NCBI GenBank assembly: GCA_016125095.1
Contig: WGMK01000007.1
Coordinates: forward strand, 265,605 to 329,604
Length of the DNA: 64,000 bases
Direction of reading: 5' to 3'
From: Candidatus Hydrogenedens sp.
Lineage (GTDB): Bacteria > Hydrogenedentota > Hydrogenedentia > Hydrogenedentales > JAEUWI01
In this document: piece by piece, positions 1-64,000 of the stretch
How the letters are laid out: each line of letters opens with the position of its first letter
How positions within the stretch are numbered: the stretch's first letter is position 1
Translations under genes and position numbers: made by a program
The notes under the pieces: model-generated
What the model was told of the DNA's origin: nothing
Seen by the model: only the letters and a program-made list of their open reading frames with translations
The model's database searches: none

Positions 1-1203
1 GACAACAACTGCTTCTGCGGTCTCGATAGACGCAACGGCCGGTTCGGGCAAAGCCTCCGCCACTGTTTCTGCTACCGGCGCCGGGGCCTCCAGAACAGCG
101 GGCGCCGCGGACTCCGAATACTCCCGCATCTTGTCCATGGTGATTTGCTTGACGTCTACCTTCGCGGTCACCGCAGGCTTCTCGGCTGCGGCGGGACTCA
201 ACGAGGGCGTCTCGACCACGGCTTCCGCAGGAGCGGGGGAGGGCTCTGCGGGCTTCACGCTGGCCTCGACCGGAGCGGTCTCCACGCCGTCCGACAACAT
301 CATGACCGAGGCCCCGCCGCCGAGTATGACGGCCGCGGCGATACCGGCCGCAGCGGCGACCGGCACGTAGCGCTTCCAGTCCGACTGGCTCGGGCGCTTG
401 GGCGTGAGGTCGCGGATGACTTCCTTCACCAGCGCGGCGCGCACCGGCGTATGTCGCGCGCCGAAGGCGGATATGAGGACGTTATCGCAGGTGATGTTCA
501 GCACGCGGGGATTGCCCTTCGCGTGGGCGACAATCGCATTGATGGCATCCCCCGCGAGAATCTCGTCCGGCGAGCCGCCGGCCTGAATCAAGCGGTGGCG
601 GATATAGTCCGCGCTCTCCTGCTTGGTCAGCTGGCGCAGGTTGGCGCGCACGGCCACGCGCTGGTTGAGCTGGCGCAGGCCATGCAGGCCCAGCTTTTCT
701 TCCAGCTCCGGCTGACCCACGAGCAGTACCTGCAGCAGCTTGTCCTTGGTCGTCTCGAGGTTGGTCAGTACCCGAAGGTTTTCCAGGGTCTCGACGGGCA
801 TGTTCTGCGCTTCGTCGATCACCAGCACCACGCTCTTGTCTTTCTCGTAGAGATCGATCAGGTAGTGCCGCAGCCACTGCAGGCGGGCGAATTGCGAAAG
901 CCCGGCGGTGTCATTGCCGCACTCATGCATGATGGCTTCGAGCAACTCATCGAAACTGAGGTGCGGATCGAAGATGTAAATGGGCTGGACATCGGTGCCC
1001 TTGAGCTTCTGAATGTAGGCGCGCAGCAGGGTCGTCTTGCCCGTGCCGACTTCGCCCGTCACCACCACAAAGCCCTTCTGCTGCTGCACGCCGTACATGA
1101 CGGCAGCGAAGGCTTCCTTGTGGCAGGGGCTGGGGTAGAGGAAGTCCGGATCCGGTGTTATGTGGAACGGCTCCCGGTCCAGCCCGAAGTAGCTCAGGTA
1201 CAC
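1..1203 (-). CDS. ExeA/GspA-like AAA+ ATPase (PEP-CTERM/eps-associated ATPase-like), 3'-partial, runs off window start
   Basis: Manual minus-strand translation gives MYLSYFGLDREPFHITPDPDFLYPSPCHKEAFAAVMYGVQQQKGFVVVTGEVGTGKTTLLR (Walker A GEVGTGKTT), continuing without a stop to position 1 through a TM-like AAAGIAAAVILGG segment and a Pro/Ala-rich tail. GTG start at 1203 preceded by aagagga; it overlaps the stop of the upstream wzc-like gene. Absent from the ORF track because there is no stop inside the window. The plus-strand ORF 145-1212 is low-complexity antisense. Confidence 0.7.
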   Translation of the reverse strand, partial: MYLSYFGLDREPFHITPDPDFLYPSPCHKEAFAAVMYGVQQQKGFVVVTGEVGTGKTTLLRAYIQKLKGTDVQPIYIFDPHLSFDELLEAIMHECGNDTAGLSQFARLQWLRHYLIDLYEKDKSVVLVIDEAQNMPVETLENLRVLTNLETTKDKLLQVLLVGQPELEEKLGLHGLRQLNQRVAVRANLRQLTKQESADYIRHRLIQAGGSPDEILAGDAINAIVAHAKGNPRVLNITCDNVLISAFGARHTPVRAALVKEVIRDLTPKRPSQSDWKRYVPVAAAAGIAAAVILGGGASVMMLSDGVETAPVEASVKPAEPSPAPAEAVVETPSLSPAAAEKPAVTAKVDVKQITMDKMREYSESAAPAVLEAPAPVAETVAEALPEPAVASIETAEAVVV

Positions 1204-2753
1204 GCGTCGTAGTCCTCTTTCGACAGCGCGGCCAAGACGGGCACACCGAGGCGGCGCTCGGCCTGGTCGGTCGTGTTCAGCGAGTCATCCAGATAATCGA
1301 GCAGGAACGCCAGCAGGAGCCCCGAGAAGAGGCCCACCAGAATCCCCAGCCCGATGTTGAGCAGCTTGTTCGGATACGACGGCTCGACCGGCCTGGTCGG
1401 CTGCTGCACGATGGACAGGTTCGAGATGTTCTCGGCATCGAGCGCGGCGTTGATCTTGCTGCGCTTCACGTTGCCGCGGTAGTCGCGGTATTCCGTGGCC
1501 GCCACATCGACATTGCGCTCGAGGCGGGACAACTCGGTTTCAAGGCCGGCAAGGCGATCCAGTTCCGACTGCGCCTCTTCCAGCGTGTTGCCGAGCGAAT
1601 CGAAGGCGGCTTGCTTGGCCATATACTGCGCGCGCTCTTCGGCCACCGCGACCGAAAGGTCCTGGAACTTGGTATCGATGGCGCTCACCACCTCGGTGCG
1701 GGATTTCTCTTCGGCGTCGATGGTGGCGTTCGTGCGCGCGATTTGATCGCGCAGCATCTGCAGCGGACGGTGCGTGTCGGGATAGAGGGCCGCCATTTCG
1801 GCCTCCTGAATCTCGAGTTCAGCCACGACCTGCTTGAGGTTGTCGCGCACAGGATTCACGTTCATCGTCCGGATTTCCGTGTTGTGGCGTTCGCTAGTCT
1901 TCGCGAGCGCTTCTTCCAGCGAGGCCAGGCGCGCCTTAGAACCATCGCGCTCCGCCTTCACATTGCGCGAGTCCATGATCACCGAATTGATGCGCTCGAG
2001 CAGCGCATCCTTCTGGCTCTGCAGGTGAACAATCTTGTTCTCGACGCGGAATTGGTCCAGCTCGGCTTCGGCCGCGGCGAGCGCGGATGCCAATTCGTCG
2101 GCGCGCTGCTCGAAGAATTCCGGCCCCGCGAGCGAGGCATGGACATCGATGTGCTCAGCGAGATAAAGCTGCATCAGCTGGGTGAGCGTCTGCTGCGCGA
2201 GTTCCGCGCCGTAGGCGTCGTACTTCACGGTGAGGATGCTGGTGTTCCGCTCGACCTCGACGTCGAGGTTGTCCATCGCCATGACGATGGCCTCTTCCTG
2301 CGGCTCCAGCTTGGTCTTGAGATCCAGCGCGTAAAGCACGCCGTTTACTGCGCCACGCACGCCTTTGCGTACTTGCCGCACGATGCCCTTGATGCCGCCC
2401 GCCGCGGCGGTGTCGGCCGCCGGCATGAGCGCACTCTCGCCATGTTCCGCCAGCAGCTTTTCAAAGAGGCTGCGGTTCTTGAGAATGGCCACCTCGGACC
2501 GCACTTCAGCCTCGCGGTTGGTCAGCATGGCGGTGGTCGGACCGGAAATGGTGGGATCCACGCCCAGGCTCTCGCGGCCGAGGCGGACAAATACCTGTGC
2601 CTCGGAAGTGTAGAGCTCGGGTACGAGATAGGTGTACGCCGTTACGCCCGCCAGCACCAGCAGCGTCACCAGCAGGATTTTCCCCTTGTGGCGGAAAACC
2701 ACGTAGAGGATGTCACGCATCGAGAAGTCGAAAAGTTTAGGTGCGTTCGCCAT
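1194..2753 (-). CDS. Polysaccharide chain-length determinant protein (Wzz/Wzc/GumC family, no kinase domain)
   Basis: 519 aa with an N-terminal TM (ILLVTLLVLAGVTAYTYLV), a long coiled-coil periplasmic region and a C-terminal TM (LLNIGLGILVGLFSGLLLAFLL). This is the typical PCP-2a/GumC architecture. There is no Walker-A tyrosine-kinase domain. Confidence 0.75.
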   Translation of the reverse strand: MANAPKLFDFSMRDILYVVFRHKGKILLVTLLVLAGVTAYTYLVPELYTSEAQVFVRLGRESLGVDPTISGPTTAMLTNREAEVRSEVAILKNRSLFEKLLAEHGESALMPAADTAAAGGIKGIVRQVRKGVRGAVNGVLYALDLKTKLEPQEEAIVMAMDNLDVEVERNTSILTVKYDAYGAELAQQTLTQLMQLYLAEHIDVHASLAGPEFFEQRADELASALAAAEAELDQFRVENKIVHLQSQKDALLERINSVIMDSRNVKAERDGSKARLASLEEALAKTSERHNTEIRTMNVNPVRDNLKQVVAELEIQEAEMAALYPDTHRPLQMLRDQIARTNATIDAEEKSRTEVVSAIDTKFQDLSVAVAEERAQYMAKQAAFDSLGNTLEEAQSELDRLAGLETELSRLERNVDVAATEYRDYRGNVKRSKINAALDAENISNLSIVQQPTRPVEPSYPNKLLNIGLGILVGLFSGLLLAFLLDYLDDSLNTTDQAERRLGVPVLAALSKEDYDACT

Positions 2754-2776
2754 GGTTATGCTCTCGCTTTCTCGCG

Positions 2777-3544
2777 CTACTGCAGCAGATTCGGCAGGTT
2801 GATGTTGTAGCTACGCGTATTCACATCCTGGCCGCCGACCTGCCGGCTCCAGACATAGGTCGGCTGGAAGTTCCGCGGAATGATGTTGTTCACGTACTGG
2901 TCGACAAACTGATTGACCTTGTCGATAGCCGTCCGCGGCACATACACGACGTCGTAAGGCTGCAGCAGCACCACGTCGCTCTCGGAATTCTTCAGCGCGT
3001 CGGTGAGGTCGTAGGTGCGGGCATACTGCTTGCCGTCCTGCGAGCGCACCAGCAACACCTGATTCAACTTGGCCGTGTTCTTGTTGTACCCGCCCGCCAT
3101 CATGATGGCCTCGAGCAGGGTCAGGCGGCCCACAATGGGCAGCATCTGCGGGGCATTCACTTCGCCCGCCACAAACACGCGCTGGCTGCCGAGGCCTTCC
3201 ACGACCACCGTGATATCGGGATCGCGGATTTTGTCGGCGTAGGCCACCAGCAGATCCTCGCGAAGCTGCTCCGGCGTCTTGCCGGCGGCATCGACTTCCC
3301 CGACCATCGCCAGCGCAATCTTCCCGTCAGGGCGGATCGTCTGGGCGATGTTCAGGTCTTTCCAATAAGTGTAAAGAATCTGCAACTCATCGCCGGGCTG
3401 CAGAAGGAGAGGCTGCTCTTTCGCCTCGGGGAAATTGGGGCTGGTTTCCGGAGAATAGGTCTGGCAACCCGGCAGCAATAGCGCAAAAAGCGCTACGGCG
3501 GACAGGCATGCCCCCAACCGGATGAGGGAATGGTACCTGCTCAT
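2777..3544 (-). CDS. Polysaccharide export outer-membrane lipoprotein (Wza/Poly_export + SLBB-like)
   Basis: 255 aa with signal peptide and lipobox LLLPGC. Poly_export-like motifs (PGDELQI, KIALAMVGEV, VFVAGEVNAP, LTLLEAIMMAGG) are present. It sits between the wzc-like and GT genes. Confidence 0.8.
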   Translation of the reverse strand: MSRYHSLIRLGACLSAVALFALLLPGCQTYSPETSPNFPEAKEQPLLLQPGDELQILYTYWKDLNIAQTIRPDGKIALAMVGEVDAAGKTPEQLREDLLVAYADKIRDPDITVVVEGLGSQRVFVAGEVNAPQMLPIVGRLTLLEAIMMAGGYNKNTAKLNQVLLVRSQDGKQYARTYDLTDALKNSESDVVLLQPYDVVYVPRTAIDKVNQFVDQYVNNIIPRNFQPTYVWSRQVGGQDVNTRSYNINLPNLLQ

Positions 3545-3718
3545 GAACGTCGTTCTCCTTCCGGAATCATGGGGAACCGCACCCCGATGATCGCATTACG
3601 CTCGTCCCCGTCCCATCCACTCCGCGCGGAGGAACGGCAAGACCTTGCACCGCGTGGGGTTGTACATTCCCCTTGTCACTACAAATTTACCAGACTTTGC
3701 GTCAGTTTGTAAAGTAAT

Positions 3719-4957
3719 TCACAATCCAGCCCGCTGAATTGCGGGCTCAGTAGCGCTAATATTACGCTTTAAAATGCGAAAATAAAACTTTTCCAGAAGA
3801 TCAATAAGATGCTCCCAAGCAAGGACCTCTTCCGCCACCTGGCGGGCACGCTTTCCAATAGCGGCGGCTTCTTGCGGATTCCGTAGCAGCGAAACTACCG
3901 CTTCGGCCATGGCACCCGCCTCGGGCGCCGTGAGCACGCCGGCCTGATGTTCTTCGAACAGCCGTTTCACTTCGCCGACCGGATTGGATACGGTGGGACG
4001 CCCGACGCAGCAGTAGTCGCCCACCTTATTGGGCCACCGCCCGCGGTTGCTCACCTTGTCGGCGTAGGGCATGAGAAAGACATCTGCTGCCGGCAGGTAT
4101 TTTCGGAGGTCGGCGTAGGGTACCGGCCCGATCGGCATGAGCGATGTGGGGGGCACCCCGTCGGGAACGAGCCCGCGGAGGTCCTTCTTTCCCGGGCCCA
4201 CCAGCAGGAACACCGCCTCGGGAAATGCGTGCAGCACCCCGGCGAAGGCCTCTACGGCCAGTGGCAGATCGATGAGAACGTCGAGTCCGGAGAAGCAGAC
4301 AACCGGTACATCGGCCGGGATATCCAGCAATCGCCGGCTCTCCTCGCGGCTCAGGACCGGATCGAAGGCGCGCAGGTTGGCGCCGCCGGGAATCTGTACA
4401 CAGCGCTCCCGGGGTACGCCGAGATCCACGGCGCGTTCGATAAGGGCGTCACTGATAGCAGTGAGTCCATCCAGCTGATTCCGGTAGTGCTCCTCGAACC
4501 ACGTCTCAACGCCCGAGAAAAGTGCCTTGTACCAACCCGGCCGCCGTTCATCGATCAGCCCGCCGCGTCCCCACCAGTCAATCCAGTCGCTGACAATCGG
4601 AATATTGCGCGCGCGGCCATAGGCCAAAGCCGGCCAGATAACCGCAAGCCGTGTATCCAGGCAATGGATAATGTCGTACGGCTTATTCTCGGAGAACAGA
4701 AAGCGCTTCCGCTTCGAGGCGCAGTAGGGATCCCAGCCCTGCCGTAGCGCACCTACGAGCATATCCGGATTCTCAATAATCCGGAAGCCATCCACCTGCT
4801 CGACGTGTGTTCTCCAGCGTTCCGTGTCCGCGTGGCACATGACGTCCACCTCGTGCCCGCGCGCCGCCAGTTCCCGGGCCCACGGATACGCCCGAAAGTT
4901 TATTTTGAAGCGGCGGTGATTGCTGATCAGCAGGATTTTCAAGGGCAGCTGCGGCAA
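3719..4957 (-). CDS. Glycosyltransferase family 4-like
   Basis: 412 aa GT-B fold with a GT4-like C-terminal domain (VGPGKKDL...FLMPYADKVSNRGRWPNKVGDY, E-x7-E-like region). It is adjacent to the export genes. Confidence 0.7.
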   Translation of the reverse strand: MPQLPLKILLISNHRRFKINFRAYPWARELAARGHEVDVMCHADTERWRTHVEQVDGFRIIENPDMLVGALRQGWDPYCASKRKRFLFSENKPYDIIHCLDTRLAVIWPALAYGRARNIPIVSDWIDWWGRGGLIDERRPGWYKALFSGVETWFEEHYRNQLDGLTAISDALIERAVDLGVPRERCVQIPGGANLRAFDPVLSREESRRLLDIPADVPVVCFSGLDVLIDLPLAVEAFAGVLHAFPEAVFLLVGPGKKDLRGLVPDGVPPTSLMPIGPVPYADLRKYLPAADVFLMPYADKVSNRGRWPNKVGDYCCVGRPTVSNPVGEVKRLFEEHQAGVLTAPEAGAMAEAVVSLLRNPQEAAAIGKRARQVAEEVLAWEHLIDLLEKFYFRILKRNISATEPAIQRAGL

Positions 4958-5232
4958 GTTTTCTACTCCATATTCTCCTAGAGAATTTTAGAGCGCACCT
5001 CCCGCGAAAGCAATGACAGCCGCGCCGCAGGATCTTCGTCAGTCTGACGAAAACGCTTTGGCGGTTTTGACAGTGAGCTGACTATTCCGCATCCCCTCAA
5101 CGTGACAGCAAGTCCCTTAAAGCATTACAAATCAGCAACTTAGCGCACACTCGAATTGTTGGCATGGCGGCTGCAAAGGGGTTGACGTCTCGAATGTCAC
5201 GAATTCAGAATGAGTATGCGGGAGGTTGAACC

Positions 5233-7659
5233 ATGAAAAATCTTGTTTTTTGTCTTGCCTTGATGGCCCTGACCAGCGCTTTTCCTGTTTCTGCGCTGAC
5301 CATCCAAACGAACAGCGCGTCCATTAAACAGTCCCCCAGCCACGGACACCTGGCCTGGAACGGCGAAATCGGCCAGTACATCTATGTACCGGCCGCAGGC
5401 CAGTACCGGATGACGGTGCGCGCTGCGGGCATGCTCGCGGGCGGCGTCGGACCGGACATGGCGTTCCGCGTGAATCAGGTGAGCCGCTTCACCGTACAGG
5501 TCAACCACACCGATTTCCGCTACTACAGCTACGATGTCGCACTCGAAGCGGGCGCGCATGAAATTGGCGTTGCGTTCACCAACGACGCCTACATCAACGG
5601 TGAAGACCGCAACTTGCTGCTCGACACCATTTCGGTATCGCCGATTAGCGGCGGCGGCGAGCCCTCGCTGAGCACCGAGCAGGCGTGGATCGATGGCGCC
5701 CAGGTGCGCGACGCCGCGGTGCTGTCCAAGACGAACGCCCTTATCGAGCAGAACCGCAAGGCCCCGATGCAGGTGCTGGTGGTGGACGAGGCGGGCAACG
5801 CCGTGAGCGGCGCGCAGGTGGAAGTCACCCAGGACGCCAGCGAGTTCCTGTTCGGCGCGAACTTGCACGGCTTCAACCAATACACCGGTTCGCAGAACAC
5901 CACGTACAAGCAGAAGTTCAGCGAACTCTTTAATTACGCGACGGTGCCCTTCTACTGGTCAATGATCGAGCCGGTGCAGGGCCAGCCGAACTACGCGCTA
6001 CTGGACGCGATGGTGGCTTGGGCGAAGTCGAACAACATCGACCTCAAGGGCCACGCGGTGCTGTACGGCGACACGGGCATGGTGCCCGCGTGGGCCGGCA
6101 CGCCGAGCGAATCGACGCAGCTGGCGCGCATCAATGAAGTGTTCAGCCGCTTCGGCGGCAGCATCAACAAATGGGACCTCGTGAACGAGCCGGTCAGCGC
6201 GCTGGGCTCGATGGTCTTCGCGCCGGCCTACCACTACGCCAAGTCCCTCCAGCCGAACAGCAACCTGCTGGTGAATGAATACGGCCAGTTCTACAGCGGT
6301 TTCGACGTGTTCTTCGCGAACGCCTACCAGACCCTGCGCGAGACGATGGAGCAGCAACTCGCCGCCGGTACCCCGATTGACACGGTGGGTATCCAGGCGC
6401 ATGCGCCGGTCGATACGGCTTGGCCGCTGGAGACCATCTGGAACCACCTCGACCTGTACGCTGCGCTCGGCACCGACATCCACATCACCGAGTTCATGCC
6501 CTGCTCGAACGGCGCTCCGGTGCTGGGAACGCCCTACCGCGGCACCTGGACGGAGGCCACGCAGGCCCAGTTCGCCGAAGACTTCTACCGCGTCTGCTTC
6601 GCCCATGAAGACGTGAAGGCCATCAGCTGGTGGGACTTCGCCGACACGGGCGCCTGGCTCTCGGGCGGCGGCATGCTGCGCAGCAACTTCACAACGAAGC
6701 CGGTCTATGACCGCCTGAAGAACCTGGTGAAGAACGAATGGCGCACCAATGCGGCGGGCGCGAGCGACGCGCAGGGCCGCTACCTCGTGAACGCCTTCCA
6801 CGGCGCCTACACGGTAAGCGTGACGCGCGATGGCCAGACCTACACGCAGCACCTGACGGTCAGCAAGGACGGCGACAACGTCGCGGTGGTGACGCTCCCC
6901 GGCGGTTCGACGCCAACCCCGGACACGACGGCCCCGGTGATTAGCCTCAATGGTGCTGCGAGCGTGACGATTAACCAGGGCACGAGCTACAGCGACGCGG
7001 GCGCGACGGCGACCGACAACATCGACGGCAACCTGACGGCGCAGATCTCGGTGAGCGGAACCGTGAACATGAGTGTCGCGGGTACCTATACCCTGACCTA
7101 TCGCGTGAGCGATGCCGCTGGCAACGCGGCCACCCCGGTGACCCGCACCGTGACGGTGAAGGCCGTGGACACGGTAAAGCCGGTTATCACCCTGACGGGC
7201 TCCGCGAACATGAGTGTTAACCAGGGCGGCAGCTTCAATGACCCCGGCGCAACGGCGACCGACAACGTCGATGGCAACCTGACCAGCCAGATCACGGTGA
7301 GCGGTTCGGTGAACACGGGCGTGGCCGGTACGTACACGCTGACTTACCGCGTGAGCGATGCCGCCGGCAATGCCGCCACCCCGGTGACGCGCACCGTAAC
7401 CGTGCTCGCGGGCGACACCGTGAAGCCGGTCATCACGCTCAAGGGCTCCTCGACGGTGAGCGTCCGGTGGCGCCGCAGCTTCAGCGACCCCGGCGCGACG
7501 GCGACCGACAACGTGGACGGCAATCTGACCAGCAAGATTCAGGTCTCCGGCAACGTGAACACGAGCTGGCCGGGCACCTACTACCTCTACTACAACGTGT
7601 CGGACGCGGCTGGCAATGCGGCAACGCAGGTTGTCCGCACGGTCAAGGTCACCTGGTAA
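5233..7659 (+). CDS. Secreted GH10-like glycoside hydrolase with N-terminal beta-sandwich module and 3 C-terminal Ig-like (DUF5011-type) repeats
   Basis: RBS gggagg 7 nt upstream and a signal peptide MKNLVFCLALMALTSAFPVSA. GH10 (clan GH-A) catalytic signatures are present: WDLVNEP (acid/base) and ITEFMP (nucleophile). Three tandem ~82-aa repeats carry ATDN[IV]DGNLT and VSDAAGNAATPVTRTV motifs. Confidence 0.7.
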   Translation: MKNLVFCLALMALTSAFPVSALTIQTNSASIKQSPSHGHLAWNGEIGQYIYVPAAGQYRMTVRAAGMLAGGVGPDMAFRVNQVSRFTVQVNHTDFRYYSYDVALEAGAHEIGVAFTNDAYINGEDRNLLLDTISVSPISGGGEPSLSTEQAWIDGAQVRDAAVLSKTNALIEQNRKAPMQVLVVDEAGNAVSGAQVEVTQDASEFLFGANLHGFNQYTGSQNTTYKQKFSELFNYATVPFYWSMIEPVQGQPNYALLDAMVAWAKSNNIDLKGHAVLYGDTGMVPAWAGTPSESTQLARINEVFSRFGGSINKWDLVNEPVSALGSMVFAPAYHYAKSLQPNSNLLVNEYGQFYSGFDVFFANAYQTLRETMEQQLAAGTPIDTVGIQAHAPVDTAWPLETIWNHLDLYAALGTDIHITEFMPCSNGAPVLGTPYRGTWTEATQAQFAEDFYRVCFAHEDVKAISWWDFADTGAWLSGGGMLRSNFTTKPVYDRLKNLVKNEWRTNAAGASDAQGRYLVNAFHGAYTVSVTRDGQTYTQHLTVSKDGDNVAVVTLPGGSTPTPDTTAPVISLNGAASVTINQGTSYSDAGATATDNIDGNLTAQISVSGTVNMSVAGTYTLTYRVSDAAGNAATPVTRTVTVKAVDTVKPVITLTGSANMSVNQGGSFNDPGATATDNVDGNLTSQITVSGSVNTGVAGTYTLTYRVSDAAGNAATPVTRTVTVLAGDTVKPVITLKGSSTVSVRWRRSFSDPGATATDNVDGNLTSKIQVSGNVNTSWPGTYYLYYNVSDAAGNAATQVVRTVKVTW
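6922..7659 (+). repeat. 3 tandem 246-bp coding repeats (Ig-like DUF5011-type domains); units 2 and 3 nearly identical at DNA level
   Basis: Repeat units start at about 6922, 7168 and 7414. Conserved DNA blocks (gcgacggcgaccgacaac, ccggtgac(c/g)cgcaccgt) recur with a 246-bp period. Confidence 0.8.
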
Positions 7660-7693
7660 ACGCCTCATCACGCCTCTAGGCGTACTCACTCAA

Positions 7694-7740
7694 AAGGCGG
7701 CGGACCTACCCCTTCGGTCCGCCGCCTGAGTTTTTTTTTC
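7694..7740 (+). terminator. Rho-independent terminator after GH10-like gene
   Basis: GC-rich stem ggcggcggacc / ggtccgccgcc with loop tacccctt, followed by T9 (7731-7739). Confidence 0.8.
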
Positions 7741-7822
7741 GGCGTGAAAAGCATTCCAAACTGGAATGTGTTACACTTTTTGTTAGTCATCAATGGCTGC
7801 ACACTGGGGGAAACGCGCTGGA

Positions 7823-10800
7823 ATGCGCTGCTGGATTCCCATAGTTTTAGGCATCATTCTGGTTCCTGCCGCCTGGGCCGGTCCGCTGGACGGCCTGACC
7901 CTGCAGGCGGAGCTTCCGGCTGTTCAAACCAATCAGGCGACCGACCTTTCGATAGAACCGGAGGGCGGTCTCGACCCGGGCTGGACCTATGCCTGGACGT
8001 CATCCAGCGGAGCGCTAGCGGCGGACGAATCCGAAGCTACCTTCACCGCGTCGTCCCTGAGTGGATACGTCCTCATCGAGGTCGAAGTATTTGACGGTGC
8101 GAACAGCCTCGGCATTCTAAGAACGCCCCTGCTGATTTATACCCAACTGGCCATCATCAAGGCCGACGACTACGTGAGCTACAACGGCAGCGTGCCTGCG
8201 GCCTGGCAGGCCTATTTCGACGTGATGAACCGCGAGTACCGGCTCAAGCATACCGTCGGCGTGATCACGGAGTGCCTGAACAACTACACCTTCGAGACCG
8301 GCACCAATTTCACCGACGGCATGCAGGCGCTGCACGTCTCGGGGCTGGGAGAAATCTGGCACCACGGGCTTGACCACTCTGGTACCATCGACGAGGCCAA
8401 GGGGGCCGAATTGAGCTTGGCCGCGCTACCATCGCCAGTCTGGAAGGCATCGACCATCACGGAATTCTTCGGACAGCCTTACGCCTTCCAGAAGGCGCAT
8501 CTCGAGAACGGCTTGACGCTGTCGCGCGATGTGCTCGGGTTTCCGATGGTGACCTTCGGCGCGCCTTTCGGCATGAGCGACAGCACGACGATTACCGTCG
8601 TTGATGAATCCGCCGATATCGCCAATTGGTACGACGGGCTCTCGGGCACGGCCAAACGACTGTTGCCTGTAGACGGCGTGCTGGTAGAAAACCCTACGGG
8701 GTATCCGCTGCTCGAGCAGTTCAACGCGATCTATGATCCGGAACAGCCGCTGATCATCATGCAGGTGCATCCCGGTTACGAAGAGCCGGCAGGCGTGTTT
8801 CCCTTTAGCACGCGCCTCCCGGCGTGGCGTACGATGCTCGACACCGTCTTGTCGAATCAGACGGTGTTCCTGACGGCAGCCGAATACGACGCGCTGTTCG
8901 ACCAGGGGGCTTTCCCGCTGTATCCCGGTCGAGATACGGACACCGATGGCATCGAGGACTGGAACGAGGGCAACGGCGACACCGACGGCGACGGCATGCC
9001 GGATTTTCTGGACTTCGACAGCGGTGGAGCCGGACCTCGCATTCAACAGTTGGGTGTCGAGCTCGTGGCTGCGGGGCAGTATGAAATCACCTTCGAACTC
9101 GCGGACGCCGATACGGTGCATGACATCGTGGTCGAGCTGGATCAGGGCGGCGGAGCCGGGTTCGAGGCGCTGATTGAAATTAGCGGCGACCTCACGGGCC
9201 TGACCAGCGGCAATGGCTACACGATTGACTGGGACACTGCGACCGAGTTGCCGGGGGTAGAGCTTGATTACACGTCGATTCGACTGACGCCAGTTGTTTC
9301 GGTACCCGCCAGCCCCGACCGCGTACCCAGCGATGAGGCCACGTTCACGCAAGGATGCACGGACTGTGTCAGCGGCGACACAATACCCTCGTTCCAGGTC
9401 CGCCTCTCCCCCTATGAGTTGGGAACCTATGAAGTAACCAACGGCGAATTCGCCGACGTCCTGAACTATGCGCACGGCGAGGGGTACCTCACGAACCCCA
9501 GCGGTGCGGCTTATGCCGGCGGCGATGTGTACTTTGCCGGACAGAGGCTCTATGCCCTTTCCGCAAGCGGTGCGCAAATCGCATTCAGCGCAGGGATATT
9601 CAGTCCCAAGACCCGCGATACCCTGCCCATGGACGGCCATCCGGTAACTCAGGTGACCTGGTATGGGGCGGCGGCCTATTGCAATTGGTTGAGCGAACAG
9701 GCGGGACTCGAGTCCAACTACGACCCCGACGATCTCTGGCGGGCGGCTTACCCGCCCGCGAATGGATTTCGTCTGCCTAGCGAAGCGGAGTGGGAGCACG
9801 CCGCCGGATGGGTGGACGTCGATGGCGCCTTCGGCTTTCCAACCAGCACCGACACGCTGTCGACCCAGCAGGCGAACTACAGTTCGTCCAATCCGCTGAG
9901 CCTGACCAACGCGCCCTTCACCACGCCGGGCGGTTACTACGACGGTAACAATGGCACGACCGACAGCCCGAGTCCCTTAGGTGCTTACGACATGGCAGGC
10001 AACGCGGCCGAATGGTGCGCCGACCGATACGACGCGTACTTCGAATATTCCGCGACCGATCCGATAGGTTCCTACACAGGACCGCGCCGCGTGGTGCGCG
10101 GCGGTGCCTGGGCCGACACCGATGCTGCATGCGAAACGACCGCGCGCGAGTCGGCGCTGGGCAGCACGGCCAGCAATCGTATCGGCTTCCGTATCGCCCG
10201 CTCTGTACGGAACGGAGACCGGACGACATCAGGAATATCGATCGACAACGTCCCGCCGCAGGTAACCGCCATGGCGCTGGAATCGCCGGTCAGCGAGAGC
10301 GACCTTACGATGCGCTTCACCGTGACGTTTTCCGAGCCGGTGGAAGGGCTCGTGCTGGGCGACTTTGACCTCACCGCCAACGGAATCGTGGTCATTCCTC
10401 CGGCCCTCACGTCGTTGGAGGGAAGCGGCGACGCCTATGTACTTGAAGCCACCACGGGGACCATGCAGGGCTCAATCGACCTCGAACTGATTCCCTCTGC
10501 CGCGGCGACCGATGAGGGGCTCAATCCGATCGACGCCTACACAGAAACAGCGATAGCGACGCTGAATACGCTGGCTCCCGCAGTGACTTCGCTCGAACTG
10601 GTCGGAAGTCCGCCCGACAACGCGGACACCCTGGTCTTTAGTGTCATGTTCAGCGGGCTGGTGGTAGCGGTCGTGCCCGACGACTTCACGCTGCAACTCG
10701 ATGGCGAATCGGGACCCGTGGGACCGGCCATAACCGATGTCAGCGGGGCAGGCCCCGTCTGGCTGGTCACCGTGGCAGTCAATGAGTTCGACGGGCAATT

Positions 10801-12628
10801 GGGCCTGGCGCTGACCGATGCGGACAACAGTATTCAGGACATTTTGAACCAACCTTTGCGCAACCGGGACGAAACTGGCCTGGTACACACTGCAGCAACC
10901 CGGCCGCCGCGCATTGTGTCGCTCTCCGTGCTGGGCAATCCCGCACCGAACGCCCAGTCGGTATCCTTTGGAATCGAGCTGAGTGAACCGGTAACGGGAC
11001 TCACGCAATCGGATGTGACGCTCTTGTTCGATGGTTCGACGATCTTTTCGCCGGAGATTTCCGGCTTCGGCGGTAGTGGCAGCATGTATTGCGTCGCGGT
11101 CGACACGGGCATTGCGGACGGCATGCTGGGGCTCGCCGTAGATGGTGCTTCGCCCGCCATCGACAGCAGCGGGCTAGGGCTGCTGGCGGGGGCTTCAGAC
11201 GCCTCCCTGTTCGCGGTCGACACCATTGCGCCCGAGCCGCTCGAGGTCGCCTTGGTCGGCACCCCGCCTGCCAACGCGCAGACCGTCGATTTTCTGGTCA
11301 CGTATACGGAGCCGGTTATCGGGGTCGACACCGGCCAGTTCGAGGTGTATTTGGGGGGAACTACAGACGAGGCACCGAGTGTAGCCGCCGTGAATGGCAG
11401 CGGATCGGTCTGGACCGTGACCGTGGACCTGGGCGTCAGCGAAGGCGTGATTGATCTGTTGCTGGTCTCCGATGATTCGGTGACCGATTTGGCGGGCAAC
11501 ACACTGGCCTCGTTGACAAGCTCCGGCGAGGTTCATGCTGCCGACACCCGGCCACCGAGGCTGATTGCTGCAGAGGCCTTGGGAGACTCGCCGACGGCCG
11601 CGAGCACGGTGAAGTTTACCCTCGCGTTCAGCGAACCGGTGGGCCCGCTCGAGGGCACGCAGGACGAGCAGCTGCTCATCACGTCTCCCGGACTCACCTT
11701 GGGGGCGGTACAGACGCGCGCGGTGGGAGACTTGGCCCACTACGAGATCACCATCAGCGGTATTGAAGGGGCGGGGACGATTTCCTTAACCGCCCGCGAA
11801 ACCGGAACGGAAGGCGGGGGAACGCTGCTCGATACCAACGGCAACGGTTTGCCGGAGCCGGAGATTCCGCCTGCGAGCATTGTGGTGGATCGGCTGTCTC
11901 CGACGCCGGTATGCAGCGGCGCGACGGTCGCGCTGGATGAGAACGGCATGGCGACCTTGCTGCCGGAAGCAATCGACGCGGGCAGCAGCGATACCCTCAG
12001 CGCGGTCACGCTGGTATCGGTCGTGCCGGATTCGTTCAGCTGCGAGGATATCGGTATCCGGCCGGTGGTGTTGAACATCGCGGATGCGCTCGGCAACGCC
12101 GCGCACTGCACGGGATTCGTGCGCATCGCCGATCCGCTGGGTGCCTGCGTGGTAATTGTGGAAGGCGAAGGGGAAGGCGGGGGAGAAGGACGCCCGGAAG
12201 GAGAGGGCGACGGGAGCGTCGACGGCGAGGGTGGTGGTGAAGGGCTCCCCGGCGGAGAAGGAGAAGGAATACTTGACGGTGAAGGCGGCGGCGAGGGAGA
12301 CCCGTCGCTAGCCATTCACTCCGCCGACTGGAATGGCATTCCGGATCACCGTATCGACATCGTCGAACTCCTGCGGGTCATTCAGCTCTACAATGCGGGC
12401 GAGGCCGGGTTCTGCTGCGGCGAAGGCGAGACCGAAGACGGCTTTACCCTGGGTCCGTGCGAAAACTTCAGCTGCAGCGCCCACGCGGCAGACTACGAAG
12501 AGCCGTTTTGGGAAATCACCCTGACTGAGTTGCTTCGCGTGGTGCAGTTCTTCAATCTGGGGGGCTATTACCGCTGCCCGGAAGCCACGGAAGCCGACGG
12601 GTTCTGCGCGGGGCCGGCCGCCCCCTGA
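7823..12628 (+). CDS. Giant secreted multidomain protein: FGE-sulfatase-like domain, TSP3-type Ca-binding motif, >=5 tandem ~100-aa beta-sandwich repeats, Ig-like domain, EG-rich linker, dockerin-like C-terminal repeats
   Basis: The ORF runs 7793-12628. The likely start is M at 7823, followed by signal peptide MRCWIPIVLGIILVPAAWAGP. The FGE/SUMF1-like domain (about 9400-10205) has the motifs HPVTQVTWYGAAAYCNWL, GFRLPSEAEWEHAAGW, YDMAGNAAEWCADRY, RVVRGGAW and RIGFRIARS. A DTDTDGIEDWNEGNGDTDGDGMPDFLDFD Ca-binding stretch lies at about 8931-9020. Repeats of the form [VI]xSLxLxGxPPxNAxTVxFxVxFSEPVxG lie at about 10240-11720. The EGEGEGGGEG linker is at 12163-12300. The C-terminal repeats DWNGIPDHRIDIVELLRVIQLYN and TLTELLRVVQFFN are dockerin/EF-hand-like. 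Confidence 0.7.
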   Translation: MRCWIPIVLGIILVPAAWAGPLDGLTLQAELPAVQTNQATDLSIEPEGGLDPGWTYAWTSSSGALAADESEATFTASSLSGYVLIEVEVFDGANSLGILRTPLLIYTQLAIIKADDYVSYNGSVPAAWQAYFDVMNREYRLKHTVGVITECLNNYTFETGTNFTDGMQALHVSGLGEIWHHGLDHSGTIDEAKGAELSLAALPSPVWKASTITEFFGQPYAFQKAHLENGLTLSRDVLGFPMVTFGAPFGMSDSTTITVVDESADIANWYDGLSGTAKRLLPVDGVLVENPTGYPLLEQFNAIYDPEQPLIIMQVHPGYEEPAGVFPFSTRLPAWRTMLDTVLSNQTVFLTAAEYDALFDQGAFPLYPGRDTDTDGIEDWNEGNGDTDGDGMPDFLDFDSGGAGPRIQQLGVELVAAGQYEITFELADADTVHDIVVELDQGGGAGFEALIEISGDLTGLTSGNGYTIDWDTATELPGVELDYTSIRLTPVVSVPASPDRVPSDEATFTQGCTDCVSGDTIPSFQVRLSPYELGTYEVTNGEFADVLNYAHGEGYLTNPSGAAYAGGDVYFAGQRLYALSASGAQIAFSAGIFSPKTRDTLPMDGHPVTQVTWYGAAAYCNWLSEQAGLESNYDPDDLWRAAYPPANGFRLPSEAEWEHAAGWVDVDGAFGFPTSTDTLSTQQANYSSSNPLSLTNAPFTTPGGYYDGNNGTTDSPSPLGAYDMAGNAAEWCADRYDAYFEYSATDPIGSYTGPRRVVRGGAWADTDAACETTARESALGSTASNRIGFRIARSVRNGDRTTSGISIDNVPPQVTAMALESPVSESDLTMRFTVTFSEPVEGLVLGDFDLTANGIVVIPPALTSLEGSGDAYVLEATTGTMQGSIDLELIPSAAATDEGLNPIDAYTETAIATLNTLAPAVTSLELVGSPPDNADTLVFSVMFSGLVVAVVPDDFTLQLDGESGPVGPAITDVSGAGPVWLVTVAVNEFDGQLGLALTDADNSIQDILNQPLRNRDETGLVHTAATRPPRIVSLSVLGNPAPNAQSVSFGIELSEPVTGLTQSDVTLLFDGSTIFSPEISGFGGSGSMYCVAVDTGIADGMLGLAVDGASPAIDSSGLGLLAGASDASLFAVDTIAPEPLEVALVGTPPANAQTVDFLVTYTEPVIGVDTGQFEVYLGGTTDEAPSVAAVNGSGSVWTVTVDLGVSEGVIDLLLVSDDSVTDLAGNTLASLTSSGEVHAADTRPPRLIAAEALGDSPTAASTVKFTLAFSEPVGPLEGTQDEQLLITSPGLTLGAVQTRAVGDLAHYEITISGIEGAGTISLTARETGTEGGGTLLDTNGNGLPEPEIPPASIVVDRLSPTPVCSGATVALDENGMATLLPEAIDAGSSDTLSAVTLVSVVPDSFSCEDIGIRPVVLNIADALGNAAHCTGFVRIADPLGACVVIVEGEGEGGGEGRPEGEGDGSVDGEGGGEGLPGGEGEGILDGEGGGEGDPSLAIHSADWNGIPDHRIDIVELLRVIQLYNAGEAGFCCGEGETEDGFTLGPCENFSCSAHAADYEEPFWEITLTELLRVVQFFNLGGYYRCPEATEADGFCAGPAAP

Positions 12629-12716
12629 AACGCCGGGACGCCGCGGCGGTAGAACTAAAGGTAACTGGGGACCGTTGCGGCCCCACTACCCCCACGAATG
12701 AACAGGAGGTTTACTT

Positions 12717-13826
12717 ATGACTGTTCGCGTGACGCTCTTGCTCCCGCTCGCGTGTTTTGTGCTGCTGCAAAGCGGCTGCCTGTTTCAGGATGCCGACGGC
12801 GACGGCCTGCCGGACCTGCAAGAAACCTGCGTGGACCTGGATGGCGACAACGTGCCGAACTGCCAGGACTTGGACTCGGACAGCGACGGGGTGCCGGATG
12901 CTGTGGAGGGTGATGGCGATGTGGACGGAGATGGCCTCCCGGATTTCCTGGATGTCGACGATTCGCAGCCTCTGCAGCTGAATCTCGCTTGGGACGGGCG
13001 CTCGCGATATTACGAGCTGTACCTGCCCCCCGGCGTAGAGAAGGGCACCTCGGTACCGCTCCTGCTGGGCCTGCACGGCACCGGCCAGACATCGGAGCAA
13101 TTCCGGCATCAGGCGCGCATCAAGGTGTTCGCGGAAAGCACCGGTTTTATCGCGGCGTATCCCGAGGGGGTGGAACTGAACTGGAACGACGGGCGCGCCG
13201 TCAGTGGAATCACGGCCTACGATCAGAACGTCGACGACGTTGGCTTTCTGGCGGCGTTGATTGACGCGATAGCCCTGGATTTCCCGGTCGACACCTCGCG
13301 CGTCTACATCGCGGGCTTCTCCAACGGCAGCGTGATGGCGCAGCGGTTCGCCCTGGAGCGCCCGGAGAAAATCGCCGCCATCGCCTGTGTCGCTGGGCAA
13401 CTTGCCGAAAATCTGTTGGAATTGCCCGCGCCTGAAATGCCCACGCCGATTCTGATGGTGAACAGCCGCGACGACCGGGTGGTTCCCTTTGCGGGCGGCG
13501 AGGCCAGCCTGCTTGGCATGTCGCTCGGCAGATTCGCCTCAGTGCCCGAGAGTGTGGCGTATTGGGTGGGTGTGAACGGCGCGGCGGAAACGCCCGCGTC
13601 CATCGCCATCGACACGGCCGACTACGACAATTGCAGCGTGGTCCGGAAAATCTACGCGCCGGGTGCGAGTGGTGCAGGGGTCGTGCTGTATGAAATTACC
13701 GGCGCGGGGCACGCCTGGGCGGGCGGACTGCAACAGGTCGGCGCGCTCAGCACCCCGGTCTGCTACGACATCGACGCCACCGCCGCCGCCGTCCAGTTCT
13801 TCGGGCAATACCAGCGGGTGCAATAA
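12717..13826 (+). CDS. Secreted lipoprotein esterase, PHB-depolymerase/feruloyl-esterase family (alpha/beta hydrolase) with N-terminal TSP3-like Ca-binding repeats
   Basis: RBS aggagg upstream. Lipobox [15 protein letters not shown] / DSDSDGVPD / DGDGLPDF repeats. GLHGTGQT oxyanion region and nucleophile elbow GFSNGS, typical of the esterase/PHB depolymerase family. Confidence 0.7.
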
Positions 13827-13893
13827 TTTGTACGATGAATGAGGTATCATGGGAACAAGATGTGATACTGCATTCTGAATCGAGGGTGCTGAC

Positions 13894-14067
13894 GTGAGAA
13901 ATGAGTTCACCGCCATCTTTGAAGAATCCGATGGGGAGTTTGTCGGGTATTGCCTCGAAGTCCCCGGAGCCAACGGACAGGGACGAACGAAAGAAGAGTG
14001 TCGTCAGAATCTTTCGGAGGCTATTGCATTGCTCTTGGAGATGACGCAGCCAACCGCCGCCCAATAG
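13894..14067 (+). CDS. HicB-like (UPF0150) antitoxin-family small protein, orphan (no hicA seen)
   Basis: 57-aa GTG-start ORF below the ORF-track size cutoff: VRNEFTAIFEESDGEFVGYCLEVPGANGQGRTKEECRQNLSEAIALLLEMTQPTAAQ. It matches the HicB N-domain pattern (V.Y.PE.PG..GQG.T.EEA..N..EAI.L.LE). Local GC is lower than its surroundings. Confidence 0.4.
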   Translation: MRNEFTAIFEESDGEFVGYCLEVPGANGQGRTKEECRQNLSEAIALLLEMTQPTAAQ

Positions 14068-14101
14068 AACCCTCTCCGGCTGCGCAGGTACAATCGGCGG
14101 C

Positions 14102-16069
14102 ATGTGCGGTATCTGCGGCAAAGTCCTTCATGCACCCGGCGCGCGGGTTTCCGAGCGCTCGGTTCAGGACATGGCGACGCTTATCGCGCATCGCGGACCG
14201 GACGACGAGGGTTTCCACTTCGATGGCGAGGCCGGGCTGGGCTTCCGGCGGCTGAGCATTATCGACGTTGCAGGCGGCCATCAGCCCATGTGCAACGAAG
14301 ACGGCCGCGTCTGGATTGTCTTCAACGGCGAGATTTACAACCACCGCGAACTCCGCGCTGAACTCATTGCCAAAGGGCACGAGTTCAAGACCCACTCGGA
14401 TACCGAGACCATTCTCCATCTGTACGAAGAAGCGGGGGAGGCCTGTCCGGAGCGGCTGCGCGGCATGTTCGCGTTTGCCATCTGGGACGCGCGGGATCGC
14501 AGTCTGTTCGTGGCGCGCGACCGCTTCGGCATCAAGCCCTTGTATTACCGGGCGACCGCGGAGACCTTCGCCTTCTGCTCCGAGCTGAAGCCGCTGCTCT
14601 ACGATGCCGAGACGACGCCAGACCTCGATCCCGTCGCGATTTCCGACTACTTCTCGTCCTACGTGTTCGGCGAGCGCACCATGTTCCAATCTATCCGCCG
14701 CCTGCTGCCGGCCCATTGGATGCGGGTACGCGGCGGCGAGGTGACCACCCGCCGGTATTGGCAGCCGGAGCTGGACGCCGAGGTAACGGGGCGGAGCGCC
14801 GGAGAGAACCTGGAGGCCCTGCGCGCACTGCTGCAGGAAGCGATGCGCGAGCACATGATGAGCGAGGTGCCACAGGGCGCGTACCTGAGCGGGGGCGTGG
14901 ATTCCAGCCTCATCACCATCCTGATGAACGAAGCCGGTGCGCACCCGGTCAAGACCTTTTGCAGTACCTTTCCGGGGGGCGGCGCATTCGACGAGAGCGG
15001 CTACGCGGCGAAAGTCGCGCGCGCGTTCAACACGGAGCACCACGAAATCCCCTGCCAGCCGGAACACATCGGGCTCCTGCCCAAAGTGCTGTGGCACCTG
15101 GAAGAACCCCTGGCCGACGCCCCGACCATCGCCCTGTATCAGCTTTGCCAGGAGGCCGCGAAGCAGGTGACCGTGGTGCATTGCGGCGATGGCGGCGACG
15201 AGGCCTTCGCAGGGTATACGCGCTACTACTGGGACCGCTTCGCCGGTGCCTACAACCGCGTGCCCGGCGCCATCCGGCACGGCATGCTGCCGCCGGTATG
15301 GCGCGCGCTGCAGGCCATGCCGGGTCCGCTGCGCAATCTCGGCCGCCGTGCGGAGAAGTTCAGCCGCTATTCCGATTTACCCGAGGCCGAGCGCTACATG
15401 AGCTGGTTCTGCGTGAATCCCGATAGCGCGAAGGCCGCCATGCTGACGCCCGAGTTCCAGGCGCTCTCCGGCGCGCACCGGTCGGCGGGCTTCTTCGAGA
15501 GGCTCTTCGCGGACGCCCGGGCCTGCGGCACCGACAACTTGGGTACCCTGCAATACTGCGACCTGCACAACTTCGTGCCGTACAGCCTCATGCTCAAGGG
15601 CGACAAGCTGACCATGGCCGCGAGCATCGAGGGGCGCTTTCTCTGGCTGGACCACCGGCTGGTAAATTTCGGCCTGAGCCTGCCGCCAGACCAGAAGATG
15701 CAGGGCCGCCACACCAAGGTGCCGCCGCGGAAGGTTTTCCAGTCCTACTGGAACGACCCCGATGTCTGGCGGCCCAAGCAGGGGTTCGGCGTGCCCATCG
15801 AGGACTGGTTCAAGGGTTCGCTCCGCGAGGAAATGGAAACGACCATCGAAGCCGCCCAGCGCGACGTCATGCAGGTCGTCCGGCCCGAGGCCATCCGCAC
15901 CATGGCGGACCAATTGATGGCCGGCGACCCGCACGTGTGGCCGCACCTGTGGAGCGTCTACGTCTTCTACACCTGGCGGAGGGTCTTCGAACATATCCGG
16001 CAGGACTGCGCCGAAATCATCCGCACCACCACCGATCCCTTCGCCCGGGCACGCGCGGAGGAGGGGTGA
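14102..16069 (+). CDS. asnB: Asparagine synthase (glutamine-hydrolysing) family amidotransferase; eps-locus AsnB paralog-like
   Basis: N-terminal nucleophile MCGICG. Class-II glutamine amidotransferase domain plus Asn_synthase domain (SGGVDSS PP-loop). 655 aa. Confidence 0.85.
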   Translation: MCGICGKVLHAPGARVSERSVQDMATLIAHRGPDDEGFHFDGEAGLGFRRLSIIDVAGGHQPMCNEDGRVWIVFNGEIYNHRELRAELIAKGHEFKTHSDTETILHLYEEAGEACPERLRGMFAFAIWDARDRSLFVARDRFGIKPLYYRATAETFAFCSELKPLLYDAETTPDLDPVAISDYFSSYVFGERTMFQSIRRLLPAHWMRVRGGEVTTRRYWQPELDAEVTGRSAGENLEALRALLQEAMREHMMSEVPQGAYLSGGVDSSLITILMNEAGAHPVKTFCSTFPGGGAFDESGYAAKVARAFNTEHHEIPCQPEHIGLLPKVLWHLEEPLADAPTIALYQLCQEAAKQVTVVHCGDGGDEAFAGYTRYYWDRFAGAYNRVPGAIRHGMLPPVWRALQAMPGPLRNLGRRAEKFSRYSDLPEAERYMSWFCVNPDSAKAAMLTPEFQALSGAHRSAGFFERLFADARACGTDNLGTLQYCDLHNFVPYSLMLKGDKLTMAASIEGRFLWLDHRLVNFGLSLPPDQKMQGRHTKVPPRKVFQSYWNDPDVWRPKQGFGVPIEDWFKGSLREEMETTIEAAQRDVMQVVRPEAIRTMADQLMAGDPHVWPHLWSVYVFYTWRRVFEHIRQDCAEIIRTTTDPFARARAEEG

Positions 16070-16333
16070 TTACAGGCCGCGATACGATTCGCCTCGATGC
16101 CGCACTCGAAGAATGACGATCACGATCGCCTCATCTTCGATTTCATAAAGAATCCGGTAGTCACCATCACGCACGCGGAAAACACCCTGTATGCCGGAGA
16201 GCTTCTTGCATCCCGACGGACGTGGCTCATCCGCGAGGCCTTCAATGCGGCACCGCACGGAGTCCCGCACATTGGCAGGCAGCTTTCTAAACTCCCGAAG
16301 TGCGGATGATTTCCACTCAATCCGATATCGCAC
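16070..16333 (-). CDS. RelE/ParE-family type II toxin
   Basis: 87 aa (MRYRIEWKSSALREFRKLPANVRDSVRCRIEGLADEPRPSGCKKLSG...YRILYEIEDEAIVIVILRVRHRGESY), the canonical RelE/ParE fold signature. It overlaps the upstream antitoxin gene by 17 nt. Local GC is lower than its surroundings. Confidence 0.75.
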   Translation of the reverse strand: MRYRIEWKSSALREFRKLPANVRDSVRCRIEGLADEPRPSGCKKLSGIQGVFRVRDGDYRILYEIEDEAIVIVILRVRHRGESYRGL

Positions 16334-16553
16334 CGCCCTCTTCCACGAGTTTCATGGCGGTGTCGTGCGGGATGGAGCGCTCGCCGCGTCGACGTATGAT
16401 CTCTGCGAGATCTGCCTGATCTTCCAACAAATCGGAGATGGCTTCGTACTCAGCGATCGTGAGTACAACGGCAACCCGCGCGCCGTTCTCATCGGTCAGG
16501 AATCGGGGTTTCAGCGAATGTGTATCCACAATCGACCTCCTTTGCCGAGGCAC
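16317..16553 (-). CDS. Type II antitoxin (RelB/Phd-YefM-like) partner of RelE/ParE toxin
   Basis: 78 aa, immediately upstream of and overlapping the toxin gene. Contains VAVVLTIAEYEAISDLLEDQADLAEII, typical of antitoxin dimerisation domains. Confidence 0.55.
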   Translation of the reverse strand: MPRQRRSIVDTHSLKPRFLTDENGARVAVVLTIAEYEAISDLLEDQADLAEIIRRRGERSIPHDTAMKLVEEGGAISD

Positions 16554-16595
16554 TCAGTGTAACACAAACCCCGAAACGCCAGGGTCAGCTACACA

Positions 16596-17558
16596 TCAGT
16601 CGATGACGTCGGGATTGCGGACTTCATTGTAGAAATCGACGAAGCTGCGGGATTCCTTGCCGGCCATGCGGTTGTCCATGAACTCCAGGCCGGTGCGCGG
16701 ATGCTGGTTGAGAATGCCATTGACCATGTAAGGCATCTGGTAGCCCCACTGCAGGTCGGCGTGCAGCTGGAGGAAATACTTCTCGATCAGGCCGAGCACG
16801 GGGGAAAGCTGGTACTTGGGGTTCTTCAAGAATCCCAGCAGCAGCTCGGTGGTGCAATTGCCGGCGGCGCGGCCCATGCCGAAGATGCTGCCGTCCACGT
16901 AGTTGATGCCCTTGATGATGCCCTCGATGGTATTGGCGAAGGCGAGCTGCTGGTTGTTGTGGCAGTGGATGCCCACCTGCTTGCCCTTGAGCAGCGTCGT
17001 GTACTTCTCGGCGAGGTATTGAATCTGCTCCGAGTAGAAATAGCCGAAGGAATCGACCAGGTACACCACTTCGAAATCGGTATCGGCCAGTTGCACCAGC
17101 GCCTCTTCCAGCTCCGGCTCGAGCACCGTCGAGGCGGCCATGATGTTCACAGAAATCTCGTAGCCGAGCGCCTTGATATGGTTGCCCAGGTGAATCGCTT
17201 TGTCCACGTCCTTGGCATAGGTTGCCACGCGGAACATGGAAATGATGGACTCCTCCGCCGGAAGGAAGTTGTCGTAGTCCGTGCGGCCCACATCCACCAT
17301 CACCGATATCTTGGTGTTGTCGTCCTTGAAGGCCACTTCGCGCAGGTCGGCTTCGTCGCAGAAGCGCCACGGGCCGTGCTTTTTCGTATCGAACTGCGCC
17401 TTGTCCGCGCGGTAGCCCAGCTCCACGTAGTCCACGCCCGCGGCCACCAGCCCGGCATACACGTCCTTCACCATCGCCTTGTCGAATTCCCAATTGTTCA
17501 TCAGGCCGCCGTCGCGGATGGTGCAGTCCAGAATCTTGATTTCAGGCCGGTACATGGT
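16596..17558 (-). CDS. HMGL-like / DRE-TIM metallolyase family aldolase (pyruvate carboxyltransferase domain)
   Basis: The likely start is M at 17558 (MYRPEIKILDCTIRDGGLMNN, the DRE-TIM N-terminal motif). HxH metal site GIHCHNNQQLAFANT. The ORF-track upstream extension to 17741 is probably non-coding. Confidence 0.6.
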   Translation of the reverse strand, partial: TMYRPEIKILDCTIRDGGLMNNWEFDKAMVKDVYAGLVAAGVDYVELGYRADKAQFDTKKHGPWRFCDEADLREVAFKDDNTKISVMVDVGRTDYDNFLPAEESIISMFRVATYAKDVDKAIHLGNHIKALGYEISVNIMAASTVLEPELEEALVQLADTDFEVVYLVDSFGYFYSEQIQYLAEKYTTLLKGKQVGIHCHNNQQLAFANTIEGIIKGINYVDGSIFGMGRAAGNCTTELLLGFLKNPKYQLSPVLGLIEKYFLQLHADLQWGYQMPYMVNGILNQHPRTGLEFMDNRMAGKESRSFVDFYNEVRNPDVID

Positions 17559-17730
17559 GCGGGTCTCCCTGCGGAAAATGGCAACAAAAGACGACGCGCC
17601 CGCCCAAGGCGCGCGGAAAGTGGGGGAGTATACCCGATGGACAGGCGCCGAGAAAAGCAGACCGCGAATACTGCCAAGGCCGCAGCAACCGATACCGGCA
17701 ATCGGAAAAATCCTGCTACACTCCCGCGCC

Positions 17731-19221
17731 ATGAATGCCATTTCAACGCTTACCGCCAGCCTGATCCTTGTGTGTCACGCCGCTGCCGCGCCGCCGGACT
17801 CCGTCTACATCGACCTTGGCGCGGTAAACGACGAGCGCGGCCTCTGGCTGGTGCGCGACAACGACGGCTGGAACGAGGCCGTGGTGCAGGATGGCGTCGA
17901 TTGCCGGCAGAACGACCTGTCACCGCATGGGCGCACAACGGGCACGTACCTCTATTTCCGAGTGTCGAACGAATGGGCGTATCACGGCAGCCGCCCCGAG
18001 GTGTGGCTGCGGGTCGAGTACTTCGACGGTCCGGCGGGGCAACCGCTCTATCTGGATTACGATGCGACAGGCGACGGGATTCCGGCACGATACAAGCGCC
18101 CGGAGCCCCTCCTCATGGCCGGTACCGGCACCTGGCGGGAGCACGTCTTCCACCTGGAAGACGCCTATTTCGGCGACCGCCAGAACAAGGGATGCGATTT
18201 CCGGTTCTCGTGCGGCGAAGGGCTGGCGTTTCAGATCAACCGTGTGTGGGTGAGCGAGACGGAAGCGGCATCGAATATCGTTCCCGCTGCGCATGCGCTC
18301 GAACTCCCGGCCGGAGTCGTACCGGCATCCGCCTTATTCGGCCGTGGCGATGCTACGTGGCCTCTTCTGCGTGGTTACAGCCCGCATCACTACGGCATCG
18401 TGTCCGACCTGGCCTACGACTACCGCCCGGTACTCGACCGGCTTGCGGGGCGCGGGATTAATCTCGTCCGCGCCATGCCGCTGAACGCTTACGACGTGCA
18501 ACCGTTTCTGCGAGACAGCGACGGCCGCTACGACCTGATGCGTATCGACCCGGCGTACCTCGAGCGCATCCGCGAGTTCACTGCCTATGCCAATGCCCGG
18601 GGACTGGCGGTGCAGTTTTCGGTGCTGGATCATTGTTCGTTGCGCCACGGCACGGTGAAAGACCGTTTCGCCTATGCGGAGGGAAACAATACCCAGGGTA
18701 TCGCCATCACGGATACAAACTTCGCGTCCTTCTGGAACCAGCCGGATGGCTCGGAGATGCAGGCCTACCGGGCCTGGATAGAAGCGCTGGTCGGTGCGAC
18801 GCGAGGCCAGAAGGTCATCTTCGAGGTCATGAACGAACCCTACGTCGACAGTCCCGACGTGCTGCCGTTCCACCGCGTGATGCTGGAAATGCTCCGGGAA
18901 GCGGGTGCGGGAAAGGTGTCGTTCAATGCCTGGAACGATGCCGATGCCAAGACCCTCGAGCCGCTCGCCGATTACATCGGCTGGCACGGCAACGGCTTCG
19001 AGGCGCACGACGGCTTCCCGCCGGAAAAGGTGCTGATCTCCACCGACACCGGAGCCTGGCACAGCAAGGCCGACGTGATCGAATGGGCGGCAGCCAGTTT
19101 CCATCACGGTTACAACTTCGAGCACATGGCGATGTCGGACGATGGCGACACTGGGGAGGCCGACACGGACTGGGAGTTCATCCGCATCCTCGGGCTATTA
19201 GCGTCTGTACCAGACGATTGA
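17731..19221 (+). CDS. Secreted GH5-like (clan GH-A TIM-barrel) glycoside hydrolase, putative
   Basis: Start at MNAISTLTASLILVCHAAAAP (signal peptide). GH-A acid/base-type motif IFEVMNEP and a TIM-barrel-like C-terminal half. There is an N-terminal beta-rich domain. Confidence 0.5.
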   Translation: MNAISTLTASLILVCHAAAAPPDSVYIDLGAVNDERGLWLVRDNDGWNEAVVQDGVDCRQNDLSPHGRTTGTYLYFRVSNEWAYHGSRPEVWLRVEYFDGPAGQPLYLDYDATGDGIPARYKRPEPLLMAGTGTWREHVFHLEDAYFGDRQNKGCDFRFSCGEGLAFQINRVWVSETEAASNIVPAAHALELPAGVVPASALFGRGDATWPLLRGYSPHHYGIVSDLAYDYRPVLDRLAGRGINLVRAMPLNAYDVQPFLRDSDGRYDLMRIDPAYLERIREFTAYANARGLAVQFSVLDHCSLRHGTVKDRFAYAEGNNTQGIAITDTNFASFWNQPDGSEMQAYRAWIEALVGATRGQKVIFEVMNEPYVDSPDVLPFHRVMLEMLREAGAGKVSFNAWNDADAKTLEPLADYIGWHGNGFEAHDGFPPEKVLISTDTGAWHSKADVIEWAAASFHHGYNFEHMAMSDDGDTGEADTDWEFIRILGLLASVPDD

Positions 19222-21288
19222 TTACTCCTTCGGCGCGTTCACCCAGGCCGGGTCGCCGTAGAGCCCGATGCGACTTTCGTCGATCGGCTCGAAGCCCAGC
19301 GCCAGCGCAGGGGAGTCGGGCTGGAGGCTGAAGTCCTCGGCGGCGAGATCCGTAAACATCGGGTCGGCCACCACGCTATTCAGTTCACGACCTTGCGCCA
19401 TGCACTGCCCGAGCGTCTGCTTGCCGAACTGCATGTCGTTGCCCTCCACGTCCCAATACACGTTGTAGTCCGACCAGATATCGGCCTTGTTCCAGTTTTC
19501 GGGCGTGATGCGCCCATTGCGCCCAACGACGATGTTGCGTTCAAAGACCAGCGAACGATGTTCCTCGACCCGCGTGAAGGCGATTTGCTCGTTGTCGCTG
19601 AAGGCGAAGATGTTGTTGCGCACCCGGTTGTTTTCGCCGTAGTGCTGGTGAAAGCCGCCGTTCGTCGTGTTGTAGACGATGTTGTTCTCGAGCAGAATTT
19701 CCGTGCTGCCCTCGTCCGTATAGAGTCCCCAGCCGCCGTACTGGAAGCTGTACACATCGTGGATACTGTTGTTGCGTACGATGGTGCCGGGCTGGATGCC
19801 GAGGTTGTACACGCCGCCCATGTCGCTCAGTACACGCTTCCCGAGATGGTGGATGTGGTTGAACTCGATGATGTTGTGATGCGTCGGGTTGTCGCCGTAG
19901 CCCCATACCCAGCCGTTCGAAACGCCGCTGTAGTAGAAGTCCGCGATTTCGTTGTGCGACAGCGTGATGTAGTTCGCGTGCCCAATCCACACCCCGACGC
20001 CAGCCTGATAGATCTTGCCGCCGTCATGAATCCAGTTGTTGTCGATGGTATTGCGCGAGGCCACCACATCGGCGGCGCTCATGGTGCCGACCGGCTTCGT
20101 GTTGCCGCCCACGCGTACGCCGCCCGCGCCGAGGTCGTGCCAGTTGTTCCGCTGTATCCGGTTCTGCTGACAGCCCGCATCAAGCCAGAAGGCGTACCCG
20201 CCGGTGTGGGCGATTTCGCAATCGGTCATGGCGCTGTAGCGAGTGAATTTCCATTGCACCGCGGCAGGCACGCTGTGCGCCGCCTGCGCATCGGAATGCC
20301 CTTTCGCGCCAATCGGCCAATCGGTAAAGCGGAAAGCCAGCCGCTCGAACTGCAGAAATTCGGCGTAGGTGCCCGTGTCCGGGTCGCCATCGACCAGCAG
20401 CAGTTGCATTGCGGCAGGGATTATCGCGGTCGTGTTCTCCGGCGTCTCGCCCGGCATCGGCAGGTAGTACAGCTTACCCTCGGCGCGGTTCACATACCAC
20501 TCGCCGGGCTGGTCGAGCGCCGCCCGCACGTTTTCGATGTAGTAGCGCTGCTCGCGGCCCCATTGGCCAAAGGGCCAGTGGGCGTCGTTCACGAATTGCA
20601 CGGTCTTCTGATCGGTATTGAGGTCGGCGATGCGGTGGTACGAGACCTCCCAGGCGTGATACACCGACACCAGCGCCTCATCGATATCCGGCCATTGCTC
20701 GAAGCCTTCCGTGTAGGCGAAGGCGTGGTTGTCGTAGCTCCGGCCCGCGGTCATGTCCACCCGCAGCGCCGGGTCCGCCTTGCCGTCCGCGAGGAAATAG
20801 CCTTCATTCGGCGTGCGGGCGGGCGTACGACGCTCGCCGTTGATCCACAGGGCACTCGGCGCGCCGGTCTCCGCGTCGGCATGGGCGCTGATATCCGCTA
20901 CCCAGACGCCCTCCGTCACGTCCCAGTTCGACACTACGACACCGCCCGAGAGCACAGCCTGTTCGCCCGGCGCCGAGCGCCAGACCACCGGCGCGCCCGG
21001 CTTGCCTGAGTCCGCAACGCCCAGCTGCAGCGGTTCGGTAAGCACGTACTCGCCAGCACGGAGATTCAACAGCACGCGGCGCTCCATGGCGCCCGAGGTC
21101 CGCAGCGCCCGAAGGTTATCACGTGCCCCGCCGAGCGTCTGCCAAGGGCCATCGCTGCCGTCCGCGGCGGGATCCGGCAGGGTGCCCGACCAGGCATCGT
21201 TGCCCGTGGGCGACACGTAGAACGCGTGGTCCGCAAATGCCGGGACCGCACAGATCATGAGAACAAGCAAAGCCAGGAAGTACCGCAT
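19222..21288 (-). CDS. Secreted right-handed parallel beta-helix repeat protein (pectin-lyase fold; putative polysaccharide lyase/hydrolase)
   Basis: Signal peptide MRYFLALLVLMICAVPAFA. Multiple PbH1-type repeats (NNWIHDGGKIYQAGVGVWIGHANYITLSHNEI, NNIVYNTTNGGFHQHYGENNRVRNNIFAF). 688 aa. Confidence 0.65.
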   Translation of the reverse strand: MRYFLALLVLMICAVPAFADHAFYVSPTGNDAWSGTLPDPAADGSDGPWQTLGGARDNLRALRTSGAMERRVLLNLRAGEYVLTEPLQLGVADSGKPGAPVVWRSAPGEQAVLSGGVVVSNWDVTEGVWVADISAHADAETGAPSALWINGERRTPARTPNEGYFLADGKADPALRVDMTAGRSYDNHAFAYTEGFEQWPDIDEALVSVYHAWEVSYHRIADLNTDQKTVQFVNDAHWPFGQWGREQRYYIENVRAALDQPGEWYVNRAEGKLYYLPMPGETPENTTAIIPAAMQLLLVDGDPDTGTYAEFLQFERLAFRFTDWPIGAKGHSDAQAAHSVPAAVQWKFTRYSAMTDCEIAHTGGYAFWLDAGCQQNRIQRNNWHDLGAGGVRVGGNTKPVGTMSAADVVASRNTIDNNWIHDGGKIYQAGVGVWIGHANYITLSHNEIADFYYSGVSNGWVWGYGDNPTHHNIIEFNHIHHLGKRVLSDMGGVYNLGIQPGTIVRNNSIHDVYSFQYGGWGLYTDEGSTEILLENNIVYNTTNGGFHQHYGENNRVRNNIFAFSDNEQIAFTRVEEHRSLVFERNIVVGRNGRITPENWNKADIWSDYNVYWDVEGNDMQFGKQTLGQCMAQGRELNSVVADPMFTDLAAEDFSLQPDSPALALGFEPIDESRIGLYGDPAWVNAPKE

Positions 21289-21379
21289 GAATCATCTCCC
21301 TCCCGAATTGGGAACCGTACCGGGAATCAAGATAGCAGTGGACATCGCAACACTCAAACCGATACAAGGGGGAAAGGGC

Positions 21380-22783
21380 ATGGGAGGAAATGTCATGCGA
21401 ATCACGAGTCTCCTTATTCTCGTCGCCAGCTGTACGTCGGCCATGGCCGACGCGCCGAAGAACGTGCTGTTTCTCTTCGCCGACGACCAGCGGTACAACA
21501 CCATCCATGCGCTCGGCAACAACGATATCGAGACGCCGAACCTCGATCGGCTGGTGGAGCGGGGGACCGCGTTTACGAATGCCTACATCATGGGGTCCAA
21601 GCACCCGGCCGTTTGCATGCCCAGCCGGGCGATGCTGATGACCGGTCGGCCGTTGTTCGACTTTGGCGACAGCCCCGGCCGCGTGCCCGACAGTTTCCAA
21701 CTCATGCCGGCGCAGTTCCGCGTGGCAGGCTTCGATACCTGGTTCACGGGCAAGTGGCACCAGGACGGCAAGGCGTTTAACCGCGCGTTTGCCGGGGGCG
21801 ATGCCATCTTCTTCGGCGGCATGCACGACCACTTTGCCATCCCGGTGCATCCCTATTCGCCCGAAGCGCAATACGGCAAAGACAACGCAGTGATCCATCA
21901 GGGAAAGCATTCCAGCATCATCTTCGCCGATGCGGCCATCGACTTTCTTGAGCATGACATCTCCGAGAAGCCGTTCTTCATGACGGTCGCCTTCACCGCG
22001 CCGCACGACCCGCGTACCGCGCCGCAGGAATACCACGACAAGTACGATGCGGCGACGCTGCCGACGCCGCCTGCATTTCTGCCCGAGCACCCGTTCGATA
22101 ATGGCGAACTGCATATCCGGGACGAGGAACTAGCACCGTTCCCGCGCACGCCGGAGATTGTGCGGCAGCATCTGGCGGACTACTACGCCATGATCACGCA
22201 TTTGGACTTTGAAATCGGACGGGTTTTGGCCGCGCTCGAAGCCGCCGGACACGCAGACGATACGCTCATCATTTTCTCTGCGGACAACGGTCTCGCCGTG
22301 GGCAACCATGGCCTGATGGGCAAGCAGAACCTCTACGAGCACAGTGTGCGCGTTCCGCTGGTGTTTACGGGCCCCGGCATTGCAGAAGGCGAGCGGCGGG
22401 AGGCGCTGGTGTATATCAGCGACCTCTTCCCAACGCTGGTGGAGCTCTTCCACCTGCCTGCGTCTGAGGAACACTACGCGCGCAGTTTCGCCCCGGCGCT
22501 GTTGGGGAAAGAAGACCGGGGGCGCGATTCCGTCGCGTTCACCTATAAGGACGTGCAGCGCGGCGTGAGGATGGGGCCTTGGAAGCTGATCCGCTACGAC
22601 GCTGGCGGCGAGCAGCATGTACAGCTATTCAATCTCGACGACGATCCGGATGAGCGGAACAACCTGGCGGAATTGCCGGAACAGCAGGAGCGCGTGAAAG
22701 AATTGACCGCGCTGCTCATCGCGGAACTGGAAGCACAGGGCGACCCGCTGGCGAAGAGCCCCGACGCCGCTATCTTCCGGTAA
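21380..22783 (+). CDS. Cys-type (formylglycine-dependent) sulfatase, family S1
   Basis: Signal peptide. Sulfatase signature C-x-P-x-R (CMPSRAMLMTGR) at about 21615, GKWH metal-binding motif, and a C-terminal alkaline-phosphatase-like core. Confidence 0.8.
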   Translation: MGGNVMRITSLLILVASCTSAMADAPKNVLFLFADDQRYNTIHALGNNDIETPNLDRLVERGTAFTNAYIMGSKHPAVCMPSRAMLMTGRPLFDFGDSPGRVPDSFQLMPAQFRVAGFDTWFTGKWHQDGKAFNRAFAGGDAIFFGGMHDHFAIPVHPYSPEAQYGKDNAVIHQGKHSSIIFADAAIDFLEHDISEKPFFMTVAFTAPHDPRTAPQEYHDKYDAATLPTPPAFLPEHPFDNGELHIRDEELAPFPRTPEIVRQHLADYYAMITHLDFEIGRVLAALEAAGHADDTLIIFSADNGLAVGNHGLMGKQNLYEHSVRVPLVFTGPGIAEGERREALVYISDLFPTLVELFHLPASEEHYARSFAPALLGKEDRGRDSVAFTYKDVQRGVRMGPWKLIRYDAGGEQHVQLFNLDDDPDERNNLAELPEQQERVKELTALLIAELEAQGDPLAKSPDAAIFR

Positions 22784-22786
22784 TTC

Positions 22787-24901
22787 TCAGGCGGCGCATT
22801 CGTCGAAGAGGCGGTCGACGTCGATGATAAAGGCCACGCCGCCATCCCCCATCAGCGCACCGCCAGCGAGCGCCGTGGTCGCGCACACGAGGCCATGAAT
22901 CGGGCGCAGGACAACCTGCTGTACGCCGAGCACCTCGTCCACGGCGATGCCGAAGCGTTTGTTGCCGGATGCCAGCGTGACCACCAATTGGAAGCCGCGC
23001 TCCTGATTGGCGGTGCCTTCTTCCTGCATAAACCCTCGCATGTCGATCAAGTTCAGCATGCGATCATGGTGCCGGAAACAGCGACCTTCGCCCGCGACGG
23101 TCTGTATCTGATGGGGATGCACGCACGTCGTTTCGAGCACCTTGAGCGTGGGGAACACGTAGGTCTGGCCCGAGCATCCCACGAGGAATCCGTCCATGAT
23201 CTGGGTGGTAACCGATTTCGGCACGCGGATCTCGAAGCGACTGCCCTTGCCGGCGGTGCTGCTGACTGAAATATGACCTCCGGCTTCCTCGACCATCCGC
23301 TTAACGACATCCATACCCACACCGCGGCCGCTGATGTCGGTGATCGTTTCTGCGGTGGATACGCCCGAACTGAAGAGAAAGTTCACCACATCCGTTTCCG
23401 TCAGGCGCGAGCCGGGTGTGACCAGGCCCAGCGACTCCGCTTTCTTCTGAATCGCGGCGTAGTTCAGCCCCGCGCCGTCGTCCGTCACGCTCAGGCAGAA
23501 CTGATTGCCTTCCTCCGCCATGACCACCTCGATGGTGCCTGCGGCGGGCTTGCCTGCGGCCTTGCGCACGTCGGGCTTTTCCACGCCATGGTCGGCGGCA
23601 TTGCGCACCATGTGCACCAGCGGCGCATCAAACAAATCGAGCAGGCTCTTGTCTACCTGTATGTCCCCGCCCTGCGTGGTCACGTGCACTTCCTTGCCGC
23701 CGAGCGCCGCGGAATCGCGGGCGATGCGCGGCACGCGCTGCAGGAGCGAGTTCATCGGCACCAGGCGGATGGACATGATGCTGCGCTGAAGCTGGTGCGA
23801 GAGCGTACCGAAGACTTCATTCACGCGGTGGAACTGCTCACGCAGGCTCGACACCTTCACATTCTGCCCGCGCATGCGCTGTTCGAGGTGGTTGAACATG
23901 TCGCGCACCACGATAAGCTCGCCCACGTAGGCGAGGAACGTATCCACGTGTTGTTCGGAAACACGCATGGTCTTCCCGGGCTCTTCCTTCGCGCGCGCGT
24001 GCGGATCCTCTTGGGGGGCGGGCGCGGGGGAGGCAGTCTCCGCCGGCTCGCTCGCCACCGCTGCGGGCGGTGCAGCTGCCACTGCGGGCGGTTGCGAAGG
24101 CAGGCTCGCCAAGGCCTCGCGGATCTGGGTCTCGAGCAGTTCGTCGAAGCCCATCGACGCCATGAACACCTTGTAGTTGTCTAAGGCGGCTTGAAGTTTT
24201 TCCGTTGCCCCGCTGTCGGTAGTCTCCTTCAAGAGCGCCTGGAGCAGCGGTCCGCATGCCCCGGCGTCTTCATCGGATATCGAGCCCTGCGTGCGGTAGA
24301 GGTCGAGAATGCCAAGCAATTGCGCTGCCACGCCGCTGCCGACAGGCGTTTCAGCCGCCGTACCGGAGTCTTCCGACGACGCACGGTGCTGCAACCACGC
24401 ATCGATCCGGCCGCGCACCGGGACGTCCTCGGACAGCGCTTCTTTCGCGTCGCGAAGCAAGGCAGCCGCCTCGTCCAGCAGGGCACCTGGCCCTACTTCC
24501 GCTTCGTAGGCCGCCTTAACCTCGGCGAGTACGGCATCGTAGCGGGCCTGATCCGAAATCTCCTGGTCGCCGTGGCGTCCATTGGTGAGCAGTTCTCGCA
24601 GCACATCGGTGCCGCGGAGCAGCACATCGACCACGGCCCGCGTGACCGGCCGGGTACCCTTGCGGCACTGATCGAGCAGATTCTCGACGATGTGGGCGAG
24701 GTTCTTGACGCCGATGAAGCCGAAGAAGGCCGAGTTCCCCTTGATGGAATGCACCGGGCGGAAGATGGCCTGAATAATTTCGACGTCCTCGGGCGAGGCC
24801 TCGAGGGAAAGAAAGAGCGGATCCAGCTGCGAAAGCATGTCGAGCGACTCGTCAATAAATTCGGCCCGTAACTCCGGATCGACTTCGAAATCGGTCTGCA
24901 T
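22787..24901 (-). CDS. cheA: Chemotaxis-type histidine kinase CheA
   Basis: Hpt domain with HSIKGNSAFFG. HATPase_c (VRNAADHGVE...DDGAGL). C-terminal CheW-like domain. Confidence 0.85.
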   Translation of the reverse strand: MQTDFEVDPELRAEFIDESLDMLSQLDPLFLSLEASPEDVEIIQAIFRPVHSIKGNSAFFGFIGVKNLAHIVENLLDQCRKGTRPVTRAVVDVLLRGTDVLRELLTNGRHGDQEISDQARYDAVLAEVKAAYEAEVGPGALLDEAAALLRDAKEALSEDVPVRGRIDAWLQHRASSEDSGTAAETPVGSGVAAQLLGILDLYRTQGSISDEDAGACGPLLQALLKETTDSGATEKLQAALDNYKVFMASMGFDELLETQIREALASLPSQPPAVAAAPPAAVASEPAETASPAPAPQEDPHARAKEEPGKTMRVSEQHVDTFLAYVGELIVVRDMFNHLEQRMRGQNVKVSSLREQFHRVNEVFGTLSHQLQRSIMSIRLVPMNSLLQRVPRIARDSAALGGKEVHVTTQGGDIQVDKSLLDLFDAPLVHMVRNAADHGVEKPDVRKAAGKPAAGTIEVVMAEEGNQFCLSVTDDGAGLNYAAIQKKAESLGLVTPGSRLTETDVVNFLFSSGVSTAETITDISGRGVGMDVVKRMVEEAGGHISVSSTAGKGSRFEIRVPKSVTTQIMDGFLVGCSGQTYVFPTLKVLETTCVHPHQIQTVAGEGRCFRHHDRMLNLIDMRGFMQEEGTANQERGFQLVVTLASGNKRFGIAVDEVLGVQQVVLRPIHGLVCATTALAGGALMGDGGVAFIIDVDRLFDECAA

Positions 24902-24914
24902 GGGGTGAACTCCG

Positions 24915-25358
24915 CTAGGATACCGGTTTCATGGTCTGCAATTGCTTGAGCAGTCTTACCCAGTGCCGCACGGCCTCGACTGCCTTTTCGACGGCCGACT
25001 CCAGGGCCGTGAAATCTTCGATGGGCTTGAACACCAGCGTATCGGCCCCCAGCCGCATGCAGGCCAGCGCATTGTCCATGGTGACATAGCCCGTAATCAT
25101 GATCACATGGACCATCGGGTGTTCTTTCTTGATGGCGCGCAGTAAATCGATGCCGTCCATGACGGGCATCATGATGTCGGATATAACGACCTGCACCTGT
25201 TCCCGGTCGAGCAGGCGCAGCGCCTCGGCGCCATTCGGCGCTTCATGCACCCCGTAGCCCAGTACCCGGAAATACCGGGAGAGCGAGCCGCGCAGGTCTT
25301 CGTCGTCGTCCACTATCAGCAGCGAAACTTTGTGGCTCGGTTTAGCAGCGTCGCTCAT
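24915..25358 (-). CDS. CheY-like single-domain response regulator
   Basis: 147 aa receiver: LLIVDDDEDL, phospho-acceptor in VVISDIMMPVMDG, conserved K in LVFKP. Confidence 0.8.
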   Translation of the reverse strand: MSDAAKPSHKVSLLIVDDDEDLRGSLSRYFRVLGYGVHEAPNGAEALRLLDREQVQVVISDIMMPVMDGIDLLRAIKKEHPMVHVIMITGYVTMDNALACMRLGADTLVFKPIEDFTALESAVEKAVEAVRHWVRLLKQLQTMKPVS

Positions 25359-26626
25359 GTGCCTGGCTCTCCGTTAGCCTGCGGCAAGGAAATCACGAAG
25401 CAGGCACCGCCTTCGTCTCGATTGGTCGCGAATATAGACCCGCCCATGCGCTGCACCAACTCTCGACTGATTGCGAGCCCGAGGCCCGTGCCCTTGCCAC
25501 ATTCCTTCGTCGTGAAGAACGCGTCCCAGATTTTTCCCAAATCGGCATCGGGAATGCCCGGACCCGTGTCCTCGACCCGCAGCATAACATGACTGCCCTC
25601 GATACCGGTACGCAAAACAAGTACGGATTCAGGTTGCCCTTCCATCGCATGGCAGGCATTGACCACCAGATTCAGTACAACCTGAACCAGCTGCTGCTGC
25701 ACCGCGGCGGCTTTCGGGTTTCGCGCGTCGAGCTGGAGATCCACCCGAGTAAGCCGTTTTGTGGCGCCCATGGCGAGCCCAAGCGTTTCTTCAACCACCT
25801 CGTTCACGCTGCAAATCCGAGGCTGGTCAGAACTGGCGCGCGAAAATTCGCGAAGGCCCTTCACGATGTTCGTCACCCGGACCACGCCCTTGCGGATACT
25901 CTCGATTGCAGGCGGCATCTCGTTGGCCAGCATCCCCGCCTGCGGGTCATCCGCTGCATGGCGCGACAACCACGTCTGGGCACGCGGCCAGAGGTGCGCC
26001 AGCAATTGGGCGTTCGTGGAGATGACCCCCATGGCGTTGTTGATCTCGTGGGTGATGCCCGCCGTCAGCGTGCCGATGGTGACCATCCGCTCGGCGTGTA
26101 CCAATTGGTCCGCGCGGGCAGACGCCAGTTCCTCCATGTTCGACGCGAACCGGCGCATTTCCTCATTGCGCTCTTCCAGGCGTTGCTGATACGCAATGAG
26201 GCGCGTTCCCACGGCGAGATGCGTACGCAATTCGAGGGTGTCGAACGGCATTTTCAGGAAGGCGTTCGCCCCCGCATCGAGGTTTTCAAGCAGGTCGGAC
26301 CGCGCGGTGCGGCTGGTTACAATGATCGCGTAGACCAGCGGCTTGCCATCGTCTTGCACCTTTCGGCACAAGCAAAGGCCGTCGCAGTCAGGAAGCAACC
26401 AATCAATCAAGGCGATACAGGGCGAGGTGCGCGCCGCCAACAATTCAGATGCCGCAATGCCGTCGGCGCATTCCAGTACCTCGTAATCCCAGCCACGAAT
26501 TAACCGCACCATCAGCGTGCGGAAATCGGCACGACCATCGGCCACGATGACCTTCGGGGGTTTCAATTGATGGGGGCTTTCGGTGGCCGACTGCGGAGAA
26601 TTTCCGTATGATGGGGTATCGGGCAA
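25355..26626 (-). CDS. Hybrid receiver-histidine kinase (REC + HisKA + HATPase_c)
   Basis: N-terminal receiver (VIVADGRAD...ALIDWLLPDCDG), HisKA H-box ITHEINNAMGVI and HATPase_c G-boxes. 4-nt overlap with the downstream cheY-like gene. Confidence 0.75.
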   Translation of the reverse strand: MPDTPSYGNSPQSATESPHQLKPPKVIVADGRADFRTLMVRLIRGWDYEVLECADGIAASELLAARTSPCIALIDWLLPDCDGLCLCRKVQDDGKPLVYAIIVTSRTARSDLLENLDAGANAFLKMPFDTLELRTHLAVGTRLIAYQQRLEERNEEMRRFASNMEELASARADQLVHAERMVTIGTLTAGITHEINNAMGVISTNAQLLAHLWPRAQTWLSRHAADDPQAGMLANEMPPAIESIRKGVVRVTNIVKGLREFSRASSDQPRICSVNEVVEETLGLAMGATKRLTRVDLQLDARNPKAAAVQQQLVQVVLNLVVNACHAMEGQPESVLVLRTGIEGSHVMLRVEDTGPGIPDADLGKIWDAFFTTKECGKGTGLGLAISRELVQRMGGSIFATNRDEGGACFVISLPQANGEPGT

Positions 26627-26770
26627 GCGCAGGCTCCTCGTGGCAGTGCGTCAAAGGTATTCTTGAAATTATAGTTTGCCAACTCGAGCAAAGCGGTCGC
26701 CAACCGACAGCGGTCTCGCAGAGCACAATGCTGGTACGCTCGCTAGGATATACGGGAGGCACGGAAGAGT

Positions 26771-28036
26771 ATGGACACCTCGAGATTGGTATGCACAATA
26801 TTTTCTTTTCTCGCAGCACTCGTTGCAGGAACAGGGCTCATGGGCGCAGCAACATTCCGGGCGGGCGCAGCATCCGCCATTATCAGCCCTCCGGCCGGGG
26901 CGTTCATCGCCGGCGATAAGCTCGACCGACACTTTACCGGGGTGCACGACGACCTGTTTGTAAAGGCACTGGCGGTGTCCGACGGGGTGGAAACGGTCGT
27001 ATTGGTGTCGACCGATTGCCTCGGCCTGACCTACGGCACCATCCAGCACATCCGGGAGAAGGCCGCCGAACTGGTACCCGAACTCGAGCCCGGCCACATT
27101 GTGATCGGCTCCACGCATATCCATACGGGGCCCGACGTGATCGGCATCTACGGCGCCGACCGCGCGCATTCGGGGCTCGATCCGGAATACATGGCACGGC
27201 TCGAGACGGCCAGCGCCAAAACCATCGCCGATGCCGTCCGCGGCACGCGCCCCGCATCGGCGCGCTATGCCGTGACCACCCATGGCGAGGGCTGGGTGGT
27301 AAACGAGTGCGAGCCGCAAGAACTCGATCGCTCGGTAACCACCCTGCAGTTTCTGGACGAGTCCGGCGATACGATTGCCACGCTTACCAACTTCGCCTGC
27401 CACCCGACGATACTCGACGGCGTGTTTAACGAGGTTTCGACCGACTGGATCGGCGGGTACTACCGGGGCATGGGGCACGCCCTGGGCGGCACGCACCTGT
27501 TCATGCAGGGGGCGATTGGCGGCTGGGTGCAACCCGTCGACGGCGCGAGGACCTTCGAGCGCGCCGACCGCCTGGGGCATGGCCTGGCCGACGCGGTGCT
27601 CGCGGCACTGGGCAAGGCGAACGAATTGGACGAAGCAAAGATCCGCTTTGCCGGGAAGCCCCTGAACCTGCCCCTCGCGAATGAAGGCTGGTCCCAGCTT
27701 GCCGAACTCGGCATCATCGATCTGCCGCTCGCAGGCGGCGTCGAGACCGAAGTGGCGGCGTTCCGCATCGGCGAAGCCGAGTTCGCCACGCACCCCGGCG
27801 AAACCGCGCCCGCATTCCAGCGCCAGACCAAGGCCCTGATGCAGACCGAAGGCCCCAAGTTCGTGCTTGGACTCACCATCGACGCCCTCGGCTATATCCT
27901 CAAGCCCGAATACTTCACCCCCGACGCTACCTTTCCCAGCGCCGCATACCTCACCAGCATGAGCGTCGGACCCCAGACCGGCCCGCTGATGATGAAGGCG
28001 CTGGAAGACGTGATCGTACGGGTGGAGGGGGAGTAA
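26771..28036 (+). CDS. Neutral/alkaline ceramidase-like hydrolase (Ceramidase_alk family), secreted
   Basis: Signal peptide. N-terminal pattern FRAGAASAIISPPAGAFIAGDKLDRHFTGVHDDLFVKALAVSDGVETVVLVSTD and HIVIGSTHIHTGPD match conserved neutral-ceramidase motifs. Confidence 0.6.
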   Translation: MDTSRLVCTIFSFLAALVAGTGLMGAATFRAGAASAIISPPAGAFIAGDKLDRHFTGVHDDLFVKALAVSDGVETVVLVSTDCLGLTYGTIQHIREKAAELVPELEPGHIVIGSTHIHTGPDVIGIYGADRAHSGLDPEYMARLETASAKTIADAVRGTRPASARYAVTTHGEGWVVNECEPQELDRSVTTLQFLDESGDTIATLTNFACHPTILDGVFNEVSTDWIGGYYRGMGHALGGTHLFMQGAIGGWVQPVDGARTFERADRLGHGLADAVLAALGKANELDEAKIRFAGKPLNLPLANEGWSQLAELGIIDLPLAGGVETEVAAFRIGEAEFATHPGETAPAFQRQTKALMQTEGPKFVLGLTIDALGYILKPEYFTPDATFPSAAYLTSMSVGPQTGPLMMKALEDVIVRVEGE

Positions 28037-28049
28037 GGCGACCGCCAGA

Positions 28050-28078
28050 AACACAAAAACCGCCACATAAGGTGGCGG
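28050..28078 (-). terminator. Hairpin + T-rich tract (rho-independent terminator on minus strand downstream of tRNA-Pro; may also terminate the ceramidase-like gene)
   Basis: Stem ccgccac / gtggcgg (28060-28078) with a 5-nt loop. On the minus strand it is followed by gtttttgtgt. A second hairpin gcttcagg-ttccggg-cctgaagc lies at 28083-28105. Confidence 0.6.
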
Positions 28079-28114
28079 CGATGCTTCAGGTTCCGGGCCT
28101 GAAGCAAATTAAAA

Positions 28115-28191
28115 TGGTCGGGGTGAGAGGATTTGAACCTCCGATCTCTTCGTCCCGAACGAAGCGCCTTACCGGACTAGGCCACACCCCG
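28115..28191 (-). tRNA. tRNA-Pro (anticodon CGG)
   Basis: Reverse complement reads CGGGGTGTGGCCTAGTCCGGTAAGGCGCTTCGTTCGGGACGAAGAGATCGGAGGTTCAAATCCTCTCACCCCGACCA. Cloverleaf with a 7-bp acceptor stem, anticodon loop TTCGGGA (CGG), T-loop GGTTCAAATCC and encoded CCA. Confidence 0.85.
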
Positions 28192-28335
28192 ACGCGGACG
28201 CAGAGTATAGTCAATGCAGACGGCAGGTTGCAAGCCAGCAACGGGGACAAAAATCGGCACAGATTGAATAGATGCCCCGGCGTGACGGTATAAGGGTACG
28301 TAGCTTGTAGCAACACCGGAAGGGAGAGTCGGGCC

Positions 28336-29592
28336 ATGTCGAAAGGGGCACCAGAATTTGTAGGGCCGTCGGGCGGAATCAAGCCGCCGGTGCCGCGTAT
28401 CGGGGGCCGCGCCGCAGGTTGCGTCACGATTCTGCTCGTGGCGGGCATCATCACTTTGGTGCTGTACTTCACGTTTCTGGAGTACGTGGGACCGAACGAA
28501 TACGGCATCAAGGAAGTGCAGATTCCGGTATTCGGCCAGAGCGGTATCCAAGAGGACGTTTACCAGGCGGGATATGCGCTGGTGATCCCGTTCGCGCAGA
28601 TCATGCACACGCTGCCCCGACACACGCAGGTGGTGGAATTGACTGAAGTGGACGAGCGGGAGTCGGAGTCGCTGGCGGAGAACGTATTTCACGACCGGCC
28701 GGCGAAGATTCAGACCTCGGACGGCTTCTACGTGGACGTGGACGTGAGCATTATTTACCGCATCGACGATGCCTACAAGGCATTCAAGGAGTTCGGTCCG
28801 GGCGACGGCTTTCTGCACAAGGGCATTCTGCCGAAGGCGGAGCCGATTCTGAAGCAGGCGCTGGGCGAACTTACCACGGAAGAGTTCTACAACGCTCCAC
28901 TCCGGGTAGAGAAAGCGGAGCTGGCGAACGAACTGTTGAACAACGAACTGAATCCGAAAGGTATCCGGGTCGACCATGTGCTGATCCGTTACTTCAAGTA
29001 CAGCGACCGTATCCAGGAGAACATCGAGGCGAAGAAGCTGCAGGACCAGCTGGTGTTCACGAACCAGTCCAAGCAGCGCGCGGCAGAAGAGCAGCAAAAG
29101 CTGAGCCGCATCGAGGCCGAGGGCGCGATGATGGTGCAGGTGACAGAAGAGGAGGGCAAGGCCTACAAAACCGAGAAGGACGCGGAGAAGGATCTGTATG
29201 TCCGGTCGCGCAAGGCGGAGGCCGATCTGCTTCTGCAGCTCGCCGAGGCTGAATCGACGCGCCTGCGCAATGAGGCGATGCAGCAGCTAGGCTCCGACCG
29301 GTATGTCGCGATGGAAATGGCCGAGGTGATGAAGGGGCTGGAGTTCATTGTGGTGCCCACGGGCGGCGCGGACTCGATGAACCCGCTGAACCTGGACGGC
29401 CTGCTGAAAACCTTTGGTGTGGAGCTGGATTCGGCCGCAGGTGCACCTTCGCCTTTGAATCCGCGCATCAAGGAATTGTCGGAAGCTCCGGCAGCCGAAC
29501 CGCCGCCGCCCGCGGAATTCGGCGCGATGGTTGACGAAGTCGCGGGCGATACGGCCCCGGGCAACAACGAGACCAGCGAGGTGGCCCAATGA
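28336..29592 (+). CDS. SPFH/band-7 (stomatin/prohibitin/flotillin/HflK-like) membrane protein
   Basis: N-terminal TM (CVTILLVAGIITLVLYFTFL), SPFH core, then a long coiled-coil/charged region (EEQQKLSRIEAEGAMMVQVTEEEGKAYKTEKDAEKDLYVRSRKAEADLLLQLAEAE). Confidence 0.8.
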   Translation: MSKGAPEFVGPSGGIKPPVPRIGGRAAGCVTILLVAGIITLVLYFTFLEYVGPNEYGIKEVQIPVFGQSGIQEDVYQAGYALVIPFAQIMHTLPRHTQVVELTEVDERESESLAENVFHDRPAKIQTSDGFYVDVDVSIIYRIDDAYKAFKEFGPGDGFLHKGILPKAEPILKQALGELTTEEFYNAPLRVEKAELANELLNNELNPKGIRVDHVLIRYFKYSDRIQENIEAKKLQDQLVFTNQSKQRAAEEQQKLSRIEAEGAMMVQVTEEEGKAYKTEKDAEKDLYVRSRKAEADLLLQLAEAESTRLRNEAMQQLGSDRYVAMEMAEVMKGLEFIVVPTGGADSMNPLNLDGLLKTFGVELDSAAGAPSPLNPRIKELSEAPAAEPPPPAEFGAMVDEVAGDTAPGNNETSEVAQ

Positions 29593-30629
29593 AGACGCTC
29601 GCACGCATCACCCTGCTTGTATTGCTGTCGGCCTCGGCCGTGTCGGTGTCGGGCTGCATCCCGATGCCGTACCGCACCGGCCCGAACGAAGTGGGCGTAC
29701 GCACCATCAAGATGTCGCTCACCGGCGCCAAGGGTGTGGAAGAGAAGGTATACGAACCGGGCACCACGCATTGGTTCATCCCCTTTTTCACCGACTGGCA
29801 CACCTTCGACACGAGTGTACAGAACCTGCAGATGCTCGGTTCGCTTAACCGGGGCGACCGCACGGGACGCGACGAACTCGTGTTCAAGACCATCGACGGC
29901 AACGACATCTCGCTGGATGTGATCGTGTCGTACAAGCTTATCGAGGAAAAGGCGCCCATGGTGCTGCAGGAAGTCGCGACGAATAGCGACGAACTTCGCG
30001 AGAGCATCGTGCGCACGATTGCGCGCAGCAAGCCGCGCGACATTTTCGGCGAACTGGACACGGAAGACTTCTACATCGCCGGGAACCGTACGGCGAAATC
30101 GCAGGAAGTGCTTGAGGCATTAAATGCCATCCTCATTCCCTACGGCGTCGAGGTAAGCCGCGTGGGCACGGTGGATTACCGCTACAGCCCGGAATACCAG
30201 ACGGCGATCGAGGACAAGAAGGTGGCCGAACAGGAAGCCGAGAAGCTGAAGTCCGAGACGAAGGCCGTTGCGGCGCAGTTTCTGACCGAAGTGGAGAAGG
30301 CCAAGGCGGAAAACGAGAAACTACGCGCCGAGGCCGATGGCGATTACCGCCGCGCAGTCATCGAGGCGGACGCCTACTTCGAGCAGCAGAAGAGCCTGGC
30401 GAAGGCGATCTTGGCAGAAGGCAAGGCCGAGGCGGAGGCGATCAAGGAAATGAACGCGGCGCTCTCCGGCCAAGGCGGCGAGGCGATGGTCAAGCTGAAG
30501 ATTGCCGAATCGCTCAAGGACAAGCGCATCCTGATGCTGCCCACGGGCGGCGGCGGGCTCGACGTGCGCAACACCGACGTAAACCAGCTGCTGCAGCTGC
30601 TGGGCGTGCAGGAGCTGGGCAAGAAGTAG
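29589..30629 (+). CDS. SPFH/band-7 family lipoprotein (HflC/flotillin-like partner)
   Basis: ATGA overlap with the upstream SPFH gene. Lipobox SVSGC. SPFH core followed by coiled-coil (AEQEAEKLKSETKAVAAQFLTEVEKAKAENEKLRAEADGDYRRAVIEADAYFEQQKSLAKAILAEGKAEAEAIKE). Confidence 0.8.
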   Translation: MKTLARITLLVLLSASAVSVSGCIPMPYRTGPNEVGVRTIKMSLTGAKGVEEKVYEPGTTHWFIPFFTDWHTFDTSVQNLQMLGSLNRGDRTGRDELVFKTIDGNDISLDVIVSYKLIEEKAPMVLQEVATNSDELRESIVRTIARSKPRDIFGELDTEDFYIAGNRTAKSQEVLEALNAILIPYGVEVSRVGTVDYRYSPEYQTAIEDKKVAEQEAEKLKSETKAVAAQFLTEVEKAKAENEKLRAEADGDYRRAVIEADAYFEQQKSLAKAILAEGKAEAEAIKEMNAALSGQGGEAMVKLKIAESLKDKRILMLPTGGGGLDVRNTDVNQLLQLLGVQELGKK

Positions 30630-30635
30630 CAACGA

Positions 30636-31619
30636 TCAGGGTTCCAGCGCGGGGCAGTCGCCCTCGGAATGCGTCACCGGGTTGCACCGCATGGTGGCTC
30701 CGCCCTCGAATTCGACGACATAGCCGCTGTCTTCGTCCTTCTCGCCGGGAGGATAGTCCGTGTGGATGACCTGCGCCCCGCAGGCGAAGGCTTGGTCGCG
30801 CTTCTTGAAGAAGCCCGATTTGTCACCGGGCGTGGCGCCATCGGCTCGCGTACGGATGTAGTAGCCTTCCTTCAGCCAGGGACCCGTGCGCTCGCTGTAG
30901 GGATTGTTCTCGATGATAAAGGCGGAATAGGCCTCTCCTGGCTCGGATTGGGGGAAGGCAGCGCGGCCCTCGGCCGACGGCCGCGCCTGCAGGTACCAGT
31001 CGCGGATACGCCCTGTGTCGTGCAGCACGAATAGTACCGTGCCGCGCACGCTGTCCAGCTCCGGCCAGCCGGTGCTCGTGACGGCCTCTTCCAGGGTATT
31101 GGCCTCGCCGCGCACCCGGTCGGGGGTAAGCAGGCGCTCCTCGGGAAACACGCCGCGGATGGCCTCGTCCATAACATCGAGTGCTTCCGGCGTATACGGG
31201 AAGATTTCAGGGTCGAGGCGGTTCAGTTCATCCTTCGTTTCCAACAGCACGACAATCGGCACATGCTTGGGGTGGGCGTCGGACCAGGCCTTAATAACCC
31301 CGAGACAATCGGGAAACACGGCGCAGGAACTGTTGTTGTCGTAGTGGGGGACATGCAGCACGCGGAAGCCGGAGCCTGTCCAGTGCAGGTCCAACTCGAA
31401 GCTGCGGACTCCATGCTCCAATTGCTGGTCCAGCGGCAGGTGCTGGTAGTCCCATTCGAGCGCTTCCGGAAACAAGGTGCCAATGGTCTTGAAGTATTCG
31501 GCACCCATGGACTGATGGTAGCTATTGTGCGTGCCAATAATCTGAATCTGGTTCATCCGCAATGGTTCGGCATGCGCGGCGAACGCGGCGACGGCGAGAA
31601 ACAGGACGCAATATCGCAT
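30636..31619 (-). CDS. Secreted PI-PLC X-domain-like phosphodiesterase (PLC-like TIM barrel)
   Basis: Signal peptide MRYCVLFLAVAAFAAHA. Catalytic-His motif IIGTHNSYH and FELDLHW, typical of phosphatidylinositol-specific phospholipase C X-domains. Confidence 0.6.
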   Translation of the reverse strand: MRYCVLFLAVAAFAAHAEPLRMNQIQIIGTHNSYHQSMGAEYFKTIGTLFPEALEWDYQHLPLDQQLEHGVRSFELDLHWTGSGFRVLHVPHYDNNSSCAVFPDCLGVIKAWSDAHPKHVPIVVLLETKDELNRLDPEIFPYTPEALDVMDEAIRGVFPEERLLTPDRVRGEANTLEEAVTSTGWPELDSVRGTVLFVLHDTGRIRDWYLQARPSAEGRAAFPQSEPGEAYSAFIIENNPYSERTGPWLKEGYYIRTRADGATPGDKSGFFKKRDQAFACGAQVIHTDYPPGEKDEDSGYVVEFEGGATMRCNPVTHSEGDCPALEP

Positions 31620-31661
31620 GGAGTGATTCCTTTGTATGAACCAGAAGAGGGGTATGCGCGA

Positions 31662-32933
31662 TTAGACCGGCCGGTCGTAAATAAGTTTCAGGCCTGCGTA
31701 GGGATCGACCAGCGTGATGCCGTCCTCATTGAAGAGGGCCGTCACCGGGGCGCCCTTTCCTGCCTCGGTATAGGCGAAGTTCGCCTGGCAGACTTCGCGG
31801 GCGGCGTGCACGATGAGCGCGGTCAGGCGGCCTTCCTCGGCCGTGGGATAAGTACCCGCCAGTTGCTCGCGCGTCTTGCCGAGAAACTTCATCTCTGCCA
31901 CCTTGGCCACGCAGGCAATCACGCTGTCGATGCCGTAGCCGGTGGTTACATGCGACCCGTCCTCGCGCGGTACGTCGCGCAAGACATGCGTGTTCATCGT
32001 TCGCGAGCCATGCCCCGCCGCCGCATAGCGCAGGCCGCGGTATTGCGTGTCGGACTCGATGACGCCGTCGGTGCCGTAGAGGGCGCTTTCCTGGTTCACC
32101 GGCCCCTCGAATCCGTCCGGCATGATCCAGTTGTTGATGAAATCGATGCTCATGCCGTTGTCGAACTGCACCTTGACCTGCACGGCATCGAAGGTATCGA
32201 TTTTAAAGTCGCCGAGCAGCTTTCGCTTCTGGCCCACGGCGTGCAGCGACACGGGCTTCACGCCCAGGTAGGCGATGTAGAGGTCGGTCCAGTGGCAGCC
32301 GACATAGCTGAACGGGTCGCTGTTTTCGGCCCACTGCGCGAAGACCTGCGAGCTGATTTCGAGGGGTTCTTCCAGCACGGCCCGACCATAGAGCGGAGCG
32401 CCGATGCGCTTCGTCAGTACGTCGCGGATGCGTAAGTGGTCGGGATCGTAGCGCTTGTGCATGTCCACGCCGACCAGCAGCCCCTTGGCCTGCGCGAGCT
32501 CGACGATCTTATCGGCCTCAGCGGAGTCGAGCGTCATGGGCTTTTCGACCAGCACGTGCACACCGCGCTCGAGTGCGGCCAGCGTGGGGCCGCCATGTAG
32601 GTTGTCCGGCGTCGCTACCGCCAACAGGTCGAGGTCGGGGTAGGCATCCAGCACGTCCACCCAAGGAGCGACTCCATGGTAGAGCGCGAAATCGAGGCCG
32701 CGCGTGCTCCATTCGGCCAGGCGGGCCTTACCACTGGCCTCGGTACGGGTGGCGAGCGCGACGAACTCGATCTCGACATCGGCGAGTGGACGGGCAAGGT
32801 CATCGAGGCCCAGCCGCCCCAGCCACGGCGCCAGTCCGTTGCGCTGCAATTGGGAATAGGCGGGCAGGTGGACATCCTGCCCGAACATACCGGCACCCGC
32901 GAGGGCGATGCGCAGCTTTCGCGCGCCGCTCAC
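31662..32933 (-). CDS. Gfo/Idh/MocA family NAD(P)-dependent oxidoreductase
   Basis: N-terminal Rossmann fold LRIALAGAGMFGQDVHLPAY and a GFO_IDH_MocA C-terminal domain. Confidence 0.75.
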   Translation of the reverse strand: MSGARKLRIALAGAGMFGQDVHLPAYSQLQRNGLAPWLGRLGLDDLARPLADVEIEFVALATRTEASGKARLAEWSTRGLDFALYHGVAPWVDVLDAYPDLDLLAVATPDNLHGGPTLAALERGVHVLVEKPMTLDSAEADKIVELAQAKGLLVGVDMHKRYDPDHLRIRDVLTKRIGAPLYGRAVLEEPLEISSQVFAQWAENSDPFSYVGCHWTDLYIAYLGVKPVSLHAVGQKRKLLGDFKIDTFDAVQVKVQFDNGMSIDFINNWIMPDGFEGPVNQESALYGTDGVIESDTQYRGLRYAAAGHGSRTMNTHVLRDVPREDGSHVTTGYGIDSVIACVAKVAEMKFLGKTREQLAGTYPTAEEGRLTALIVHAAREVCQANFAYTEAGKGAPVTALFNEDGITLVDPYAGLKLIYDRPV

Positions 32934-33995
32934 GGCTTCTCTGCTTCAGGGAACATCTCGACCCGGATAAATTTGCCCGCATCGGCGATAATCCCGGCGA
33001 TGCGCTCCGCCTTCTTGTCGTAAAGCAAGGTCTTGTGCAGCATATCTTCCATCTCTTCAAAGGTGATTTCGCCCGGCTCGTGGCGCGCGTCCACCTGAAT
33101 GATGTGCCAGCCCACCTGGCTGCGGAATGGCTCGGAGACTTCGCCTATCGGGATGGTGAGCATCTGCGCGCCCACTTCCATGCCGACGAGATCGGGCAGG
33201 GCCTCGCGGTAGAGTCCGCCGCGTCCTGCGCTGACGGCATCCTGCGACACGTCGCGGGCGACATCGGCGAAGGCCTCACCATTGACGATACGCTCGCGCG
33301 CCGCCTCGACGCGCGCCCGGGCGTTGTCCCAGGCAAGGTCATCGTTAGCACGAGGACGGATGAGAATCTGGCGCACGTCGGCCGTCATCGCCGGGCGTAG
33401 CGTCTGCCCGGCCTCCTTGGCCTTCGCGTAGAGTTCGCGTACTTCCTCGTCGCTTACGGTTACGTCTTCGGTCTGCTGTTCTTTGTAACGCTCCAACTGT
33501 ATCCGAGAGCGGATTTCGTCCTTCAGTTCCGCTTCGGTCATTTGCATGGACCGAAGGTGGTTCTGGAAGGCCTCTTCGGAGGGCATGCGTTTACGGCGTT
33601 CCAGATAGTCGGCCTCGACCTCTTCGTCTGTTACCTCGATGCCGCTGTTTGCGGCCAGGATGCGAAGTAGCCGCGCGGTAATCAGTTCCTGCAGCACCTG
33701 CTTGCGGAACTCCATGGAGGGTCCCTCGTTGGCGCCGGCACGTCCGGCCTGCTGCTCCATGGCCCAGCGGAAGGCCACGTCGTGATCGAAGGCGCCCTTC
33801 GTCAGCTTGTAGTCACCGATCTGCGCGATGATCATGTCCGGAGTTGGCGGCTGTTGTTCGCCATTGAACCGTTCCGAAGGCGCGGTGACGGTGTCCGGGT
33901 CGGAAGAGGAACTTGTACCGGGATTCGTGACGACCTGCGCCGAGGCAAAGCCGCACAGCAACAACGTCGCGGGGAGGATGAGTTTATGCCACACG
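32930..33995 (-). CDS. Periplasmic peptidyl-prolyl cis-trans isomerase, parvulin (PpiC) domain, SurA/PrsA-like
   Basis: Parvulin domain (VRQILIRP...EAFADVARDVSQD...GGLYREALPDLVGMEVGAQMLTIPIGEVSEPFRSQVGWHIIQV). The proposed GTG start at 33995 (VWHKLILPATLLLCGFASAQ signal peptide) avoids a 130-nt overlap with the upstream gene that the ORF-track ATG at 34114 would imply. Confidence 0.65.
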
Positions 33996-35051
33996 GATGC
34001 GTTTCCCTGTCTTGGCTGCCTGATAGATCTTCTCGATGAGCGCAACCGCGTTGCGCCCCTCGCGGCCGTCAATGCCGGGCGCCTTGCCGGCACGGAGCGC
34101 CTTGGTAAAGTCATCGATCTGGCGGCGGTGTCCCTCGATTTTCAACGAGGCGAGCGGATCGCCCGCGCCGGAACCCAGCGCGGATTCTTCCTTGAGGCTG
34201 GCCTCGATTTTCTTGTCGATGGGCTTCGCCTTGGCGAATTGCCACGAAGTCAGCTTGCCGTCCTCGAGGATGGCGGAGCCCTCGGTGCCGTGGATTTCGA
34301 TGCGGGCGGCGTGGCCCGGATAGATGGCGGTGCTTCCCTCGATGACGCCCATGGCGCCATTCTCGAATTCGAGCATCGCGGTGGCCAGGTCTTCCACTTC
34401 AAGGCCCTTGTGGCCCACCAGCGCCGCCTGTGCGACGACCGACTTCACGGGGCCCATCAGCCACTGGAGCAGGTCGATGTAGTGAATGCCCTGGTTCATC
34501 AGCGCGCCGCCGCCGTCGAGCTTCCAGGTGCCGCGCCAGGCGCCGCTGTCGTAGTAGGCCTGGGAGCGGAACCACTTGATGTAGGCATCGCCGAGCACGA
34601 GTTTGCCGAAGCGTCCCTGATCGACGGCCTGCTTGAGCAACAGCGCGTCGTCGGAGAAGCGGCTCTGGAAGATGCAGCCGAGGCGGACCTTGTGCTGGTC
34701 GCAGGCCCCGATGATCCTGTCGATGCGCTTGGTGGTCACGTCCAGCGGCTTTTCCGAAAGGATGTGCTTGCCGGCCTTGGCGCAGGCCACAACAATTTCC
34801 ATGCGCAGGCCGCTCGGCACGCAGATGCACACGGCATCGAGGTCCGGGCGCTTGAGCATCTCGTGGTAATCGTCATAGGCGTCTGCGCCGTATTGATCGG
34901 CCAGCTTCCGGGCACTCGCCAATACCACGTCAGCCACGCCGACCAGCTTGGCATTTTTCACTTCGGCAATGGCCGCCGCGTGCACGGGGCCGATATTGCC
35001 GCAGCCGATGATTCCGTATCCGATAGGGGGCATGTTGTACTCCTTGGTCAA
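33984..35051 (-). CDS. Gfo/Idh/MocA family oxidoreductase
   Basis: IGYGIIGCGNIGPVHAAAIAEV Rossmann motif, EKPL motif (LSEKPLDVT) and a C-terminal dimerisation domain. Confidence 0.8.
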   Translation of the reverse strand: MTKEYNMPPIGYGIIGCGNIGPVHAAAIAEVKNAKLVGVADVVLASARKLADQYGADAYDDYHEMLKRPDLDAVCICVPSGLRMEIVVACAKAGKHILSEKPLDVTTKRIDRIIGACDQHKVRLGCIFQSRFSDDALLLKQAVDQGRFGKLVLGDAYIKWFRSQAYYDSGAWRGTWKLDGGGALMNQGIHYIDLLQWLMGPVKSVVAQAALVGHKGLEVEDLATAMLEFENGAMGVIEGSTAIYPGHAARIEIHGTEGSAILEDGKLTSWQFAKAKPIDKKIEASLKEESALGSGAGDPLASLKIEGHRRQIDDFTKALRAGKAPGIDGREGRNAVALIEKIYQAAKTGKRIRVA

Positions 35052-35085
35052 TCGGGGCGAAGTATAGCATCCGGTGCCCCGGGGC

Positions 35086-36129
35086 TCACGTCACCCGGCA
35101 ATTCCGCACCGTATCCACCACGCATTGCACGTTTTCGAAGGGCGTCTCCTTCAGCAGGCCGTGGCTGAGATTGAAGATATGGCCTTGATGGCCGCCTTCG
35201 CGCACGCAGGCCTCCGCCGCGGCGGCAATGCCGGCTGGAGCGCCCTTGACCAGCATCTTGTTGTCGAGATTGCCCTGCAGCACCTGCGATGCCCCGAGCT
35301 GGCTGCGCGCCTCGGTGATGCTGATGGATGCGGGCAGGCTGATGATGTCCGCGCCCGCCGCCGCCAGGTGATCGAGCCGGTTCCAGTCGCGCGCGAAGAC
35401 GATGGACTTCACATAGGGCTTGAGCGCGGCGAAGATGGCCTGCTGATACGGCAGCGCGAACTGTTCGTAGAGCGGGTCGTCGAGGAGAAAGGCCGCCGAT
35501 TCGAACAACTGCACCGCCGCGACGCCGCATTCCGCCTGATATTGAAGGTAGGCGATGGTCATGGCGGTCAATCGCTCGAGCAGCCGATGGACCGCAGCCG
35601 GATTCTCGTGGAGCCAGTGCAGGGATTTCGGCGCGCTGTGGCTGAAACTGCCCCCCTCGATGAGGAAGACCGCGAGTGTCAGCGGGGCGCCTGCGAATCC
35701 CAGCACGGGCAGGCTGTCGTCGAGCTCGCCGCGGATGGAAAGGAGGGTCTCGCGCACAAAGGGTAACTGAGCGGCGATGTCGTAAGGCTCAAAGCGGTCC
35801 AGATCCTCGACCCGCTCAATTGGATTCTCGAGCACCGGACCGGGTGCAAAGACGAAATGGCCGCCCATGGGAGAAAGGGGGGTCAGGATGTCCTGATAGA
35901 AAATGATGGCGTCCACCCCGAGACGCTGGGGCAGCAGCGAGATGCGCGTGGCCAGTTCGGGATGCCGGAACAGCGCCTCCAAGGGCAGCCCGACGCTTTC
36001 GCGCAGTTTCAGGTATTCCGGATCCGTGCGGCCGGCCTGGCGCATCAGCCAGACGGGCGTGCGTTCCGTGCGCTCGCCGCGGGCGGCGCGTTCAAACAGA
36101 TCGTTTTTGTATCGAGGAGGCATGCTCAC
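35086..36129 (-). CDS. hemE: Uroporphyrinogen decarboxylase
   Basis: Hallmark N-terminal PVWLMRQAGR motif and URO-D fold. 347 aa. Confidence 0.85.
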   Translation of the reverse strand: MSMPPRYKNDLFERAARGERTERTPVWLMRQAGRTDPEYLKLRESVGLPLEALFRHPELATRISLLPQRLGVDAIIFYQDILTPLSPMGGHFVFAPGPVLENPIERVEDLDRFEPYDIAAQLPFVRETLLSIRGELDDSLPVLGFAGAPLTLAVFLIEGGSFSHSAPKSLHWLHENPAAVHRLLERLTAMTIAYLQYQAECGVAAVQLFESAAFLLDDPLYEQFALPYQQAIFAALKPYVKSIVFARDWNRLDHLAAAGADIISLPASISITEARSQLGASQVLQGNLDNKMLVKGAPAGIAAAAEACVREGGHQGHIFNLSHGLLKETPFENVQCVVDTVRNCRVT

Positions 36130-36144
36130 GCTCTTGCGTCCCGC

Positions 36145-36318
36145 TCAGTCGCCGGGACGGCGGTTGAAATACACGATGACGGCGCCAAGGAGTGAAAGTA
36201 CCAGCCAATGCCAGGATTCCAGTGGCAGGCTGCGGAAGGGTTCTATGGGCATTCCGTAGTATTCGAACAACGCCGCCGCCAGACCACTCACGCACAGCAC
36301 CGCGCCGAGGACATTCAT
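36145..36318 (-). CDS. Small hydrophobic membrane protein (hypothetical)
   Basis: Likely start MNVLGAVLCVSGLAAALFEYY...WHWLVLSLLGAVIVYF (two TM helices), co-directional with and downstream of hemE. This is a weak call. Confidence 0.3.
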   Translation of the reverse strand: MNVLGAVLCVSGLAAALFEYYGMPIEPFRSLPLESWHWLVLSLLGAVIVYFNRRPGD

Positions 36319-36452
36319 GCTGCGCTCTCCTTGCGTCGCCCGTGCAGAGTCTTTCAAATGAGCGGCGGTGGAAGCAACCCCGAGGCCGTGCAACCGGCCG
36401 ACCGCCGCCGCTACAATGGCGTTGGAATGCAGCTTAGAGAGGGCGGCATCGC

Positions 36453-38969
36453 GTGAGCGACAAACAGAGGATAGCGGAACTGCAGGCCGAGGTAACCCGG
36501 CTGAAGCAGGCGCTTGCCCGCACCCCCGGGGACCGCGAGGACGGCTCGGGGCTGTTGCACGATTGGAGCGAACGCGTGGACCGCGCCTTCCGGGGCGATT
36601 CCGAAGACAGCCTCGAGCGCCGCGTCGGCGGCGTGTGGCTGTCGCGCGTGGCGGCTGTGCTCACGATGACGGCGGCAGGCATCGGCGCGCGCGCCGCCTA
36701 CGAGGCCGACGAGCTCCTGGGCTTCACGCTCGGCCCATGGGAAAAGGCGGGTATCGGCTACCTGCTCGCGCTGGTGTTTGTGGCTTACGGCTGGTTTGCG
36801 CGGCACCGTGCGGTGCGCGGCCGCTCCACGGTTTACGAGGCGCTCTTCGCCGAGGCCATACTGGGCTGCGGCCTAGCTGGCATCTACTTCGTCACCTTCG
36901 CCGCCGCGTTTATCGAGCCCATGCGGCTGTTTCCGAATCCGGTGTGGGCCCTCGGCCCCCTGGCGGCCTGCGTGCTGCTGCTCGCGGGCGTAAGCCACAG
37001 CCAGCGCAGCCCCACCGTCGCGGGCATCGGGTTCTTCCTTGCGTACTACACGGTCGTGTTCGCCGCCGCCCTTGAGCCCACCTTCGAGGGCCTGCTCTAC
37101 GCGCTGCTTACCTCGACCGTGCTCGCGGCCGTTACGCTCGCCTTCCACATTGCCCATCGCTGGATGCCCCTGTCGTGGGCGGCCATGGCGGCATCGTATC
37201 TGGCCTATGTCTGGCTGTTCGCCTGGAACGCCGCCTCCGGCCTGATCGCACCGGAGCTGCTCTTCTGGCTCTCGCAGGGCTTTCTCGGCCTCAATTACCT
37301 GCTCTTCGCTATCACCGCAATAGCCGATTCCCGCCGGTCCAGCGCCGCGACGATTTCGGCCTATCGCATGGCGATGGCCAACTTCCTGTTCTTCATTCTG
37401 CTGGCTTGGCGGGCCGTCGAACAGGCGTTCCCCGGCCAGGCGGTTTGGCTGTTCACGGGCGTCGCGGCGATCAATGCCGCCTTCGCGGTGGCCTGTGTGC
37501 CCCGGAGCAGCCAGCGGGGACTCTTCGCGCTCAAGGCCGCCGCGCTTGCCGCCGCCGCCATGGCCAGTTACTTCCCGCGCGACCTGCTGCTTTGGGGGCT
37601 GCCACTCGAAGCCGTTGTCCTCTTGCTGCTCTACAAGCGGCAGCACAATCGCCATCTACTGCAATTGAGCGTGCTGTTGTCGGTGATTACGGTGCTGGTC
37701 GCCGCGATGAGTCTCAATCTCCCCGGGCATAGGACGTTTGCCGGGTACGAAATCGCCTCGAGCATGCTCGGTCTATGGGGCGCCTCCATGATGTTCGCGG
37801 TACTTGCCGCACTTTACGAGCACTCGGTTCCCCGGCTGCGGCCTGCCCCGCCGATGCGGCGTCGTAAGGGCGACCGAATCAAGCCTGCGTTTCAACTGCG
37901 CCCGGCGGGTACCGCAGTGCTTCATGCGGCTGCGACGGCGTTTCTGCTGATGAGCTACGGCATCCTGCACTGGGGCGGCGACCCGCTGCTGCCCTTTATC
38001 CTCACCCTAATGGCCGCCGGGGGGGCGCTCGTGGGGTTCATGCTGCGCACGCCGCAAATCGAAGTGGGGGCCGTGCTGCTACTCGGCGCGGCGCATGTCT
38101 GCTTCCATATTTTCTACTGGGCGCCCGTCGCGGGCTTTGTCGATCATCCCTGGTTCGATGTGGGCGCGGGGTTGCTGGCGGCAATCACCTTCGGGGCGGC
38201 CCGGGCGTGGGAACGGTATCTCGTGCGCATCCAGCGCCACGCCCAGCAGAAGGGTGCGGAAGAAAACTGGACCGCGGACCTCGAGCACCAGATGATTGCC
38301 GCCTTGCCGTACGTTGGCGCGACCTTCATCCTGACCACCCTGACCGACCACCTGCTGCCCGCGCCCTATTTACCGGGCGTGCAGGGGGCCATTGGCGTGG
38401 CCTTCGTGCTGGTCGGATACCGCTACGACCTGAATGGCATCAAGGCCTCCGGCGTGTTCGCGACGGCGGCCGCAACGCTCAGCTTCTACACGCAGGTCTA
38501 TGCCACGCCCGAGTTCGTAGCGAACCGGCCCTTGTTCGTCGCCGCGATGGCCGGATATCTGGCCGCGATGACGCTTGCCGAGCGGCTGGTGGCTTTCCTC
38601 GAGAGCCGCGAAGCGAATCCGTCCCGTATCGAGGACGTGCTCCGCTCGTCCATGGTGGCCGTGCTGATGACGATGGGAGCGCTTGGCCTGTTCGAGGTAG
38701 CGCCCTCGCTGCTGCTGCCCGTGGCGCTTCTGGGCTTCGGCGCGTTGCTCATGATTGTCGGCTTTTTTTTCCACGAGAGCCGGTACCGCTGGGCATCGCT
38801 GGCGGTGTTCGCGGCCTCGGTAGGCGCCGCCTTCGTCGGCCTGGACTTCAATCACATCAGCAGCTTCCTCTCCTTCGCGGCCGCGGCCATTGTGCTGCTC
38901 GGCGTGTCGTGGCTCTACACCCGCCGCCCAATCGAGGCCGACACGCCGACCTCGGGACCGCATGGATAG
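36453..38969 (+). CDS. Large polytopic membrane protein (DUF2339-like), N-terminal coiled-coil
   Basis: 838 aa. N-terminal coiled-coil QRIAELQAEVTRLKQALA followed by more than 20 predicted TM helices. The stop overlaps the cca start (ATGGATAG). Confidence 0.5.
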   Translation: MSDKQRIAELQAEVTRLKQALARTPGDREDGSGLLHDWSERVDRAFRGDSEDSLERRVGGVWLSRVAAVLTMTAAGIGARAAYEADELLGFTLGPWEKAGIGYLLALVFVAYGWFARHRAVRGRSTVYEALFAEAILGCGLAGIYFVTFAAAFIEPMRLFPNPVWALGPLAACVLLLAGVSHSQRSPTVAGIGFFLAYYTVVFAAALEPTFEGLLYALLTSTVLAAVTLAFHIAHRWMPLSWAAMAASYLAYVWLFAWNAASGLIAPELLFWLSQGFLGLNYLLFAITAIADSRRSSAATISAYRMAMANFLFFILLAWRAVEQAFPGQAVWLFTGVAAINAAFAVACVPRSSQRGLFALKAAALAAAAMASYFPRDLLLWGLPLEAVVLLLLYKRQHNRHLLQLSVLLSVITVLVAAMSLNLPGHRTFAGYEIASSMLGLWGASMMFAVLAALYEHSVPRLRPAPPMRRRKGDRIKPAFQLRPAGTAVLHAAATAFLLMSYGILHWGGDPLLPFILTLMAAGGALVGFMLRTPQIEVGAVLLLGAAHVCFHIFYWAPVAGFVDHPWFDVGAGLLAAITFGAARAWERYLVRIQRHAQQKGAEENWTADLEHQMIAALPYVGATFILTTLTDHLLPAPYLPGVQGAIGVAFVLVGYRYDLNGIKASGVFATAAATLSFYTQVYATPEFVANRPLFVAAMAGYLAAMTLAERLVAFLESREANPSRIEDVLRSSMVAVLMTMGALGLFEVAPSLLLPVALLGFGALLMIVGFFFHESRYRWASLAVFAASVGAAFVGLDFNHISSFLSFAAAAIVLLGVSWLYTRRPIEADTPTSGPHG

Positions 38970-40275
38970 GCAGGAGGCCGCTGCCCGGACGCTCTGCAAG
39001 GCGCTGCGGGCGGCGGGACACACGGCTTACCTCGCCGGAGGATGCGTCCGCGACCGCCTGCTCGGGGTGCGCCCGAAGGACTACGACATCGCCACCAGCG
39101 CCATGCCGGATGAAATCGCGAACTTGTTTTCCCGTACGGTCGGGGTTGGCGCGGCCTTTGGCGTCATGCTCGTCATCACCGATGCGGGCCCCATCGAAGT
39201 AGCAACATTCCGCACCGATGGCGCCTACAGCGACGGCCGACGCCCGGAGTCGATCGCCTTCGCCGATCCCGAGGCCGACGCTTCCCGCCGCGACTTCACC
39301 ATCAATGCCTTGTTTCTCGACCCCGAGACGGAGGCCATCATCGACTATGTCGGCGGCCGGGAGGACCTGGCCCGGGGCATTATCCGGACGGTGGGGGACG
39401 CTGCCGCGCGGTTTGGCGAAGACCACCTGCGGCTGTTGCGCGCCATCCGCTTCGCCGCACGTCTCGGCTACGAAATCGAGGCAGGCACCGCAATTGCTCT
39501 GCGCGAAAAGGCGGCATCGATTGTAACCACCAGCGCGGAACGCATCCGCGACGAGTTGGTGGGCATGTTTACCGGCCCCCGACCGGGCCGAGCGTTGCAC
39601 CTGCTCGACGAGTATGGCCTGCTGCGACATGTCCTGCCCGAAGTCGCCGCCATGAAGGGCGTCGAACAGCCGCCGGAATATCATCCGGAGGGGGACGTCT
39701 TCATCCATACCGCATTGGTGCTCGACGCCTTGTACCAACCGTCGGCCGCGTTGGCCTTCGGCGCGCTGTTGCACGATGTCGGAAAGCCGTCGACCATCAC
39801 CTACGAGGATCGCATCCGCTTCAACGGCCATCCGGAAGTGGGGGCGGACATGGCCCGCAGAATCGCCCGAAGGCTCAAATTCTCCAACGACGAGAGCGAC
39901 CGCATCGTCTGGCTGGTGGCGATGCACATGCGCGTTGCCTGTATTCCCGATATGCGCGAAGCCAAGCGGAAGCGGCTCGTTCGCACCGAGGGATTCGATG
40001 AACTGCTGGCGCTGTGCCTGGCGGACTGCCGGGGCTCGCTCGGCGATGTCAGCACTATCGCGTGGATTCTGGAATATCTGGCGGAACTGCCCCTGGAGGC
40101 CGCACGGCCGCCGCGGCTCGTCAATGGCAGCCGACTCATTGAACTCGGCTACGCGCCCGGACCGGAATTCAAGGCGATTCTGGCGGCGCTGGAGGACGCT
40201 CAGTTGGAAGGCGAGATAGCGAGCGTTTCGGAAGCAGAGCGCTGGCTGGCGGCGCACTACCCGCGGTCTGCGTAG
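38962..40275 (+). CDS. cca: CCA-adding tRNA nucleotidyltransferase / polyA-polymerase family with HD domain
   Basis: Pol-beta-like NTase head: GGCVRDRLLGVRPKDYDIAT (GG.VRD...DxD). HD domain: LLHDVGKP...FNGHPEVGADMARRIA. Confidence 0.75.
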   Translation: MDRQEAAARTLCKALRAAGHTAYLAGGCVRDRLLGVRPKDYDIATSAMPDEIANLFSRTVGVGAAFGVMLVITDAGPIEVATFRTDGAYSDGRRPESIAFADPEADASRRDFTINALFLDPETEAIIDYVGGREDLARGIIRTVGDAAARFGEDHLRLLRAIRFAARLGYEIEAGTAIALREKAASIVTTSAERIRDELVGMFTGPRPGRALHLLDEYGLLRHVLPEVAAMKGVEQPPEYHPEGDVFIHTALVLDALYQPSAALAFGALLHDVGKPSTITYEDRIRFNGHPEVGADMARRIARRLKFSNDESDRIVWLVAMHMRVACIPDMREAKRKRLVRTEGFDELLALCLADCRGSLGDVSTIAWILEYLAELPLEAARPPRLVNGSRLIELGYAPGPEFKAILAALEDAQLEGEIASVSEAERWLAAHYPRSA

Positions 40276-40282
40276 TTCAGCC

Positions 40283-41890
40283 CTAGGGACGGTGGAGTTG
40301 CGTCCCCAGTTCTTCCAGGCGCCTGCGTGGTAATTCGACCGTGGCGCGGGCGCCGCGCTCGGGGCAGTTTTCAATGGAGATTCTGCCGCCGTGACTCTCA
40401 ACGATCTTCTTGCAGCAGGCCAGGCCGAGTCCCGTGCCGCGCGAGCCCTTGGTCGTGAAAAACGCATCGAAAATATGGGGAAGATGCTCGTCGCCGATAC
40501 CGGCCCCGGAATCGGTGACTTCGACGACCACCGACTCGGGATGACCCACCGCCAGAATCTCGACCGTTCCGCCGCCGGTTTCGCATGCATCGAGCGCATT
40601 GGCGACCAGATTCAAGACCACCCGGTGCAATTCACGGCCATCGCCATCGAGCCGCGTGCTGCCCTCGTATCGGAAGCGCACCTCGACTGCATGCTTGGCG
40701 GCCTGTTGCGCTACGGTCTCTACGACATCGCTGCAGATCGCCGCGATATCGCAGGCCTCGCGGTGCCCTGAGCCCCCGCGGGAGTAGGTGAGCATGTTCA
40801 ACACCAAGGTCTCGATGCGATCAATCGAACGCTGAAGGATGGGCCACCCGACCTGCAGCTGTTCCCACCGCTGGGATTGAACGCCCTGGCTGATTAAATC
40901 CGAACTGGCCCGGATTCCCGTGAGCATGTTCTTGATGCAATGCCCCAGTCCGGCCGTTGCCTCCCCGATGGCCGCGAGTCGCTCGGATTGCACGATCTGG
41001 TGGTGCAGGGTGGCATTCTCCACCGCAACACCCGCGATCCGGCCGATGGCGCTGAGCAGTTCGAGCGACTTTCCCTGGAACGGCCGCACCTGCCGGCCGG
41101 AATCGACGTAGATCACCCCGACGACGGACTCGCGTCCCAGCAGGGGGGCGCACATGGCGGAGTGGATTTCGTGGTCGGCAATGCTCGCCGAGGTGTCGAA
41201 GCGGCTGTCCTGTACGGCGTCAGCCACGAGAATCGCCTCGCGAGACCGCACCACCTTATCCACCAGCGTCTGGCTGATGGGGGGGCCGCTTTCGTCCGGC
41301 TGGCGGCTTAGCGAGGCCCGCAACTGCGCGGGCTCGCCCACGCTTTCGACGGTCAAGATAAAGCCGCGCTGCACGGGCAGGCTTTCGAAGACCAGTCCGA
41401 GCAGTTCCCGCAGCAATTCGTCCAAGTCGAAGATCTCGCCCAGCAACATCGATGCATGGAACAACGTCGCCAGGGGAGTGCCGACGGTATCTCGCAGGAG
41501 CGACTGTTGGAACATCTCGCTCTTGGCCATGCTCACGACAGACTGGGCGTAGGGTTCCGCACTGGCGGCGATCTCGAATTCCTGGTTACCGACGCGAAGC
41601 ACGTCTCCCGGATGCAGCTCGGCGAATGGTGTCGTCTTGCTGTTCACCATGATGCCGTTGCGGGAGCCGAGATCCTTAACCGACAAACGCCCATTTTCGA
41701 AATAGATCTGCGCGTGTTTCCGGCTCACGGACTGGTCCTGGGCGAGCGGAATACCGCACTCGTCCGCACGCCCGATGATCAGTCCGTTCTCCGGCACGGC
41801 GGTACGGCGCGGTTCCGCTCCGCTCCTCTTCCAGAGCAACTCGTAAGTGCTATCGCCAGCCATCCCTCTGCGCTCCAACGATTCAGCCAA
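40283..41890 (-). CDS. FHA-GAF-histidine kinase (sensor kinase with N-terminal forkhead-associated domain)
   Basis: FHA domain (GRADECGIPLAQDQSVSRKHAQIYFENGRLSVKDLGSRNGIMVN). GAF region. HisKA H-box (LGHCIKNMLTGI). HATPase_c (VVLNLVANALDA...DSGAGIGDE...GTGLGL). Confidence 0.75.
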   Translation of the reverse strand: MAESLERRGMAGDSTYELLWKRSGAEPRRTAVPENGLIIGRADECGIPLAQDQSVSRKHAQIYFENGRLSVKDLGSRNGIMVNSKTTPFAELHPGDVLRVGNQEFEIAASAEPYAQSVVSMAKSEMFQQSLLRDTVGTPLATLFHASMLLGEIFDLDELLRELLGLVFESLPVQRGFILTVESVGEPAQLRASLSRQPDESGPPISQTLVDKVVRSREAILVADAVQDSRFDTSASIADHEIHSAMCAPLLGRESVVGVIYVDSGRQVRPFQGKSLELLSAIGRIAGVAVENATLHHQIVQSERLAAIGEATAGLGHCIKNMLTGIRASSDLISQGVQSQRWEQLQVGWPILQRSIDRIETLVLNMLTYSRGGSGHREACDIAAICSDVVETVAQQAAKHAVEVRFRYEGSTRLDGDGRELHRVVLNLVANALDACETGGGTVEILAVGHPESVVVEVTDSGAGIGDEHLPHIFDAFFTTKGSRGTGLGLACCKKIVESHGGRISIENCPERGARATVELPRRRLEELGTQLHRP

Positions 41891-42014
41891 GTTGCGAATT
41901 GCTGATCGTTATAGGGGGATCGATGGTCGATTTACAAGCAATCCCGAATTTCTTACTTTGGGGTTGTACCATTGGAGGTTCTTTTCGACGGCCGGGCGGG
42001 CGGAACGTAACTTC

Positions 42015-42043
42015 TTGAACGCCAGAAATACTGCTGCTATATT
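42015..42043 (+). promoter_or_regulatory. Putative sigma70-type promoter for mrfA-like gene
   Basis: TTGAAC (42015-42020), 17-nt spacer, TATATT (42038-42043). RBS aaggag at 42051-42056, then GTG at 42063. Confidence 0.4.
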
Positions 42044-42062
42044 CAGTGGTAAGGAGCGCCGC

Positions 42063-44357
42063 GTGAACGTAGCCCAAACCATCGACCGCCTCAAGGGCGA
42101 TGCGGATTTCTGCCGCAGCCTGACCGCGTGGAAAACCGTGCCGCCACGTCCCGCGCGCTTCGGCGGATTTCCGGAGGGCCTCGACCCGCGGCTCGTGGCG
42201 GGCTATCAGAAGCGCGGCATCTACGACCTGTACACGCACCAGAGCCAGGCGGTGCAGGAAGCGCTGGCCGGCAACAACGTCTGCGTGGTTACCCCGACGG
42301 CCTCGGGCAAAACGCTCTGCTACAACATCCCGGTGCTGCAGCGGATCCTCGAGAATCCCAAGGCGCGGGCGCTCTACATCTTTCCCACCAAGGCGCTTTC
42401 GCAGGATCAGGTCTTCGAGCTCAAGGGCACCATTGACGATCTGGAGGTGAAGATTGGCACCTTCACCTTCGATGGCGATACCCCGGCCTCGGCGCGCAAG
42501 GCGGTGCGGAGCGCCGGGCACGTGGTGGTGACGAATCCGGACATGCTGCACAGCGGCATCCTGCCGCACCACACCATCTGGATCCGCCTGTTCGAGAACC
42601 TCGAGTACGTGGTCATCGACGAGGTGCACCACTACCGCGGGGTGTTCGGCAGCCACCTGGCGAACGTGCTCCGGCGCCTCAAGCGCATCTGCGCGTTCTA
42701 CGGTTCGAATCCGCAGTTCATCTGCTGCAGCGCCACGATTGCGAATCCGAAGGAATTGGCGGAGCGGATCATCGAAGCACCGGTATCGCTGGTGGACGAC
42801 AACGGCGCCCCGGCGGGCGAGAAGCATTTCCTGTTCTACAACCCGCCCGTGGTAAATGCGGAACTCGGCATCCGGAAATCCTCGGTGCATGAGGCAAGCC
42901 GTATTGCGCAGCAGCTGCTGATGAAGGAAATCCAGTCCATCGTCTTTGCGCGCAGCCGCCTGCGGGTCGAGGTGCTGACGACCTACCTGAAAGAGGCCGT
43001 GCGCAAGATGGGCAAGCCCGACGCGCTGGTGCAGGGCTATCGCGGCGGCTATCTGCCCACCGAGCGGCGCGCCATCGAGCAGGGCCTGCGCGAGGGCAAG
43101 ATCATGACGGTGGTCAGCACCAATGCGCTGGAGCTCGGCATCGACATCGGCGCGCTGGACGTGTGCATCATGACCGGATACGCAGGCAGCGTGGCCAGCA
43201 CCTGGCAGCAGGCCGGGCGCGCGGGACGCCGCAACAACGTGAGCCTCGTGGTGCTGGTCGCCACGAGCGCGCCGCTGGATCAGTACATCATCCAGCACCC
43301 GGAATACTTCTTCGAGCAGTCGCCGGAGAGCGGCACCATCGATCCGGACAACCTGATCATCCTGACGAGCCACCTGAAGTGCGCAAGCTTCGAACTGCCG
43401 TTCATCGAGGGCGAGGGCTTCGGCATCGACGCCCATTCAACCGAGCAGGTGCTGGATTACCTGGCCGAAAACCGCGTGCTGAGGAAGGTGCGCGACAAGT
43501 GGCACTGGAGTGCCGACACCTATCCCGCCGAGGACGTGAGCCTGCGGACCGCCGCGCCGGGGAATGTGGTGATTCTCGACACCAGCGACGACGGGCGCGT
43601 GATCGGCGAGGTCGATTATTTCGCGGCACATGTCGAGGTCTATGAAAACGCCATCTACATGCACCAGAGCCGGCAATACACCATCGACAAGCTGGACCTG
43701 AAAGATCGTAAGGCCTACGCGCGTCCGGTGGAGACGGACTACTACACCGACGCCGAACTGAAGGTGGACCTGCGGATTATCGATGCGCTGGAGGACATGG
43801 AGATCGGGCAGGCGCGGAAATGCTGCGGGGAACTCAGCGTCACCTGGCTCGCGACCATCTACAAGAAGATCAAGTTCGGTACGCACGAGAACGTAGGCTG
43901 GGGCGAAATCCATCTACCTGAGCAGAACATGCACACGATGGGCTATTGGATTGAATACCCCGACGAGGCGGAATCCCTGTTCGAGATGGAGCGCGAGGAA
44001 CTGGGCGAAGCGCTCAACGGCCTGGCCAACACGCTCCGGCAGGTGGCCCCCGTGCGCGTGATGTGCGACCTCACCGATATCCGCGCGACGGCCATGCTAC
44101 GCTCGCCCGTGTCGGAGCGTCCCTCGGTCTTCCTATACGAAACCTATCCCGGCGGCGTGGGGCTGAGCGAAAAGTTGTACGCGCACCATCAGGTGCTGCT
44201 CGAGTCCGCCATCAGCCTGATTACCGATTGCGGCTGCCGCGAGGGCTGCCCGAGCTGCGTGGGCACACCGCTAGAGACCGGACCGATGGGCAAGCAGGGG
44301 GCCGTGGCGCTGGCCCGCTTCGCGCTGGGACAGCCGCTGGCCGCGGCGGCGGAGTAG
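42063..44357 (+). CDS. mrfA: MrfA/YprA-like DEAD/DEAH-box helicase with C-terminal DUF1998 (4-Cys MZB) domain
   Basis: Walker A VVTPTASGKTLCY, DEVH box (VVIDEVHHYRG), motif VI QQAGRAGRR, and a C-terminal DCGCREGCPSCVG cysteine cluster typical of DUF1998. About 764 aa from GTG 42063; the ORF-track start at 41847 would overlap the divergent gene. Confidence 0.75.
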   Translation: MNVAQTIDRLKGDADFCRSLTAWKTVPPRPARFGGFPEGLDPRLVAGYQKRGIYDLYTHQSQAVQEALAGNNVCVVTPTASGKTLCYNIPVLQRILENPKARALYIFPTKALSQDQVFELKGTIDDLEVKIGTFTFDGDTPASARKAVRSAGHVVVTNPDMLHSGILPHHTIWIRLFENLEYVVIDEVHHYRGVFGSHLANVLRRLKRICAFYGSNPQFICCSATIANPKELAERIIEAPVSLVDDNGAPAGEKHFLFYNPPVVNAELGIRKSSVHEASRIAQQLLMKEIQSIVFARSRLRVEVLTTYLKEAVRKMGKPDALVQGYRGGYLPTERRAIEQGLREGKIMTVVSTNALELGIDIGALDVCIMTGYAGSVASTWQQAGRAGRRNNVSLVVLVATSAPLDQYIIQHPEYFFEQSPESGTIDPDNLIILTSHLKCASFELPFIEGEGFGIDAHSTEQVLDYLAENRVLRKVRDKWHWSADTYPAEDVSLRTAAPGNVVILDTSDDGRVIGEVDYFAAHVEVYENAIYMHQSRQYTIDKLDLKDRKAYARPVETDYYTDAELKVDLRIIDALEDMEIGQARKCCGELSVTWLATIYKKIKFGTHENVGWGEIHLPEQNMHTMGYWIEYPDEAESLFEMEREELGEALNGLANTLRQVAPVRVMCDLTDIRATAMLRSPVSERPSVFLYETYPGGVGLSEKLYAHHQVLLESAISLITDCGCREGCPSCVGTPLETGPMGKQGAVALARFALGQPLAAAAE

Positions 44358-44364
44358 TCCCCCG

Positions 44365-45663
44365 ATGGACGACGTGCGCGCCAAGCTGGACGCCCTGCTG
44401 AAAAGCCGGAACCTGATGACCGGCCGGCAATACGAGGAACAGCACCGCGAGGAATCCGAGCAGCGGCAATCGGGCGCTTTTGATCTGCCGCAGGTGGTGC
44501 CGGGCGAAGACGTGGGGGAGGACCCCGCGTTCTATCTGGTCCGCACCGAGTATCCGCTCGACCACCTGCACGGCCAGCTGCCGCTGGGATCGGCGCTGAC
44601 CGCCTCGGGCGAGCACATCGCTTTTTCCGCGCAGGACGAAGAGCTGATTGACTTCGACCCGGCGCGCACGGCCTTCGTCGATACCGAGACCATCGGCCTC
44701 GCGGGCGGCGCCGGCACGGTCGCCTTTCTGGTGGGCGTGGGTTATTTCACGGAGCATGCCTTCCGCCTCGACCAGTGTTTCATGCGCGACTACGACGAGG
44801 AGGAGCCGATGCTGGCGTTTCTCGCCGAGCGCTTTGAGGGCATGGAAACCGTCGTGGGCTACAACAGCAAAAGCTTCGACCTGCCGCTGCTGCGCACGCG
44901 CTTCATCCAGAACCGCATACCCTTCCGCGCCGAGGCCTGCGCGCACTACGATCTGGTGCATGCCGCGCGCCGGTTCTACAAGCGGCGGCTGGCCGATTGC
45001 AGCCTGGGCAACATCGAGCGCGAAGTGCTCGGCATCCGCCGCGAGGGCGACGTGCCCAGCTATCTGATACCGCAACTCTGGTTCGACTACCTCCGCACGC
45101 GCGACGCCCGCCCGCTCAAGGGCGTGTTCTACCACCACCAGACCGACATCCTCTCGCTGGTCACGCTTACGGCGTGGTTGTCGGAATGCCTGCAGCGCGG
45201 CGGCACCGAGGGCTTCGAGCATGCTGAGGACAAGTTGTCCCTCGTGCGCATCCACTTCCGGCAGAAGAACTACGAAGCGGTCGCCGACCTGGGTAAGCGC
45301 TTTCTCGAGGCGGACGGCGCCGACCAGGACACCGAGCCCGAGCGCTCGCTGCGGCTGGAATGCCTTGAGATGCTCGGCTTCGCCTACAAACGGCTCTCTC
45401 GGTTCGAGGACATGCGGGATTCGTGGGCCTGGCTGCTGGCCGAATCGCCCGCGCATCTCTCGGCCCGGCTCGAACTCTCCAAGCACTACGAACACCGCGA
45501 GCGCGACTACGGCCGCGCCCTCGCCCTATGCGACGAAGCCCTGGAGAATCCCAACCGTTTCGGCGCCGCGGTCGCCTCTGGAGAACTCCGCGCCCGCCGC
45601 GATCGCATCGCCAATAAAATGAACCGCGGCATGAAGGGGCACGCGGCCGACCTGCTGGAATAG
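44365..45663 (+). CDS. mrfB: MrfB/YprB-like RNase-H-fold (DnaQ-like) exonuclease with C-terminal TPR region
   Basis: Starts 8 nt after mrfA-like. N-terminal DTETIGL (DEDD motif I-like), GYNSKSFDLPLL, HHQTDILS (motif III-like), and C-terminal TPR-like helical repeats. 432 aa. Confidence 0.65.
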   Translation: MDDVRAKLDALLKSRNLMTGRQYEEQHREESEQRQSGAFDLPQVVPGEDVGEDPAFYLVRTEYPLDHLHGQLPLGSALTASGEHIAFSAQDEELIDFDPARTAFVDTETIGLAGGAGTVAFLVGVGYFTEHAFRLDQCFMRDYDEEEPMLAFLAERFEGMETVVGYNSKSFDLPLLRTRFIQNRIPFRAEACAHYDLVHAARRFYKRRLADCSLGNIEREVLGIRREGDVPSYLIPQLWFDYLRTRDARPLKGVFYHHQTDILSLVTLTAWLSECLQRGGTEGFEHAEDKLSLVRIHFRQKNYEAVADLGKRFLEADGADQDTEPERSLRLECLEMLGFAYKRLSRFEDMRDSWAWLLAESPAHLSARLELSKHYEHRERDYGRALALCDEALENPNRFGAAVASGELRARRDRIANKMNRGMKGHAADLLE

Positions 45664-45715
45664 CCGGGGAGGGGGGAAGACGCACCGCAGTGGCGCGGAG
45701 GGCACGGAGAAGGCC
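45601..45715. repeat. Direct repeat copy 1 (3' end of mrfB-like gene + downstream ~50 nt)
   Basis: gatcgcatcgccaataaaatgaaccgcggcatgaaggggcacgcggccgacctgctggaatagccgggga...ggcacggagaagg is about 90% identical to 46885-47000. Confidence 0.85.
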
Positions 45716-45747
45716 TCAGGCAAGTGATTGATCTTCAACGAGACCTA

Positions 45748-45768
45748 GTGCATACTTCGACTATGCAC
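45748..45768. promoter_or_regulatory. Inverted repeat (putative antitoxin operator) upstream of the vapB-like gene
   Basis: GTGCATA-cttcgac-TATGCAC: perfect 7-bp arms with a 7-nt spacer, about 20 nt upstream of the antitoxin start. Confidence 0.35.
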
Positions 45769-45785
45769 CAATTCGGAGTATCAGA

Positions 45786-46031
45786 ATGAAAGCGACTATT
45801 CTCGACATGCGCCGAAATCCGCAAAAAATCTTAGACGCAATCGCACGAAACGAGATCGTGACGCTTTCTTATCGCGGCAAAGAAATCGCTCGAATCGCGC
45901 CCATCGAGTCGGAGAAGCGCTGTAGCGCGTCTGAGCATCCCGCGTTCGGCATGTGGGCCGACCGCGAAGATATGGCTAATCCAACCGAGTACGTGAAGCA
46001 GTTACGAAGAGAACGCTATCGTGATCTTTGA
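45786..46031 (+). CDS. Phd/YefM-like type II antitoxin (VapB-position)
   Basis: 81 aa (MKATILDMRRNPQKILDAIARNEIVTLSYRGKEIARIAPIE), Phd/YefM fold signature. Overlaps the PIN gene by 11 nt. Low local GC. Confidence 0.7.
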   Translation: MKATILDMRRNPQKILDAIARNEIVTLSYRGKEIARIAPIESEKRCSASEHPAFGMWADREDMANPTEYVKQLRRERYRDL

Positions 46032-46401
46032 CACGGATGTCGTCATCTTCGCTTTGCGGGGCAATAGACGCGCCGCCGAATTGATCGACCGCGATGAACT
46101 GCCCGTCATATCGGTCGTAAGCTACTTGGAACTGGCACGTGGAGCACGTGATAAAGCCGAGCTTCGAGACGTTGGAAGATTCCTGAAGCATGTCGGGCTT
46201 CACACCTTGCCCCTCTCAGAGAACATAGGATTTCAAGCCCGTATCTACATTGAGGAATACGGATTGAAGAGCGGGCTGGGAGTCGCCGATTCCCTCATCG
46301 CTGCGACAGCGGCAGACGCTCAATTGACGCTTTGCTCGGGAAATGCCAAACACTTTCGCACCATCTCCGATCTCGATTTACGCGTGTTCCGAGGCGCGTG
46401 A
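46021..46401 (+). CDS. vapC: PIN-domain ribonuclease toxin (VapC family)
   Basis: 126 aa with the N-terminal MIFDTDVVI acidic motif and conserved D/E positions (ADSLIAATA, LCSGNAKHF). Confidence 0.8.
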   Translation: MIFDTDVVIFALRGNRRAAELIDRDELPVISVVSYLELARGARDKAELRDVGRFLKHVGLHTLPLSENIGFQARIYIEEYGLKSGLGVADSLIAATAADAQLTLCSGNAKHFRTISDLDLRVFRGA

Positions 46402-46446
46402 CATCGATGTCTCGACCAACTCCGTAGCGTCGGCATACGCATGGGG

Positions 46447-46783
46447 TCACCCGGGGTGACGCGGCTCGAAGCCGAAGTCCCGCGCGCGTTCTCGCAACGC
46501 CGCCGTCGAGTCCACATTTTTCACGGGAAAGAATCTCCTCAGCGCCCATTCGATATACGGGCTTACCGATTCGTCCGTACCATCGTCGTCGATAATCCAA
46601 TACTGTAAGAAGGGATCCAAGGATTCGATCTGCTCCGGTGTTGCCTTGGATAGCGCGCGTTCGTCGAGATGGAGATGGTCCCAATATCCCAATCCGTCCA
46701 CGTAATCGACGATAAGTTCCAGATAACCAGGCTCCCAGGTTGCCGGATTAGCCGCACCGATGCTGGAAATCACCCCGACCATC
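46447..46783 (-). CDS. Hypothetical protein (start uncertain; longer ORF-track version borrows N-terminus from antisense of the direct repeat)
   Basis: The ORF 46447-46989 extends its N-terminus into DR copy 2, where it is antisense to the duplicated mrfB tail, as is the spurious 45526-45738 ORF. The first internal M (MVGVISSIGAANPATWEPGYLELIVDYVDGLGYWDHLHLDE...) gives about 112 aa. No recognisable domain. Confidence 0.3.
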
Positions 46784-46884
46784 GGATGCCAAACGTCTGA
46801 AAACCGGTTGTACGGGAATGCGTCAATCTGAACGACTTCCTGCGGCGCGAAGCGTTGCTCGTATTGATAGTCCGCTTCCGGCGC

Positions 46885-47000
46885 GATTGCATCGCCAACA
46901 AAATGAACTGCGGCATGAAGGGGCACGCGGCCGACCTGCTGGAATAGCGGGGGAGTGGGGAAAACGCACCACAGAGGCACGGAGGGCACGGAGAGGAGGA
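46885..47000. repeat. Direct repeat copy 2 (duplicate of mrfB-like 3' end), closing the vapBC islet
   Basis: gattgcatcgccaacaaaatgaactgcggcatgaaggggcacgcggccgacctgctggaatagcgggggag...ggcacggagaggagg. It retains the TAG stop and a decayed copy of the last ~20 codons. Confidence 0.85.
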
Positions 47001-47143
47001 ATGCGAGGAAGGGCCCACAAGAGCCTGCAAGGGATTTACGGGGCTAGCGCCAACGGCGCGGACGAAGCCATGGTCAGGGCGTAAGCCCGTCGGCAACGCT
47101 GCAAATTCACGGTTCAGGAACTTCAGAGTCAAAGGCCCGTCCA

Positions 47144-47285
47144 ATACCAGCCTGGGCCAACGGCCCAGGTATAAGGCATTCCCAAAGAATGAGGGCTGAT
47201 GGCCTGATCTATGAAATGGCGCGCGCCTTCAGCGCTTCGACCTTCTGTTGCGCCATGAACCTGGGCCGATGGCCCAGGCTGGTAT
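47144..47285. mobile_element. MITE/REP-like structured element: two near-identical hairpins with complementary flanks (26-nt terminal inverted repeats)
   Basis: ATACCAGCCTGGGCCAACGGCCCAGG (47144-47169) versus CCTGGGCCGATGGCCCAGGCTGGTAT (47260-47285). Each contains a self-complementary cctgggcc-N4-ggcccagg hairpin. The outer flanks ATACCAG / CTGGTAT are complementary, giving a ~15-bp long-range stem. No ORF inside. Confidence 0.5.
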
Positions 47286-47410
47286 AGATGTGACCGTTGG
47301 CCCCCAGGAAAGCATTTCGAGGCCGAGATGCTGCCAACGTGCAAGGGGGTAATCCTTCAAACCTCGCGTCAAATCGCGGGACTCGCTTGGGTGCCGCACA
47401 TCCCCGGTTG

Positions 47411-48325
47411 TCAATTTATGATTTCCACGAGTCTCCGCCAATACTCCCACAGCCACGTTGTGGATACCAGATCAGGCGCGTCGGTTTGCGCTTCCGTTAT
47501 CGTGCATACCCATGCTGCGGTCTCAGGAGCGGCAGAGAAGGAGGCACGTGTCACGCTCGGAATTCCCAGCTTGCTCACCTCCAGCCCTTCGTACGCGTAT
47601 TCGGTATTGTAGGCCATCATGCGGTTCTCGACATGTTGGTCCCAATCGAAGCGCCAAGAGGCGAACGAACTACTCAGTATCTTTTCCGCCACTTCATCAT
47701 AAAATACATACTCTGAAATCATGAGGAAATTCGCATCGGGTATTCGGGGAACGGGCGGACTGGCCGCATCGGCGTCCGGATACTTCAGGTCGAGGAGTGG
47801 ATTCGCGACGGCGGCCCGCACACAGGGCGACGACGAATCGCAATCCACAAAGCGCGTGTAATAGCGCATGGCCCGGGGCGAAATACGGTAGAATCCGGAG
47901 CACGGAAAAAGTACCGCCTCGATTATTGGAAGCGGCCACGCGATACGGCGGAAATCCCGTCCCTCCGGCGTGTCGGAGAATTTAGCATCATCCGTCCACC
48001 GCTGCTTGCCGCAGACGATAGAATGACCGTTCCGGTGAATGGGCTCCTGCCAGACCCCGTCCCGTCCCCACCGCAGACGCCACGCGTCGTCCCGCCACGA
48101 AAACTCAACGTCGAACGGCCCGCCTTTCGGGGCGCAATCCTCCGGCAATAGGGCCACAGGAAAATCTTTCGACAGATCAATCCGGGCCTCGATGCGCCCC
48201 ACGGCGGCCGATTGCTCGACCCGATAGCGGGCTTCCATCAGTTGCACGGGGTCCGCAAAGACGCTGTACGTCAAGACCATTGCGGCGGCGGCGATACAAG
48301 TAACTTTCGGTATTGTCCGGCTCAT
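47411..48325 (-). CDS. Hypothetical secreted protein
   Basis: Likely start MSRTIPKVTCIAAAAMVLTYSVFA (signal peptide). Lower GC than the flanking regions. No recognised domain. Confidence 0.45.
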   Translation of the reverse strand: MSRTIPKVTCIAAAAMVLTYSVFADPVQLMEARYRVEQSAAVGRIEARIDLSKDFPVALLPEDCAPKGGPFDVEFSWRDDAWRLRWGRDGVWQEPIHRNGHSIVCGKQRWTDDAKFSDTPEGRDFRRIAWPLPIIEAVLFPCSGFYRISPRAMRYYTRFVDCDSSSPCVRAAVANPLLDLKYPDADAASPPVPRIPDANFLMISEYVFYDEVAEKILSSSFASWRFDWDQHVENRMMAYNTEYAYEGLEVSKLGIPSVTRASFSAAPETAAWVCTITEAQTDAPDLVSTTWLWEYWRRLVEIIN

Positions 48326-48357
48326 ACCGAATCTACCTTCCATCAGCGGCAAATATT

Positions 48358-49551
48358 CTACCGTCCCCCGATACCTTCCGTGCGTACCGCCACGGGTTGA
48401 ATCGCGGGCAATGCGTTCGAGGGCTGGTCGAGGTAGAAGAGCGCGACCGCGCTGACGTCGTCGCGGCGGTACATGTTGGTCCAGCCGTCGGGCACGCTAG
48501 GATCGTTTACTTTCAGGCCCTGCTCCAGCAGCGGCACGAAGGCCCCCGGACGCTGCACGCTGACCGGTTCTACTTCGACACCTTCGTCCACCAGCCGCTC
48601 CACGGTCTTCTTGTCTGCGCCGCCCATCTGCTGAATCGTCACGCGCGCTTCCTGGTGAAAATACACGGGGTCCGGCACATGGTGGCGGTAGAAGGTCCAG
48701 CGGCGTTTCTGGTTCTCGATGATCAGCGAGCCCTGGTAGCGGTTCGCGAATTCGCCCTGGCCGTAGGCCGTGCCCACGTAGTCCTCCGTGCCCGTGCCGA
48801 TAATCGTCGGCCAAGCCGTATCGCCGTCCAGGTACATCTTCACTTCGCCCTCGCCCCACCAGCCGACGTTATCCGCCGCGCCCAAGATGCCGATATGCGC
48901 CCCCAGGAATCGGCCGCCGCCGGTCACCTGCGGCAATATCTCGAAGTCCTTGCCCAGCGCCGTGCGCGGGTCGCGGTGCCAAAACGCGTGGAAATACAAC
49001 ACGTTGTCCGGGTGCTCCTCGCCGACGGTAAGATTGATGTCGTAAAACAACTGGTCCAGCGGCTCGGCGGCATCGTTGGTAAAGGTGATCTTCGCGTGCG
49101 TACGGAAGGGCATGGGCACCACGCAATTGAAGGAACGCCCCTCAGGACTCGAGAACAGCTCGCTTTCGAAGGGTTTCATTTCGCCCAGAATATGCCCGAA
49201 GAAATCCGGAAACGGCGCCTCGACGGCGGGCTTTTCCGCGCCGTCCCAATACATGCGGATGACATACGACCGCAGGGCCTGTGCGCTGCGGTTCGACAAC
49301 GTGAACCACATCCGCCGCACCACGCCGCTGCCGTCCATGTCCAGCAGCACCTTCTCCTCGCCCGGCGCGACCGAACCGAAGGCCGCGCCCTTCGCGCCCT
49401 TGTTGGTCTGTCCCCCGGCGCCCGGGGCGCCCGTCGGGTTCTCAAAACTTACCCAGCGCGATTCCACGCCCGCAGGCAAGGTGTACAGTTCCTCGGCCGC
49501 AGCAACCGTTGCCGCCACGCAAAAAACGAAAGTAGCAATGAGGAATTTCAC
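48358..49551 (-). CDS. DUF2961 / GH172-like beta-jellyroll protein (putative glycoside hydrolase), secreted
   Basis: GTG start at 49551 with RBS gggagg 8 nt upstream, giving signal peptide VKFLIATFVFCVAATVAAAEE. Family-like motifs WFTLSNRS, RMYWDG, GTGTEDY and FYRHH. The ORF-track N-terminal extension (MRGCVHHRGTEG...) is likely non-coding. Confidence 0.6.
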   Translation of the reverse strand: MKFLIATFVFCVAATVAAAEELYTLPAGVESRWVSFENPTGAPGAGGQTNKGAKGAAFGSVAPGEEKVLLDMDGSGVVRRMWFTLSNRSAQALRSYVIRMYWDGAEKPAVEAPFPDFFGHILGEMKPFESELFSSPEGRSFNCVVPMPFRTHAKITFTNDAAEPLDQLFYDINLTVGEEHPDNVLYFHAFWHRDPRTALGKDFEILPQVTGGGRFLGAHIGILGAADNVGWWGEGEVKMYLDGDTAWPTIIGTGTEDYVGTAYGQGEFANRYQGSLIIENQKRRWTFYRHHVPDPVYFHQEARVTIQQMGGADKKTVERLVDEGVEVEPVSVQRPGAFVPLLEQGLKVNDPSVPDGWTNMYRRDDVSAVALFYLDQPSNALPAIQPVAVRTEGIGGR

Positions 49552-49703
49552 GAGTTGGCCCTCCCTAAGGTAACTTCGAGCGAGTATGCGGCGAGTTCCC
49601 TTCCCGATGCCAGCCAGATTTTTTCTTCGTTCCCATCTTCTCCTTCCTTCCCCCTTCCTCTCTGTGCCCTCTGTGCCTCTGTGGTGAACGCATCCGCGCA
49701 AAA

Positions 49704-52322
49704 TTGGCAGCCAGCCGCCGGGTGTACTACGATACCGCTCCCTTCAGGAGTACTCCCCGCGTGCCCAGAAAAGACATTGGCGAAGACATTACCCGGCGCT
49801 TTACGCCCGAGGCTGCCCGCGCGCTGCAGGAAGCCATCGACGATGCGGGCGGCCACGAGGTGTTTTTCGCCGGTTCGCTCAACGCCTCGGGCATTGTCGA
49901 ATCCGTCCGCGTCTGCGCCCGGGGCCACGCCAGCGCCGTGCCCGCGCTGTTCGAATCGCTACAAGTGCGAGACGTCGTCATCCACAATCACCCGAGCGGA
50001 CGGCTGGATCCCAGCGACGCCGACCTGCAGCTCGCGTCGATGTACAGCACCCACGGCCATGGGGTCTACATCATCGACAATCCGGCCGAGCGCGTGTATG
50101 TGGTGGTCGAACCCTTCCTCCAGAGCGACCAGCAGCCGCTGCACCCCGAAAAGGTGGCGGGAGAGATCGAGCCGGGAGGACGCTTGTCCGCGGGACTAAA
50201 GGGCTACGAATACCGCGAACAGCAGCGCGATATGGCCGTCGCCGTCATCGACGCGCTGAATCACGACCGCATCACGGTGGTCGAAGCGCCCACGGGCGTG
50301 GGGAAGACCGTGGCTTACCTGCTGCCGGCCATCCACTGGGCCGCGCAGAACAAAGAGCGCGTGGTGGTCTCCACCCGCACCATCAACCTGCAAGAGCAGA
50401 TCATCGAAAAGGATCTGCCCGCCCTCCAGCGCGCCCTCGGCACCGAACTGAGCGCCTGCCTGGTGAAGGGGCGCGGCAACTACCTATGCTGGCGCAAGCT
50501 AAACCGGGCCCTGGGCGAGGCCACCTTATTCGAGGGCGAGGAGCGGCGCGAGCAGCTGAACGAACTCGCCGCCTGGGCCGAGCGAACGCCCGACGGCAGC
50601 CGCTCCGACCTGCCCTTTGTGCCCGCGCGCGACCTGTGGAGCGAGGTCTGTTCCGAGGCGGACAGCTGCGGCTTTTCTCGATGCCCGGATAAGAAGCGCT
50701 GCTTCGTGACCAAGGCGCGGCGCGATATCGCCCGGGCCGATATCGTCGTGGTCAACCACCACCTGCTGTTTTCCGATATCGCCATCAAGCGCGAAACTGG
50801 CGACTTCTCGGCGCTGGCCCTGCTGCCCGCCTACAAGCGCCTAATTCTCGACGAGGCCCACAGCGTGGAAGACAGCGCCACGGAATACTTCGGGGTCTCG
50901 GCCACGCGGCTCGGGGCGCTCGCCACGCTGGGCCGGCTCTACCGCACCGAGCGGCAGCGGCAGCGCGGGCTGCTCCCGCTGTTCAAGGCCAAGCTGATGA
51001 AGGACTGCCACGACCTGCCCATCACGGCCTTCGAGCAGATGCAGGCGGCCATGGACACGCGCATCGAGCCCGCCGTGGCCGACGCGCGCCGCCAGTTAGA
51101 CGACTACTTCGACGCCATCCGCTCGCTTGGGGCCGAACGCTGCGAGGACATCGGTCGCGACATCAAGTGGCGACTGACCGAAGCCGCGCTCGCCGAGCAG
51201 ACCGTGCGCATTTTCCATCAGGAGGTCGTCCATCCGCTGGTCGAGTGCCTCCGCACCCTGTGTACGCTGCTGTTGTCCCTGGCCGAGCGGGCCGGCCGCG
51301 AAGTGAAAAGCGCCCGGGATCCCGAATCGCCGATTGTGGGCGAACTGGCCGAACTGCAGGCCTATGCGCTGCGCCTCGAACGCCTGGCCGAGACCCTGGC
51401 GGAAATCACCTCGCCCCAGTTGCGTGAGAATACCGTCCGCTGGGTCGAATTCGACGCGACCGATTCCCGGCTGGTGCGCGTGGCACGGTGTCCGCTCGAG
51501 GTGGGGGAGCCGCTCGCCGAGGGCGTCTACGAACACCTGCGTTCGGTCGTGCTCACCTCGGCGACGCTCACGGTCAATCAGCGCTTCGACTACCTGTTCT
51601 CGCGGCTGGGCATGGACCGTCTGCCCTCGGAGCGGGTTGTAAGCCGCCGTCTGACCTCGCCGTTCGACTACGCGAACCAGGCGATGCTGGCGATACCCAA
51701 CGACCTGCCCGAGCCGACCTCGCCCGATTTCGGCGAGGCCTCGCATGAGGCGCTGCTTGAATTGCTCAACGCCACCCACGGCGGGGCATTCGTGCTGTTC
51801 ACTTCCTATGCCGCGCTCGACCGCGCCCATCGCGCCCTCATCGGCCCGCTGAACGACGCCGGGCTGACCGTGCACAAGCAGGGCGCGCTGCCGCGGAATG
51901 TGCTGTTGGAGCGCTTCCGGGCCGACCACTGCGGCGTGCTCTTCGCCACAGACAGCTTCTGGGAAGGGGTCGACGTTGCCGGTCAGGCGCTGCGGTGTGT
52001 AGTATTGGTGCGGCTGCCCTTCCGCGTGCCGTCCGAGCCCGTGCTCGAGGCGCGGTCCGAGGCCATCGAGGCCCGCGGAGGCAATGCCTTCATGGATTAC
52101 GCCGTGCCCCAGGCCGCCATCAAGTTCCGGCAGGGCTTCGGCAGGCTCATCCGCCGCAAGTCCGACATCGGCGCCGTCGTGGTGTTGGATCGCCGGATTG
52201 TGACCAAATACTATGGCCGGGTATTTCTAAAATCTCTGCCTGAACTACAGCCGGTGCAAGCCAGCATGCGCGAAATCGCCGAACAGGTGCGCGCGTTTCT
52301 GGCACAACCCAGAGGGGAGTAA
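49704..52322 (+). CDS. dinG: Fusion protein: N-terminal RadC-like JAB/MPN (JAMM) domain + DinG/Rad3-family Fe-S ATP-dependent DNA helicase
   Basis: N-terminal (~150 aa) EVFFAGSLNASGIV...VVIHNHPSGRLDPSDADLQL...HGHGVYIIDNPAERVYVV carries the RadC signature HNHPSG(x3)PSxxD (about 49983-50000). Helicase: Walker A VVEAPTGVGKT, Fe-S cysteines CLVKGRGNYLC...CSEADSCGFSRC...C, DEAH box LILDEAHSVED, and a C-terminal Helicase_C_2 (FVLFTSY...QGFGRLIRR). Confidence 0.75.
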   Translation: MAASRRVYYDTAPFRSTPRVPRKDIGEDITRRFTPEAARALQEAIDDAGGHEVFFAGSLNASGIVESVRVCARGHASAVPALFESLQVRDVVIHNHPSGRLDPSDADLQLASMYSTHGHGVYIIDNPAERVYVVVEPFLQSDQQPLHPEKVAGEIEPGGRLSAGLKGYEYREQQRDMAVAVIDALNHDRITVVEAPTGVGKTVAYLLPAIHWAAQNKERVVVSTRTINLQEQIIEKDLPALQRALGTELSACLVKGRGNYLCWRKLNRALGEATLFEGEERREQLNELAAWAERTPDGSRSDLPFVPARDLWSEVCSEADSCGFSRCPDKKRCFVTKARRDIARADIVVVNHHLLFSDIAIKRETGDFSALALLPAYKRLILDEAHSVEDSATEYFGVSATRLGALATLGRLYRTERQRQRGLLPLFKAKLMKDCHDLPITAFEQMQAAMDTRIEPAVADARRQLDDYFDAIRSLGAERCEDIGRDIKWRLTEAALAEQTVRIFHQEVVHPLVECLRTLCTLLLSLAERAGREVKSARDPESPIVGELAELQAYALRLERLAETLAEITSPQLRENTVRWVEFDATDSRLVRVARCPLEVGEPLAEGVYEHLRSVVLTSATLTVNQRFDYLFSRLGMDRLPSERVVSRRLTSPFDYANQAMLAIPNDLPEPTSPDFGEASHEALLELLNATHGGAFVLFTSYAALDRAHRALIGPLNDAGLTVHKQGALPRNVLLERFRADHCGVLFATDSFWEGVDVAGQALRCVVLVRLPFRVPSEPVLEARSEAIEARGGNAFMDYAVPQAAIKFRQGFGRLIRRKSDIGAVVVLDRRIVTKYYGRVFLKSLPELQPVQASMREIAEQVRAFLAQPRGE

Positions 52323-52326
52323 GCGC

Positions 52327-53703
52327 ATGGCCTCCGAAAGCAACCCGCTCGACATCCGTATCGACATCGCCCGCGCCAAGGCAGCCGCCGTCGGCAGCGA
52401 ACACGGCGTCACCCCTGCGGAGTATGCCGAGATCGAACCCCGCGTGCTCGAGATTCACCGGATCCTGGAGCAAGAACGGCGCGACGGGAAGTACGGCTTC
52501 TACGACCTCTACAAGGATACCGACGCGCTAGAGGCGGTCAAGGCCGCAGCCACAAAGTTCGCCGCCTTTGAGTACGAAAACCTCGTGGTGCTGGGCATCG
52601 GCGGTTCGGCGCTGGGCATCACGGCGCTGAACACCGCGCTCAACCCGCCCTTCTACAACATGATGACCAAGGCCGCCCGCAAGCGCCGGCCGCGCCTGTT
52701 CGTGATGGACAACATCGACCCGCTTACCTTCAAGCAGATGATGCGGATGTGCCCGCCGAAGAAGTCGCTGTATGTGTCGATCTCCAAATCCGGCGGCACG
52801 GCCGAGACGACCTCGCAAACGATGATCGTGCTCGACGCGCTGGAGCAGAAGCTCGGCAAGGACGGGGTCAAGGACCACCTCGTGGTCATCACCAGCCCAC
52901 GCGTGCCCGGCGCTCCCAAGAGCCTGCTGCACCCGGTGGCCGACGAATACGGCCTGACCTCGCTCGACATTCCGCTGAACGTGGGGGGGCGCTTCTCGGT
53001 CTTTACGCCGGTGGGCCTGTTTCCGGCGGCGCTGCTGGGCATGGACCTGGATGCCATAATGGCGGGCTGCGCCGCGATGGACGCGCGCACTTCGGCCGCC
53101 AGCCTGCACGACAACCCGGCCTACCTGCGGGCCGCCACGCAATACCTGCTCGATACCCGCAAGGGCAAGGTCATGTCCGTCATGATGCCCTACGCCGATG
53201 CCCTCCGCGATGTGGCCGACTGGTACCGGCAGCTGTGGGCGGAAAGCCTGGGCAAGCGCCTCAGCCTGGACGGGGCCGAAGTTTTCACCGGACAGACGCC
53301 CGTGAAGGCGCTCGGTGCGACCGACCAGCATTCGCAGGTGCAGCTTTATGCTGAGGGCCCGAATGACAAAGTATTTAACGTCATCGAGGCCGCCAGCTTC
53401 GGAAGCACCCTGAAGATTCCCGCGAACCTCACCAGCATTTCCGAGTTGGAATACCTTCGTGGCAAGAGCATGAACAAGCTCATGTCGGCGGAACTGCGCG
53501 GCACCATCGATGCGCTGAAAGATGCCTCCCGCCCCGTAATCAAAATCTCGCTGCCGCGCGTGAACGCGCACACGGTGTCCCAGCTGCTCTACATGCTCGA
53601 AGTCGAGACCGCGATGGCCGGCCGCCTGTATAACGTGGACGCCTTCAATCAACCGGGCGTCGAGGCGGGCAAGATCATCGCGCGCAAACTGATGGGCGCG
53701 TAG
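52327..53703 (+). CDS. pgi: Glucose-6-phosphate isomerase (short PGI/SIS-domain family)
   Basis: SIS-domain motifs VLGIGGSALG and ISKSGGTAET. 458 aa. Starts 5 nt after the dinG-like stop. Confidence 0.7.
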   Translation: MASESNPLDIRIDIARAKAAAVGSEHGVTPAEYAEIEPRVLEIHRILEQERRDGKYGFYDLYKDTDALEAVKAAATKFAAFEYENLVVLGIGGSALGITALNTALNPPFYNMMTKAARKRRPRLFVMDNIDPLTFKQMMRMCPPKKSLYVSISKSGGTAETTSQTMIVLDALEQKLGKDGVKDHLVVITSPRVPGAPKSLLHPVADEYGLTSLDIPLNVGGRFSVFTPVGLFPAALLGMDLDAIMAGCAAMDARTSAASLHDNPAYLRAATQYLLDTRKGKVMSVMMPYADALRDVADWYRQLWAESLGKRLSLDGAEVFTGQTPVKALGATDQHSQVQLYAEGPNDKVFNVIEAASFGSTLKIPANLTSISELEYLRGKSMNKLMSAELRGTIDALKDASRPVIKISLPRVNAHTVSQLLYMLEVETAMAGRLYNVDAFNQPGVEAGKIIARKLMGA

Positions 53704-53712
53704 ACCGCCGCA

Positions 53713-55302
53713 ATGAAAGAACTTCGCATTCCCGAATACGGCGTCGGAGCCGATGTGCCCGCCCTGCGCCGCGGACGCTGGTCGTTCCGGTTCGGCGTGG
53801 CCGCCGTCGTGCTGCTCACGTTCTCGCTCTGGCTTTCAGAACGCTACCTGCGCTTCGACCTGAACGAAACGCAGTACATCATGGCGCTGACCATGCACCC
53901 CGACAGCGCCCGGCCCGTGCTGCGCAACGTCCTCAAGCGCGAAACCGACTCCGGGCAGCCCATCGTTGCACGGCATGCCGAGGCGCTGGCCGATGTCGAG
54001 GAACCCGATATTCTGCTCGCCCGCTATGCCGAGGCCTACCAGCTCGACCCGGGCAACTGGAGCCTTGTGCTGAACTACGGCACGCGGCTGTGGGGAGCGG
54101 GCAAGTTCGCCGAGGCCCGGGAACGCTTCCGCGAAGCCTCCGTGCATGCGCCCGACAACGCCCTGCCGCGCTACCTGGAGGCGGCTGCGCTCGTCCTGTC
54201 GCGGCCCGACAACCCCGACTATGCCGAGGCCATGGCGCTCATCGAACGTGCCAATGTGTCCGGCTATCCCGCGCGCTTTCCCACGCCGCTCTGGCATGTC
54301 TCGATTCCAGCCAGCGGCAACTGGTACGCCCAGAAGCAGCGCCTGATCATCGACCGCTGCTGCGCGCCGCTCTACCGGTTCAATGCGGCCATGGTGGCCG
54401 CGGCACGCGCGTCGGCCGACGACCAGACCCGGGTACAATGGGAAACCTGGTTCGAAACCATGGAACGCATGGGGCAAAACCTGGTGGGCGACGTGGATAC
54501 CCCGGCCGAATCCCTCGGGGCGCCCCAGGCGGTGGCGGGGTTGAACATTCAGATCGACGCCATTGATTCTCGCCTGTGGCTCGCGGACGCTGATGCGGCC
54601 GAGCCCGACCCCGCGTTGAGTGAGCGCAAGGGACGACTTTTGGCGGCCAAGGACAAGCTCGCGGCCTTCGAAGACGCCCGGCAGAATATCATTGGCGCGC
54701 ACCAGCAAGTGATTCTCGCGCCAGTCATTTTCGCTCTCACGACCTTTCTCCTTTTTCTCGCCGTTTGGACGCTTGCCTTGCTCATCGACCGCATCTTCTG
54801 GAAAGGCAGTCTCGGAGAGAACGCTCAGCATGCGCTTTGGGGCAATCTCTGGTTCGGCGGCGCGGGCGCCGGATTCCTGGCGCTGTATATCGCGTTCGCG
54901 TTCCTGCAGCACGTTCACCCCATCGCCACCCAGATGACCATGATGGCCTCGCTGATCTGGATGGCGCTCGTGGCGGTGCTGCTCGCGGGCGCACCAGTGT
55001 ATCCTTACATCTTGCTACCCTCGGCGCGCTCGAGGATTGATGCGCTGGCAATAGCGGAGGACGACAAGGACACCGCCCATTTCGTACGGCGCGCCCGGCT
55101 CGATGCCTACCTGTCCCTCATGCGCCGATACCTCGGGATTGCGCTGGGGGTGTTTCTGATCGCGTCGTGCACCTGGTTCCTCGGGGTGCGCATCGTGACC
55201 GGGCTCTATCCGACGCAGGTCGAACTGATGGCGTCCGGTCTGCGCCCCGAGGAAATTGCACTTATCACGGAAATCATTCGGCTTACGCCGGGGTTGTCTT
55301 GA
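53713..55302 (+). CDS. Hypothetical membrane protein with TPR-like periplasmic region and C-terminal multi-TM domain
   Basis: N-terminal TM (FGVAAVVLLTFSLWL), a TPR-like helical middle section, and 5-6 C-terminal TM helices. Confidence 0.5.
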   Translation: MKELRIPEYGVGADVPALRRGRWSFRFGVAAVVLLTFSLWLSERYLRFDLNETQYIMALTMHPDSARPVLRNVLKRETDSGQPIVARHAEALADVEEPDILLARYAEAYQLDPGNWSLVLNYGTRLWGAGKFAEARERFREASVHAPDNALPRYLEAAALVLSRPDNPDYAEAMALIERANVSGYPARFPTPLWHVSIPASGNWYAQKQRLIIDRCCAPLYRFNAAMVAAARASADDQTRVQWETWFETMERMGQNLVGDVDTPAESLGAPQAVAGLNIQIDAIDSRLWLADADAAEPDPALSERKGRLLAAKDKLAAFEDARQNIIGAHQQVILAPVIFALTTFLLFLAVWTLALLIDRIFWKGSLGENAQHALWGNLWFGGAGAGFLALYIAFAFLQHVHPIATQMTMMASLIWMALVAVLLAGAPVYPYILLPSARSRIDALAIAEDDKDTAHFVRRARLDAYLSLMRRYLGIALGVFLIASCTWFLGVRIVTGLYPTQVELMASGLRPEEIALITEIIRLTPGLS

Positions 55303-55420
55303 GTCTAGGCCCATCCGCCGAATCGGGAACATCCCATGCCTTCTCCCTTTCGCCTGTGAATTCTGTAGTTAGTGAGTCCACACCCCGAAAACTGCGGCCA
55401 ATAGTCAAGAATCGTTCCGA

Positions 55421-55450
55421 TTGACTCCCTCTCACAAATCACGATATACT
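55421..55450 (+). promoter_or_regulatory. Putative sigma70-type promoter upstream of HTH-receiver regulator gene
   Basis: TTGACT (55421-55426), 18-nt spacer, TATACT (55445-55450). It lies in an AT-richer 250-bp intergenic region. Confidence 0.35.
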
Positions 55451-55550
55451 CACCCCGATAGAGCGCTTATACTGAGAATTCTAACCCCTGCTGTGGTCAT
55501 CATGCGGCTCAGCCTGCCGGGTTGGATGCGAAATTAGAGGAAACGGTGCG

Positions 55551-56132
55551 ATGAGTGATAGAGAAAGTAAAGCATATACCACGTTCGAGGCGGCGCGGAT
55601 TTGCCATGTGACGCACCATAGCATCAAGAACTGGATCAAGCAGGGCTTGATTAAGGCATCGCGCACGCCGGGCGGCCACTACCGCATTCTCGAGCACGAC
55701 CTCGACGCCTTCCGCGAGCAGTACGACATGTTTCCGCGCGACAAGGGACCGCTGAAAAAGCGCGTCATGATTGTCGATGACGACGAGGACGCGCTGACCT
55801 TGACCGAGAAGATCCTCGATACCGAGGGCTACGAACTCATCAAGGTGACCAATGCGACCGAGGTGGGCATCAAGGCGGCGCAACTGGTGCCGGACCTGAT
55901 TCTGCTCGATTTCCTCATGCCGGAAATCAACGGGTTTGAAGTGTGCAAGGCCCTGCGCGATAATGAACTCACGCGCAGCATTCCGATCATGGCGGTGACC
56001 TGCCTGAGCAAAGAACGGGACATCGAGCGTATCTTCGAATGCGGCGCTGACGAGTATCTGGCGAAGCCGTTCAAGGTGGAGCAACTGCTCGAGAAGGTAC
56101 GCGATCTCGCAGGCAAAGGCCGTTCGGCTTAA
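55551..56132 (+). CDS. Response regulator with N-terminal MerR/excisionase-type HTH and C-terminal receiver domain
   Basis: HTH: YTTFEAARICHVTHHSIKNWIKQGLIKASRTPGGHYRI. Receiver: VMIVDDDEDAL...LILLDFLMPEINGFE...IMAVTC...LAKPF. Confidence 0.75.
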   Translation: MSDRESKAYTTFEAARICHVTHHSIKNWIKQGLIKASRTPGGHYRILEHDLDAFREQYDMFPRDKGPLKKRVMIVDDDEDALTLTEKILDTEGYELIKVTNATEVGIKAAQLVPDLILLDFLMPEINGFEVCKALRDNELTRSIPIMAVTCLSKERDIERIFECGADEYLAKPFKVEQLLEKVRDLAGKGRSA

Positions 56133-56181
56133 ACCGCCCACGGCCCGGCGGGCTCTGCGGCGAAAGGGAGTCCGCTAGCCG

Positions 56182-59100
56182 GTGTTGCGTAAACGTCAGG
56201 CCCGGGGGGGTATTGAACGCAAGTTCGTGACGTCCATCCTGTGGGTGGGCGTTATCCCGATGGCGCTGGCGCTCATCATTGGCTACGTCTTCGCCCGCGA
56301 AGGGCAGCAGATCGCCGTTCACCAGAACCTTGCCACGGCCGTACAGACCACCGCAGGCGGCATCCGCCAGACCCTCGAGCAGCAATTGCAGGTGCTCGAG
56401 TTCGTCGCCCACGATCCGGAGGTCATCGCCCGGCTCATGGCGCACGGTGACTTTGCGTCGTCCCGCGTACCCACCGTACTTGAACGTGTATCTGCCGCCG
56501 ACAGCGGACATCTCTTGTCCTATTTCGTGCTCTACGATGCCCAGGGTTGCCTGCTACTGAATTCGCCCTCGGGTCCGCCTGTGCCGCCCGGGGTGCCCGA
56601 TTGGCTGGGCGAAGTGTCCGAGACGCAATTCGTCGATTTCCTCTACAGCGGCGAAACCGGGCGTTACTATAATTACTTGGTGGCCCCGGTGCGCGACCCG
56701 TCGGACGACGAGATTATCGGCTACCTGGGCGAGCGCCGCGATGTCCACGAATTACTGCGTTCGCTGTTGCAGGACCATCGTAACGGGCGCGGCAATCTCT
56801 CCGACCCGAATCGCTACGAATTGATCAATATCGGCGCCGATGGTCAATTCGTGGTGTATCTCGACGAGCGATCGGGGGCGGAGGCGCCTCCGCCGAAGTA
56901 TTACGCGCTCGACCACGAGCTGGCCGAGCGGCTTGGCGCGCCGACTGCACCGGTGATGGATTCGTTTTACGAGAGCAACTACGACACCCGCGGCGAGTCT
57001 ATCCGCGCGCTGATGGCGTACCACCGCCTCGACCCGCAGCGCGAGCTCTATCTGCTGGCCTACCGCGACGCTTCGGACGTGTTCTGGATTATCAATCTCG
57101 GGGCGGCGCTCACCCTGTTCGTCACCAGCATGGTCATCGGCGTGTTTCTTATTGTGGCCTACCGGAACGTGAACAACAACATCATCCGGCCGGTATCCCT
57201 GCTGAATGAGGGCGCGCAAATCGTCCGGCAGGGCGACCTCGACCTCAAGCTCATCATCGACACGGGCGACGAGATCGAAGAACTGGCGATGTCATTCAAC
57301 AAGATGGCGACGGCACTGCGCCAGAACATTTCCCAGTTGGAGGAATCGGAAGAGCGGTATCGCAGCCTGTTCGATTCCATGCGCGACGGCGTATTCCAGA
57401 CCACGGCCGACGGCCGCATTACCCTCATGAATCCTGCCGGTCTCGCCATCCTGGGCTATGACGCCCAGGAGACGAGTGCCGACATCTCGTTCGAGTCCCT
57501 GTTCGTCGAGGAAATGGACCTGGCGCGCGTGACGCACGAACTCGAGCGCGAGCGCTTTATCGAGCGGACGCGCGTGTGGATGCGGCGGCGCGACGGACGG
57601 TCGATTTGCGTCGAGCTTGCTGCGGGCCGCGTATTCGACGAAGGGTTGTACGTGGGGCTCGAGGGCACCTTCCAGGACGTGACCCAGAACGTCCGCCTGG
57701 AGCGGGAAGCCCGCGAGCGCTCCGAGCGCATCAGCGCCATCAACACCATCGCCAACGTGATCAACTCCAGCCTAGAATCCGGCATGGTGTACGAGAGCCT
57801 CGTGGACGAGGTGCGGAAGCTGACCGATTTCGACTATGCCGCCGTGGCGCTTCGCGACATGGACCGGGCCGCCGGCGACGAGTCGCCGATCAAATTTCTA
57901 ACGCGCCAGCTCTGGCCTGAAACGGGCCGCAATCAGGCCCTCCGCGAAGACAGCGACGGCTCCTGCGCGGGCTGGGTGGCGCGGTACGAGTCCAGCCTGC
58001 TTATCAACAACCTGCCCGAGAGCGACCCGCCCTTCACCGACCAGTTCCCGCACGACATACGCAGCTGCCTTTGCGTGCCGCTGTATGCCTCGGGCCGCAT
58101 TATCGGCACGTTGAACATCGCCTCGAAGTCCTACCACGCCTTTACCCAGCAGCACGCGGGCGCGCTCGAGGAAATGGCCCCGCACGTGGCCGTGGCCATC
58201 CGTAACGCCCAGCTGCTGGACAACCTGCAGCGCGCGCTCGAGGAAGCCACCCGCGCCCGCGAACGCCTGCACGAGGCGAACGAAGAACTCAAGACGCTCG
58301 ACGAGATGAAGACCAACCTCTTGTCGAACGTCTCGCATGAACTGCGCACCCCGCTCGTGGCGGTCATGGGCTATACCGACATGATCCTGAACCGGAAGGT
58401 CGGCCCCATCAACGAGGTGCAGGAAGACTACCTGAGCATCAGCCTGCGCAACATCGAAAAGCTGGTCAGCCTCATTGAGAACCTGCTCGACTTCTCGCGC
58501 CTGAACCGCGGCGACGAGGACATCTGCTTCGATACCTTCGACCTGGCGGACTGCGTGCGCACCAGCATTCAGGTGGTGCGTCCGCTTGCCGACAAGCGCA
58601 CCATCGCCGTGGGATACGAGATCATCGACGCCTCCGAGGCCGAATGGATCAAGGTGGAGGGGGACCACCCGGTGCTGGTGGAGGGCGACAAGGGCAAGAT
58701 GGGGCAGGTATTCACCAACCTGCTGTCCAACGCCGTCAAGTTCAACCAGAGCGAGGGGCGGGTCGATGTCACGCTGAAGATGACCAGCGACTTCGTCGAG
58801 GTCTCGGTGTCCGACACCGGCATCGGCATCCCCGAGAAGGAACAGGACCGCATCTTCAACCGCTTCTACCAGGTCGATAGCTCGTCCACGCGCAAGTACG
58901 GCGGCACGGGCATCGGGCTGGCCATCGTGCAGGATATCGTGCGTCTGCACGGCAGCAACATCACCGTGAGCAGCAAAGAGGGAGAGGGCACGACGTTCCG
59001 CTTCACGCTGCCGCTCAGCCCCACGCAGCGCCGGGCCTCCTCAGACCCCGAGCAGCCGCACCTGCCCCTGCCCACCGAGACACACCTGCTGGTGGAACTG

Positions 59101-59853
59101 CTGACCCAGGACCGCGCCCTGAGCAACCAGATCCGCAGCATGCTGGTGGCGGACGGCATGGACGTGATTCACGCGGCCTATCCGGCGGTGGCGCTCTCGC
59201 TCGCCAACAAATACAGCCCCGACTGTATCATCGTTGATACCGAGGCCGGTCCGCTGGGCAGCGTGGTACTCGAGGAGATCCTCTCGGACCCCTCGGCCTG
59301 CAATCTGCCCATCATCCTGCTGACCAACGACGACTCGCTGCTGGAACAATACAAGGACAAGGTCGCGGCACGCGTGAAGCGCGGCTTCCGTAAAAGCACC
59401 CTGCTCGGCGGAATCCACTACGCCCTCAGCAAGGGCGTATCCGAGGCGGAACAGCTGGGCAACAAGGTGCTGTGTGTCGACGACGACGAGGAAATCCAGC
59501 GTTTTATCACGCGATGCCTTATCAACGACGGGTACGATGTCGAGACCTGCAACAACGGGGAAGAGGCGCTGCGCTTGCTGGATACGGGCGAGTACTGGAT
59601 GGTACTGCTGGACATCGCCATGCCGGGCATCGATGGCTGGGAAACCTGCGCGCGCATTCGGAGGAACCCGCGCCTGGCGGGCATGCGCATCCACATGGTG
59701 ACCGCGAAGCCGGTGGAACAGGCCACCTCGAAGCTGACCCAGGCCGGCGCGGACGGCTTTCTCCTCAAGCCTTTCAAGTCCGAGGAATTACTGGAACTCT
59801 TCGCGGGGTTCCAGTGGCGCAAACACGAACCCGATTCGAGTATCCTTACCTAG
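56182..59853 (+). CDS. Hybrid sensor histidine kinase (TM-HAMP-PAS-GAF-HisKA-HATPase_c-[pseudo]REC-REC), 1223 aa
   Basis: N-terminal TM, HAMP (EIEELAMSFNKMATALRQN), PAS (RDGVFQTTADGRITLMNPAG), GAF, H-box SHELRTPL, HATPase_c (NLLSNAVKF...DTGIGI...GGTGIGL), and a C-terminal receiver (VLCVDDDEE...VLLDIAMPGIDGWE...LLKPF). Confidence 0.8.
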   Translation: MLRKRQARGGIERKFVTSILWVGVIPMALALIIGYVFAREGQQIAVHQNLATAVQTTAGGIRQTLEQQLQVLEFVAHDPEVIARLMAHGDFASSRVPTVLERVSAADSGHLLSYFVLYDAQGCLLLNSPSGPPVPPGVPDWLGEVSETQFVDFLYSGETGRYYNYLVAPVRDPSDDEIIGYLGERRDVHELLRSLLQDHRNGRGNLSDPNRYELINIGADGQFVVYLDERSGAEAPPPKYYALDHELAERLGAPTAPVMDSFYESNYDTRGESIRALMAYHRLDPQRELYLLAYRDASDVFWIINLGAALTLFVTSMVIGVFLIVAYRNVNNNIIRPVSLLNEGAQIVRQGDLDLKLIIDTGDEIEELAMSFNKMATALRQNISQLEESEERYRSLFDSMRDGVFQTTADGRITLMNPAGLAILGYDAQETSADISFESLFVEEMDLARVTHELERERFIERTRVWMRRRDGRSICVELAAGRVFDEGLYVGLEGTFQDVTQNVRLEREARERSERISAINTIANVINSSLESGMVYESLVDEVRKLTDFDYAAVALRDMDRAAGDESPIKFLTRQLWPETGRNQALREDSDGSCAGWVARYESSLLINNLPESDPPFTDQFPHDIRSCLCVPLYASGRIIGTLNIASKSYHAFTQQHAGALEEMAPHVAVAIRNAQLLDNLQRALEEATRARERLHEANEELKTLDEMKTNLLSNVSHELRTPLVAVMGYTDMILNRKVGPINEVQEDYLSISLRNIEKLVSLIENLLDFSRLNRGDEDICFDTFDLADCVRTSIQVVRPLADKRTIAVGYEIIDASEAEWIKVEGDHPVLVEGDKGKMGQVFTNLLSNAVKFNQSEGRVDVTLKMTSDFVEVSVSDTGIGIPEKEQDRIFNRFYQVDSSSTRKYGGTGIGLAIVQDIVRLHGSNITVSSKEGEGTTFRFTLPLSPTQRRASSDPEQPHLPLPTETHLLVELLTQDRALSNQIRSMLVADGMDVIHAAYPAVALSLANKYSPDCIIVDTEAGPLGSVVLEEILSDPSACNLPIILLTNDDSLLEQYKDKVAARVKRGFRKSTLLGGIHYALSKGVSEAEQLGNKVLCVDDDEEIQRFITRCLINDGYDVETCNNGEEALRLLDTGEYWMVLLDIAMPGIDGWETCARIRRNPRLAGMRIHMVTAKPVEQATSKLTQAGADGFLLKPFKSEELLELFAGFQWRKHEPDSSILT

Positions 59854-59895
59854 TTCCCCGCCCACCCCAGCGCAGCCTTTCCCTGACAGGAGCAT

Positions 59896-61740
59896 GTGTC
59901 CATTCTCATGAGCGACCCCTATACGCAATACGCAGGCAATCCGCGTCTGCATACGTCGCCGCTGGTCACGCTGTTGCGCTACAACCGCCCGTACTGGCGC
60001 GCCTATGCCATCGGCGCCGTGCTCGCCGTAAGTTTCTCCGGCATTAACCTCGCCACGCCAATCGTGCTGCGCACGATTCTGGCGGGTTTCGAGCAAGGCA
60101 TCATGACCCGCGAGGCGCTGTGGGGCTGGGCCGCGCTGATGATTGGCGCGTCCATTACCAGCGGCATCTTCCGGTTCTTCCAGCGCACCCTGATGATCGG
60201 GGCCTCGCGCCAATTCGAGTATCACCTGCGCAACGACATCTTCGAGCACCTGCTGCGCTTGAGCCTGGCCTTCTTCCGCCGCACCAAAACTGGCGACGTG
60301 ATGGCGCGCGCCACGAGCGACGTGAACAACGTGCGTGAATTTATCGGGCCCGGCATCATGGGCAGCGCCGACATGATCAGCATCCCGTTTACGCTCGCGG
60401 TCATGATCTGGCTGAGTCCGCGCCTCACGCTCGTGTCGCTCATACCGCTGCCCGTCGTCACCGTCCTGGCGTACTTCTTCATCCGCTACATGACCAAGCA
60501 GTCGAAGGTGGTGCAGGAAGCCTTCTCCGAGGTGAACAGCCGCATGCAGGAAAACCTGGCCGGCGCCCGCGTGGTGAAGGCCTACGGCATTTCCTCACGC
60601 GAATCGAACACCTTTGGCGAACTCTCCAAGCGCTACATGCGCGAGAACATCCGGCTCATCAGCGTAATGTCGCTGGCCATCCCGGCGGCCGGCATCTTCA
60701 TCGGCATCTTCGCCATGATCCTCATCGGCGTGGGCGGCGGCATGGTCATCCGCGGCGAACTCGCCCTCTCGGATCTCACCAGCTTTCTGGTCGCCCTCGT
60801 GATGCTCGCCTTCCCCTTCGCGCAGCTGGGCTATGTGCTCACCCTCTACCAGCGAGGCGCGGTGAGCATGAAGCGCATCGCACGTATTCTCGATACGGCG
60901 CCCGATATTCAGGATTCCGGCAAGCACGCGCCCGATGCCCTGCCCATCCGCGGACACATCCGCTTCGAGGGCGTCACTTTCCGCTATCCCCACAAGCCCG
61001 ATCCCGACGCTGAGGACGAAGAGACCGAACAGCCTGCGACGCTGGAAAATGTCTCCTTCGAGGTAAAGCCGGGCGAGACCCTGGCCATCGTGGGGCCGAC
61101 GGGCTCGGGCAAGTCCACCTTGCTCGCGATGCTGACCCGTGCCTACGACCCCGACGAGGGGCGCATCACGCTGGACGGCGTGCCGCTGTGCGATGTACCC
61201 CTGCGGGCCCTGCGCGATGCGCTGGGCTATGTGCCGCAGGACAGCTTTATTTTCTCCACCTCGATTCGCGGCAACCTGCTGATGGCGCGTCGCGACGCCA
61301 CGCCGGACGAGCTCCGCGAGGCCTGCGACTGCGCCCAATTTACCGAGGCGCTGGAGCGGCTGCCCGAGGGACTCGATACCCTGTTGGGCGAACGCGGCAT
61401 CAACCTGAGCGGCGGCCAGATTCAGCGGCTCGCGCTGTCCCGCGCCGTGCTGCGCGATCCCATCATCTTGATTCTCGACGACGCACTCTCTGCCGTGGAC
61501 ACCAAGACGGAAGAGTCGATCCTCCGCCGCCTGAAGCAGGTGATGGCCCAGCGCACGAGCGTTATCGTGTCGCACCGCGTGTCGACCGTGCTGCACGCCG
61601 ACCACATCCTTGTGCTGGATGAGGGCCGGGTGGTGGAGCGGGGGACGCACGAGGAACTCGCCGCACGCGACGGCATTTACGCGCAGATGTACCGCCGCCA
61701 GAAACTGGAATCGGCGCTGGAGGCTTCTGGGCATGAGTAA
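59896..61740 (+). CDS. ABC transporter permease/ATP-binding protein (type I exporter, MsbA/ABCB-like), subunit 1
   Basis: Six-TM domain followed by an NBD: Walker A GPTGSGKST, signature LSGGQIQR, Walker B ILILDDALSAVD, H-loop. Confidence 0.85.
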   Translation: MSILMSDPYTQYAGNPRLHTSPLVTLLRYNRPYWRAYAIGAVLAVSFSGINLATPIVLRTILAGFEQGIMTREALWGWAALMIGASITSGIFRFFQRTLMIGASRQFEYHLRNDIFEHLLRLSLAFFRRTKTGDVMARATSDVNNVREFIGPGIMGSADMISIPFTLAVMIWLSPRLTLVSLIPLPVVTVLAYFFIRYMTKQSKVVQEAFSEVNSRMQENLAGARVVKAYGISSRESNTFGELSKRYMRENIRLISVMSLAIPAAGIFIGIFAMILIGVGGGMVIRGELALSDLTSFLVALVMLAFPFAQLGYVLTLYQRGAVSMKRIARILDTAPDIQDSGKHAPDALPIRGHIRFEGVTFRYPHKPDPDAEDEETEQPATLENVSFEVKPGETLAIVGPTGSGKSTLLAMLTRAYDPDEGRITLDGVPLCDVPLRALRDALGYVPQDSFIFSTSIRGNLLMARRDATPDELREACDCAQFTEALERLPEGLDTLLGERGINLSGGQIQRLALSRAVLRDPIILILDDALSAVDTKTEESILRRLKQVMAQRTSVIVSHRVSTVLHADHILVLDEGRVVERGTHEELAARDGIYAQMYRRQKLESALEASGHE

Positions 61741-63625
61741 CAGCTATCACCTCCGTGACGAAGTACAAACGCGCTCATTCGACGGCGCGCTGCTGCGGCG
61801 GCTGCTGCGGTATCTCGCCCCGCACCGCAACTGGGTGATCGTCTCCACCTTGCTGCTGCTTGCCGCGGCCTGCATGAGCAACCTCGCGCCGCTGCTGATG
61901 ATGCACGCCGTGGACACCTACATGAACGCCGCGGACGGCCGCGATGCCGCCGCGATGGCCGCCGACTTCGACGGGCTGATGCGCATGACCGGCGCCCTCG
62001 CCGGGGTCATTGTGCTGGAAGCCATCGTACGGTTTGTGCAATTGCTCATCGTCACCTGGATCGGCCAGCGTACCATGTTCGAAATGCGCATGGGCCTATT
62101 CGATCACCTGCAAGGGCTATCGCTCAGTTTCCTCGACCGCAATCCCGTCGGCCGCCTGATGTCCCGCGTGACCAGCGACGTCGACAAGATTCAGGAAAGC
62201 ATTGTCACCGCCATCGTGCAGGTATTCAGCGGACTGTTCACCATCGCGGTCGTGCTGGTGTTCATGTTCTGGACCAACTGGCAGCTGGCGCTGGTGGCCC
62301 TGGTGCCGCTGCCGCTTATCTTCGGCGCGAGCTGGGTCTTCCGCCAATACGCCCAGAAGAGCTTCCTGGAAATCCGCCGCAAGGTGGCCGACATCGGCGC
62401 GTATATGCAGGAAAGCATCGGCGGCATGCATGTGATTCAGATCTTCGGGCAGGAAGGCAGCAGCTACGAGCGCCACGATTACCTGAACGCCGAGCACCGC
62501 GACGAGTGGCTGCGGCAGGTGCGCAACTTCGCGGTGTATTTCCCCGCCGTCGAATTCCTCAGCGCGCTCTCGACCGCCCTCATCATCCTGTATTGCGGCA
62601 ACCAGATTCTGAACCTGGGCGAAGAGATCAGCCGCGTCGCCTCAGTGGGCACGCTCGTCGGCTATGTCTACTGGGCCGAGCGCCTGTTCATTCCCATCCG
62701 CTCGCTGGCCGACCGCTACAACCTGCTGCTCGAGGCGATGGCGAGTTCCGAGCGCGTGTTCGAATTACTGGACACGAAGCCCGAAATTACCGACCGCGAC
62801 GGGGCGATCGTGCCGGACCAGATCGAGGGCAGCGTCGCCTTCGAGAACGTCTGGTTCGCCTACAACAAGCCGGGCGAGAATGCCGCGCGCATCCTGAGCG
62901 AGCGCGAGGACCATGCTTTCGGCGCGCAGGACGAGCAGTGGGTGCTGCGCGATGTTTCGTTCACCGTCTCCCCGGGCGAACGGGTCGCCATCGTCGGGCA
63001 TACCGGCGCCGGCAAAAGCACCATCATCAACCTCATCAGCCGCTTTTATGAACCGCAGCGCGGCATCATCCGCATCGGCGGACACGACGTGCGCGACTAT
63101 GCCCAGGAGCCGCTCCGCCGCCACATCGGCATCGTGCTGCAGAATGTGTTCCTGTTCAACAGCAGCATCGAGGACAACATCCGGCTGGCCGACCCCGACA
63201 TGGCGGACGACTGGGTGCGCGAATGCGCCCGCCGCGCCAATGCCGACAAGTTCATCCAGCGGCTGCCAGGAGGCTACAACTACGTGGTGGGCGAGCGTGG
63301 TGCGAACCTGTCCACGGGGCAGCGGCAGCTGCTGGCCTTCGCGCGTACGCTGGCGCACGATCCGGAAATCCTCATCCTGGACGAGGCAACGTCAAGCATC
63401 GACACCGAGACCGAGGCGCTAATTCAGGGGGCCATGGAAACGCTGATGGCCGGCCGCACGAGCATCGTCATCGCGCACCGCCTGTCCACCATCCGCAACG
63501 CCGACCGGATCCTCGTAATGCACCACGGCGAAATCCGCGAGGTGGGCACGCACGACGAATTGCTCGCCAAGGGCGGACTCTATTCCACCCTCTACGAACT
63601 CCAATTCGCCGGCCTACAGGCCTGA
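61733..63625 (+). CDS. ABC transporter permease/ATP-binding protein (type I exporter), subunit 2 of putative heterodimer
   Basis: ATGAGTAA overlap with the upstream gene. TMD plus NBD: Walker A GHTGAGKST, signature LSTGQRQL, Walker B ILILDEATSSID. Confidence 0.85.
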   Translation: MSNSYHLRDEVQTRSFDGALLRRLLRYLAPHRNWVIVSTLLLLAAACMSNLAPLLMMHAVDTYMNAADGRDAAAMAADFDGLMRMTGALAGVIVLEAIVRFVQLLIVTWIGQRTMFEMRMGLFDHLQGLSLSFLDRNPVGRLMSRVTSDVDKIQESIVTAIVQVFSGLFTIAVVLVFMFWTNWQLALVALVPLPLIFGASWVFRQYAQKSFLEIRRKVADIGAYMQESIGGMHVIQIFGQEGSSYERHDYLNAEHRDEWLRQVRNFAVYFPAVEFLSALSTALIILYCGNQILNLGEEISRVASVGTLVGYVYWAERLFIPIRSLADRYNLLLEAMASSERVFELLDTKPEITDRDGAIVPDQIEGSVAFENVWFAYNKPGENAARILSEREDHAFGAQDEQWVLRDVSFTVSPGERVAIVGHTGAGKSTIINLISRFYEPQRGIIRIGGHDVRDYAQEPLRRHIGIVLQNVFLFNSSIEDNIRLADPDMADDWVRECARRANADKFIQRLPGGYNYVVGERGANLSTGQRQLLAFARTLAHDPEILILDEATSSIDTETEALIQGAMETLMAGRTSIVIAHRLSTIRNADRILVMHHGEIREVGTHDELLAKGGLYSTLYELQFAGLQA

Positions 63626-63634
63626 GAAGCAAGA

Positions 63635-63790
63635 TTTTTTTGACAGGATAACTGGATTTTGGGATAAGAGAGGAAGAGCTTTTCTTAGACAGGATTTACA
63701 GGATTAACAGGATTAGAAGAGGGGCTCTTCTGCCCTTGAGATTCTTCTCTTTAATCCTGTTAATCTTGTTAATCCTGTCAAAAAAGAGAG
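63635..63790. repeat. AT-rich ~155-bp imperfect palindrome with reiterated CAGGATT(A/T)A motif, between ABC exporter operon and AKR gene
   Basis: ttttttgacaggat...gacaggatttacaggattaacaggattagaagag | gggctcttctgccc | ttctctttaatcctgttaatcttgttaatcctgtcaaaaaa. The arms are reverse complements, and the centre is about 63730. GC is far below the window average. Confidence 0.7.
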
Positions 63791-63811
63791 AGTACGGAGC
63801 GAAGTTTTCTG

Positions 63812-64000
63812 ATGCAGTACCGTCGATTCGGCAAGACTGGATTTCAGATTCCCGTGGTGAGCTGCGGGGGCATGCGCTATCAGCAGTCGTGGAACGACAA
63901 CGACCCCGTGAGCGAGGACAGCCAGCGCAACCTGGAAGCGTGCATCCGGCGTTCGCTGGAACTGGGCATCAACCACATCGAGACCGCCCGCGGTTACGGC
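63812..64000 (+). CDS. Aldo/keto reductase family oxidoreductase, 5'-partial (runs off window end)
   Basis: MQYRRFGKTGFQIPVVSCGGMRYQQSW...LELGINHIETARGYG, a typical AKR N-terminus. Confidence 0.7.
   Translation, partial: MQYRRFGKTGFQIPVVSCGGMRYQQSWNDNDPVSEDSQRNLEACIRRSLELGINHIETARGYG

Follow-up and report, generated by a model that had tools for sequence, protein, structure and literature searches.

A secreted multimodular protein of Hydrogenedentota with a predicted CE4-like domain, an FGE fold lacking the catalytic cysteine pair and a C-terminal double-repeat module

Several described systems resemble parts of the protein that we analyzed. The first are the CE4 acetylxylan esterases; one of them, CtCE4 of C. 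thermocellum, is part of a dockerin-bearing cellulosomal xylanase. The second are the copper-dependent formylglycine-generating enzymes (FGEs), which work on the unfolded sulfatase, before or during its export. In the S. coelicolor FGE, the two Cu(I)-binding catalytic cysteines are those of the LCHDSYC segment in its C-terminal loop. The FGE fold is also found in PorK/GldK of the type IX secretion ring. Finally, type I dockerins are modules of about 70 aa.

The protein studied here is encoded in a stretch of 64,000 nucleotides from Candidatus Hydrogenedens sp. (hereafter, the window), three proteins of which are identical to NCBI entries of a Candidatus Hydrogenedens sp. MAG. The protein combines in a single chain a CE4-like domain, an FGE-fold domain without the catalytic cysteine pair and a C-terminal double-repeat module. 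With moderate confidence, we interpret it as a secreted, surface-displayed, multimodular carbohydrate esterase/deacetylase, in which the CE4-like domain would be the catalytic candidate, the FGE-like domain a pseudo-FGE and the C-terminal module a docking tail.

Gene and domain architecture

The gene and its successive domains are listed below. Residue numbers are counted from position 7793, i.e., over an ORF of 1611 aa.

7823-12628, + strand: protein gene, 1601 aa (ORF open from 7793, 1611 aa)
7823-7879, + strand: signal-peptide-like N-terminus, MRCWIPIVLGIILVPAAWA (aa 11-29; read from the translation)
7880-8128, + strand: N-terminal domain of ~80 aa (aa 30-112; from the alignment consensus; no Pfam match)
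8129-8926, + strand: predicted CE4-like/DUF2334-related NodB-fold deacetylase or acetyl-esterase domain (aa 113-378)
8927-9022, + strand: Asp-rich stretch, thrombospondin type 3-like (aa 379-410, with DTDTDGIEDWNEGNGDTDGDGMPDFLDFD at aa 381-409; read from the sequence)
9023-9334, + strand: domain of ~100 aa (aa 411-514; kept in orthologues; no Pfam match)
9368-10201, + strand: FGE-sulfatase-fold domain without the catalytic Cys pair (aa 526-803; Pfam PF03781, E 2.3e-36)
10235-11881, + strand: five tandem Ig-like repeats of ~108 aa each (aa 815-1363; from self-alignment)
11888-12148, + strand: Cys-conserving domain of ~87 aa (aa 1366-1452; no Pfam match)
12155-12304, + strand: Glu/Gly-rich low-complexity linker (aa 1455-1504)
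12305-12625, + strand: double-repeat module with two loop-helix units (aa 1505-1611)

The start codon is likely Met11 at position 7823, as in the first-pass annotation and in agreement with the database copy of the protein (P0001), which is 1601 aa long and begins at this residue. Full-length orthologues with 41-63% identity (P0002-P0004) are present in other metagenomes and the gene is therefore not a chance ORF. The first-pass annotation of this DNA had described a secreted multidomain protein of 1600 aa with tandem repeats and an EG-rich linker ahead of C-terminal repeats. Our analysis supports this description, and all the sequence blocks that it quoted were found in the translation. The Ig-like repeats share 19-33% pairwise identity in the self-alignment as well as the motif DT.PP...F.V.FSEPV.G., and they match the Pfam family Big_12 weakly (E 8e-7). 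The Ca-binding motifs that had also been proposed were only partly recovered: the Asp-rich stretch is kept in orthologues, and to the eye residues 381-409 look like repeats of the thrombospondin type 3 kind, yet Pfam TSP_3 is not matched.

The remaining segments are less easily classified. The domain at aa 30-112 carries a W.Y.W.A..G motif that is common to other family members, and it probably adopts a beta-sandwich fold. Four cysteines of the ~87-aa domain (Cys1374, Cys1417, Cys1439 and Cys1452) are conserved in the orthologue alignment. When searched in isolation against Pfam and NCBIfam with permissive E-values, the N-terminal, middle, Cys-rich and C-terminal segments yielded nothing usable.

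The FGE-like and CE4-like domains in their genomic context

The first-pass annotation had recognized an FGE/SUMF1-like domain with the conserved blocks of the family and had noted that the paired active-site cysteines appeared to be missing. Both observations are borne out by the PF03781 match and by HMMER alignments to solved FGEs. Relative to the FGEs 2q17/6muj and 5nxl/6s07, the first catalytic cysteine is replaced by Asp775, the second corresponds to Cys780, the single cysteine of the catalytic-loop region, and the "RYR" segment is deleted. In these alignments, RGGAWADTDAACE followed by a three-position gap and TTAR stands opposite the S. coelicolor FGE segment, and likewise for the T. curvata FGE. 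Across eight representatives of the same architecture, the first position is occupied by D, S or A in every case; the second is a cysteine in six, and V or L in the other two, which have no cysteine at either site. Among solved structures, the domain is closest to PorK (E 1.4e-14), followed by T. denticola variable protein 1 (E 3e-12). Since the two-cysteine Cu(I) site is missing, the domain is predicted not to be a formylglycine-generating enzyme. Judging by its sequence, it is a non-catalytic FGE fold, as in PorK, and such folds are common in the superfamily. The FGE-based name given to an orthologue in one database source is wrong for function. The embedding of the domain in a very large protein had been contrasted with the stand-alone canonical FGEs of ~300 aa; among PF03781 proteins it is not unusual, as other matches include proteins of 1359-1733 aa and kinases.

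The domain had further been linked to a CxPxR sulfatase gene located 9 kb downstream. This gene and the closer neighbors are as follows.

5233-7659, + strand: GH10 xylanase with CBM60 and three Ig-like domains, upstream (strong Pfam matches for GH10 and CBM60)
12717-13826, + strand: esterase gene, downstream (Pfam Esterase_PHB)
21257-22783: sulfatase ORF (PF00884, E 3e-50; motif AVCMPSRAM; Met42 at nucleotide 21380)

The sulfatase is genuine, with CMPSR at its CxPxR motif. It is conceivable that the protein is a non-canonical extracellular FGE that matures this neighbor through a single-Cys or otherwise altered active site: the PF03781 match is strong, the equivalent of the second catalytic cysteine is kept in most representatives and a sulfatase also lies within ~5 kb in two close orthologous loci. 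However, the first Cu-ligand cysteine is lost in all the representatives, the second is lost in some of them, the RYR segment is deleted and the closest solved relatives are non-enzymes. The protein itself appears to be a secreted, stalked surface protein, unlike the site of FGE action. Moreover, a sulfatase is found nearby only in the close orthologues (62-63% identical) and is missing from the short contig of the 41% identical orthologue, a distant locus that shows the esterase instead. The orthologous loci L001 and L002 also share unrelated Band_7 genes, which suggests residual synteny of close relatives. We therefore consider FGE activity very improbable, and the proposed functional link to the sulfatase is not supported.

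The domain at aa 113-378 had been overlooked in the first-pass annotation. It contains the motifs IIKADD (D125, D126), WHHGLDH (H191, H195), FGAPFG and QVHPG (H326). An exhaustive phmmer search with this domain retrieved 373 representative clusters of relatives, and the five residues D125, D126, H191, H195 and H326 were invariant in 60 of the 60 family sequences compared. The stand-alone relatives match DUF2334 (down to E 1e-12) and Polysacc_deac_1, and among 28 larger relatives these families were matched by 20 and 14 proteins, respectively. The window domain itself gave no direct match in Pfam or NCBIfam, and a PDB search with the single N-terminal domain sequence returned only noise. The assignment to CE4 is therefore transitive, through homologues, and structural. 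The AF2 model of the domain (pLDDT 85.7) yielded 71 Foldseek matches in the PDB at E ≤ 1e-3, headed by CE4 esterases and deacetylases. The best matches were the acetylxylan esterases 7ax7, 2c71 and 7fbw (E 8e-9 to 9e-8; target-normalized TM-score 0.72-0.74).

Profile alignments place the family segment "ElwnHGydH" opposite "ELASHSYTH/EIGLHSYSH" of CE4 (motif 2) and the family "iHP" (QVH326PG in the window) opposite the "LH" of 7ax7, which belongs to the CE4 motif LxH (motif 5). Motif 1 (KADD) was assigned from its position and invariance, without a printed alignment. At motif 3 (RxPY), the family segment "tFgAPgn" (FGAPF in the window) stands opposite "FFRPPY/LFRPPFG", with Gly at the position of the Arg. 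Because this Arg is replaced, the chemistry may differ from that of classical CE4 enzymes. On the grounds of its motifs and its modeled structure, the N-terminal NodB-fold domain is the catalytic candidate and most likely defines the enzymatic function of the protein.

The protein could also be mainly a structural surface protein or adhesin, in which the CE4-like and FGE-like domains would both be inactive binding modules. The Ig-like repeats alone make up ~550 aa, the catalytic residues are gone from the FGE-like domain and the Arg of motif 3 is missing; in addition, CE4 pseudoenzymes are known, and one of them, BA3943, is among the structural matches. Nevertheless, the invariance of the Asp-His-His triad and of the catalytic Asp and His across 60 diverse members is unexpected for a pseudoenzyme, and we judge a purely structural role to be quite unlikely.

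The neighboring genes offer additional clues on the possible substrate of the CE4-like domain. The block of glycan-active enzymes reported previously was largely recovered: the GH10 match is strong, the esterase is present and the beta-helix protein is GH141-like, but GH5 is matched only weakly, at E 1e-4, and does not reach the Pfam cut-off. The esterase product has a lipoprotein-like signal, Asp-rich repeats and an alpha/beta hydrolase domain with the motif GFSNG. It is closest to PHA depolymerases, with a score of 144 bits against the NCBIfam PHA-depolymerase type 1 model, whose cut-off is 150. This gene lies downstream in 4/4 orthologous loci and is the sole neighbor so conserved, which makes it a probable functional partner. 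The GH10/CBM60 gene is not adjacent in the orthologous loci and is possibly a partner in the window genome only. A promoter and terminator scan of positions 4900-14200 revealed no more sites than shuffled sequence and is therefore silent on operon structure.

Genes for exopolysaccharide (EPS) export and biosynthesis surround the gene in the window, with Wzz, Poly_export/SLBB, a GT4 glycosyltransferase and AsnB (asparagine synthase) on either side, and a GT2 gene lies directly upstream of the distant orthologue. Alternatively, then, the CE4-like domain could serve these genes as a de-N- or de-O-acetylase of the cell's own exopolysaccharide, in the style of PgaB, IcaB, PelA and BpsB, and IcaB, PgaB-type and BpsB deacetylases do occur among the significant structural matches (ranks 20, 27 and 35). 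Yet the EPS genes are encoded on the other strand, in L001 and L002 they do not adjoin the orthologue, and the conserved partner is a secreted esterase rather than a synthase. The best structural matches are acetylxylan esterases, and the family is fused to plant-polysaccharide modules: among the 28 larger relatives, two carry GH10, two an SASA acetylesterase, two CBM4_9 and one CBM3. We regard a role in EPS modification as rather doubtful.

The C-terminal double-repeat module

Each of the two units of the C-terminal module, HSAD...ELLRVIQLYN and HAADY...ELLRVVQFFN, precedes a hairpin that contains Cys and an EDGF motif. The two copies of ELLRV(I/V)Q(L/F)(Y/F)N are the only ones in the six frames of the window. 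No family of Pfam or NCBIfam, Dockerin_1 included, matched the module. It was nevertheless found in at least 607 proteins, the named ones being from Hydrogenedentes/Hydrogenedentota. Species genomes contain at least 562 copies, with dozens per MAG; a single MAG accounts for at least 21 of the top 80 loci. The carriers are diverse (beta-propeller proteins, papain-type proteases, lipases, BNR and LRR proteins), and an EG-type linker ahead of the module is also seen in the consensus of 51 other carriers. The literature search for the motif found no papers, and the combination of Hydrogenedentes with dockerin or cohesin returned generic surveys only. This appendage, which many unrelated secreted proteins share across the lineage, represents an undescribed family.

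The C-terminal repeats had been likened to dockerins, and this claim was supported in part. There is indeed a two-unit module with EF-hand-like loops behind a linker, but the tests against Dockerin_1 and with the profile fail. The window module has no match to Dockerin_1 at E ≤ 10, and the family consensus scores 13 bits (E 0.11) relative to a cut-off of 22.9. In a profile search against PDB sequences, EF-hand proteins, aligned at their Ca loops, make up nearly all of the best 60 of 119 matches (E ≤ 10), and no dockerin is among these 60. The first unit of the family profile was aligned to canonical EF-hand Ca loops ending in Glu. Three variable positions of the scanned consensus were filled by hand (G, G and K), so its EF-hand score is only a lead and the profile search constitutes better evidence. 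The AF2 model of the module (pLDDT 90.3) presents two helix-plus-hairpin units, and its sole Foldseek matches in the PDB are two dockerin chains, both non-significant (E 4.7 with probability 0.10, and E 8.1). In the window copy, the first loop counts 14 residues, two more than in the EF-hand-like family consensus, and the second loop is atypical. The two-residue insertion is a property of the orthologue group and makes Ca binding by the window copy uncertain.

About 96% of the copies are located at the extreme C-terminus, and 4 of ~104 are N-terminal or internal. One copy lies directly behind the signal peptide of a 516-aa protein in L001 and another is internal in L018, where Ig domains and a membrane anchor follow it; two further sites are also non-terminal. 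The window protein ends in ...CPEATEADGFCAGPAAP, with no hydrophobic helix, whereas PEP-CTERM and LPXTG signals have such a helix plus a basic tail. An obligate, strictly C-terminal sorting signal (PEP-CTERM, LPXTG or T9SS CTD) was set aside because of the N-terminal and internal copies. The module might still act like the T9SS CTD, as a signal for secretion or sorting that a dedicated export system recognizes and cleaves off, with no docking involved, as it is predominantly terminal and is carried by many unrelated secreted cargo proteins, dozens per genome. The non-terminal copies argue against this scenario, as do the N-terminal signal peptides of the carriers (signal-peptide-like in the window protein) and the predicted fold, which consists of paired EF-hand-like loop-helix units rather than a beta-sandwich. 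We find it unlikely.

Instead, we tentatively suggest, with low confidence, that the module is the docking element of an undescribed, Hydrogenedentota-wide, Ca-dependent system of surface display or enzyme assembly, which would be an independent analogue of dockerins and might involve a cohesin-like receptor. Hydrogenedentota do encode cohesin-domain proteins, including some that bear the module. A Pfam scan of the large ORFs of the window revealed no cohesin, no anaerobic sulfatase-maturing enzyme and no second FGE-like gene. A cohesin HMM made from four sequences likewise gave no match in the window, but it is crude and too weak to prove absence. If such a system exists, each cell would use the module to gather dozens of hydrolases, proteases and binding proteins, the window enzyme included, and the module would define how surface enzymes are organized in polymer-degrading Hydrogenedentota. 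The module is also shared by a large number of secreted proteins of this uncultured phylum and provides a simple sequence tag for cataloguing its exoproteome.

Proposed function and comparison with known systems

Our preferred reading, a surface-displayed carbohydrate esterase/deacetylase, would operate as follows. In the CE4-like domain, D126, H191 and H195 would form the metal triad, D125 would act as the catalytic base and H326 as the catalytic acid. The domain would take acetyl groups off a polysaccharide, most likely acetylated xylan or hemicellulose, and may work with the conserved downstream esterase and, in the window genome, with the upstream GH10/CBM60 xylanase. As for the FGE-fold domain, it would be a module for binding or scaffolding with no catalysis of its own, comparable to PorK/GldK and further Cys-less members of this C-type-lectin-like fold; this binding role is inferred solely from the lost catalytic residues. 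The five Ig-like repeats and the EG-rich linker would form a spacer stalk. At its end, the module, with two EF-hand-like loop-helix units braced by disulfides, may dock the protein in a Ca-dependent manner to a partner at the cell surface or on a scaffold. For annotation purposes, the protein is better read as a modular carbohydrate esterase/deacetylase with a pseudo-FGE domain. Its CE4-like domain points to a divergent DUF2334/CE4 branch, with several hundred representative clusters that are missed by current models, and this branch is fused to xylanases and CBMs in other organisms.

These predicted roles can be compared to those of the described systems. The candidate catalytic domain shares the NodB fold of the CE4 acetylxylan esterases (CtCE4, 2c71; Xyl-CE4 from termite gut, 7ax7; Foldseek E ~1e-8) as well as their Asp-His-His triad and catalytic Asp and His. 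Like CE4 modules, it is one part of a large secreted enzyme of modular build, with a GH10 xylanase next to it, and its relatives are fused to GH10 and CBMs. Unlike CE4 enzymes, it does not have the Arg of motif 3, remains below all Pfam thresholds and is longer (~265 aa, relative to ~200 aa).

The FGE-like domain shares PF03781 and several conserved blocks with the copper-dependent FGEs (SUMF1; S. coelicolor 2q17/6muj; T. curvata 6s07). It differs from them by Asp775/Cys780, by the deletion of RYR, by its large secreted context and by a linkage to sulfatases that is limited to close relatives. In PorK/GldK and in T. denticola variable protein 1 (2y3c), as in the window domain, "GGSW.D" replaces the first catalytic cysteine, and 2y3c likewise keeps only the cysteine aligned with Cys780 and is missing the RYR insertion. 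However, PorK is a lipoprotein that belongs to a secretion machine, whereas the window domain is one module of an enzyme-like surface protein of 1,600 aa, and the window protein scores 77.6 bits with the GldK model, far below its cut-off of 350.

Lastly, the C-terminal module may be functionally analogous to dockerins. Like type I dockerins (PF00404), it is a small module with two predicted tandem loop-helix units behind a flexible linker, is mostly C-terminal and occasionally N-terminal or internal, and is found on dozens of diverse secreted proteins per genome. In contrast to type I dockerins, it has no Dockerin_1 match, its profile fits canonical EF-hand loops ending in Glu, a conserved hairpin with a Cys and an EDG(F/Y) motif come after each of its units, and it is longer, with ~105 aa.

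Protein architecture and the two enzyme-like domains

The studied gene occupies an ORF of 1611 codons at 7793-12628 (+) in the window, and residues are numbered here from nt 7793. Its database copy (P0001) is 1601 aa long, as expected if translation begins at Met11 (nt 7823), where the first-pass annotation also placed it; the residues that follow, MRCWIPIVLGIILVPAAWA, were judged by eye to resemble a signal peptide. Full-length orthologues were found in other metagenomes (P0002, P0003 and P0004; respectively, 62%, 63% and 41% identity) and the peptide blocks quoted in the first-pass annotation are all present in the translation, so the gene 7823-12628 is real. Three further proteins of the window are identical to NCBI MBI1318127, MBI1318139 and MBI1318156 (Candidatus Hydrogenedens sp. 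MAG). Beyond its N-terminal domain, the protein presents the following features:

aa 381-409: Asp-rich stretch
directly after the Asp-rich stretch: domain of ~100 aa without family assignment
aa 526-803: FGE-sulfatase (PF03781) domain, Pfam E 2.3e-36
aa 815-1363: five Ig-like repeats of ~108 aa each, 19-33% pairwise identity, weak Big_12 match
aa 1366-1452: conserved-cysteine domain
directly before the C-terminal module: EG-rich linker
aa 1505-1611: C-terminal module, a double-repeat unit with two ELLRV(I/V)Q(L/F)(Y/F)N repeats

The Ig-like repeats account for the five or more tandem ~100-aa repeats reported initially. The Ca-binding motifs reported with them correspond to the Asp-rich stretch, which by eye resembles thrombospondin type 3 repeats but is without Pfam match.

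The N-terminal region (aa ~113-378), a putative catalytic domain missed by the first-pass annotation, is the best-conserved region among the orthologues (motifs IIKADD, WHHGLDH, FGAPFG and QVHPG). The window domain itself gave no match in Pfam, NCBIfam or PDB sequence searches. An exhaustive phmmer search retrieved relatives in 373 representative clusters; stand-alone relatives match DUF2334 (to E 1e-12) and Polysacc_deac_1, and these two families were found in 20/28 and 14/28 of the larger relatives, respectively. Ten residues are invariant in a 60-sequence alignment (D125, D126, E187, H191, H195, E224, Q233, D263, E299 and H326). The AlphaFold model of the domain (pLDDT 85.7) has CE4 acetylxylan esterases as its best PDB structural matches (7ax7, 2c71 and 7fbw), followed by peptidoglycan and polysaccharide deacetylases and ArnD (top matches: E 8e-9 to 9e-8; target-normalised TM-score 0.72-0.74). 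In a family profile search, 'ElwnHGydH' aligned with CE4 motif 2, 'FgAP' with motif 3 and 'iHP' with motif 5; the motif-3 Arg is not kept in the family when its profile is aligned to CE4 enzymes. These comparisons identify the domain as CE4-like, of NodB fold, with the predicted metal triad and acid/base residues all in place, and it is likely the catalytic core of the protein. Among 28 relatives in other organisms, fusions to GH10 (2), SASA acetylesterase (2), CBM4_9 (2) and CBM3 (1) point to deacetylation of plant polysaccharides.

The FGE-like domain had been described as apparently lacking the paired active-site cysteines, and our alignments agree. HMMER pairs the window segment RVVRGGAWADTDAACE---TTARES with the catalytic segment of Streptomyces coelicolor FGE (2q17/6muj), and T. 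curvata FGE aligns likewise: relative to the solved FGEs, the first catalytic Cys position is Asp775, the second is retained as Cys780 and the 'RYR' segment is deleted. The eight representatives that share this domain layout all have D, S or A at the first position; at the second, six have Cys and the other two V or L. We considered a non-canonical FGE, an improbable reading for which the retained Cys780 would speak. Aerobic FGE requires both cysteines as Cu(I) ligands; since only Cys780 is kept, the domain is predicted not to be a formylglycine-generating enzyme. Its nearest solved structures are PorK (E 1.4e-14), a structural protein of type IX secretion, and T. denticola variable protein 1, with true FGEs ranking after these, and the NCBIfam equivalogs GldK, EgtB, SenA and PvdO match it partially, far under their cut-offs. 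The domain is indeed embedded in a very large protein, but this is not unusual: other PF03781 matches include proteins of 1359-1733 aa, kinases among them, and Cys-less PF03781 domains within large proteins are common. The FGE side of the finding is ordinary: a Cys-less FGE fold without real link to the sulfatase.

Gene neighbourhood and proposed function

The genes surrounding the studied gene are:

1194-4957 (-): Wzz, Poly_export/SLBB and GT4 glycosyltransferase (exopolysaccharide genes)
5233-7659 (+): CBM60 (xylan-binding), GH10 xylanase and three 'Bacterial surface Ig-like' domains; directly before the studied gene
12717-13826 (+): esterase; directly after the studied gene
14102-16069 (+): asparagine synthase, after the esterase
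then, in order: ORF without family label, weak GH5-like ORF, GH141-like beta-helix protein (-)
then, in order: Cys-type sulfatase, chemotaxis and signalling genes, two Band_7 genes

The CBM60-GH10-Ig gene lacks the C-terminal module, unlike its neighbour. Long ORFs without Pfam match lie at 16701-18461 (+; 586 aa), 26669-28066 (-; 465 aa) and 38857-40599 (-; 580 aa); the weak GH5-like ORF (17479-19221) overlaps the first of these, so one of that pair may be spurious. A DUF2961 protein (E 2e-66) is encoded at 48358-49701 (-), amid helicase and DNA-repair-type genes.

Around the 62-63% orthologues (L001 and L002), the gene order is beta-helix, sulfatase, Band_7, Band_7, orthologue and esterase. 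On the 10.8-kb contig with the 41% orthologue (L003), the esterase alone still adjoins the orthologue. The esterase, adjacent in all four cases, is therefore the conserved partner of the gene, and the proximity of the sulfatase seems to be synteny left over between close relatives. Features of the esterase are a lipoprotein-like signal with the lipobox-like LLQSGC, Asp-rich repeats resembling thrombospondin type 3, and the serine motif GFSNG; it scores 144 bits against the NCBIfam catalytic domain of extracellular type 1 short-chain PHA depolymerase (cut-off 150). The sulfatase is genuine, as initially proposed (motif CMPSR). The functional link suggested between it and the FGE-like domain is not supported: the Cys pair is gone and no sulfatase lies on the short contig of the 41% orthologue. 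The studied protein is most likely not the sulfatase maturase, and no maturase candidate was seen among the Pfam-scanned large ORFs of the window.

Most likely, the protein is a modular carbohydrate esterase/deacetylase that is secreted and displayed on the cell surface. Its CE4-like domain would deacetylate a polysaccharide, at best guess acetylated xylan or hemicellulose, in concert with the conserved esterase and, in the window genome, the GH10/CBM60 xylanase. The pseudo-FGE domain might serve for binding or as a scaffold, with the Ig repeats and linker as a stalk, and the C-terminal module may dock the enzyme onto a surface or scaffold partner. The analyses establish which domains are present, that the FGE catalytic residues are lost and the CE4-like ones kept, the esterase synteny and the spread of the module; the substrate, binding by the FGE-like domain and a Ca-dependent docking are inferred. 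We also considered that the protein modifies the cell's own exopolysaccharide, an alternative supported by the Wzz, Wza and glycosyltransferase genes in the flanks, where Wzz, Poly_export/SLBB, GT4 and asparagine synthase surround the glycan-enzyme genes. A purely structural adhesin was considered as well, a reading that the Ig-like repeats favour and that the catalytic residues retained in the CE4-like domain argue against. The observations of the first-pass annotation are thus confirmed and its interpretation is partly supported; what is added is an unannotated, putatively catalytic CE4-like domain and an undescribed C-terminal module.

The C-terminal module

In Pfam (E<=10), Dockerin_1 included, and in NCBIfam (E<=1), the module (aa 1505-1611) was without a family match. 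An initial search retrieved nine short relatives, and the profile built from these retrieved at least 607 proteins, whose named carriers are all Hydrogenedentes/Hydrogenedentota. Many module-carrying MAG contigs (binchicken assemblies; L013, L019, L020, L026, L027 and others) are titled 'uncultured Nitrospirales bacterium'; every other named carrier belongs to Hydrogenedentota and this title is probably a placeholder or mislabel. Scanning one genome per species yielded at least 562 confirmed copies; of the 80 best module loci, 21 or more belong to a single MAG. We found no description of this phylum-wide, EF-hand-like module in the literature searched.

Carriers are very diverse (TrAA12-like propellers, InlB B-repeats, CHRD, PASTA, LRR, beta-helix, lactonase, papain proteases, BNR and GDSL lipases) and in general the module follows an EG-rich linker. 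That many copies sit at the ends of contigs suggests that assemblies break at the repeated DNA of module and EG linker. There are also tandem arrays of genes whose products end in the module, with three consecutive genes in L024 (4330-9871) and pairs in L083, L075, L076 and L082.

Among 104 carrier ORFs in 805 kb of DNA (HMM run), the module lies at the extreme C-terminus in ~96%. A secretion signal was considered, a reading that this position favours and that copies located elsewhere argue against: an internal one in a cohesin-Ig membrane protein (L018) and an N-terminal one in a 516-aa protein (L001:15909-17459), two genes downstream of the P0003 orthologue. In the latter, a signal peptide is directly followed by the double ELLRxIQFYN module, an EG-rich linker and a Cys-less FGE-like domain (Pfam E 4e-45), so that module and FGE-like domain recur together in a second arrangement.

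The confident AlphaFold model of the module (pLDDT 90.3; pTM 0.83) comprises two units, each with a loop, a helix of 12-13 residues and a beta-hairpin. Among the 60 matches listed of 119 at E<=10, the module profile retrieved from PDB sequences almost only EF-hand proteins (including hippocalcin, calmodulin and troponin C; E 8e-4 to 0.17), with alignments running through the Ca-binding loop and the beginning of the exiting helix. The first loop has two extra residues in the orthologue group of the window protein, which makes Ca binding by this copy uncertain.

The phylum has cohesin-domain proteins, a few of which also bear the module; none was found among the Pfam-scanned large ORFs of the window. 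L018:5386-6972 encodes, in order, a signal peptide, a cohesin-like domain, an EG linker, the module, two Ig domains and a C-terminal membrane helix. L079:5461-8096 contains three consecutive cohesin-like ORFs, one with the module at its end, and P0194, P0224 and P0263 are ~255-aa proteins combining cohesin domain and module.

By analogy, the module may act as a docking or tethering appendage. The dockerin-like character first attributed to the repeats stands for their organisation and EF-hand-like units, but not for their family. Foldseek against the PDB gave two hits only, both 5nrk dockerin chains and non-significant (E 4.7 and 8.1; probability <=0.10; TM-score 0.38 when normalised to the query and 0.55 to the target). 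The module is organised like a dockerin but fails all sequence tests for membership of that family.

Follow-up and report, generated by a model that had tools for sequence, protein, structure and literature searches.

A toxin-antitoxin islet between two copies of the mrfB 3' end in a Candidatus Hydrogenedens genome

The present analysis indicated that the islet found downstream of an mrfB-like gene in a Candidatus Hydrogenedens sp. MAG is a genuine scar left by the horizontal insertion of genes, though a fairly commonplace one. Within the 64,000-nt stretch of DNA analysed (hereafter the window), a segment of 1,158 nt lies between two direct repeats that include the end of mrfB; it is foreign DNA by its composition, and the corresponding locus of a related species is the empty site. 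The main features of the locus are as follows.

41847-44357, forward strand: mrfA-like SF2 helicase gene, core genome context
44365-45663, forward strand: mrfB-like gene for a DEDDh exonuclease with a TPR tail, target of the insertion
45587-45712, forward strand: direct repeat copy A (attL-like), with the last 77 nt of mrfB, TAG, a 19-nt spacer and a degenerate short element
45626-45664 (= 46910-46948), forward strand: 39-nt core identical in both copies, candidate crossover segment
45713-46870, no strand assigned: inserted low-GC segment of 1,158 nt, recognised by its GC content and its absence from the related loci L040 and L041
46871-46996, forward strand: direct repeat copy B (attR-like), with an mrfB pseudo-tail (two Arg-to-Cys changes), TAG, the spacer and a near-consensus short element
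47411-48352, reverse strand: ORF313, a lineage-specific low-GC3 gene outside the repeats, between mrfB and a GH172 gene

The duplicated mrfB end and the empty site

The host locus has the domains that define the MrfAB pair. The mrfA-like product contains DEAD (Pfam, 1.9e-35), Helicase_C, WHD_HRQ1 and MZB (3.8e-19) domains and shares 92.5% amino acid identity with the orthologue of the nearest relative found, L040 (JGI 3300050184); the adjoining mrfB-like product (NCBI protein GC168_04250) contains an RNase_H_2 domain (3.3e-35). An SF2 helicase with MZB thus stands beside a DEDDh RNase_H_2 exonuclease with a TPR tail, as in the mitomycin-C repair helicase/exonuclease pair MrfAB of Bacillus subtilis (PMC11194089, PMC7797055, bioRxiv 10.1101/426304), from which the present case differs in that the pair, known here from its sequence, figures only as the target and setting of an insertion. 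The synteny of mrfA and mrfB was found in most related loci whose contigs cover the DNA upstream of mrfB.

Repeats of about 115 bp at about 90% identity had been proposed from the letters alone; alignment confirmed and extended them. A base-by-base comparison of 45587-45712 with 46871-46996 gave 126 nt with 13 differences (89.7% identity; copy A positions 45592, 45593, 45597, 45604, 45615, 45625, 45665, 45672, 45679, 45687, 45691, 45695 and 45711), and a repeat search of the window returned 45587-45710 against 46871-46994 (124 nt, 90%, spacing 1284). Each repeat consists of the last 77 nt of mrfB, the TAG stop, a 19-nt spacer and an intergenic element of about 30 nt. On either side of the identical 39-nt core, the arms are each about 85% identical between copies. 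Copy B indeed keeps the mrfB tail frame and its TAG stop, as had been proposed, with one synonymous change and two Arg-to-Cys changes where the orthologue has Arg.

The empty site that a related mrfAB locus was expected to provide, with a single repeat copy, was found in L040 and L041, which represent one relative species at about 80% nucleotide identity. L040, 80.6% identical over 5.4 kb of mrfAB and upstream DNA (84-85% amino acid identity for MrfB), shows mrfA and mrfB, one mrfB tail with its stop, one short element and, next, the GH172/DUF2961 gene also found here; genes for Phd, PIN and ORF180 (see below) are absent from it. The mrfB C-terminal tail is conserved in this insert-free orthologue. 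Among 37 more distant mrfAB loci of Hydrogenedentota, none carried the toxin-antitoxin genes or ORF180 downstream of mrfB. ORF313 is also absent from L040; its GC3 is 0.66 (z -2.5), and searches of Pfam and NCBIfam gave no match.

The visibly lower GC content of the bracketed segment was borne out by measurement, at 0.544 against 0.626 for the window, the lowest value of all its 1158-nt stretches. GC3 was 0.57 for the Phd-like gene, 0.60 for the PIN gene and 0.65 for ORF180 (z scores of -4.1, -3.6 and -2.7, respectively), as compared with 0.80 +/- 0.06 for 27 genes of the window. Transposon or IS insertion was considered and rejected: the ends of the insert show no terminal inverted repeats, a Pfam search of the insert revealed no transposase domain, and the duplication measures 126 nt where 2-15 bp would be expected.

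It could be argued that the arrangement arose during assembly, an uninterrupted mrfB site and a separate circle of 1,284 nt (or another locus) having been threaded together through the 39-nt core. The species is present in only one sample (SRR10063241), and in the independent k=31 assembly of that sample the Logan unitigs all stop at the core, with breaks exactly 30 nt away on both of its sides, and the two ends of the insert unitig overlap by 21 nt. Unitig data are ambiguous across the core by construction at this k, and an integrated repeat gives exactly the same unitig behaviour; both inner junctions of the insert were recovered in this assembly. Moreover, both the reads and the larger k-mers of the MAG assembly are much longer than a 39-nt repeat, the deposited 469-kb contig spans the core, and a 1.3-kb circle without a replication gene is unlikely to persist alone, all of which makes such an artefact highly improbable.

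Gene content of the insert

The insert carries an intact VapBC-type operon with its own promoter, whose toxin and antitoxin are predicted, and a convergent gene that runs into copy B.

45728-45756, forward strand: putative promoter, -35 TTGATC, 17-nt spacer, -10 CATACT, read from the sequence
45748-45768, no strand assigned: palindrome GTGCATA-N7-TATGCAC, probable antitoxin operator, overlapping the -10 and unique in the window
45786-46031, forward strand: antitoxin gene, 81 aa, weakly Phd/YefM-like, with a GGAG ribosome-binding site at 45775-45778
46021-46401, forward strand: PIN-domain (VapC-type) toxin gene, 126 aa
46447-46989, reverse strand: ORF180 (NCBI GC168_04265, annotated from the GTG at 46926), orphan gene predicted to be polymorphic-toxin immunity-like

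VapBC modules associate a PIN toxin with an upstream overlapping antitoxin, which autoregulates the operon via a palindrome in the promoter. The identification of a PIN toxin was upheld (PF01850, 2.6e-10, above the gathering score), with weak matches to VapC in the PDB; in a 12-sequence alignment, the protein keeps the family-invariant acidic residues D4, D6, E37 and D90 and the near-invariant N108. A search gave 602 homologues; those listed include proteins about 60% identical from Hydrogenedentota, Planctomycetota, Verrucomicrobiota and other phyla. Because the nearest non-self relative among these listed matches is only 63% identical, no donor can be named. The 81-aa gene upstream and the toxin gene share 11 nt, an overlap also present in the homologous operons L042 and L164, which have the same layout of 81 aa plus 125/126 aa; the product of the 81-aa gene is 63% identical to the 81-aa partner of the PIN homologue in L042. 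The predicted antitoxin departs from typical VapBC systems in being only marginally Phd/YefM-like (PF02604, E 2.6e-3, 17.9 bits, under the cut-off of 29.8; NCBIfam TIGR01552, E 5.9e-3, 15.9 bits, under the cut-off of 20.8) and in giving no match in a PDB sequence search; toxicity and DNA binding are likewise predicted.

The putative promoter scores under the threshold of a generic promoter scan, and the L042 operon has an aligned promoter of the same layout (TTGACT-N17-CATACT). The palindrome that had been read at 45748-45768 is present, and its interpretation as an operator gained support from comparison, since AGTGCATACT-N5-T(A/G)TG(C/T)AC is conserved at an equal distance from the ATG in two independent homologous operons, L042/L043 and L164, where the flanks differ; three independent operons, counting the present one, thus share it. 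It is probably the antitoxin operator, through which the antitoxin probably represses its own promoter. The L042 and L164 loci lie without flanking repeats, and these are therefore not a property of this toxin-antitoxin family.

ORF180 had been described as a small convergent hypothetical ORF, which is correct as to its orientation but understates it, as it belongs to a real, rare gene family. Only two remote homologues were found among 1.84 billion representatives: P0002 (E 1e-10, 30% identity) and P0003 (E 5e-4). Antisense look-alike ORFs had also been attributed to each repeat, at 45526-45738 and at the N-terminus of 46447-46989. Both exist, but the latter is not simply spurious, since the only in-frame starts that keep the conserved domain, which begins at about aa 47, fall within copy B (46989, 46980 and 46926; the next is M70). 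The first 36 codons of ORF180 are the antisense of copy B.

In toxin-immunity systems, the toxin C-terminal tip is followed by the immunity gene in the standard layout. P0002 (in L039) lies directly after a co-oriented ORF that ends in an Rhs core motif (RYYGLDSNRWLSRDPLG...DTDG) and a C-terminal tip of about 140 aa, and directly before another RHS-repeat ORF; the contig of P0003 is too short to show the upstream gene. By analogy with this one homologue behind an Rhs toxin, ORF180 is suggested to be an immunity protein. It differs from the immunity genes of Rhs and other polymorphic toxins, orphans included, in its N-terminal residues (about 36) being antisense mrfB tail, and no toxin gene precedes it, copy B being what lies upstream. 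As P0002 follows an Rhs-CT toxin, ORF180 thus appears to have been severed from a partner gene upstream. A weak AF2 model of ORF180 (pLDDT 62) gave only generic matches, to PWWP and similar small beta-barrel domains.

Polarity of the repeats and mode of insertion

The mode of insertion may be approached through the differences between the repeats, and notably through the short element with which each of them ends.

45683-45710, forward strand: dispersed short element, copy A, five mismatches to the family consensus
46967-46994, forward strand: dispersed short element, copy B, near consensus
49659-49686, reverse strand: dispersed short element, copy C, context (the family is present in this genome)

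Over five informative sites and with one outgroup species, these differences were polarised. In copy A, the 5' arm agrees with the L040 orthologue at both of its informative sites (2/2), and the 3' arm has the derived state at all of its own (3/3), where the 3' arm of copy B agrees with both the orthologue and copy C. The short element of L040 is matched at 25/26 positions by copy B and at 22/26 by copy A. On the 3' side, copy B runs on into ancestral downstream DNA, its continuation resembling L040 and copy C, and the continuation of copy A stops matching at 45712.

Hybrid att-like sites fit this polarity, the 5' arm of copy A and the 3' arm of copy B being those that match the orthologue. 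We infer, with a modest preference over all other readings together, a single-crossover (Campbell-type) integration into the mrfB 3' end, by which the gene was regenerated and of which an integrase-less, CIME-like remnant now persists. A circular DNA bearing a diverged copy of the 126-nt region (about 85-90% identical) would have recombined once with the chromosomal copy, by the action of RecA or of a site-specific recombinase that acted in trans or has since been lost, with the crossover placed within the still-identical 39-nt block. Copy A would then combine the chromosomal 5' arm with the incoming 3' arm, leaving mrfB intact, and copy B the incoming 5' arm with the chromosomal 3' arm, giving a dead mrfB pseudo-tail before the ancestral downstream DNA. 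What came in was probably larger, or a fragment of a genome: the present right end lies about 10 codons short of the conserved domain of ORF180, ahead of which a toxin gene would be expected by analogy with the homologue. The addictive toxin-antitoxin pair probably helps to retain the remnant.

Several observations were counted against integration. The two Arg-to-Cys changes in the 5' arm of copy B could equally reflect decay of a dead tail after insertion. Neither the islet nor any of the ORFs scanned from 31.6 to 56 kb encodes an integrase or recombinase, a search for a related autonomous element or a donor with the same att-like sequence found none, and an identical run of 39 nt, given 13 differences in 126 nt, is statistically not unusual (P = 0.084).

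These same observations are compatible with an unlikely, though still appreciable, alternative, in which a staggered break (nicks about 126 nt apart) or sister-chromatid ends captured foreign filler DNA. Fill-in would have doubled the 126 nt exactly, and the copies would later have diverged to 90%, copy B as a pseudo-tail and copy A as a redundant element. The lack of a recombinase gene, of terminal inverted repeats and of a hairpin in the repeat would agree with such a long target-site duplication, as would an insert resembling a random genome fragment (a toxin-antitoxin operon and a gene severed near its 5' end), coding changes expected of a decaying tail, and an identical run within reach of chance. 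By contrast, drift predicts a mixture of changes in the non-coding 3' arm, where all three polarisable differences fall on copy A alone; nor does it readily explain why copy B has six changes in its 39-nt 5' arm and none in the adjoining 39-nt core, both being unconstrained there. Furthermore, we know of no regular product of bacterial end-joining in which target duplications exceed 100 nt.

Vibrio superintegrons carry toxin-antitoxin cassettes between VCR repeats of about 120 nt and about 90% identity, and the size (about 124 nt) and identity of the present repeats, together with their cargo, recall such arrays. The repeats would then be attC-like sites and the toxin-antitoxin pair an integron-type cassette. 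This explanation is essentially refuted by the fold test: as single-stranded DNA, neither strand of either copy folded better than shuffled sequence (z +0.70 to -0.39), and no hairpin was found in either. The repeat sequence contains no RYYYAAC / GTTRRRY core sites, no IntI integrase gene lies nearby, most of the repeat is coding sequence, from the end of a housekeeping gene, and two oppositely oriented transcription units would share one cassette.

The integration reading favoured here finds its closest counterpart in CIMEs, an established concept for elements that keep attL and attR and have lost their integration genes (PMC5704250); islands at the tmRNA gene ssrA are a comparable case (PMC3146451). 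As in such decayed integrative elements, foreign DNA lies between direct repeats copied from the 3' end of a target gene that remains intact, integration and transfer genes are gone, and an accessory or stabilising module, here the toxin-antitoxin pair, is kept. The islet differs in being very small (1.16 kb), in a right end that appears to cut into a gene context instead of forming a clean border, in repeats only about 90% identical, and in that no autonomous element or integrase is known for this mrfB site. The integration of a small element had been put forward initially; insertion itself was corroborated by the empty site and the composition, but a self-contained element was not. Given that it has neither an integrase nor terminal inverted repeats, and that ORF180 seems to have lost its upstream partner, the islet is more likely to be a decayed remnant or captured fragment. 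To our knowledge, mrfB has not been described as an integration site.

The dispersed short element and significance of the islet

The short element (TTCACCACAGAGGCACRGAGGGCACRGAG) recurs across phyla, in bacteria that differ widely in GC content, and lies just 3' of co-oriented genes, preferentially right behind stop codons. More than 120 metagenome contigs, with GC from 0.40 to 0.72, carry the exact 27-mer. In some other genomes (e.g., L046), genes have on either side a longer unit that includes the element. It corresponds to no Rfam family, and the searchable literature contains no description of it.

Membership of a high-copy dispersed family had been named as the finding that would make the flanking an accident, two such members, or recombination between them, then accounting for the repeats. 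This holds for the last 30 nt or so, in view of copy C, the metagenome contigs and the L046 units, but not for the 77-nt mrfB part, the stop and the spacer, which were duplicated contiguously with the short element. Some 96 of the 126 nt are missing from copy C, the L040 flanks and the metagenome consensus, and occur in only two places in the window; indeed, a 49-nt probe from the mrfB-tail part matched copies A and B only in the 64 kb (chance expectation 0), and this tail is ancestral, being present in the insert-free orthologue. Such an accident is thus largely refuted and retains very little probability.

The 1,284-nt unit (repeat plus insert) might also be a mobile, integrase-less toxin-antitoxin cassette moving via the 39-nt core, with the element of about 30 nt as a portable landing or recombination site, which we consider very unlikely. 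On an unrelated metagenome contig, L064, segments encoding BrnT/BrnA and MNT/HepT each lie within their own direct repeats (about 90% identical, roughly 150-230 nt); one of the repeat pairs contains the short element, and the two pairs abut. These bracketed segments are one hint toward a mobile cassette.

On a small scale, the islet shows cleanly how an orphan immunity-like gene and a toxin-antitoxin module become fixed beside a housekeeping DNA-repair operon in the poorly studied Hydrogenedentota, with an insertion scar that is still legible and an empty site at hand for comparison. It offers testable perspectives: a specific recombination product, with circle and empty-site junctions across the 39-nt core; a conserved, predicted operator in a widespread VapBC subfamily; and a candidate immunity family with three members at present. 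By itself, the islet leaves knowledge of genomic islets unchanged, and the more unusual by-product of its analysis is the short element shared across phyla.

Direct repeats at the end of mrfB and the relatives' loci

The direct repeat that the sequence-only reading had noticed at the end of mrfB is real, as found both by repeat search (45587-45710 against 46871-46994, 124 nt, 90% identity, spacing 1284) and, in agreement with it, by pairwise alignment. Counted base by base, the two copies span 126 nt each and differ at 13 positions. Six of these fall in the 5' arm (39 nt) and seven in the 3' arm (48 nt), three of the seven in the 19-nt spacer behind the stop; the core of 39 nt between the arms is identical. 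Taken as evidence of a crossover, the identical run is not statistically significant (at least 39 nt among 13 differences in 126 nt, P = 0.084 by simulation).

Features of the window around the 3' end of mrfB
45587-45712 and 46871-46996: copy A and copy B of the direct repeat
45626-45664 = 46910-46948: identical core of the repeats, 39 nt, by base-by-base comparison
45683-45710 (+), 46967-46994 (+) and 49659-49686 (-): the three members in the window of a short dispersed element, the third being copy C
46021-46401 (+): PIN-domain toxin, PF01850, E 2.6e-10
46447-46989 (-): ORF180, NCBI hypothetical protein GC168_04265, annotated start GTG 46926
47411-48352 (-): ORF313, second low-GC3 gene (0.66), outside the repeats

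Copy A is the genuine end of the 432-aa ORF 44365-45663, which carries an RNase_H_2 exonuclease domain and is preceded by a DEAD/Helicase_C/MZB helicase gene, so that the two genes are taken as a MrfAB pair. Copy B retains the mrfB frame and its TAG stop, with two Arg->Cys changes. A 49-nt probe from the mrfB tail matched copies A and B only in the 64 kb (two matches, chance expectation 0). The observation of a repeat-bracketed segment is confirmed, and its interpretation as the trace of an integrated element is supported with caveats. Elsewhere in the window, three tandem 246-nt (82-codon) repeats of 64-76% identity lie at 6921-7658 inside a large ORF (5233-7659), and presumably represent a repeated protein domain.

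The window belongs to a 469-kb contig of the GC168 MAG. The genes found here downstream of mrfB were absent after mrfB in all of the 37 mrfAB loci compared, whose source is other Hydrogenedentota or MAGs with a probably wrong 'Nitrospirales' label (MrfB 48-75% identical). The closest relative, L040 (JGI 3300050184, with a Logan twin, L041), is 80.6% identical to the window at the nucleotide level over 5.4 kb, with 92.5% amino acid identity for MrfA and ~85% for MrfB. It presents mrfA, mrfB, a TAA stop, 6 nt, a single short element, a spacer of ~440 nt and a GH172/DUF2961 orthologue on the minus strand, with no antitoxin, PIN toxin, ORF180 or ORF313. The search for an empty site proposed from the sequence was thus answered by a locus with one mrfB tail and element and no toxin-antitoxin (TA) genes; the mrfB tail with an element after its stop is therefore ancestral, and the TA/ORF180 segment an insertion. 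Still closer relatives were sought with a degenerate back-translated MrfB tail, which had 0 matches in JGI metagenomes; exact MrfB protein look-ups returned no record, and with the PIN toxin or ORF313 as query they gave Logan contigs of a single run only (SRR10063241).

ORF313, for which neither Pfam nor NCBIfam gave a match, is a second insertion specific to this lineage in the interval from mrfB to the GH172 gene, an interval that appears to be a variable spot. By eye, its N-terminus (MSRTIPKVTCIAAAAMVLTYSVFA) resembles a signal peptide, with a secreted protein or lipoprotein as the predicted product. A nested palindromic element lies at 47125-47305, with 34-nt arms (47144-47177 and 47252-47285) that are 88% complementary and each contain the palindrome CCTGGGCC-N3-GGCCCAGG; its RNA fold reaches -96 kcal/mol (z = -6.0), and it had no Rfam match. 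The equivalent intergenic space of L040 holds a different large inverted repeat (~8990-9180). As a separate matter of taxonomy, nine mrfAB loci come from MAGs recorded as 'uncultured Nitrospirales bacterium' (L003-L006, L019, L025, L029-L031), with MrfB 52-59% identical to that of the window; this identity, in the Hydrogenedentota range, suggests that the label of those records is wrong.

Content of the inserted segment

The low GC noted between the copies was borne out by the GC profile of the window: at 0.544, against a window mean of 0.626, 45713-46870 is the lowest of all 1158-nt stretches, and GC3 z-scores relative to 27 window genes are -4.1 for the antitoxin, -3.6 for the PIN toxin and -2.7 for ORF180. 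The toxin, also recognized as a PIN protein in the sequence-only reading, matches that family as listed; it has 602 homologues, with ~60% identity among the matches listed, in Hydrogenedentota, Planctomycetota, Verrucomicrobiota and other phyla. It retains D4, D6, E37 and D90, which do not vary in an alignment of 12 sequences, as well as N108, which varies little. The antitoxin ORF directly upstream, 81 aa long, shares 11 nt with the PIN gene. The same overlap occurs in another Hydrogenedens MAG, where a PIN homologue has an 81-aa partner with 63% identity to the antitoxin; the assignment of the antitoxin to Phd/YefM comes from marginal matches only.

The inverted repeat with 7-bp arms pointed out at the cassette's promoter is indeed present (GTGCATA-N7-TATGCAC, 45748-45768, a single occurrence in the window), where it overlaps a putative -10 (CATACT) with TTGATC 17 nt before it. 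The motif AGTGCATACT-N5-T(A/G)TG(C/T)AC is kept at an equal distance from the ATG in homologous TA operons located elsewhere (L042/L043 and L164), and the sequence around it differs among the three; this phylogenetic footprint supports the palindrome as a candidate operator. Since the regulatory region, which starts only ~15 nt past the end of copy A, is conserved with the operon, the TA operon would have arrived complete, promoter included. Flanking repeats were looked for around the operons of L042 and L164 and none were found, so that the repeats do not characterize this TA family. As regards a donor, the nearest non-self PIN protein is only 63% identical among the matches listed, and IMG/VR gave no match.

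ORF180 had no Pfam or NCBIfam match, and a word-indexed search returned its own NCBI record only. When 1.84 billion representatives were searched exhaustively without a profile, two remote homologues only were found, P0002 (E 1e-10) and P0003 (E 5e-4). The domain common to the three starts at about residue 47 of ORF180, ~10 codons in from the edge of the repeat; N-terminal to it, the homologues have unrelated extensions (~60-90 residues). The only in-frame starts that retain the conserved N-terminal strand motifs (46989, 46980 and 46926) all lie inside copy B, the following one being Met70; if translated, ORF180 would therefore begin with residues encoded antisense to the mrfB tail.

In its own locus, L039 (ORFs at 1-546, 672-1331 and 1429-1941), P0002, the one informative homologue, lies between an Rhs C-terminal toxin tip and an RHS-repeat ORF: it directly follows an ORF ending in the Rhs core motif (RYYGLDSNRWLSRDPLG...DTDG) plus a tip of ~140 aa, and directly precedes the other. 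A toxin gene followed by its immunity gene is the classical layout of polymorphic toxins. In line with this context, we read ORF180 as a putative orphan immunity-like gene, cut off from a toxin upstream. ORF180, P0002 and P0003 are the three members known so far of what would be a very small immunity family, with the conserved motif GY(W/L)DH(L/C)H(L/V). The structure model of ORF180 was weak (pLDDT 62) and matched generic small beta-barrels only, so that no weight was placed on it.

The dispersed short element

The last ~30 nt of each copy read CACC[G/A]CAG[T/A]GGC[G/A]CGGAGGGCACGGAGA. JGI metagenome contigs that contain an exact 27-mer of this element, CACCACAGAGGCACRGAGGGCACRGAG, number more than 120 and have a GC of 0.40-0.72; the element as a whole reads (a)TTCACCACAGAGGCAC[A/G]GAGGGCAC[A/G]GAG(aaaa). 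Among the matches listed (L044-L163), no conserved flanks surround it; in 34 of 100 cases a co-oriented ORF of 100 or more codons has its stop at most 25 nt upstream of the element, and the reverse-orientation control gives 4 of 82. An inverted partner is frequent 40-70 nt off. Rfam had no match anywhere in 45-50 kb, the element included, and a literature search by its sequence had none. So small an intergenic element is conserved exactly across very dissimilar genomes.

The sequence-only reading had allowed that the repeat might belong to a dispersed family, which holds for its last ~30 nt and fails for the mrfB-tail part. The other ~96 nt have nothing in common with copy C or with the metagenome consensus, and the flanking of the segment is therefore no dispersed-repeat accident. 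The entire repeat as a dispersed family was rejected, the mrfB-tail part being found only twice in 64 kb and absent from copy C.

Copy C lies between the GH172 gene and a divergent gene for a DinG-type helicase (49704-52322 (+); Helicase_C_2 4e-45, DEAD). The N-terminus of this helicase carries a RadC-like JAB domain (PF04002, 23.0 bits, cut-off 22.1), a fusion that may be unusual. A possible parallel to the repeat-bracketed structure of the window, anecdotal in nature, was seen in L064, an unrelated metagenome contig (GC 0.52) with two neighbouring TA segments, BrnT/BrnA with a UPF0175-like gene and MNT/HepT with DUF2283, each between its own ~90% identical direct repeats.

Repeat pairs of L064 (roughly 150-230 nt each)
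256-484 and 1890-2054: first pair, which contains the dispersed 27-mer
2055-2225 and 4162-4315: second pair, which abuts the first at 2054|2055

Other repeat pairs from this screen lie around ordinary genes. It is of low probability that TA cassettes use such elements as their landing sites.

Polarity of the copies and mode of insertion

With L040 and copy C as outgroups, the informative sites show the ancestral base in copy A for the 5' arm (2 of 2) and in copy B for the 3' arm (3 of 3). Of 26 positions in its short element, L040 shares 25 with copy B and 22 with copy A; the purine-rich stretch past copy B resembles those past copy C and the L040 element, and copy A stops at 45712. This pattern, thin at five sites and one outgroup, is what a single crossover in the core with a diverged incoming copy would leave. 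Its 5'-arm part is also explained by selection on mrfB, whatever the model.

From a mechanistic point of view, we favour a Campbell-type integration at the 3' end of mrfB followed by decay, because mrfB has been restored between long, imperfect repeats and the segment, no recombinase was found among the ORFs scanned from 31.6 to 56 kb, and the right end appears to sever ORF180 from its expected upstream partner. A site-specific recombinase, or RecA acting on the 39-nt identical block, would have exchanged the chromosomal site with a diverged incoming copy by a single crossover inside the core. Copy A would then be attL-like, with a chromosomal 5' arm and a foreign 3' arm, copy B attR-like, with the reverse, and decay would have come after integration. 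In the main rival, which we regard as rather improbable, a staggered break would have taken up a piece of foreign DNA, fill-in would have duplicated ~126 nt, and drift would have followed; it accounts for the missing recombination machinery just as well, but is less in line with the polarity data and with the contrast between the 5' arm of copy B and the core. An integron cassette was excluded, with no attC-like fold or hairpin, no core sites and no IntI nearby, as was a transposon, with neither terminal inverted repeats nor transposase.

An assembly artefact is unlikely, since independent Logan unitigs recover both inner junctions. On both sides of the core, the unitigs end exactly 30 nt from the nearest mismatch, which is inevitable in a k=31 graph, and such a graph looks alike for the integrated form and for an empty site plus a circle. 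Allelic collapse of two strains is out, as the ORF180-copy B junction is a k=31 path in the independent assembly. With Campbell-type integration as the favoured route, we conclude that this is an islet of TA and immunity-like genes gained by horizontal transfer, whose integration scar is still legible at the 3' end of mrfB.

Follow-up and report, generated by a model that had tools for sequence, protein, structure and literature searches.

Introduction

The fusion of a RadC-type JAB domain to a DinG helicase was described by Iyer et al. in 2011 (PMC3239186), who viewed it as a non-homologous displacement of a 3'-5' exonuclease by the JAB domain and proposed on this basis that the JAB domain might be a nuclease. 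A review from 2025 (PMC11981726) named the architecture "RadC-like DinG", one of ten DinG subgroups, and reported that the lineages that carry it have no HolC homologue. Candidatus Hydrogenedentota is named in neither paper, nor in Table S1 of the review, and we found no experimental work in the literature on any member of this family. RadC-like DinG is the sole DinG subgroup with a catalytic N-terminal fusion that is still awaiting characterisation; the studies of ExoDinG date from 2012 and 2025, that of EndoDinG from July 2026.

The relatives of this family differ mainly in what they carry in front of the helicase. E. coli YoaA lacks an N-terminal domain and relies on HolC/chi; in the model proposed for it, the helicase exposes the 3' nascent strand to separate nucleases. 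In pExoDinG, the N-terminal slot holds a non-catalytic pseudo-nuclease module. [quoted passage not shown] EndoDinG has likewise been shown biochemically to coordinate an N-terminal nuclease with 5'-3' translocation (PMC13650095, July 2026).

The DinG fusion was in 2011, and is today, the best architectural handle on RadC. To our knowledge, few bacterial proteins whose biochemical activity has yet to be demonstrated are as widespread as RadC, and we know of no JAB/MPN enzyme with a proven ability to cleave nucleic acid. In this study, we have analysed one such fusion in the window, i.e., the whole 64,000-nt stretch of Candidatus Hydrogenedens sp. DNA from which all positions below are counted.

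Results

The fusion is encoded by one uninterrupted open reading frame at 49704..52322 on the forward strand (872 aa in the list of open reading frames), at the coordinates given by an earlier sequence-only reading of this DNA (Table 1). That reading began the protein at TTG 49704, but GTG 49761 is probably the true start codon: it is the NCBI-annotated start of an 853-aa protein (P0001) that is 100% identical to the window protein, and it is preceded by a Shine-Dalgarno-like AGGAG. TTG 49704 itself coincides with the first base of a promoter-like element that is the sole sigma-70-like match in 49400-49900 (shuffle mean 0.1). Residues are numbered below either from TTG 49704 (ORF872) or from GTG 49761 (853-aa), E52 of the former being E33 of the latter.

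Table 1. Positions in the window of the RadC-like DinG gene, its domains and motifs, and adjacent features.
Feature	Position	Strand	Remarks
Promoter-like TTGGCA-18 nt-TACGAT, divergent intergenic region	49704..49733	+	Consensus match only
AGGAG, Shine-Dalgarno-like	49746..49750	+	10 nt upstream of GTG 49761; direct sequence reading
Probable CDS of the RadC-like DinG protein	49761..52322	+	853 aa and TAA stop; homologue N-termini coincide
RadC-type JAB/MPN domain	49800..50114	+	ORF872 residues 33-137; 853-aa residues 14-118
JAMM Glu, putative catalytic, E52 (ORF872) / E33 (853-aa)	49857..49859	+	Within GGHEVFF; start of strand beta-1
JAMM core HNHPSGRLDPSDAD	49983..50024	+	Residues 94-107; predicted zinc ligands H94, H96, D107, plus S104 (ORF872)
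Conserved JAB-helicase linker	50115..50204	+	In frame, no stop, no frameshift
DinG/YoaA-like SF2 helicase core (motors 1 and 2, Fe-S, Arch)	50205..52301	+	NCBIfam and fold match
Walker A, APTGVGKT	50286..50309	+	Residues 195-202; invariant in 25-sequence Hydrogenedentota alignment
First Fe-S cysteine, C262 (ORF872) / C243 (853-aa)	50487..50489	+	Invariant 25/25
Fe-S cysteines C322-x4-C327-x5-C333, CGFSRCPDKKRC	50667..50702	+	Invariant in Hydrogenedentota alignment
DEAH box (Walker B)	50850..50861	+	Residues 383-386; invariant in Hydrogenedentota alignment
Helicase_C_2, second motor domain	51753..52244	+	PF13307, residues 684-847, E = 4e-45
pgi (glucose-6-phosphate isomerase)	52327..53703	+	4 nt past helicase; Shine-Dalgarno inside helicase 3' end

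The protein is almost certainly a full-length member of the RadC-like DinG family, judging from its sequence. As in the proteins of PMC3239186 and PMC11981726, a RadC domain (PF04002 at residues 40-116) and a YoaA-like helicase (residues ~160-866) with two motors, an Arch domain and a four-Cys Fe-S domain share a single chain in a continuous frame, and the E/H/H/D residues are in place, the glutamate at the start of beta-1, two histidines at a strand end and the aspartate at the N-terminus of a helix. The review's exemplar from D. soudanensis (A0A0M4DKS9), of which the first 399 aa were compared, aligns over 388 aa at 51% identity (E = 3e-125, 2 gaps), an alignment that takes in the JAB domain, the linker, the first motor and the Fe-S domain. 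The structural neighbours PfJAMM1 and Rpn11 are common to the window JAB and to Table S2 of the review, and the only difference we see is the host lineage, in which the gene belongs to a syntenic block containing pgi. The sequence-only reading had not recognised this fusion as a described family; both papers describe it, so the architecture itself is already known, and with its description in 2011 and its naming in 2025 the family is a known one, to which the window gene adds an ordinary core-genome member.

For the N-terminal part, the RadC/JAB domain that had been proposed from the sequence is present. PF04002 scores 23.0 bits on the whole protein, a small margin over its gathering cutoff of 22.1 bits, and 27.9-28.4 bits when only the N-terminal segment is searched; it is matched by all 12 of 12 diverse family members (best E = 4.2e-10), with only marginal matches to Prok-JAB. 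The AF2 model and its structural neighbours confirm a JAB fold, and the positions of the JAMM residues in the secondary structure agree with this model. The JAMM constellation, E-x41-HxH-x7-S-xx-D, is complete, including the upstream glutamate on which the earlier reading had hinged, and its core is the stretch that matches the RadC structure 2QLC. Among diverse representatives with 37-61% identity to the query, E33 is invariant in 150/150 (and in 25/25 Hydrogenedentota homologues) and H75, H77, S85 and D88 (853-aa numbering) in 151/151. By these alignments the conservation of the five positions is far beyond chance, and invariance at such identities points to selection on catalysis, beyond the fold alone. 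The stand-alone RadC (UPF0758; HhH and JAB; 2QLC) is very diverged from the window JAB, and the window protein has no HhH. Canonical RadC was rejected as an identity: PRK00024 and TIGR00608 give 20-23 bits against a cutoff of 180 and 15-18 against 134, with only a ~22-residue HNHPSG core aligning.

The DinG/XPD-type helicase was borne out as well, with Walker A, the four-Cys cluster, the DEAH box and Helicase_C_2 all located within an XPD-like fold, as in the XPD/DinG Fe-S superfamily; the C322-x4-C327-x5-C333 motif is also found in members from other phyla. The profile searches that the sequence-only reading had suggested succeeded for RadC and Helicase_C_2 and failed for DEAD_2 (12.3 bits against a cutoff of 21), so the helicase assignment rests on the matches to Pfam DEAD (residues 180-257), Helicase_C_2 and NCBIfam models together with the fold match. 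The top NCBIfam models are E. coli YoaA (589 bits), which is the closest to the core, the Firmicute DnaQ-DinG PRK08074 (482) and E. coli DinG (429). The full-length AF2 model (pLDDT 83.2) matches the E. coli DinG-ssDNA structure 6FWR (E = 2.7e-38), and additionally S. aureus ExoDinG, XPD and CasDinG. From the invariant motifs and the DinG-ssDNA fold match, we infer an active helicase with a four-Cys Fe-S module.

Comparison with the other DinG types places the JAB domain precisely. Residues 160-866 of the ORF align with positions 248-929 of PRK08074, the portion past the exonuclease domain of this model, so that the JAB domain does occupy the slot of the DnaQ-like exonuclease of Firmicute DinG, as had been proposed. 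ExoDinG of S. aureus and B. subtilis shares with the window protein a DinG core with a catalytic domain in this slot (Foldseek matches 9II8 and 8ZEF), but there the domain is RNase H-like DEDDh, a fold unrelated to the deaminase-like JAB, and Bacillales ExoDinG lacks the Fe-S cysteines, whereas the window protein retains all four. EndoDinG of F. magna (9KQH) has the same slot and an intact Fe-S helicase core; its PD-(D/E)XK domain, again of an unrelated fold, is a demonstrated nuclease, whereas the activity of the window JAB is putative. YoaA resembles RadC-like DinG in overall architecture and in its C-terminal alpha-7 helix (PMC11981726), a difference from the E. coli protein being the JAB domain. 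Three of these identities were rejected for the window protein: ExoDinG (PRK08074, 482 bits against a cutoff of 789, the match having no exonuclease domain), YoaA (NF053712, 589 against 680, only the core being YoaA-like) and CasDinG/Csf4 (100 against 400, with intact Fe-S cysteines and no adjoining cas genes).

Discussion

Based on our results, we propose, with a probability of about 0.7, that the window protein couples a catalytically active JAB domain to an active helicase in DNA repair. The helicase would translocate 5'-3' on ssDNA, like E. coli DinG and YoaA, S. aureus ExoDinG and F. magna EndoDinG, and hand a DNA-borne substrate to the N-terminal hydrolase, and the coupled enzyme could repair crosslinked or end-blocked DNA at stalled forks. 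RadC-like DinG would thus act in cis, the lineages concerned being reported to have no HolC, the partner of YoaA (PMC11981726). ExoDinG, with its two coordinated activities, serves as our working model for this mode of action. For the chemistry of the JAB domain, we prefer phosphodiester cleavage of a displaced or 3'-ended strand, i.e., the nuclease hypothesis of Iyer and Aravind, although with somewhat less than even confidence. The analogy is that the catalytic occupants of this slot in ExoDinG (DEDDh) and EndoDinG (PD-(D/E)XK) are nucleases, which the JAB domain may parallel. The sequence-only reading had seen in the fusion an architectural support for a nuclease; the argument is legitimate but 15 years old (PMC3239186), and the idea has to be credited to earlier publications. 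If it is true, RadC-like DinG would be the first JAB nuclease.

Several properties of the JAB domain fit less well with a nuclease. Among its structural neighbours, which include PfJAMM1, Rpn11, Rpn8, CSN6, Prp8 and eIF3f/h, there is no nuclease fold: all of them are (iso)peptidases or MPN domains that act as scaffolds. The review likewise reported no nuclease fold (PMC11981726). The domain is acidic across the family (mean net charge -6.9, 99% of members negative) with a single conserved basic residue, R54, which is weak evidence against autonomous binding of the DNA backbone and unlike a DNA-gripping module. The peptidase-type catalytic set (E, HxH, S and D) is kept whole and is 100% conserved, serine included. 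A possible, if less likely, alternative is therefore that the JAB domain is a DNA-tethered JAMM peptidase that hydrolyses amide or isopeptide bonds. The 5'-3' helicase would meet, and perhaps unfold, a DNA-bound protein or peptide and the JAB domain would trim this adduct, whether a DNA-protein crosslink, the remnant of a crosslink, or a protein that blocks an end. The protein would then be a single-chain bacterial counterpart of FANCJ plus SPRTN, acting in cis: FANCJ, an Fe-S helicase of this very family, unfolds DNA-protein crosslinks before they are proteolysed by SPRTN (Yaneva 2023, cited in PMC10175854). Combinations of ssDNA-binding and metalloprotease modules are known, for example the Spartan-like ArdC (PMC7213743), and RadC itself has been found fused to ArdC (PMC3239186). 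The formaldehyde sensitivity of the ExoDinG mutant also suggests that the N-terminal slot serves crosslink repair.

Other observations weigh against a peptidase. Helicase-peptidase fusions are rare whereas helicase-nuclease fusions are common, and both characterised catalytic occupants of the slot are nucleases. No ubiquitin-like or other conserved protein partner adjoins the gene in 80 loci. We found no literature proposing or testing the idea, text matches for RadC with DNA-protein crosslinks being false positives. Moreover, superfamilies of metal hydrolases span amidases and nucleases with the same ligands, as in the metallo-beta-lactamase fold and, within the amidohydrolase fold, TatD; conservation of the JAMM ligands therefore leaves the substrate unfixed. 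[quoted passage not shown]

An improbable variant is that the JAB domain works as an amidohydrolase on something other than protein, carried by DNA or a nucleotide, for example a base adduct or modification linked through an amide, which would reflect a nucleotide-directed ancestry of the deaminase-like fold. Iyer et al. indeed argued that the ancestral deaminase-like fold bound nucleotides and placed RadC-type JABs in nucleic-acid or nucleotide contexts (PMC3239186). This idea is wholly speculative, and the conserved neighbours of the gene point to no specific substrate. Deaminases carry the motif H/C-x-E ... PCxxC, and the motif seen here is of the JAMM and not of the deaminase type. It is rather more improbable that the JAB domain is non-catalytic and serves in regulation, DNA binding or protein docking. 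There are precedents, since the slot tolerates an inactive module in pExoDinG, there are fusobacterial versions of RadC-DinG without zinc ligands (PMC3239186) and many eukaryotic MPN domains are scaffolds (Rpn8, CSN6, Prp8 and eIF3f/h are among our matches). Nevertheless, the five catalytic positions are invariant in the 150-151 representatives and in the window protein, and absolute conservation of this kind favours a catalytic over a scaffold role.

The genomic context gives little reason to see the gene as the cargo of an accessory or defence island, for example as a CasDinG-like helicase of type IV CRISPR or another anti-phage system, which we regard as highly unlikely. The sequence-only reading described the stretch as accessory-looking, and a VapBC-like TA pair and an inverted repeat do lie 2.4-3.9 kb upstream of the CDS start; the PADLOC typeIV_DinG model PDLC01439 also scores 433 bits. 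This match, however, spans only the generic helicase core (residues 144-841), Csf4 stays far below its NCBIfam cutoff (see above), there are no cas/csf genes beside the helicase gene, and the Fe-S cysteines are intact, unlike in CasDinG. The GC content of the gene is 61-68%, against 56-68% around it. Adjacent genes encode a DUF2961 protein, glucose-6-phosphate isomerase (pgi) and a TPR membrane protein, and the block formed by the helicase, pgi and TPR protein genes is syntenic across Hydrogenedentota (protein identity 55-60%), with synteny kept downstream of the helicase gene. This phylum-wide synteny indicates a core, vertically inherited gene, and the accessory label therefore does not extend to it. 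What the window adds is not a new architecture but a further phylum, Hydrogenedentota, in which the gene belongs to the core genome and keeps its synteny.

The window also adds quantitation: this JAB subtype occurs almost exclusively in DinG fusions. A search with the window JAB as the single query sequence gave only 585 clusters, in which the top matches long enough to judge are all DinG fusions, none being a canonical RadC; 120 of the top 150 JAB matches run straight into the helicase and the remaining 30 are fragments of at most 282 aa. Orthologous fusions, which the sequence-only reading had proposed to look for, are present, with the same collinear layout, in at least 587 species genomes spread over many phyla, with more than 100 clusters of ~850 aa from independent assemblies covering 91-98% of the ORF. 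Complete ORFs from Desulfuromonadales, Spirochaetota, Planctomycetota, KSB1 and Nitrospinota are 39-46% identical end to end; for Nitrospirota the alignment goes no further than query residue 786, and the ORF from Dadabacteria is fragmentary (319 aa). Across 50050-50300 the fusion frame alone is open and homologous, the other two being closed or non-homologous. With this open frame, the conserved linker and such collinearity, an assembly or frameshift artefact joining two genes has a negligible probability, and hundreds of collinear orthologues make a stop or frameshift at 50100-50200 very unlikely. The ways in which the earlier reading might have failed were thus not encountered: the N-terminus aligns to RadC/JAB, has its glutamate, and the fusion is no artefact.

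Finally, pgi begins 4 nt past the helicase gene, not 5 nt as had been counted, and the same 4-nt spacing recurs in locus L001. From this arrangement the two genes are probably co-transcribed. The linkage is confined to Hydrogenedentota-type loci, and pgi is a syntenic neighbour of the helicase gene and not a functional partner.

A described fusion family

The gene under study joins a RadC-type JAB/MPN domain to a DinG/YoaA-like Fe-S helicase. The sequence-only reading did not recognise this architecture as a described family; the fusion had in fact been published, with the same argument, by Iyer et al. in 2011 (PMC3239186), and a 2025 review (PMC11981726) names it 'RadC-like DinG'. Iyer et al. 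found that RadC-fused helicases are close kin of versions with a 3'-5' exonuclease fusion, and their case for a nuclease from the shared slot is exactly the one made in the sequence-only reading, whose interpretation is reasonable but already in print. Aligned with the D. soudanensis exemplar named in the review (A0A0M4DKS9), the window protein shows 51% identity across the first 388 residues (E = 3e-125), a span that crosses the JAB, the linker and the first motor and Fe-S domains, and it is an ordinary member of the known family. Its host phylum, Hydrogenedentota, is not listed by the two papers. Our literature search turned up no experiments on RadC-like DinG and no report of RadC nuclease activity.

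The gene and its fusion are genuine

As originally called, 49704-52322 (+) is a single uninterrupted ORF of 872 aa. Translation probably starts at GTG 49761, giving 853 aa (853-aa number + 19 = 872-aa number), because this is the NCBI start of a 100%-identical database protein and has AGGAG 10 nt upstream. The alternative start, TTG 49704, is disfavoured on the same grounds and because it coincides with the first base of TTGGCA-18-TACGAT, the sole match resembling a promoter between the two divergent genes.

An assembly or frameshift artefact around 50100-50200 had been named as a danger. The frame is continuous through this stretch, the other two being closed or non-homologous, and an artefact is ruled out by the hundreds of independent genomes that carry a collinear fusion. 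Over 100 protein clusters, each of about 850 aa and nearly all with the label Candidatus Hydrogenedentes/Hydrogenedentota, match 91-98% of the ORF at 54-87% identity. When the 151-aa N-terminal segment alone was searched against 1.84 billion cluster representatives, 585 clusters matched at E <= 1e-3, of which 411 reached E <= 1e-10. Among the 150 best matches of these 585 clusters, the JAB runs directly into a homologous helicase in 120, as scored with phmmer on the helicase segment, and the other 30 are fragments of at most 282 aa whose post-JAB sequence is too short to judge; this JAB subtype is thus essentially dedicated to DinG fusions. It also lies too far from stand-alone RadC to be connected with it by a single-sequence search.

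Relatives, sought as the sequence-only reading had proposed, were confirmed in at least 587 species genomes (587 of 600 stretches; N-terminal-only alignment, one genome per species). Hosts among the listed matches include Hydrogenedentota, Spirochaetota, Desulfuromonadales/Thermodesulfobacteriota, Planctomycetota, KSB1, Nitrospirota, Nitrospinota and Dadabacteria, among others. The window protein aligns with members of these phyla at 39-46% identity, end-to-end wherever the subject ORF is complete, with the exception of Nitrospirota, where the alignment ends at query residue 786.

Domains and conservation of the catalytic residues

All the motifs first recognised by eye (JAMM, Walker A, the four cysteines, DEAH) were located in the ORF, together with the upstream Glu of the zinc site. 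The HMM searches proposed alongside them matched RadC and Helicase_C_2, whereas DEAD_2 was found only below threshold in the Pfam scan of the ORF. Scanned alone, the N-terminal segment scored 27.9-28.4 bits against PF04002 (gathering cutoff 22.1). In NCBIfam, YoaA (589 bits) ranked over Firmicute DnaQ-DinG PRK08074 (482) and E. coli DinG (429), all three under their equivalog cutoffs. The PRK08074 alignment spans model positions 248-929, that is, everything C-terminal to the exonuclease domain of the model, and so places the JAB, as had been proposed, in the slot held by a DnaQ-like exonuclease in Firmicute DinG.

Features of the RadC-like DinG protein and its surroundings (window coordinates; residues numbered on the 872-aa ORF)
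Feature	Position	Strand	Details
Helicase + exonuclease-like pair	41847-45663	+	~4 kb upstream of RadC-like DinG gene
VapBC-like pair	45786-46401	+	81-aa Phd/YefM-like ORF overlapping 126-aa PIN-domain ORF
Inverted repeat	47144-47285		34-nt arms, 88% complementary, 74-nt separation
DUF2961 protein	48358-49701	-	E = 1.6e-66; divergent from helicase
529-aa protein	53713-55302	+	weak TPR matches, apparent transmembrane segments; no family assignment
RadC-like JAB (PF04002)	residues 40-116		Pfam, 23.0 bits whole protein; cutoff 22.1
Upstream Glu	E52		sequence motif
JAMM core	residues 94-107		sequence motif, HNHPSGRLDPSDAD
DEAD	residues 180-257		Pfam
Walker A	residues 195-202		sequence motif, APTGVGKT
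Fe-S cysteines	C262 + C322-x4-C327-x5-C333		sequence motif
DEAH	residues 383-386		sequence motif
Helicase_C_2	residues 684-847		Pfam, E = 4e-45

In an alignment of 25 Hydrogenedentota homologues, E33, H75, H77, S85 and D88 (853-aa numbering) are invariant, as are C243, C303, C308, C314, Walker A and DEAH. Across diverse representatives that share 37-61% identity with the query, the Glu, whose absence would have spoken against a JAB, is kept in 150/150 and the H, H, S and D in 151/151, with the canonical spacing H-x-H-x7-S-x2-D. JAMM, Walker A and DEAH (or DEGH) are retained in all cross-phylum members wherever the ORF reaches them. By these residues, the JAMM zinc site is intact and absolutely conserved, and the ATPase/Fe-S helicase core is likewise intact; the two are obligately fused. 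In one otherwise collinear planctomycete member (L051), the pattern C-x4-C-x4-6-C was unmatched, and its cysteines may be spaced differently or its Fe-S module may be degenerate; in Table S1 of the review (PMC11981726), the Kuenenia protein, also from a planctomycete, is entered as 4C.

For the model of the whole protein (pLDDT 83.2), the best fold match is E. coli DinG-ssDNA (6FWR, E = 2.7e-38), followed by S. aureus ExoDinG, XPD, CasDinG and F. magna EndoDinG. Searching the PDB with the JAB sequence gave RadC 2QLC alone (E = 0.004), tankyrase matches being discounted as His-tag noise.

Possible chemistry of the JAB domain

Two systems carry a nuclease next to this type of motor. S. aureus ExoDinG coordinates a 3'-5' exonuclease with a 5'-3' helicase, and its deletion causes sensitivity to mitomycin C and formaldehyde, resistance needing both activities (PMC12345164). 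F. magna EndoDinG has a PD-(D/E)XK nuclease in the same slot and a 5'-3' translocase (PMC13650095, July 2026). In the YoaA model, nucleases gain access to 3' nascent ends that the helicase lays bare. By analogy with the characterised DinG, YoaA, ExoDinG and EndoDinG, the helicase would move 5'-3' on DNA. The motor would bring a substrate carried on DNA to the N-terminal hydrolase. By comparison with ExoDinG and the YoaA model, the protein would probably serve in the repair of crosslinks or blocked ends.

We tentatively commit to a nuclease as the chemistry of the JAB, with a probability of about 0.4. Both characterised catalytic occupants of the N-terminal slot are nucleases, and helicase-nuclease fusions are common. 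Moreover, the same metal ligands can serve both amidase and nuclease chemistry across metal-hydrolase superfamilies such as the metallo-beta-lactamase and amidohydrolase/TatD folds. A DNA-tethered peptidase is somewhat less likely. In its favour, all JABs characterised so far are, to our knowledge, (iso)peptidases, and a fold search returned only (iso)peptidases or scaffold MPN domains as structural neighbours. The JAMM Ser is kept, and the domain is acidic (net charge -6.9 on average and negative in 99% of members, one conserved basic residue), a sequence-computed stand-in for electrostatics that is weak evidence only. DNA-coupled metalloproteases have precedents in ArdC/Spartan, and FANCJ unfolds DNA-protein crosslinks for SPRTN; a search of the literature for a link between RadC and DNA-protein crosslinks found none, the text matches being false positives such as 'Radchenko'. 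An amidohydrolase acting on another substrate is improbable, and a non-catalytic module, set against the conserved zinc site, more improbable still. The RadC-like DinG family is the best entry point to RadC function; the finding itself adds little.

Genomic context

The gene had been described as lying in an accessory-looking stretch. This holds for its variable upstream side, but the gene itself is core and vertically inherited and borders a syntenic block, as the block downstream is conserved across Hydrogenedentota. Upstream, the toxin-antitoxin islet was borne out by the VapBC-like pair (PIN 41 bits; Phd/YefM-like 17.9 bits, weak and under cutoff), and the inverted repeat is probably the reported MITE. 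A 313-aa ORF without annotatable match also lies upstream. The listed start of the DUF2961 ORF (TTG 49701) is probably too far upstream, since KFLIATFVFCVAATVAAA, a stretch resembling a signal peptide, starts about 50 codons into the ORF.

Still further upstream, an 836-aa helicase (DEAD, Helicase_C, WHD_HRQ1 and the MrfA Zn-binding domain, MZB; its PADLOC matches are generic) is followed after 8 nt by a 432-aa RNase_H_2 (PF13482, E = 3e-35) and TPR protein. They look like an MrfA/MrfB-type helicase and 3'-5' exonuclease pair (B. subtilis mitomycin repair), which would put two helicase/hydrolase repair modules within 10 kb. No second JAB/RadC gene was found in the window.

The downstream block (helicase, pgi, a ~530-aa TPR/membrane protein, then an ECF sigma factor) recurs in distant Hydrogenedentota genomes with proteins 55-60% identical. 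The helicase-pgi spacing, first given as 5 nt, measures 4 nt and is repeated in one of them. We surveyed 80 loci with flanks of ~4 kb upstream and 2 kb downstream: pgi lies 3' of the helicase in 19/80 and the ~530-aa gene likewise in 19/80, all Hydrogenedentota-type bar one pgi locus labelled 'uncultured bacterium'. In 19 Hydrogenedentota-type loci, a homologue of the 529-aa protein stands directly 3' of either pgi or the helicase; in relatives, an ECF sigma/anti-sigma pair comes next. The helicase-pgi junction is a recurrent insertion/deletion point: one Hydrogenedentota genome carries a ParE-toxin/antitoxin pair there (L004, 8607-9090), and another locus (L002) lacks pgi and keeps the ~530-aa gene.

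A functional link to pgi was rejected as lineage-specific synteny, since the helicase-pgi order is confined to Hydrogenedentota-type loci. No cross-phylum neighbour (ubiquitin-like protein, nuclease, HolC-like partner) was found in the 80 loci, so context gives no functional partner. Membership of a defence or CRISPR type IV system was likewise rejected, the PADLOC 'typeIV_DinG' match covering the generic helicase core only, with no cas genes nearby.

Several MAGs labelled 'uncultured Nitrospirales/Nitrospiraceae' (L015, L022-L025, L029, L036) share 52-57% identity with the window protein in the N-terminal domain, and most carry the Hydrogenedentota-specific pgi/530-aa synteny, which suggests that these bins are taxonomically mislabelled. 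A further database protein, P0097, is also labelled Nitrospiraceae.
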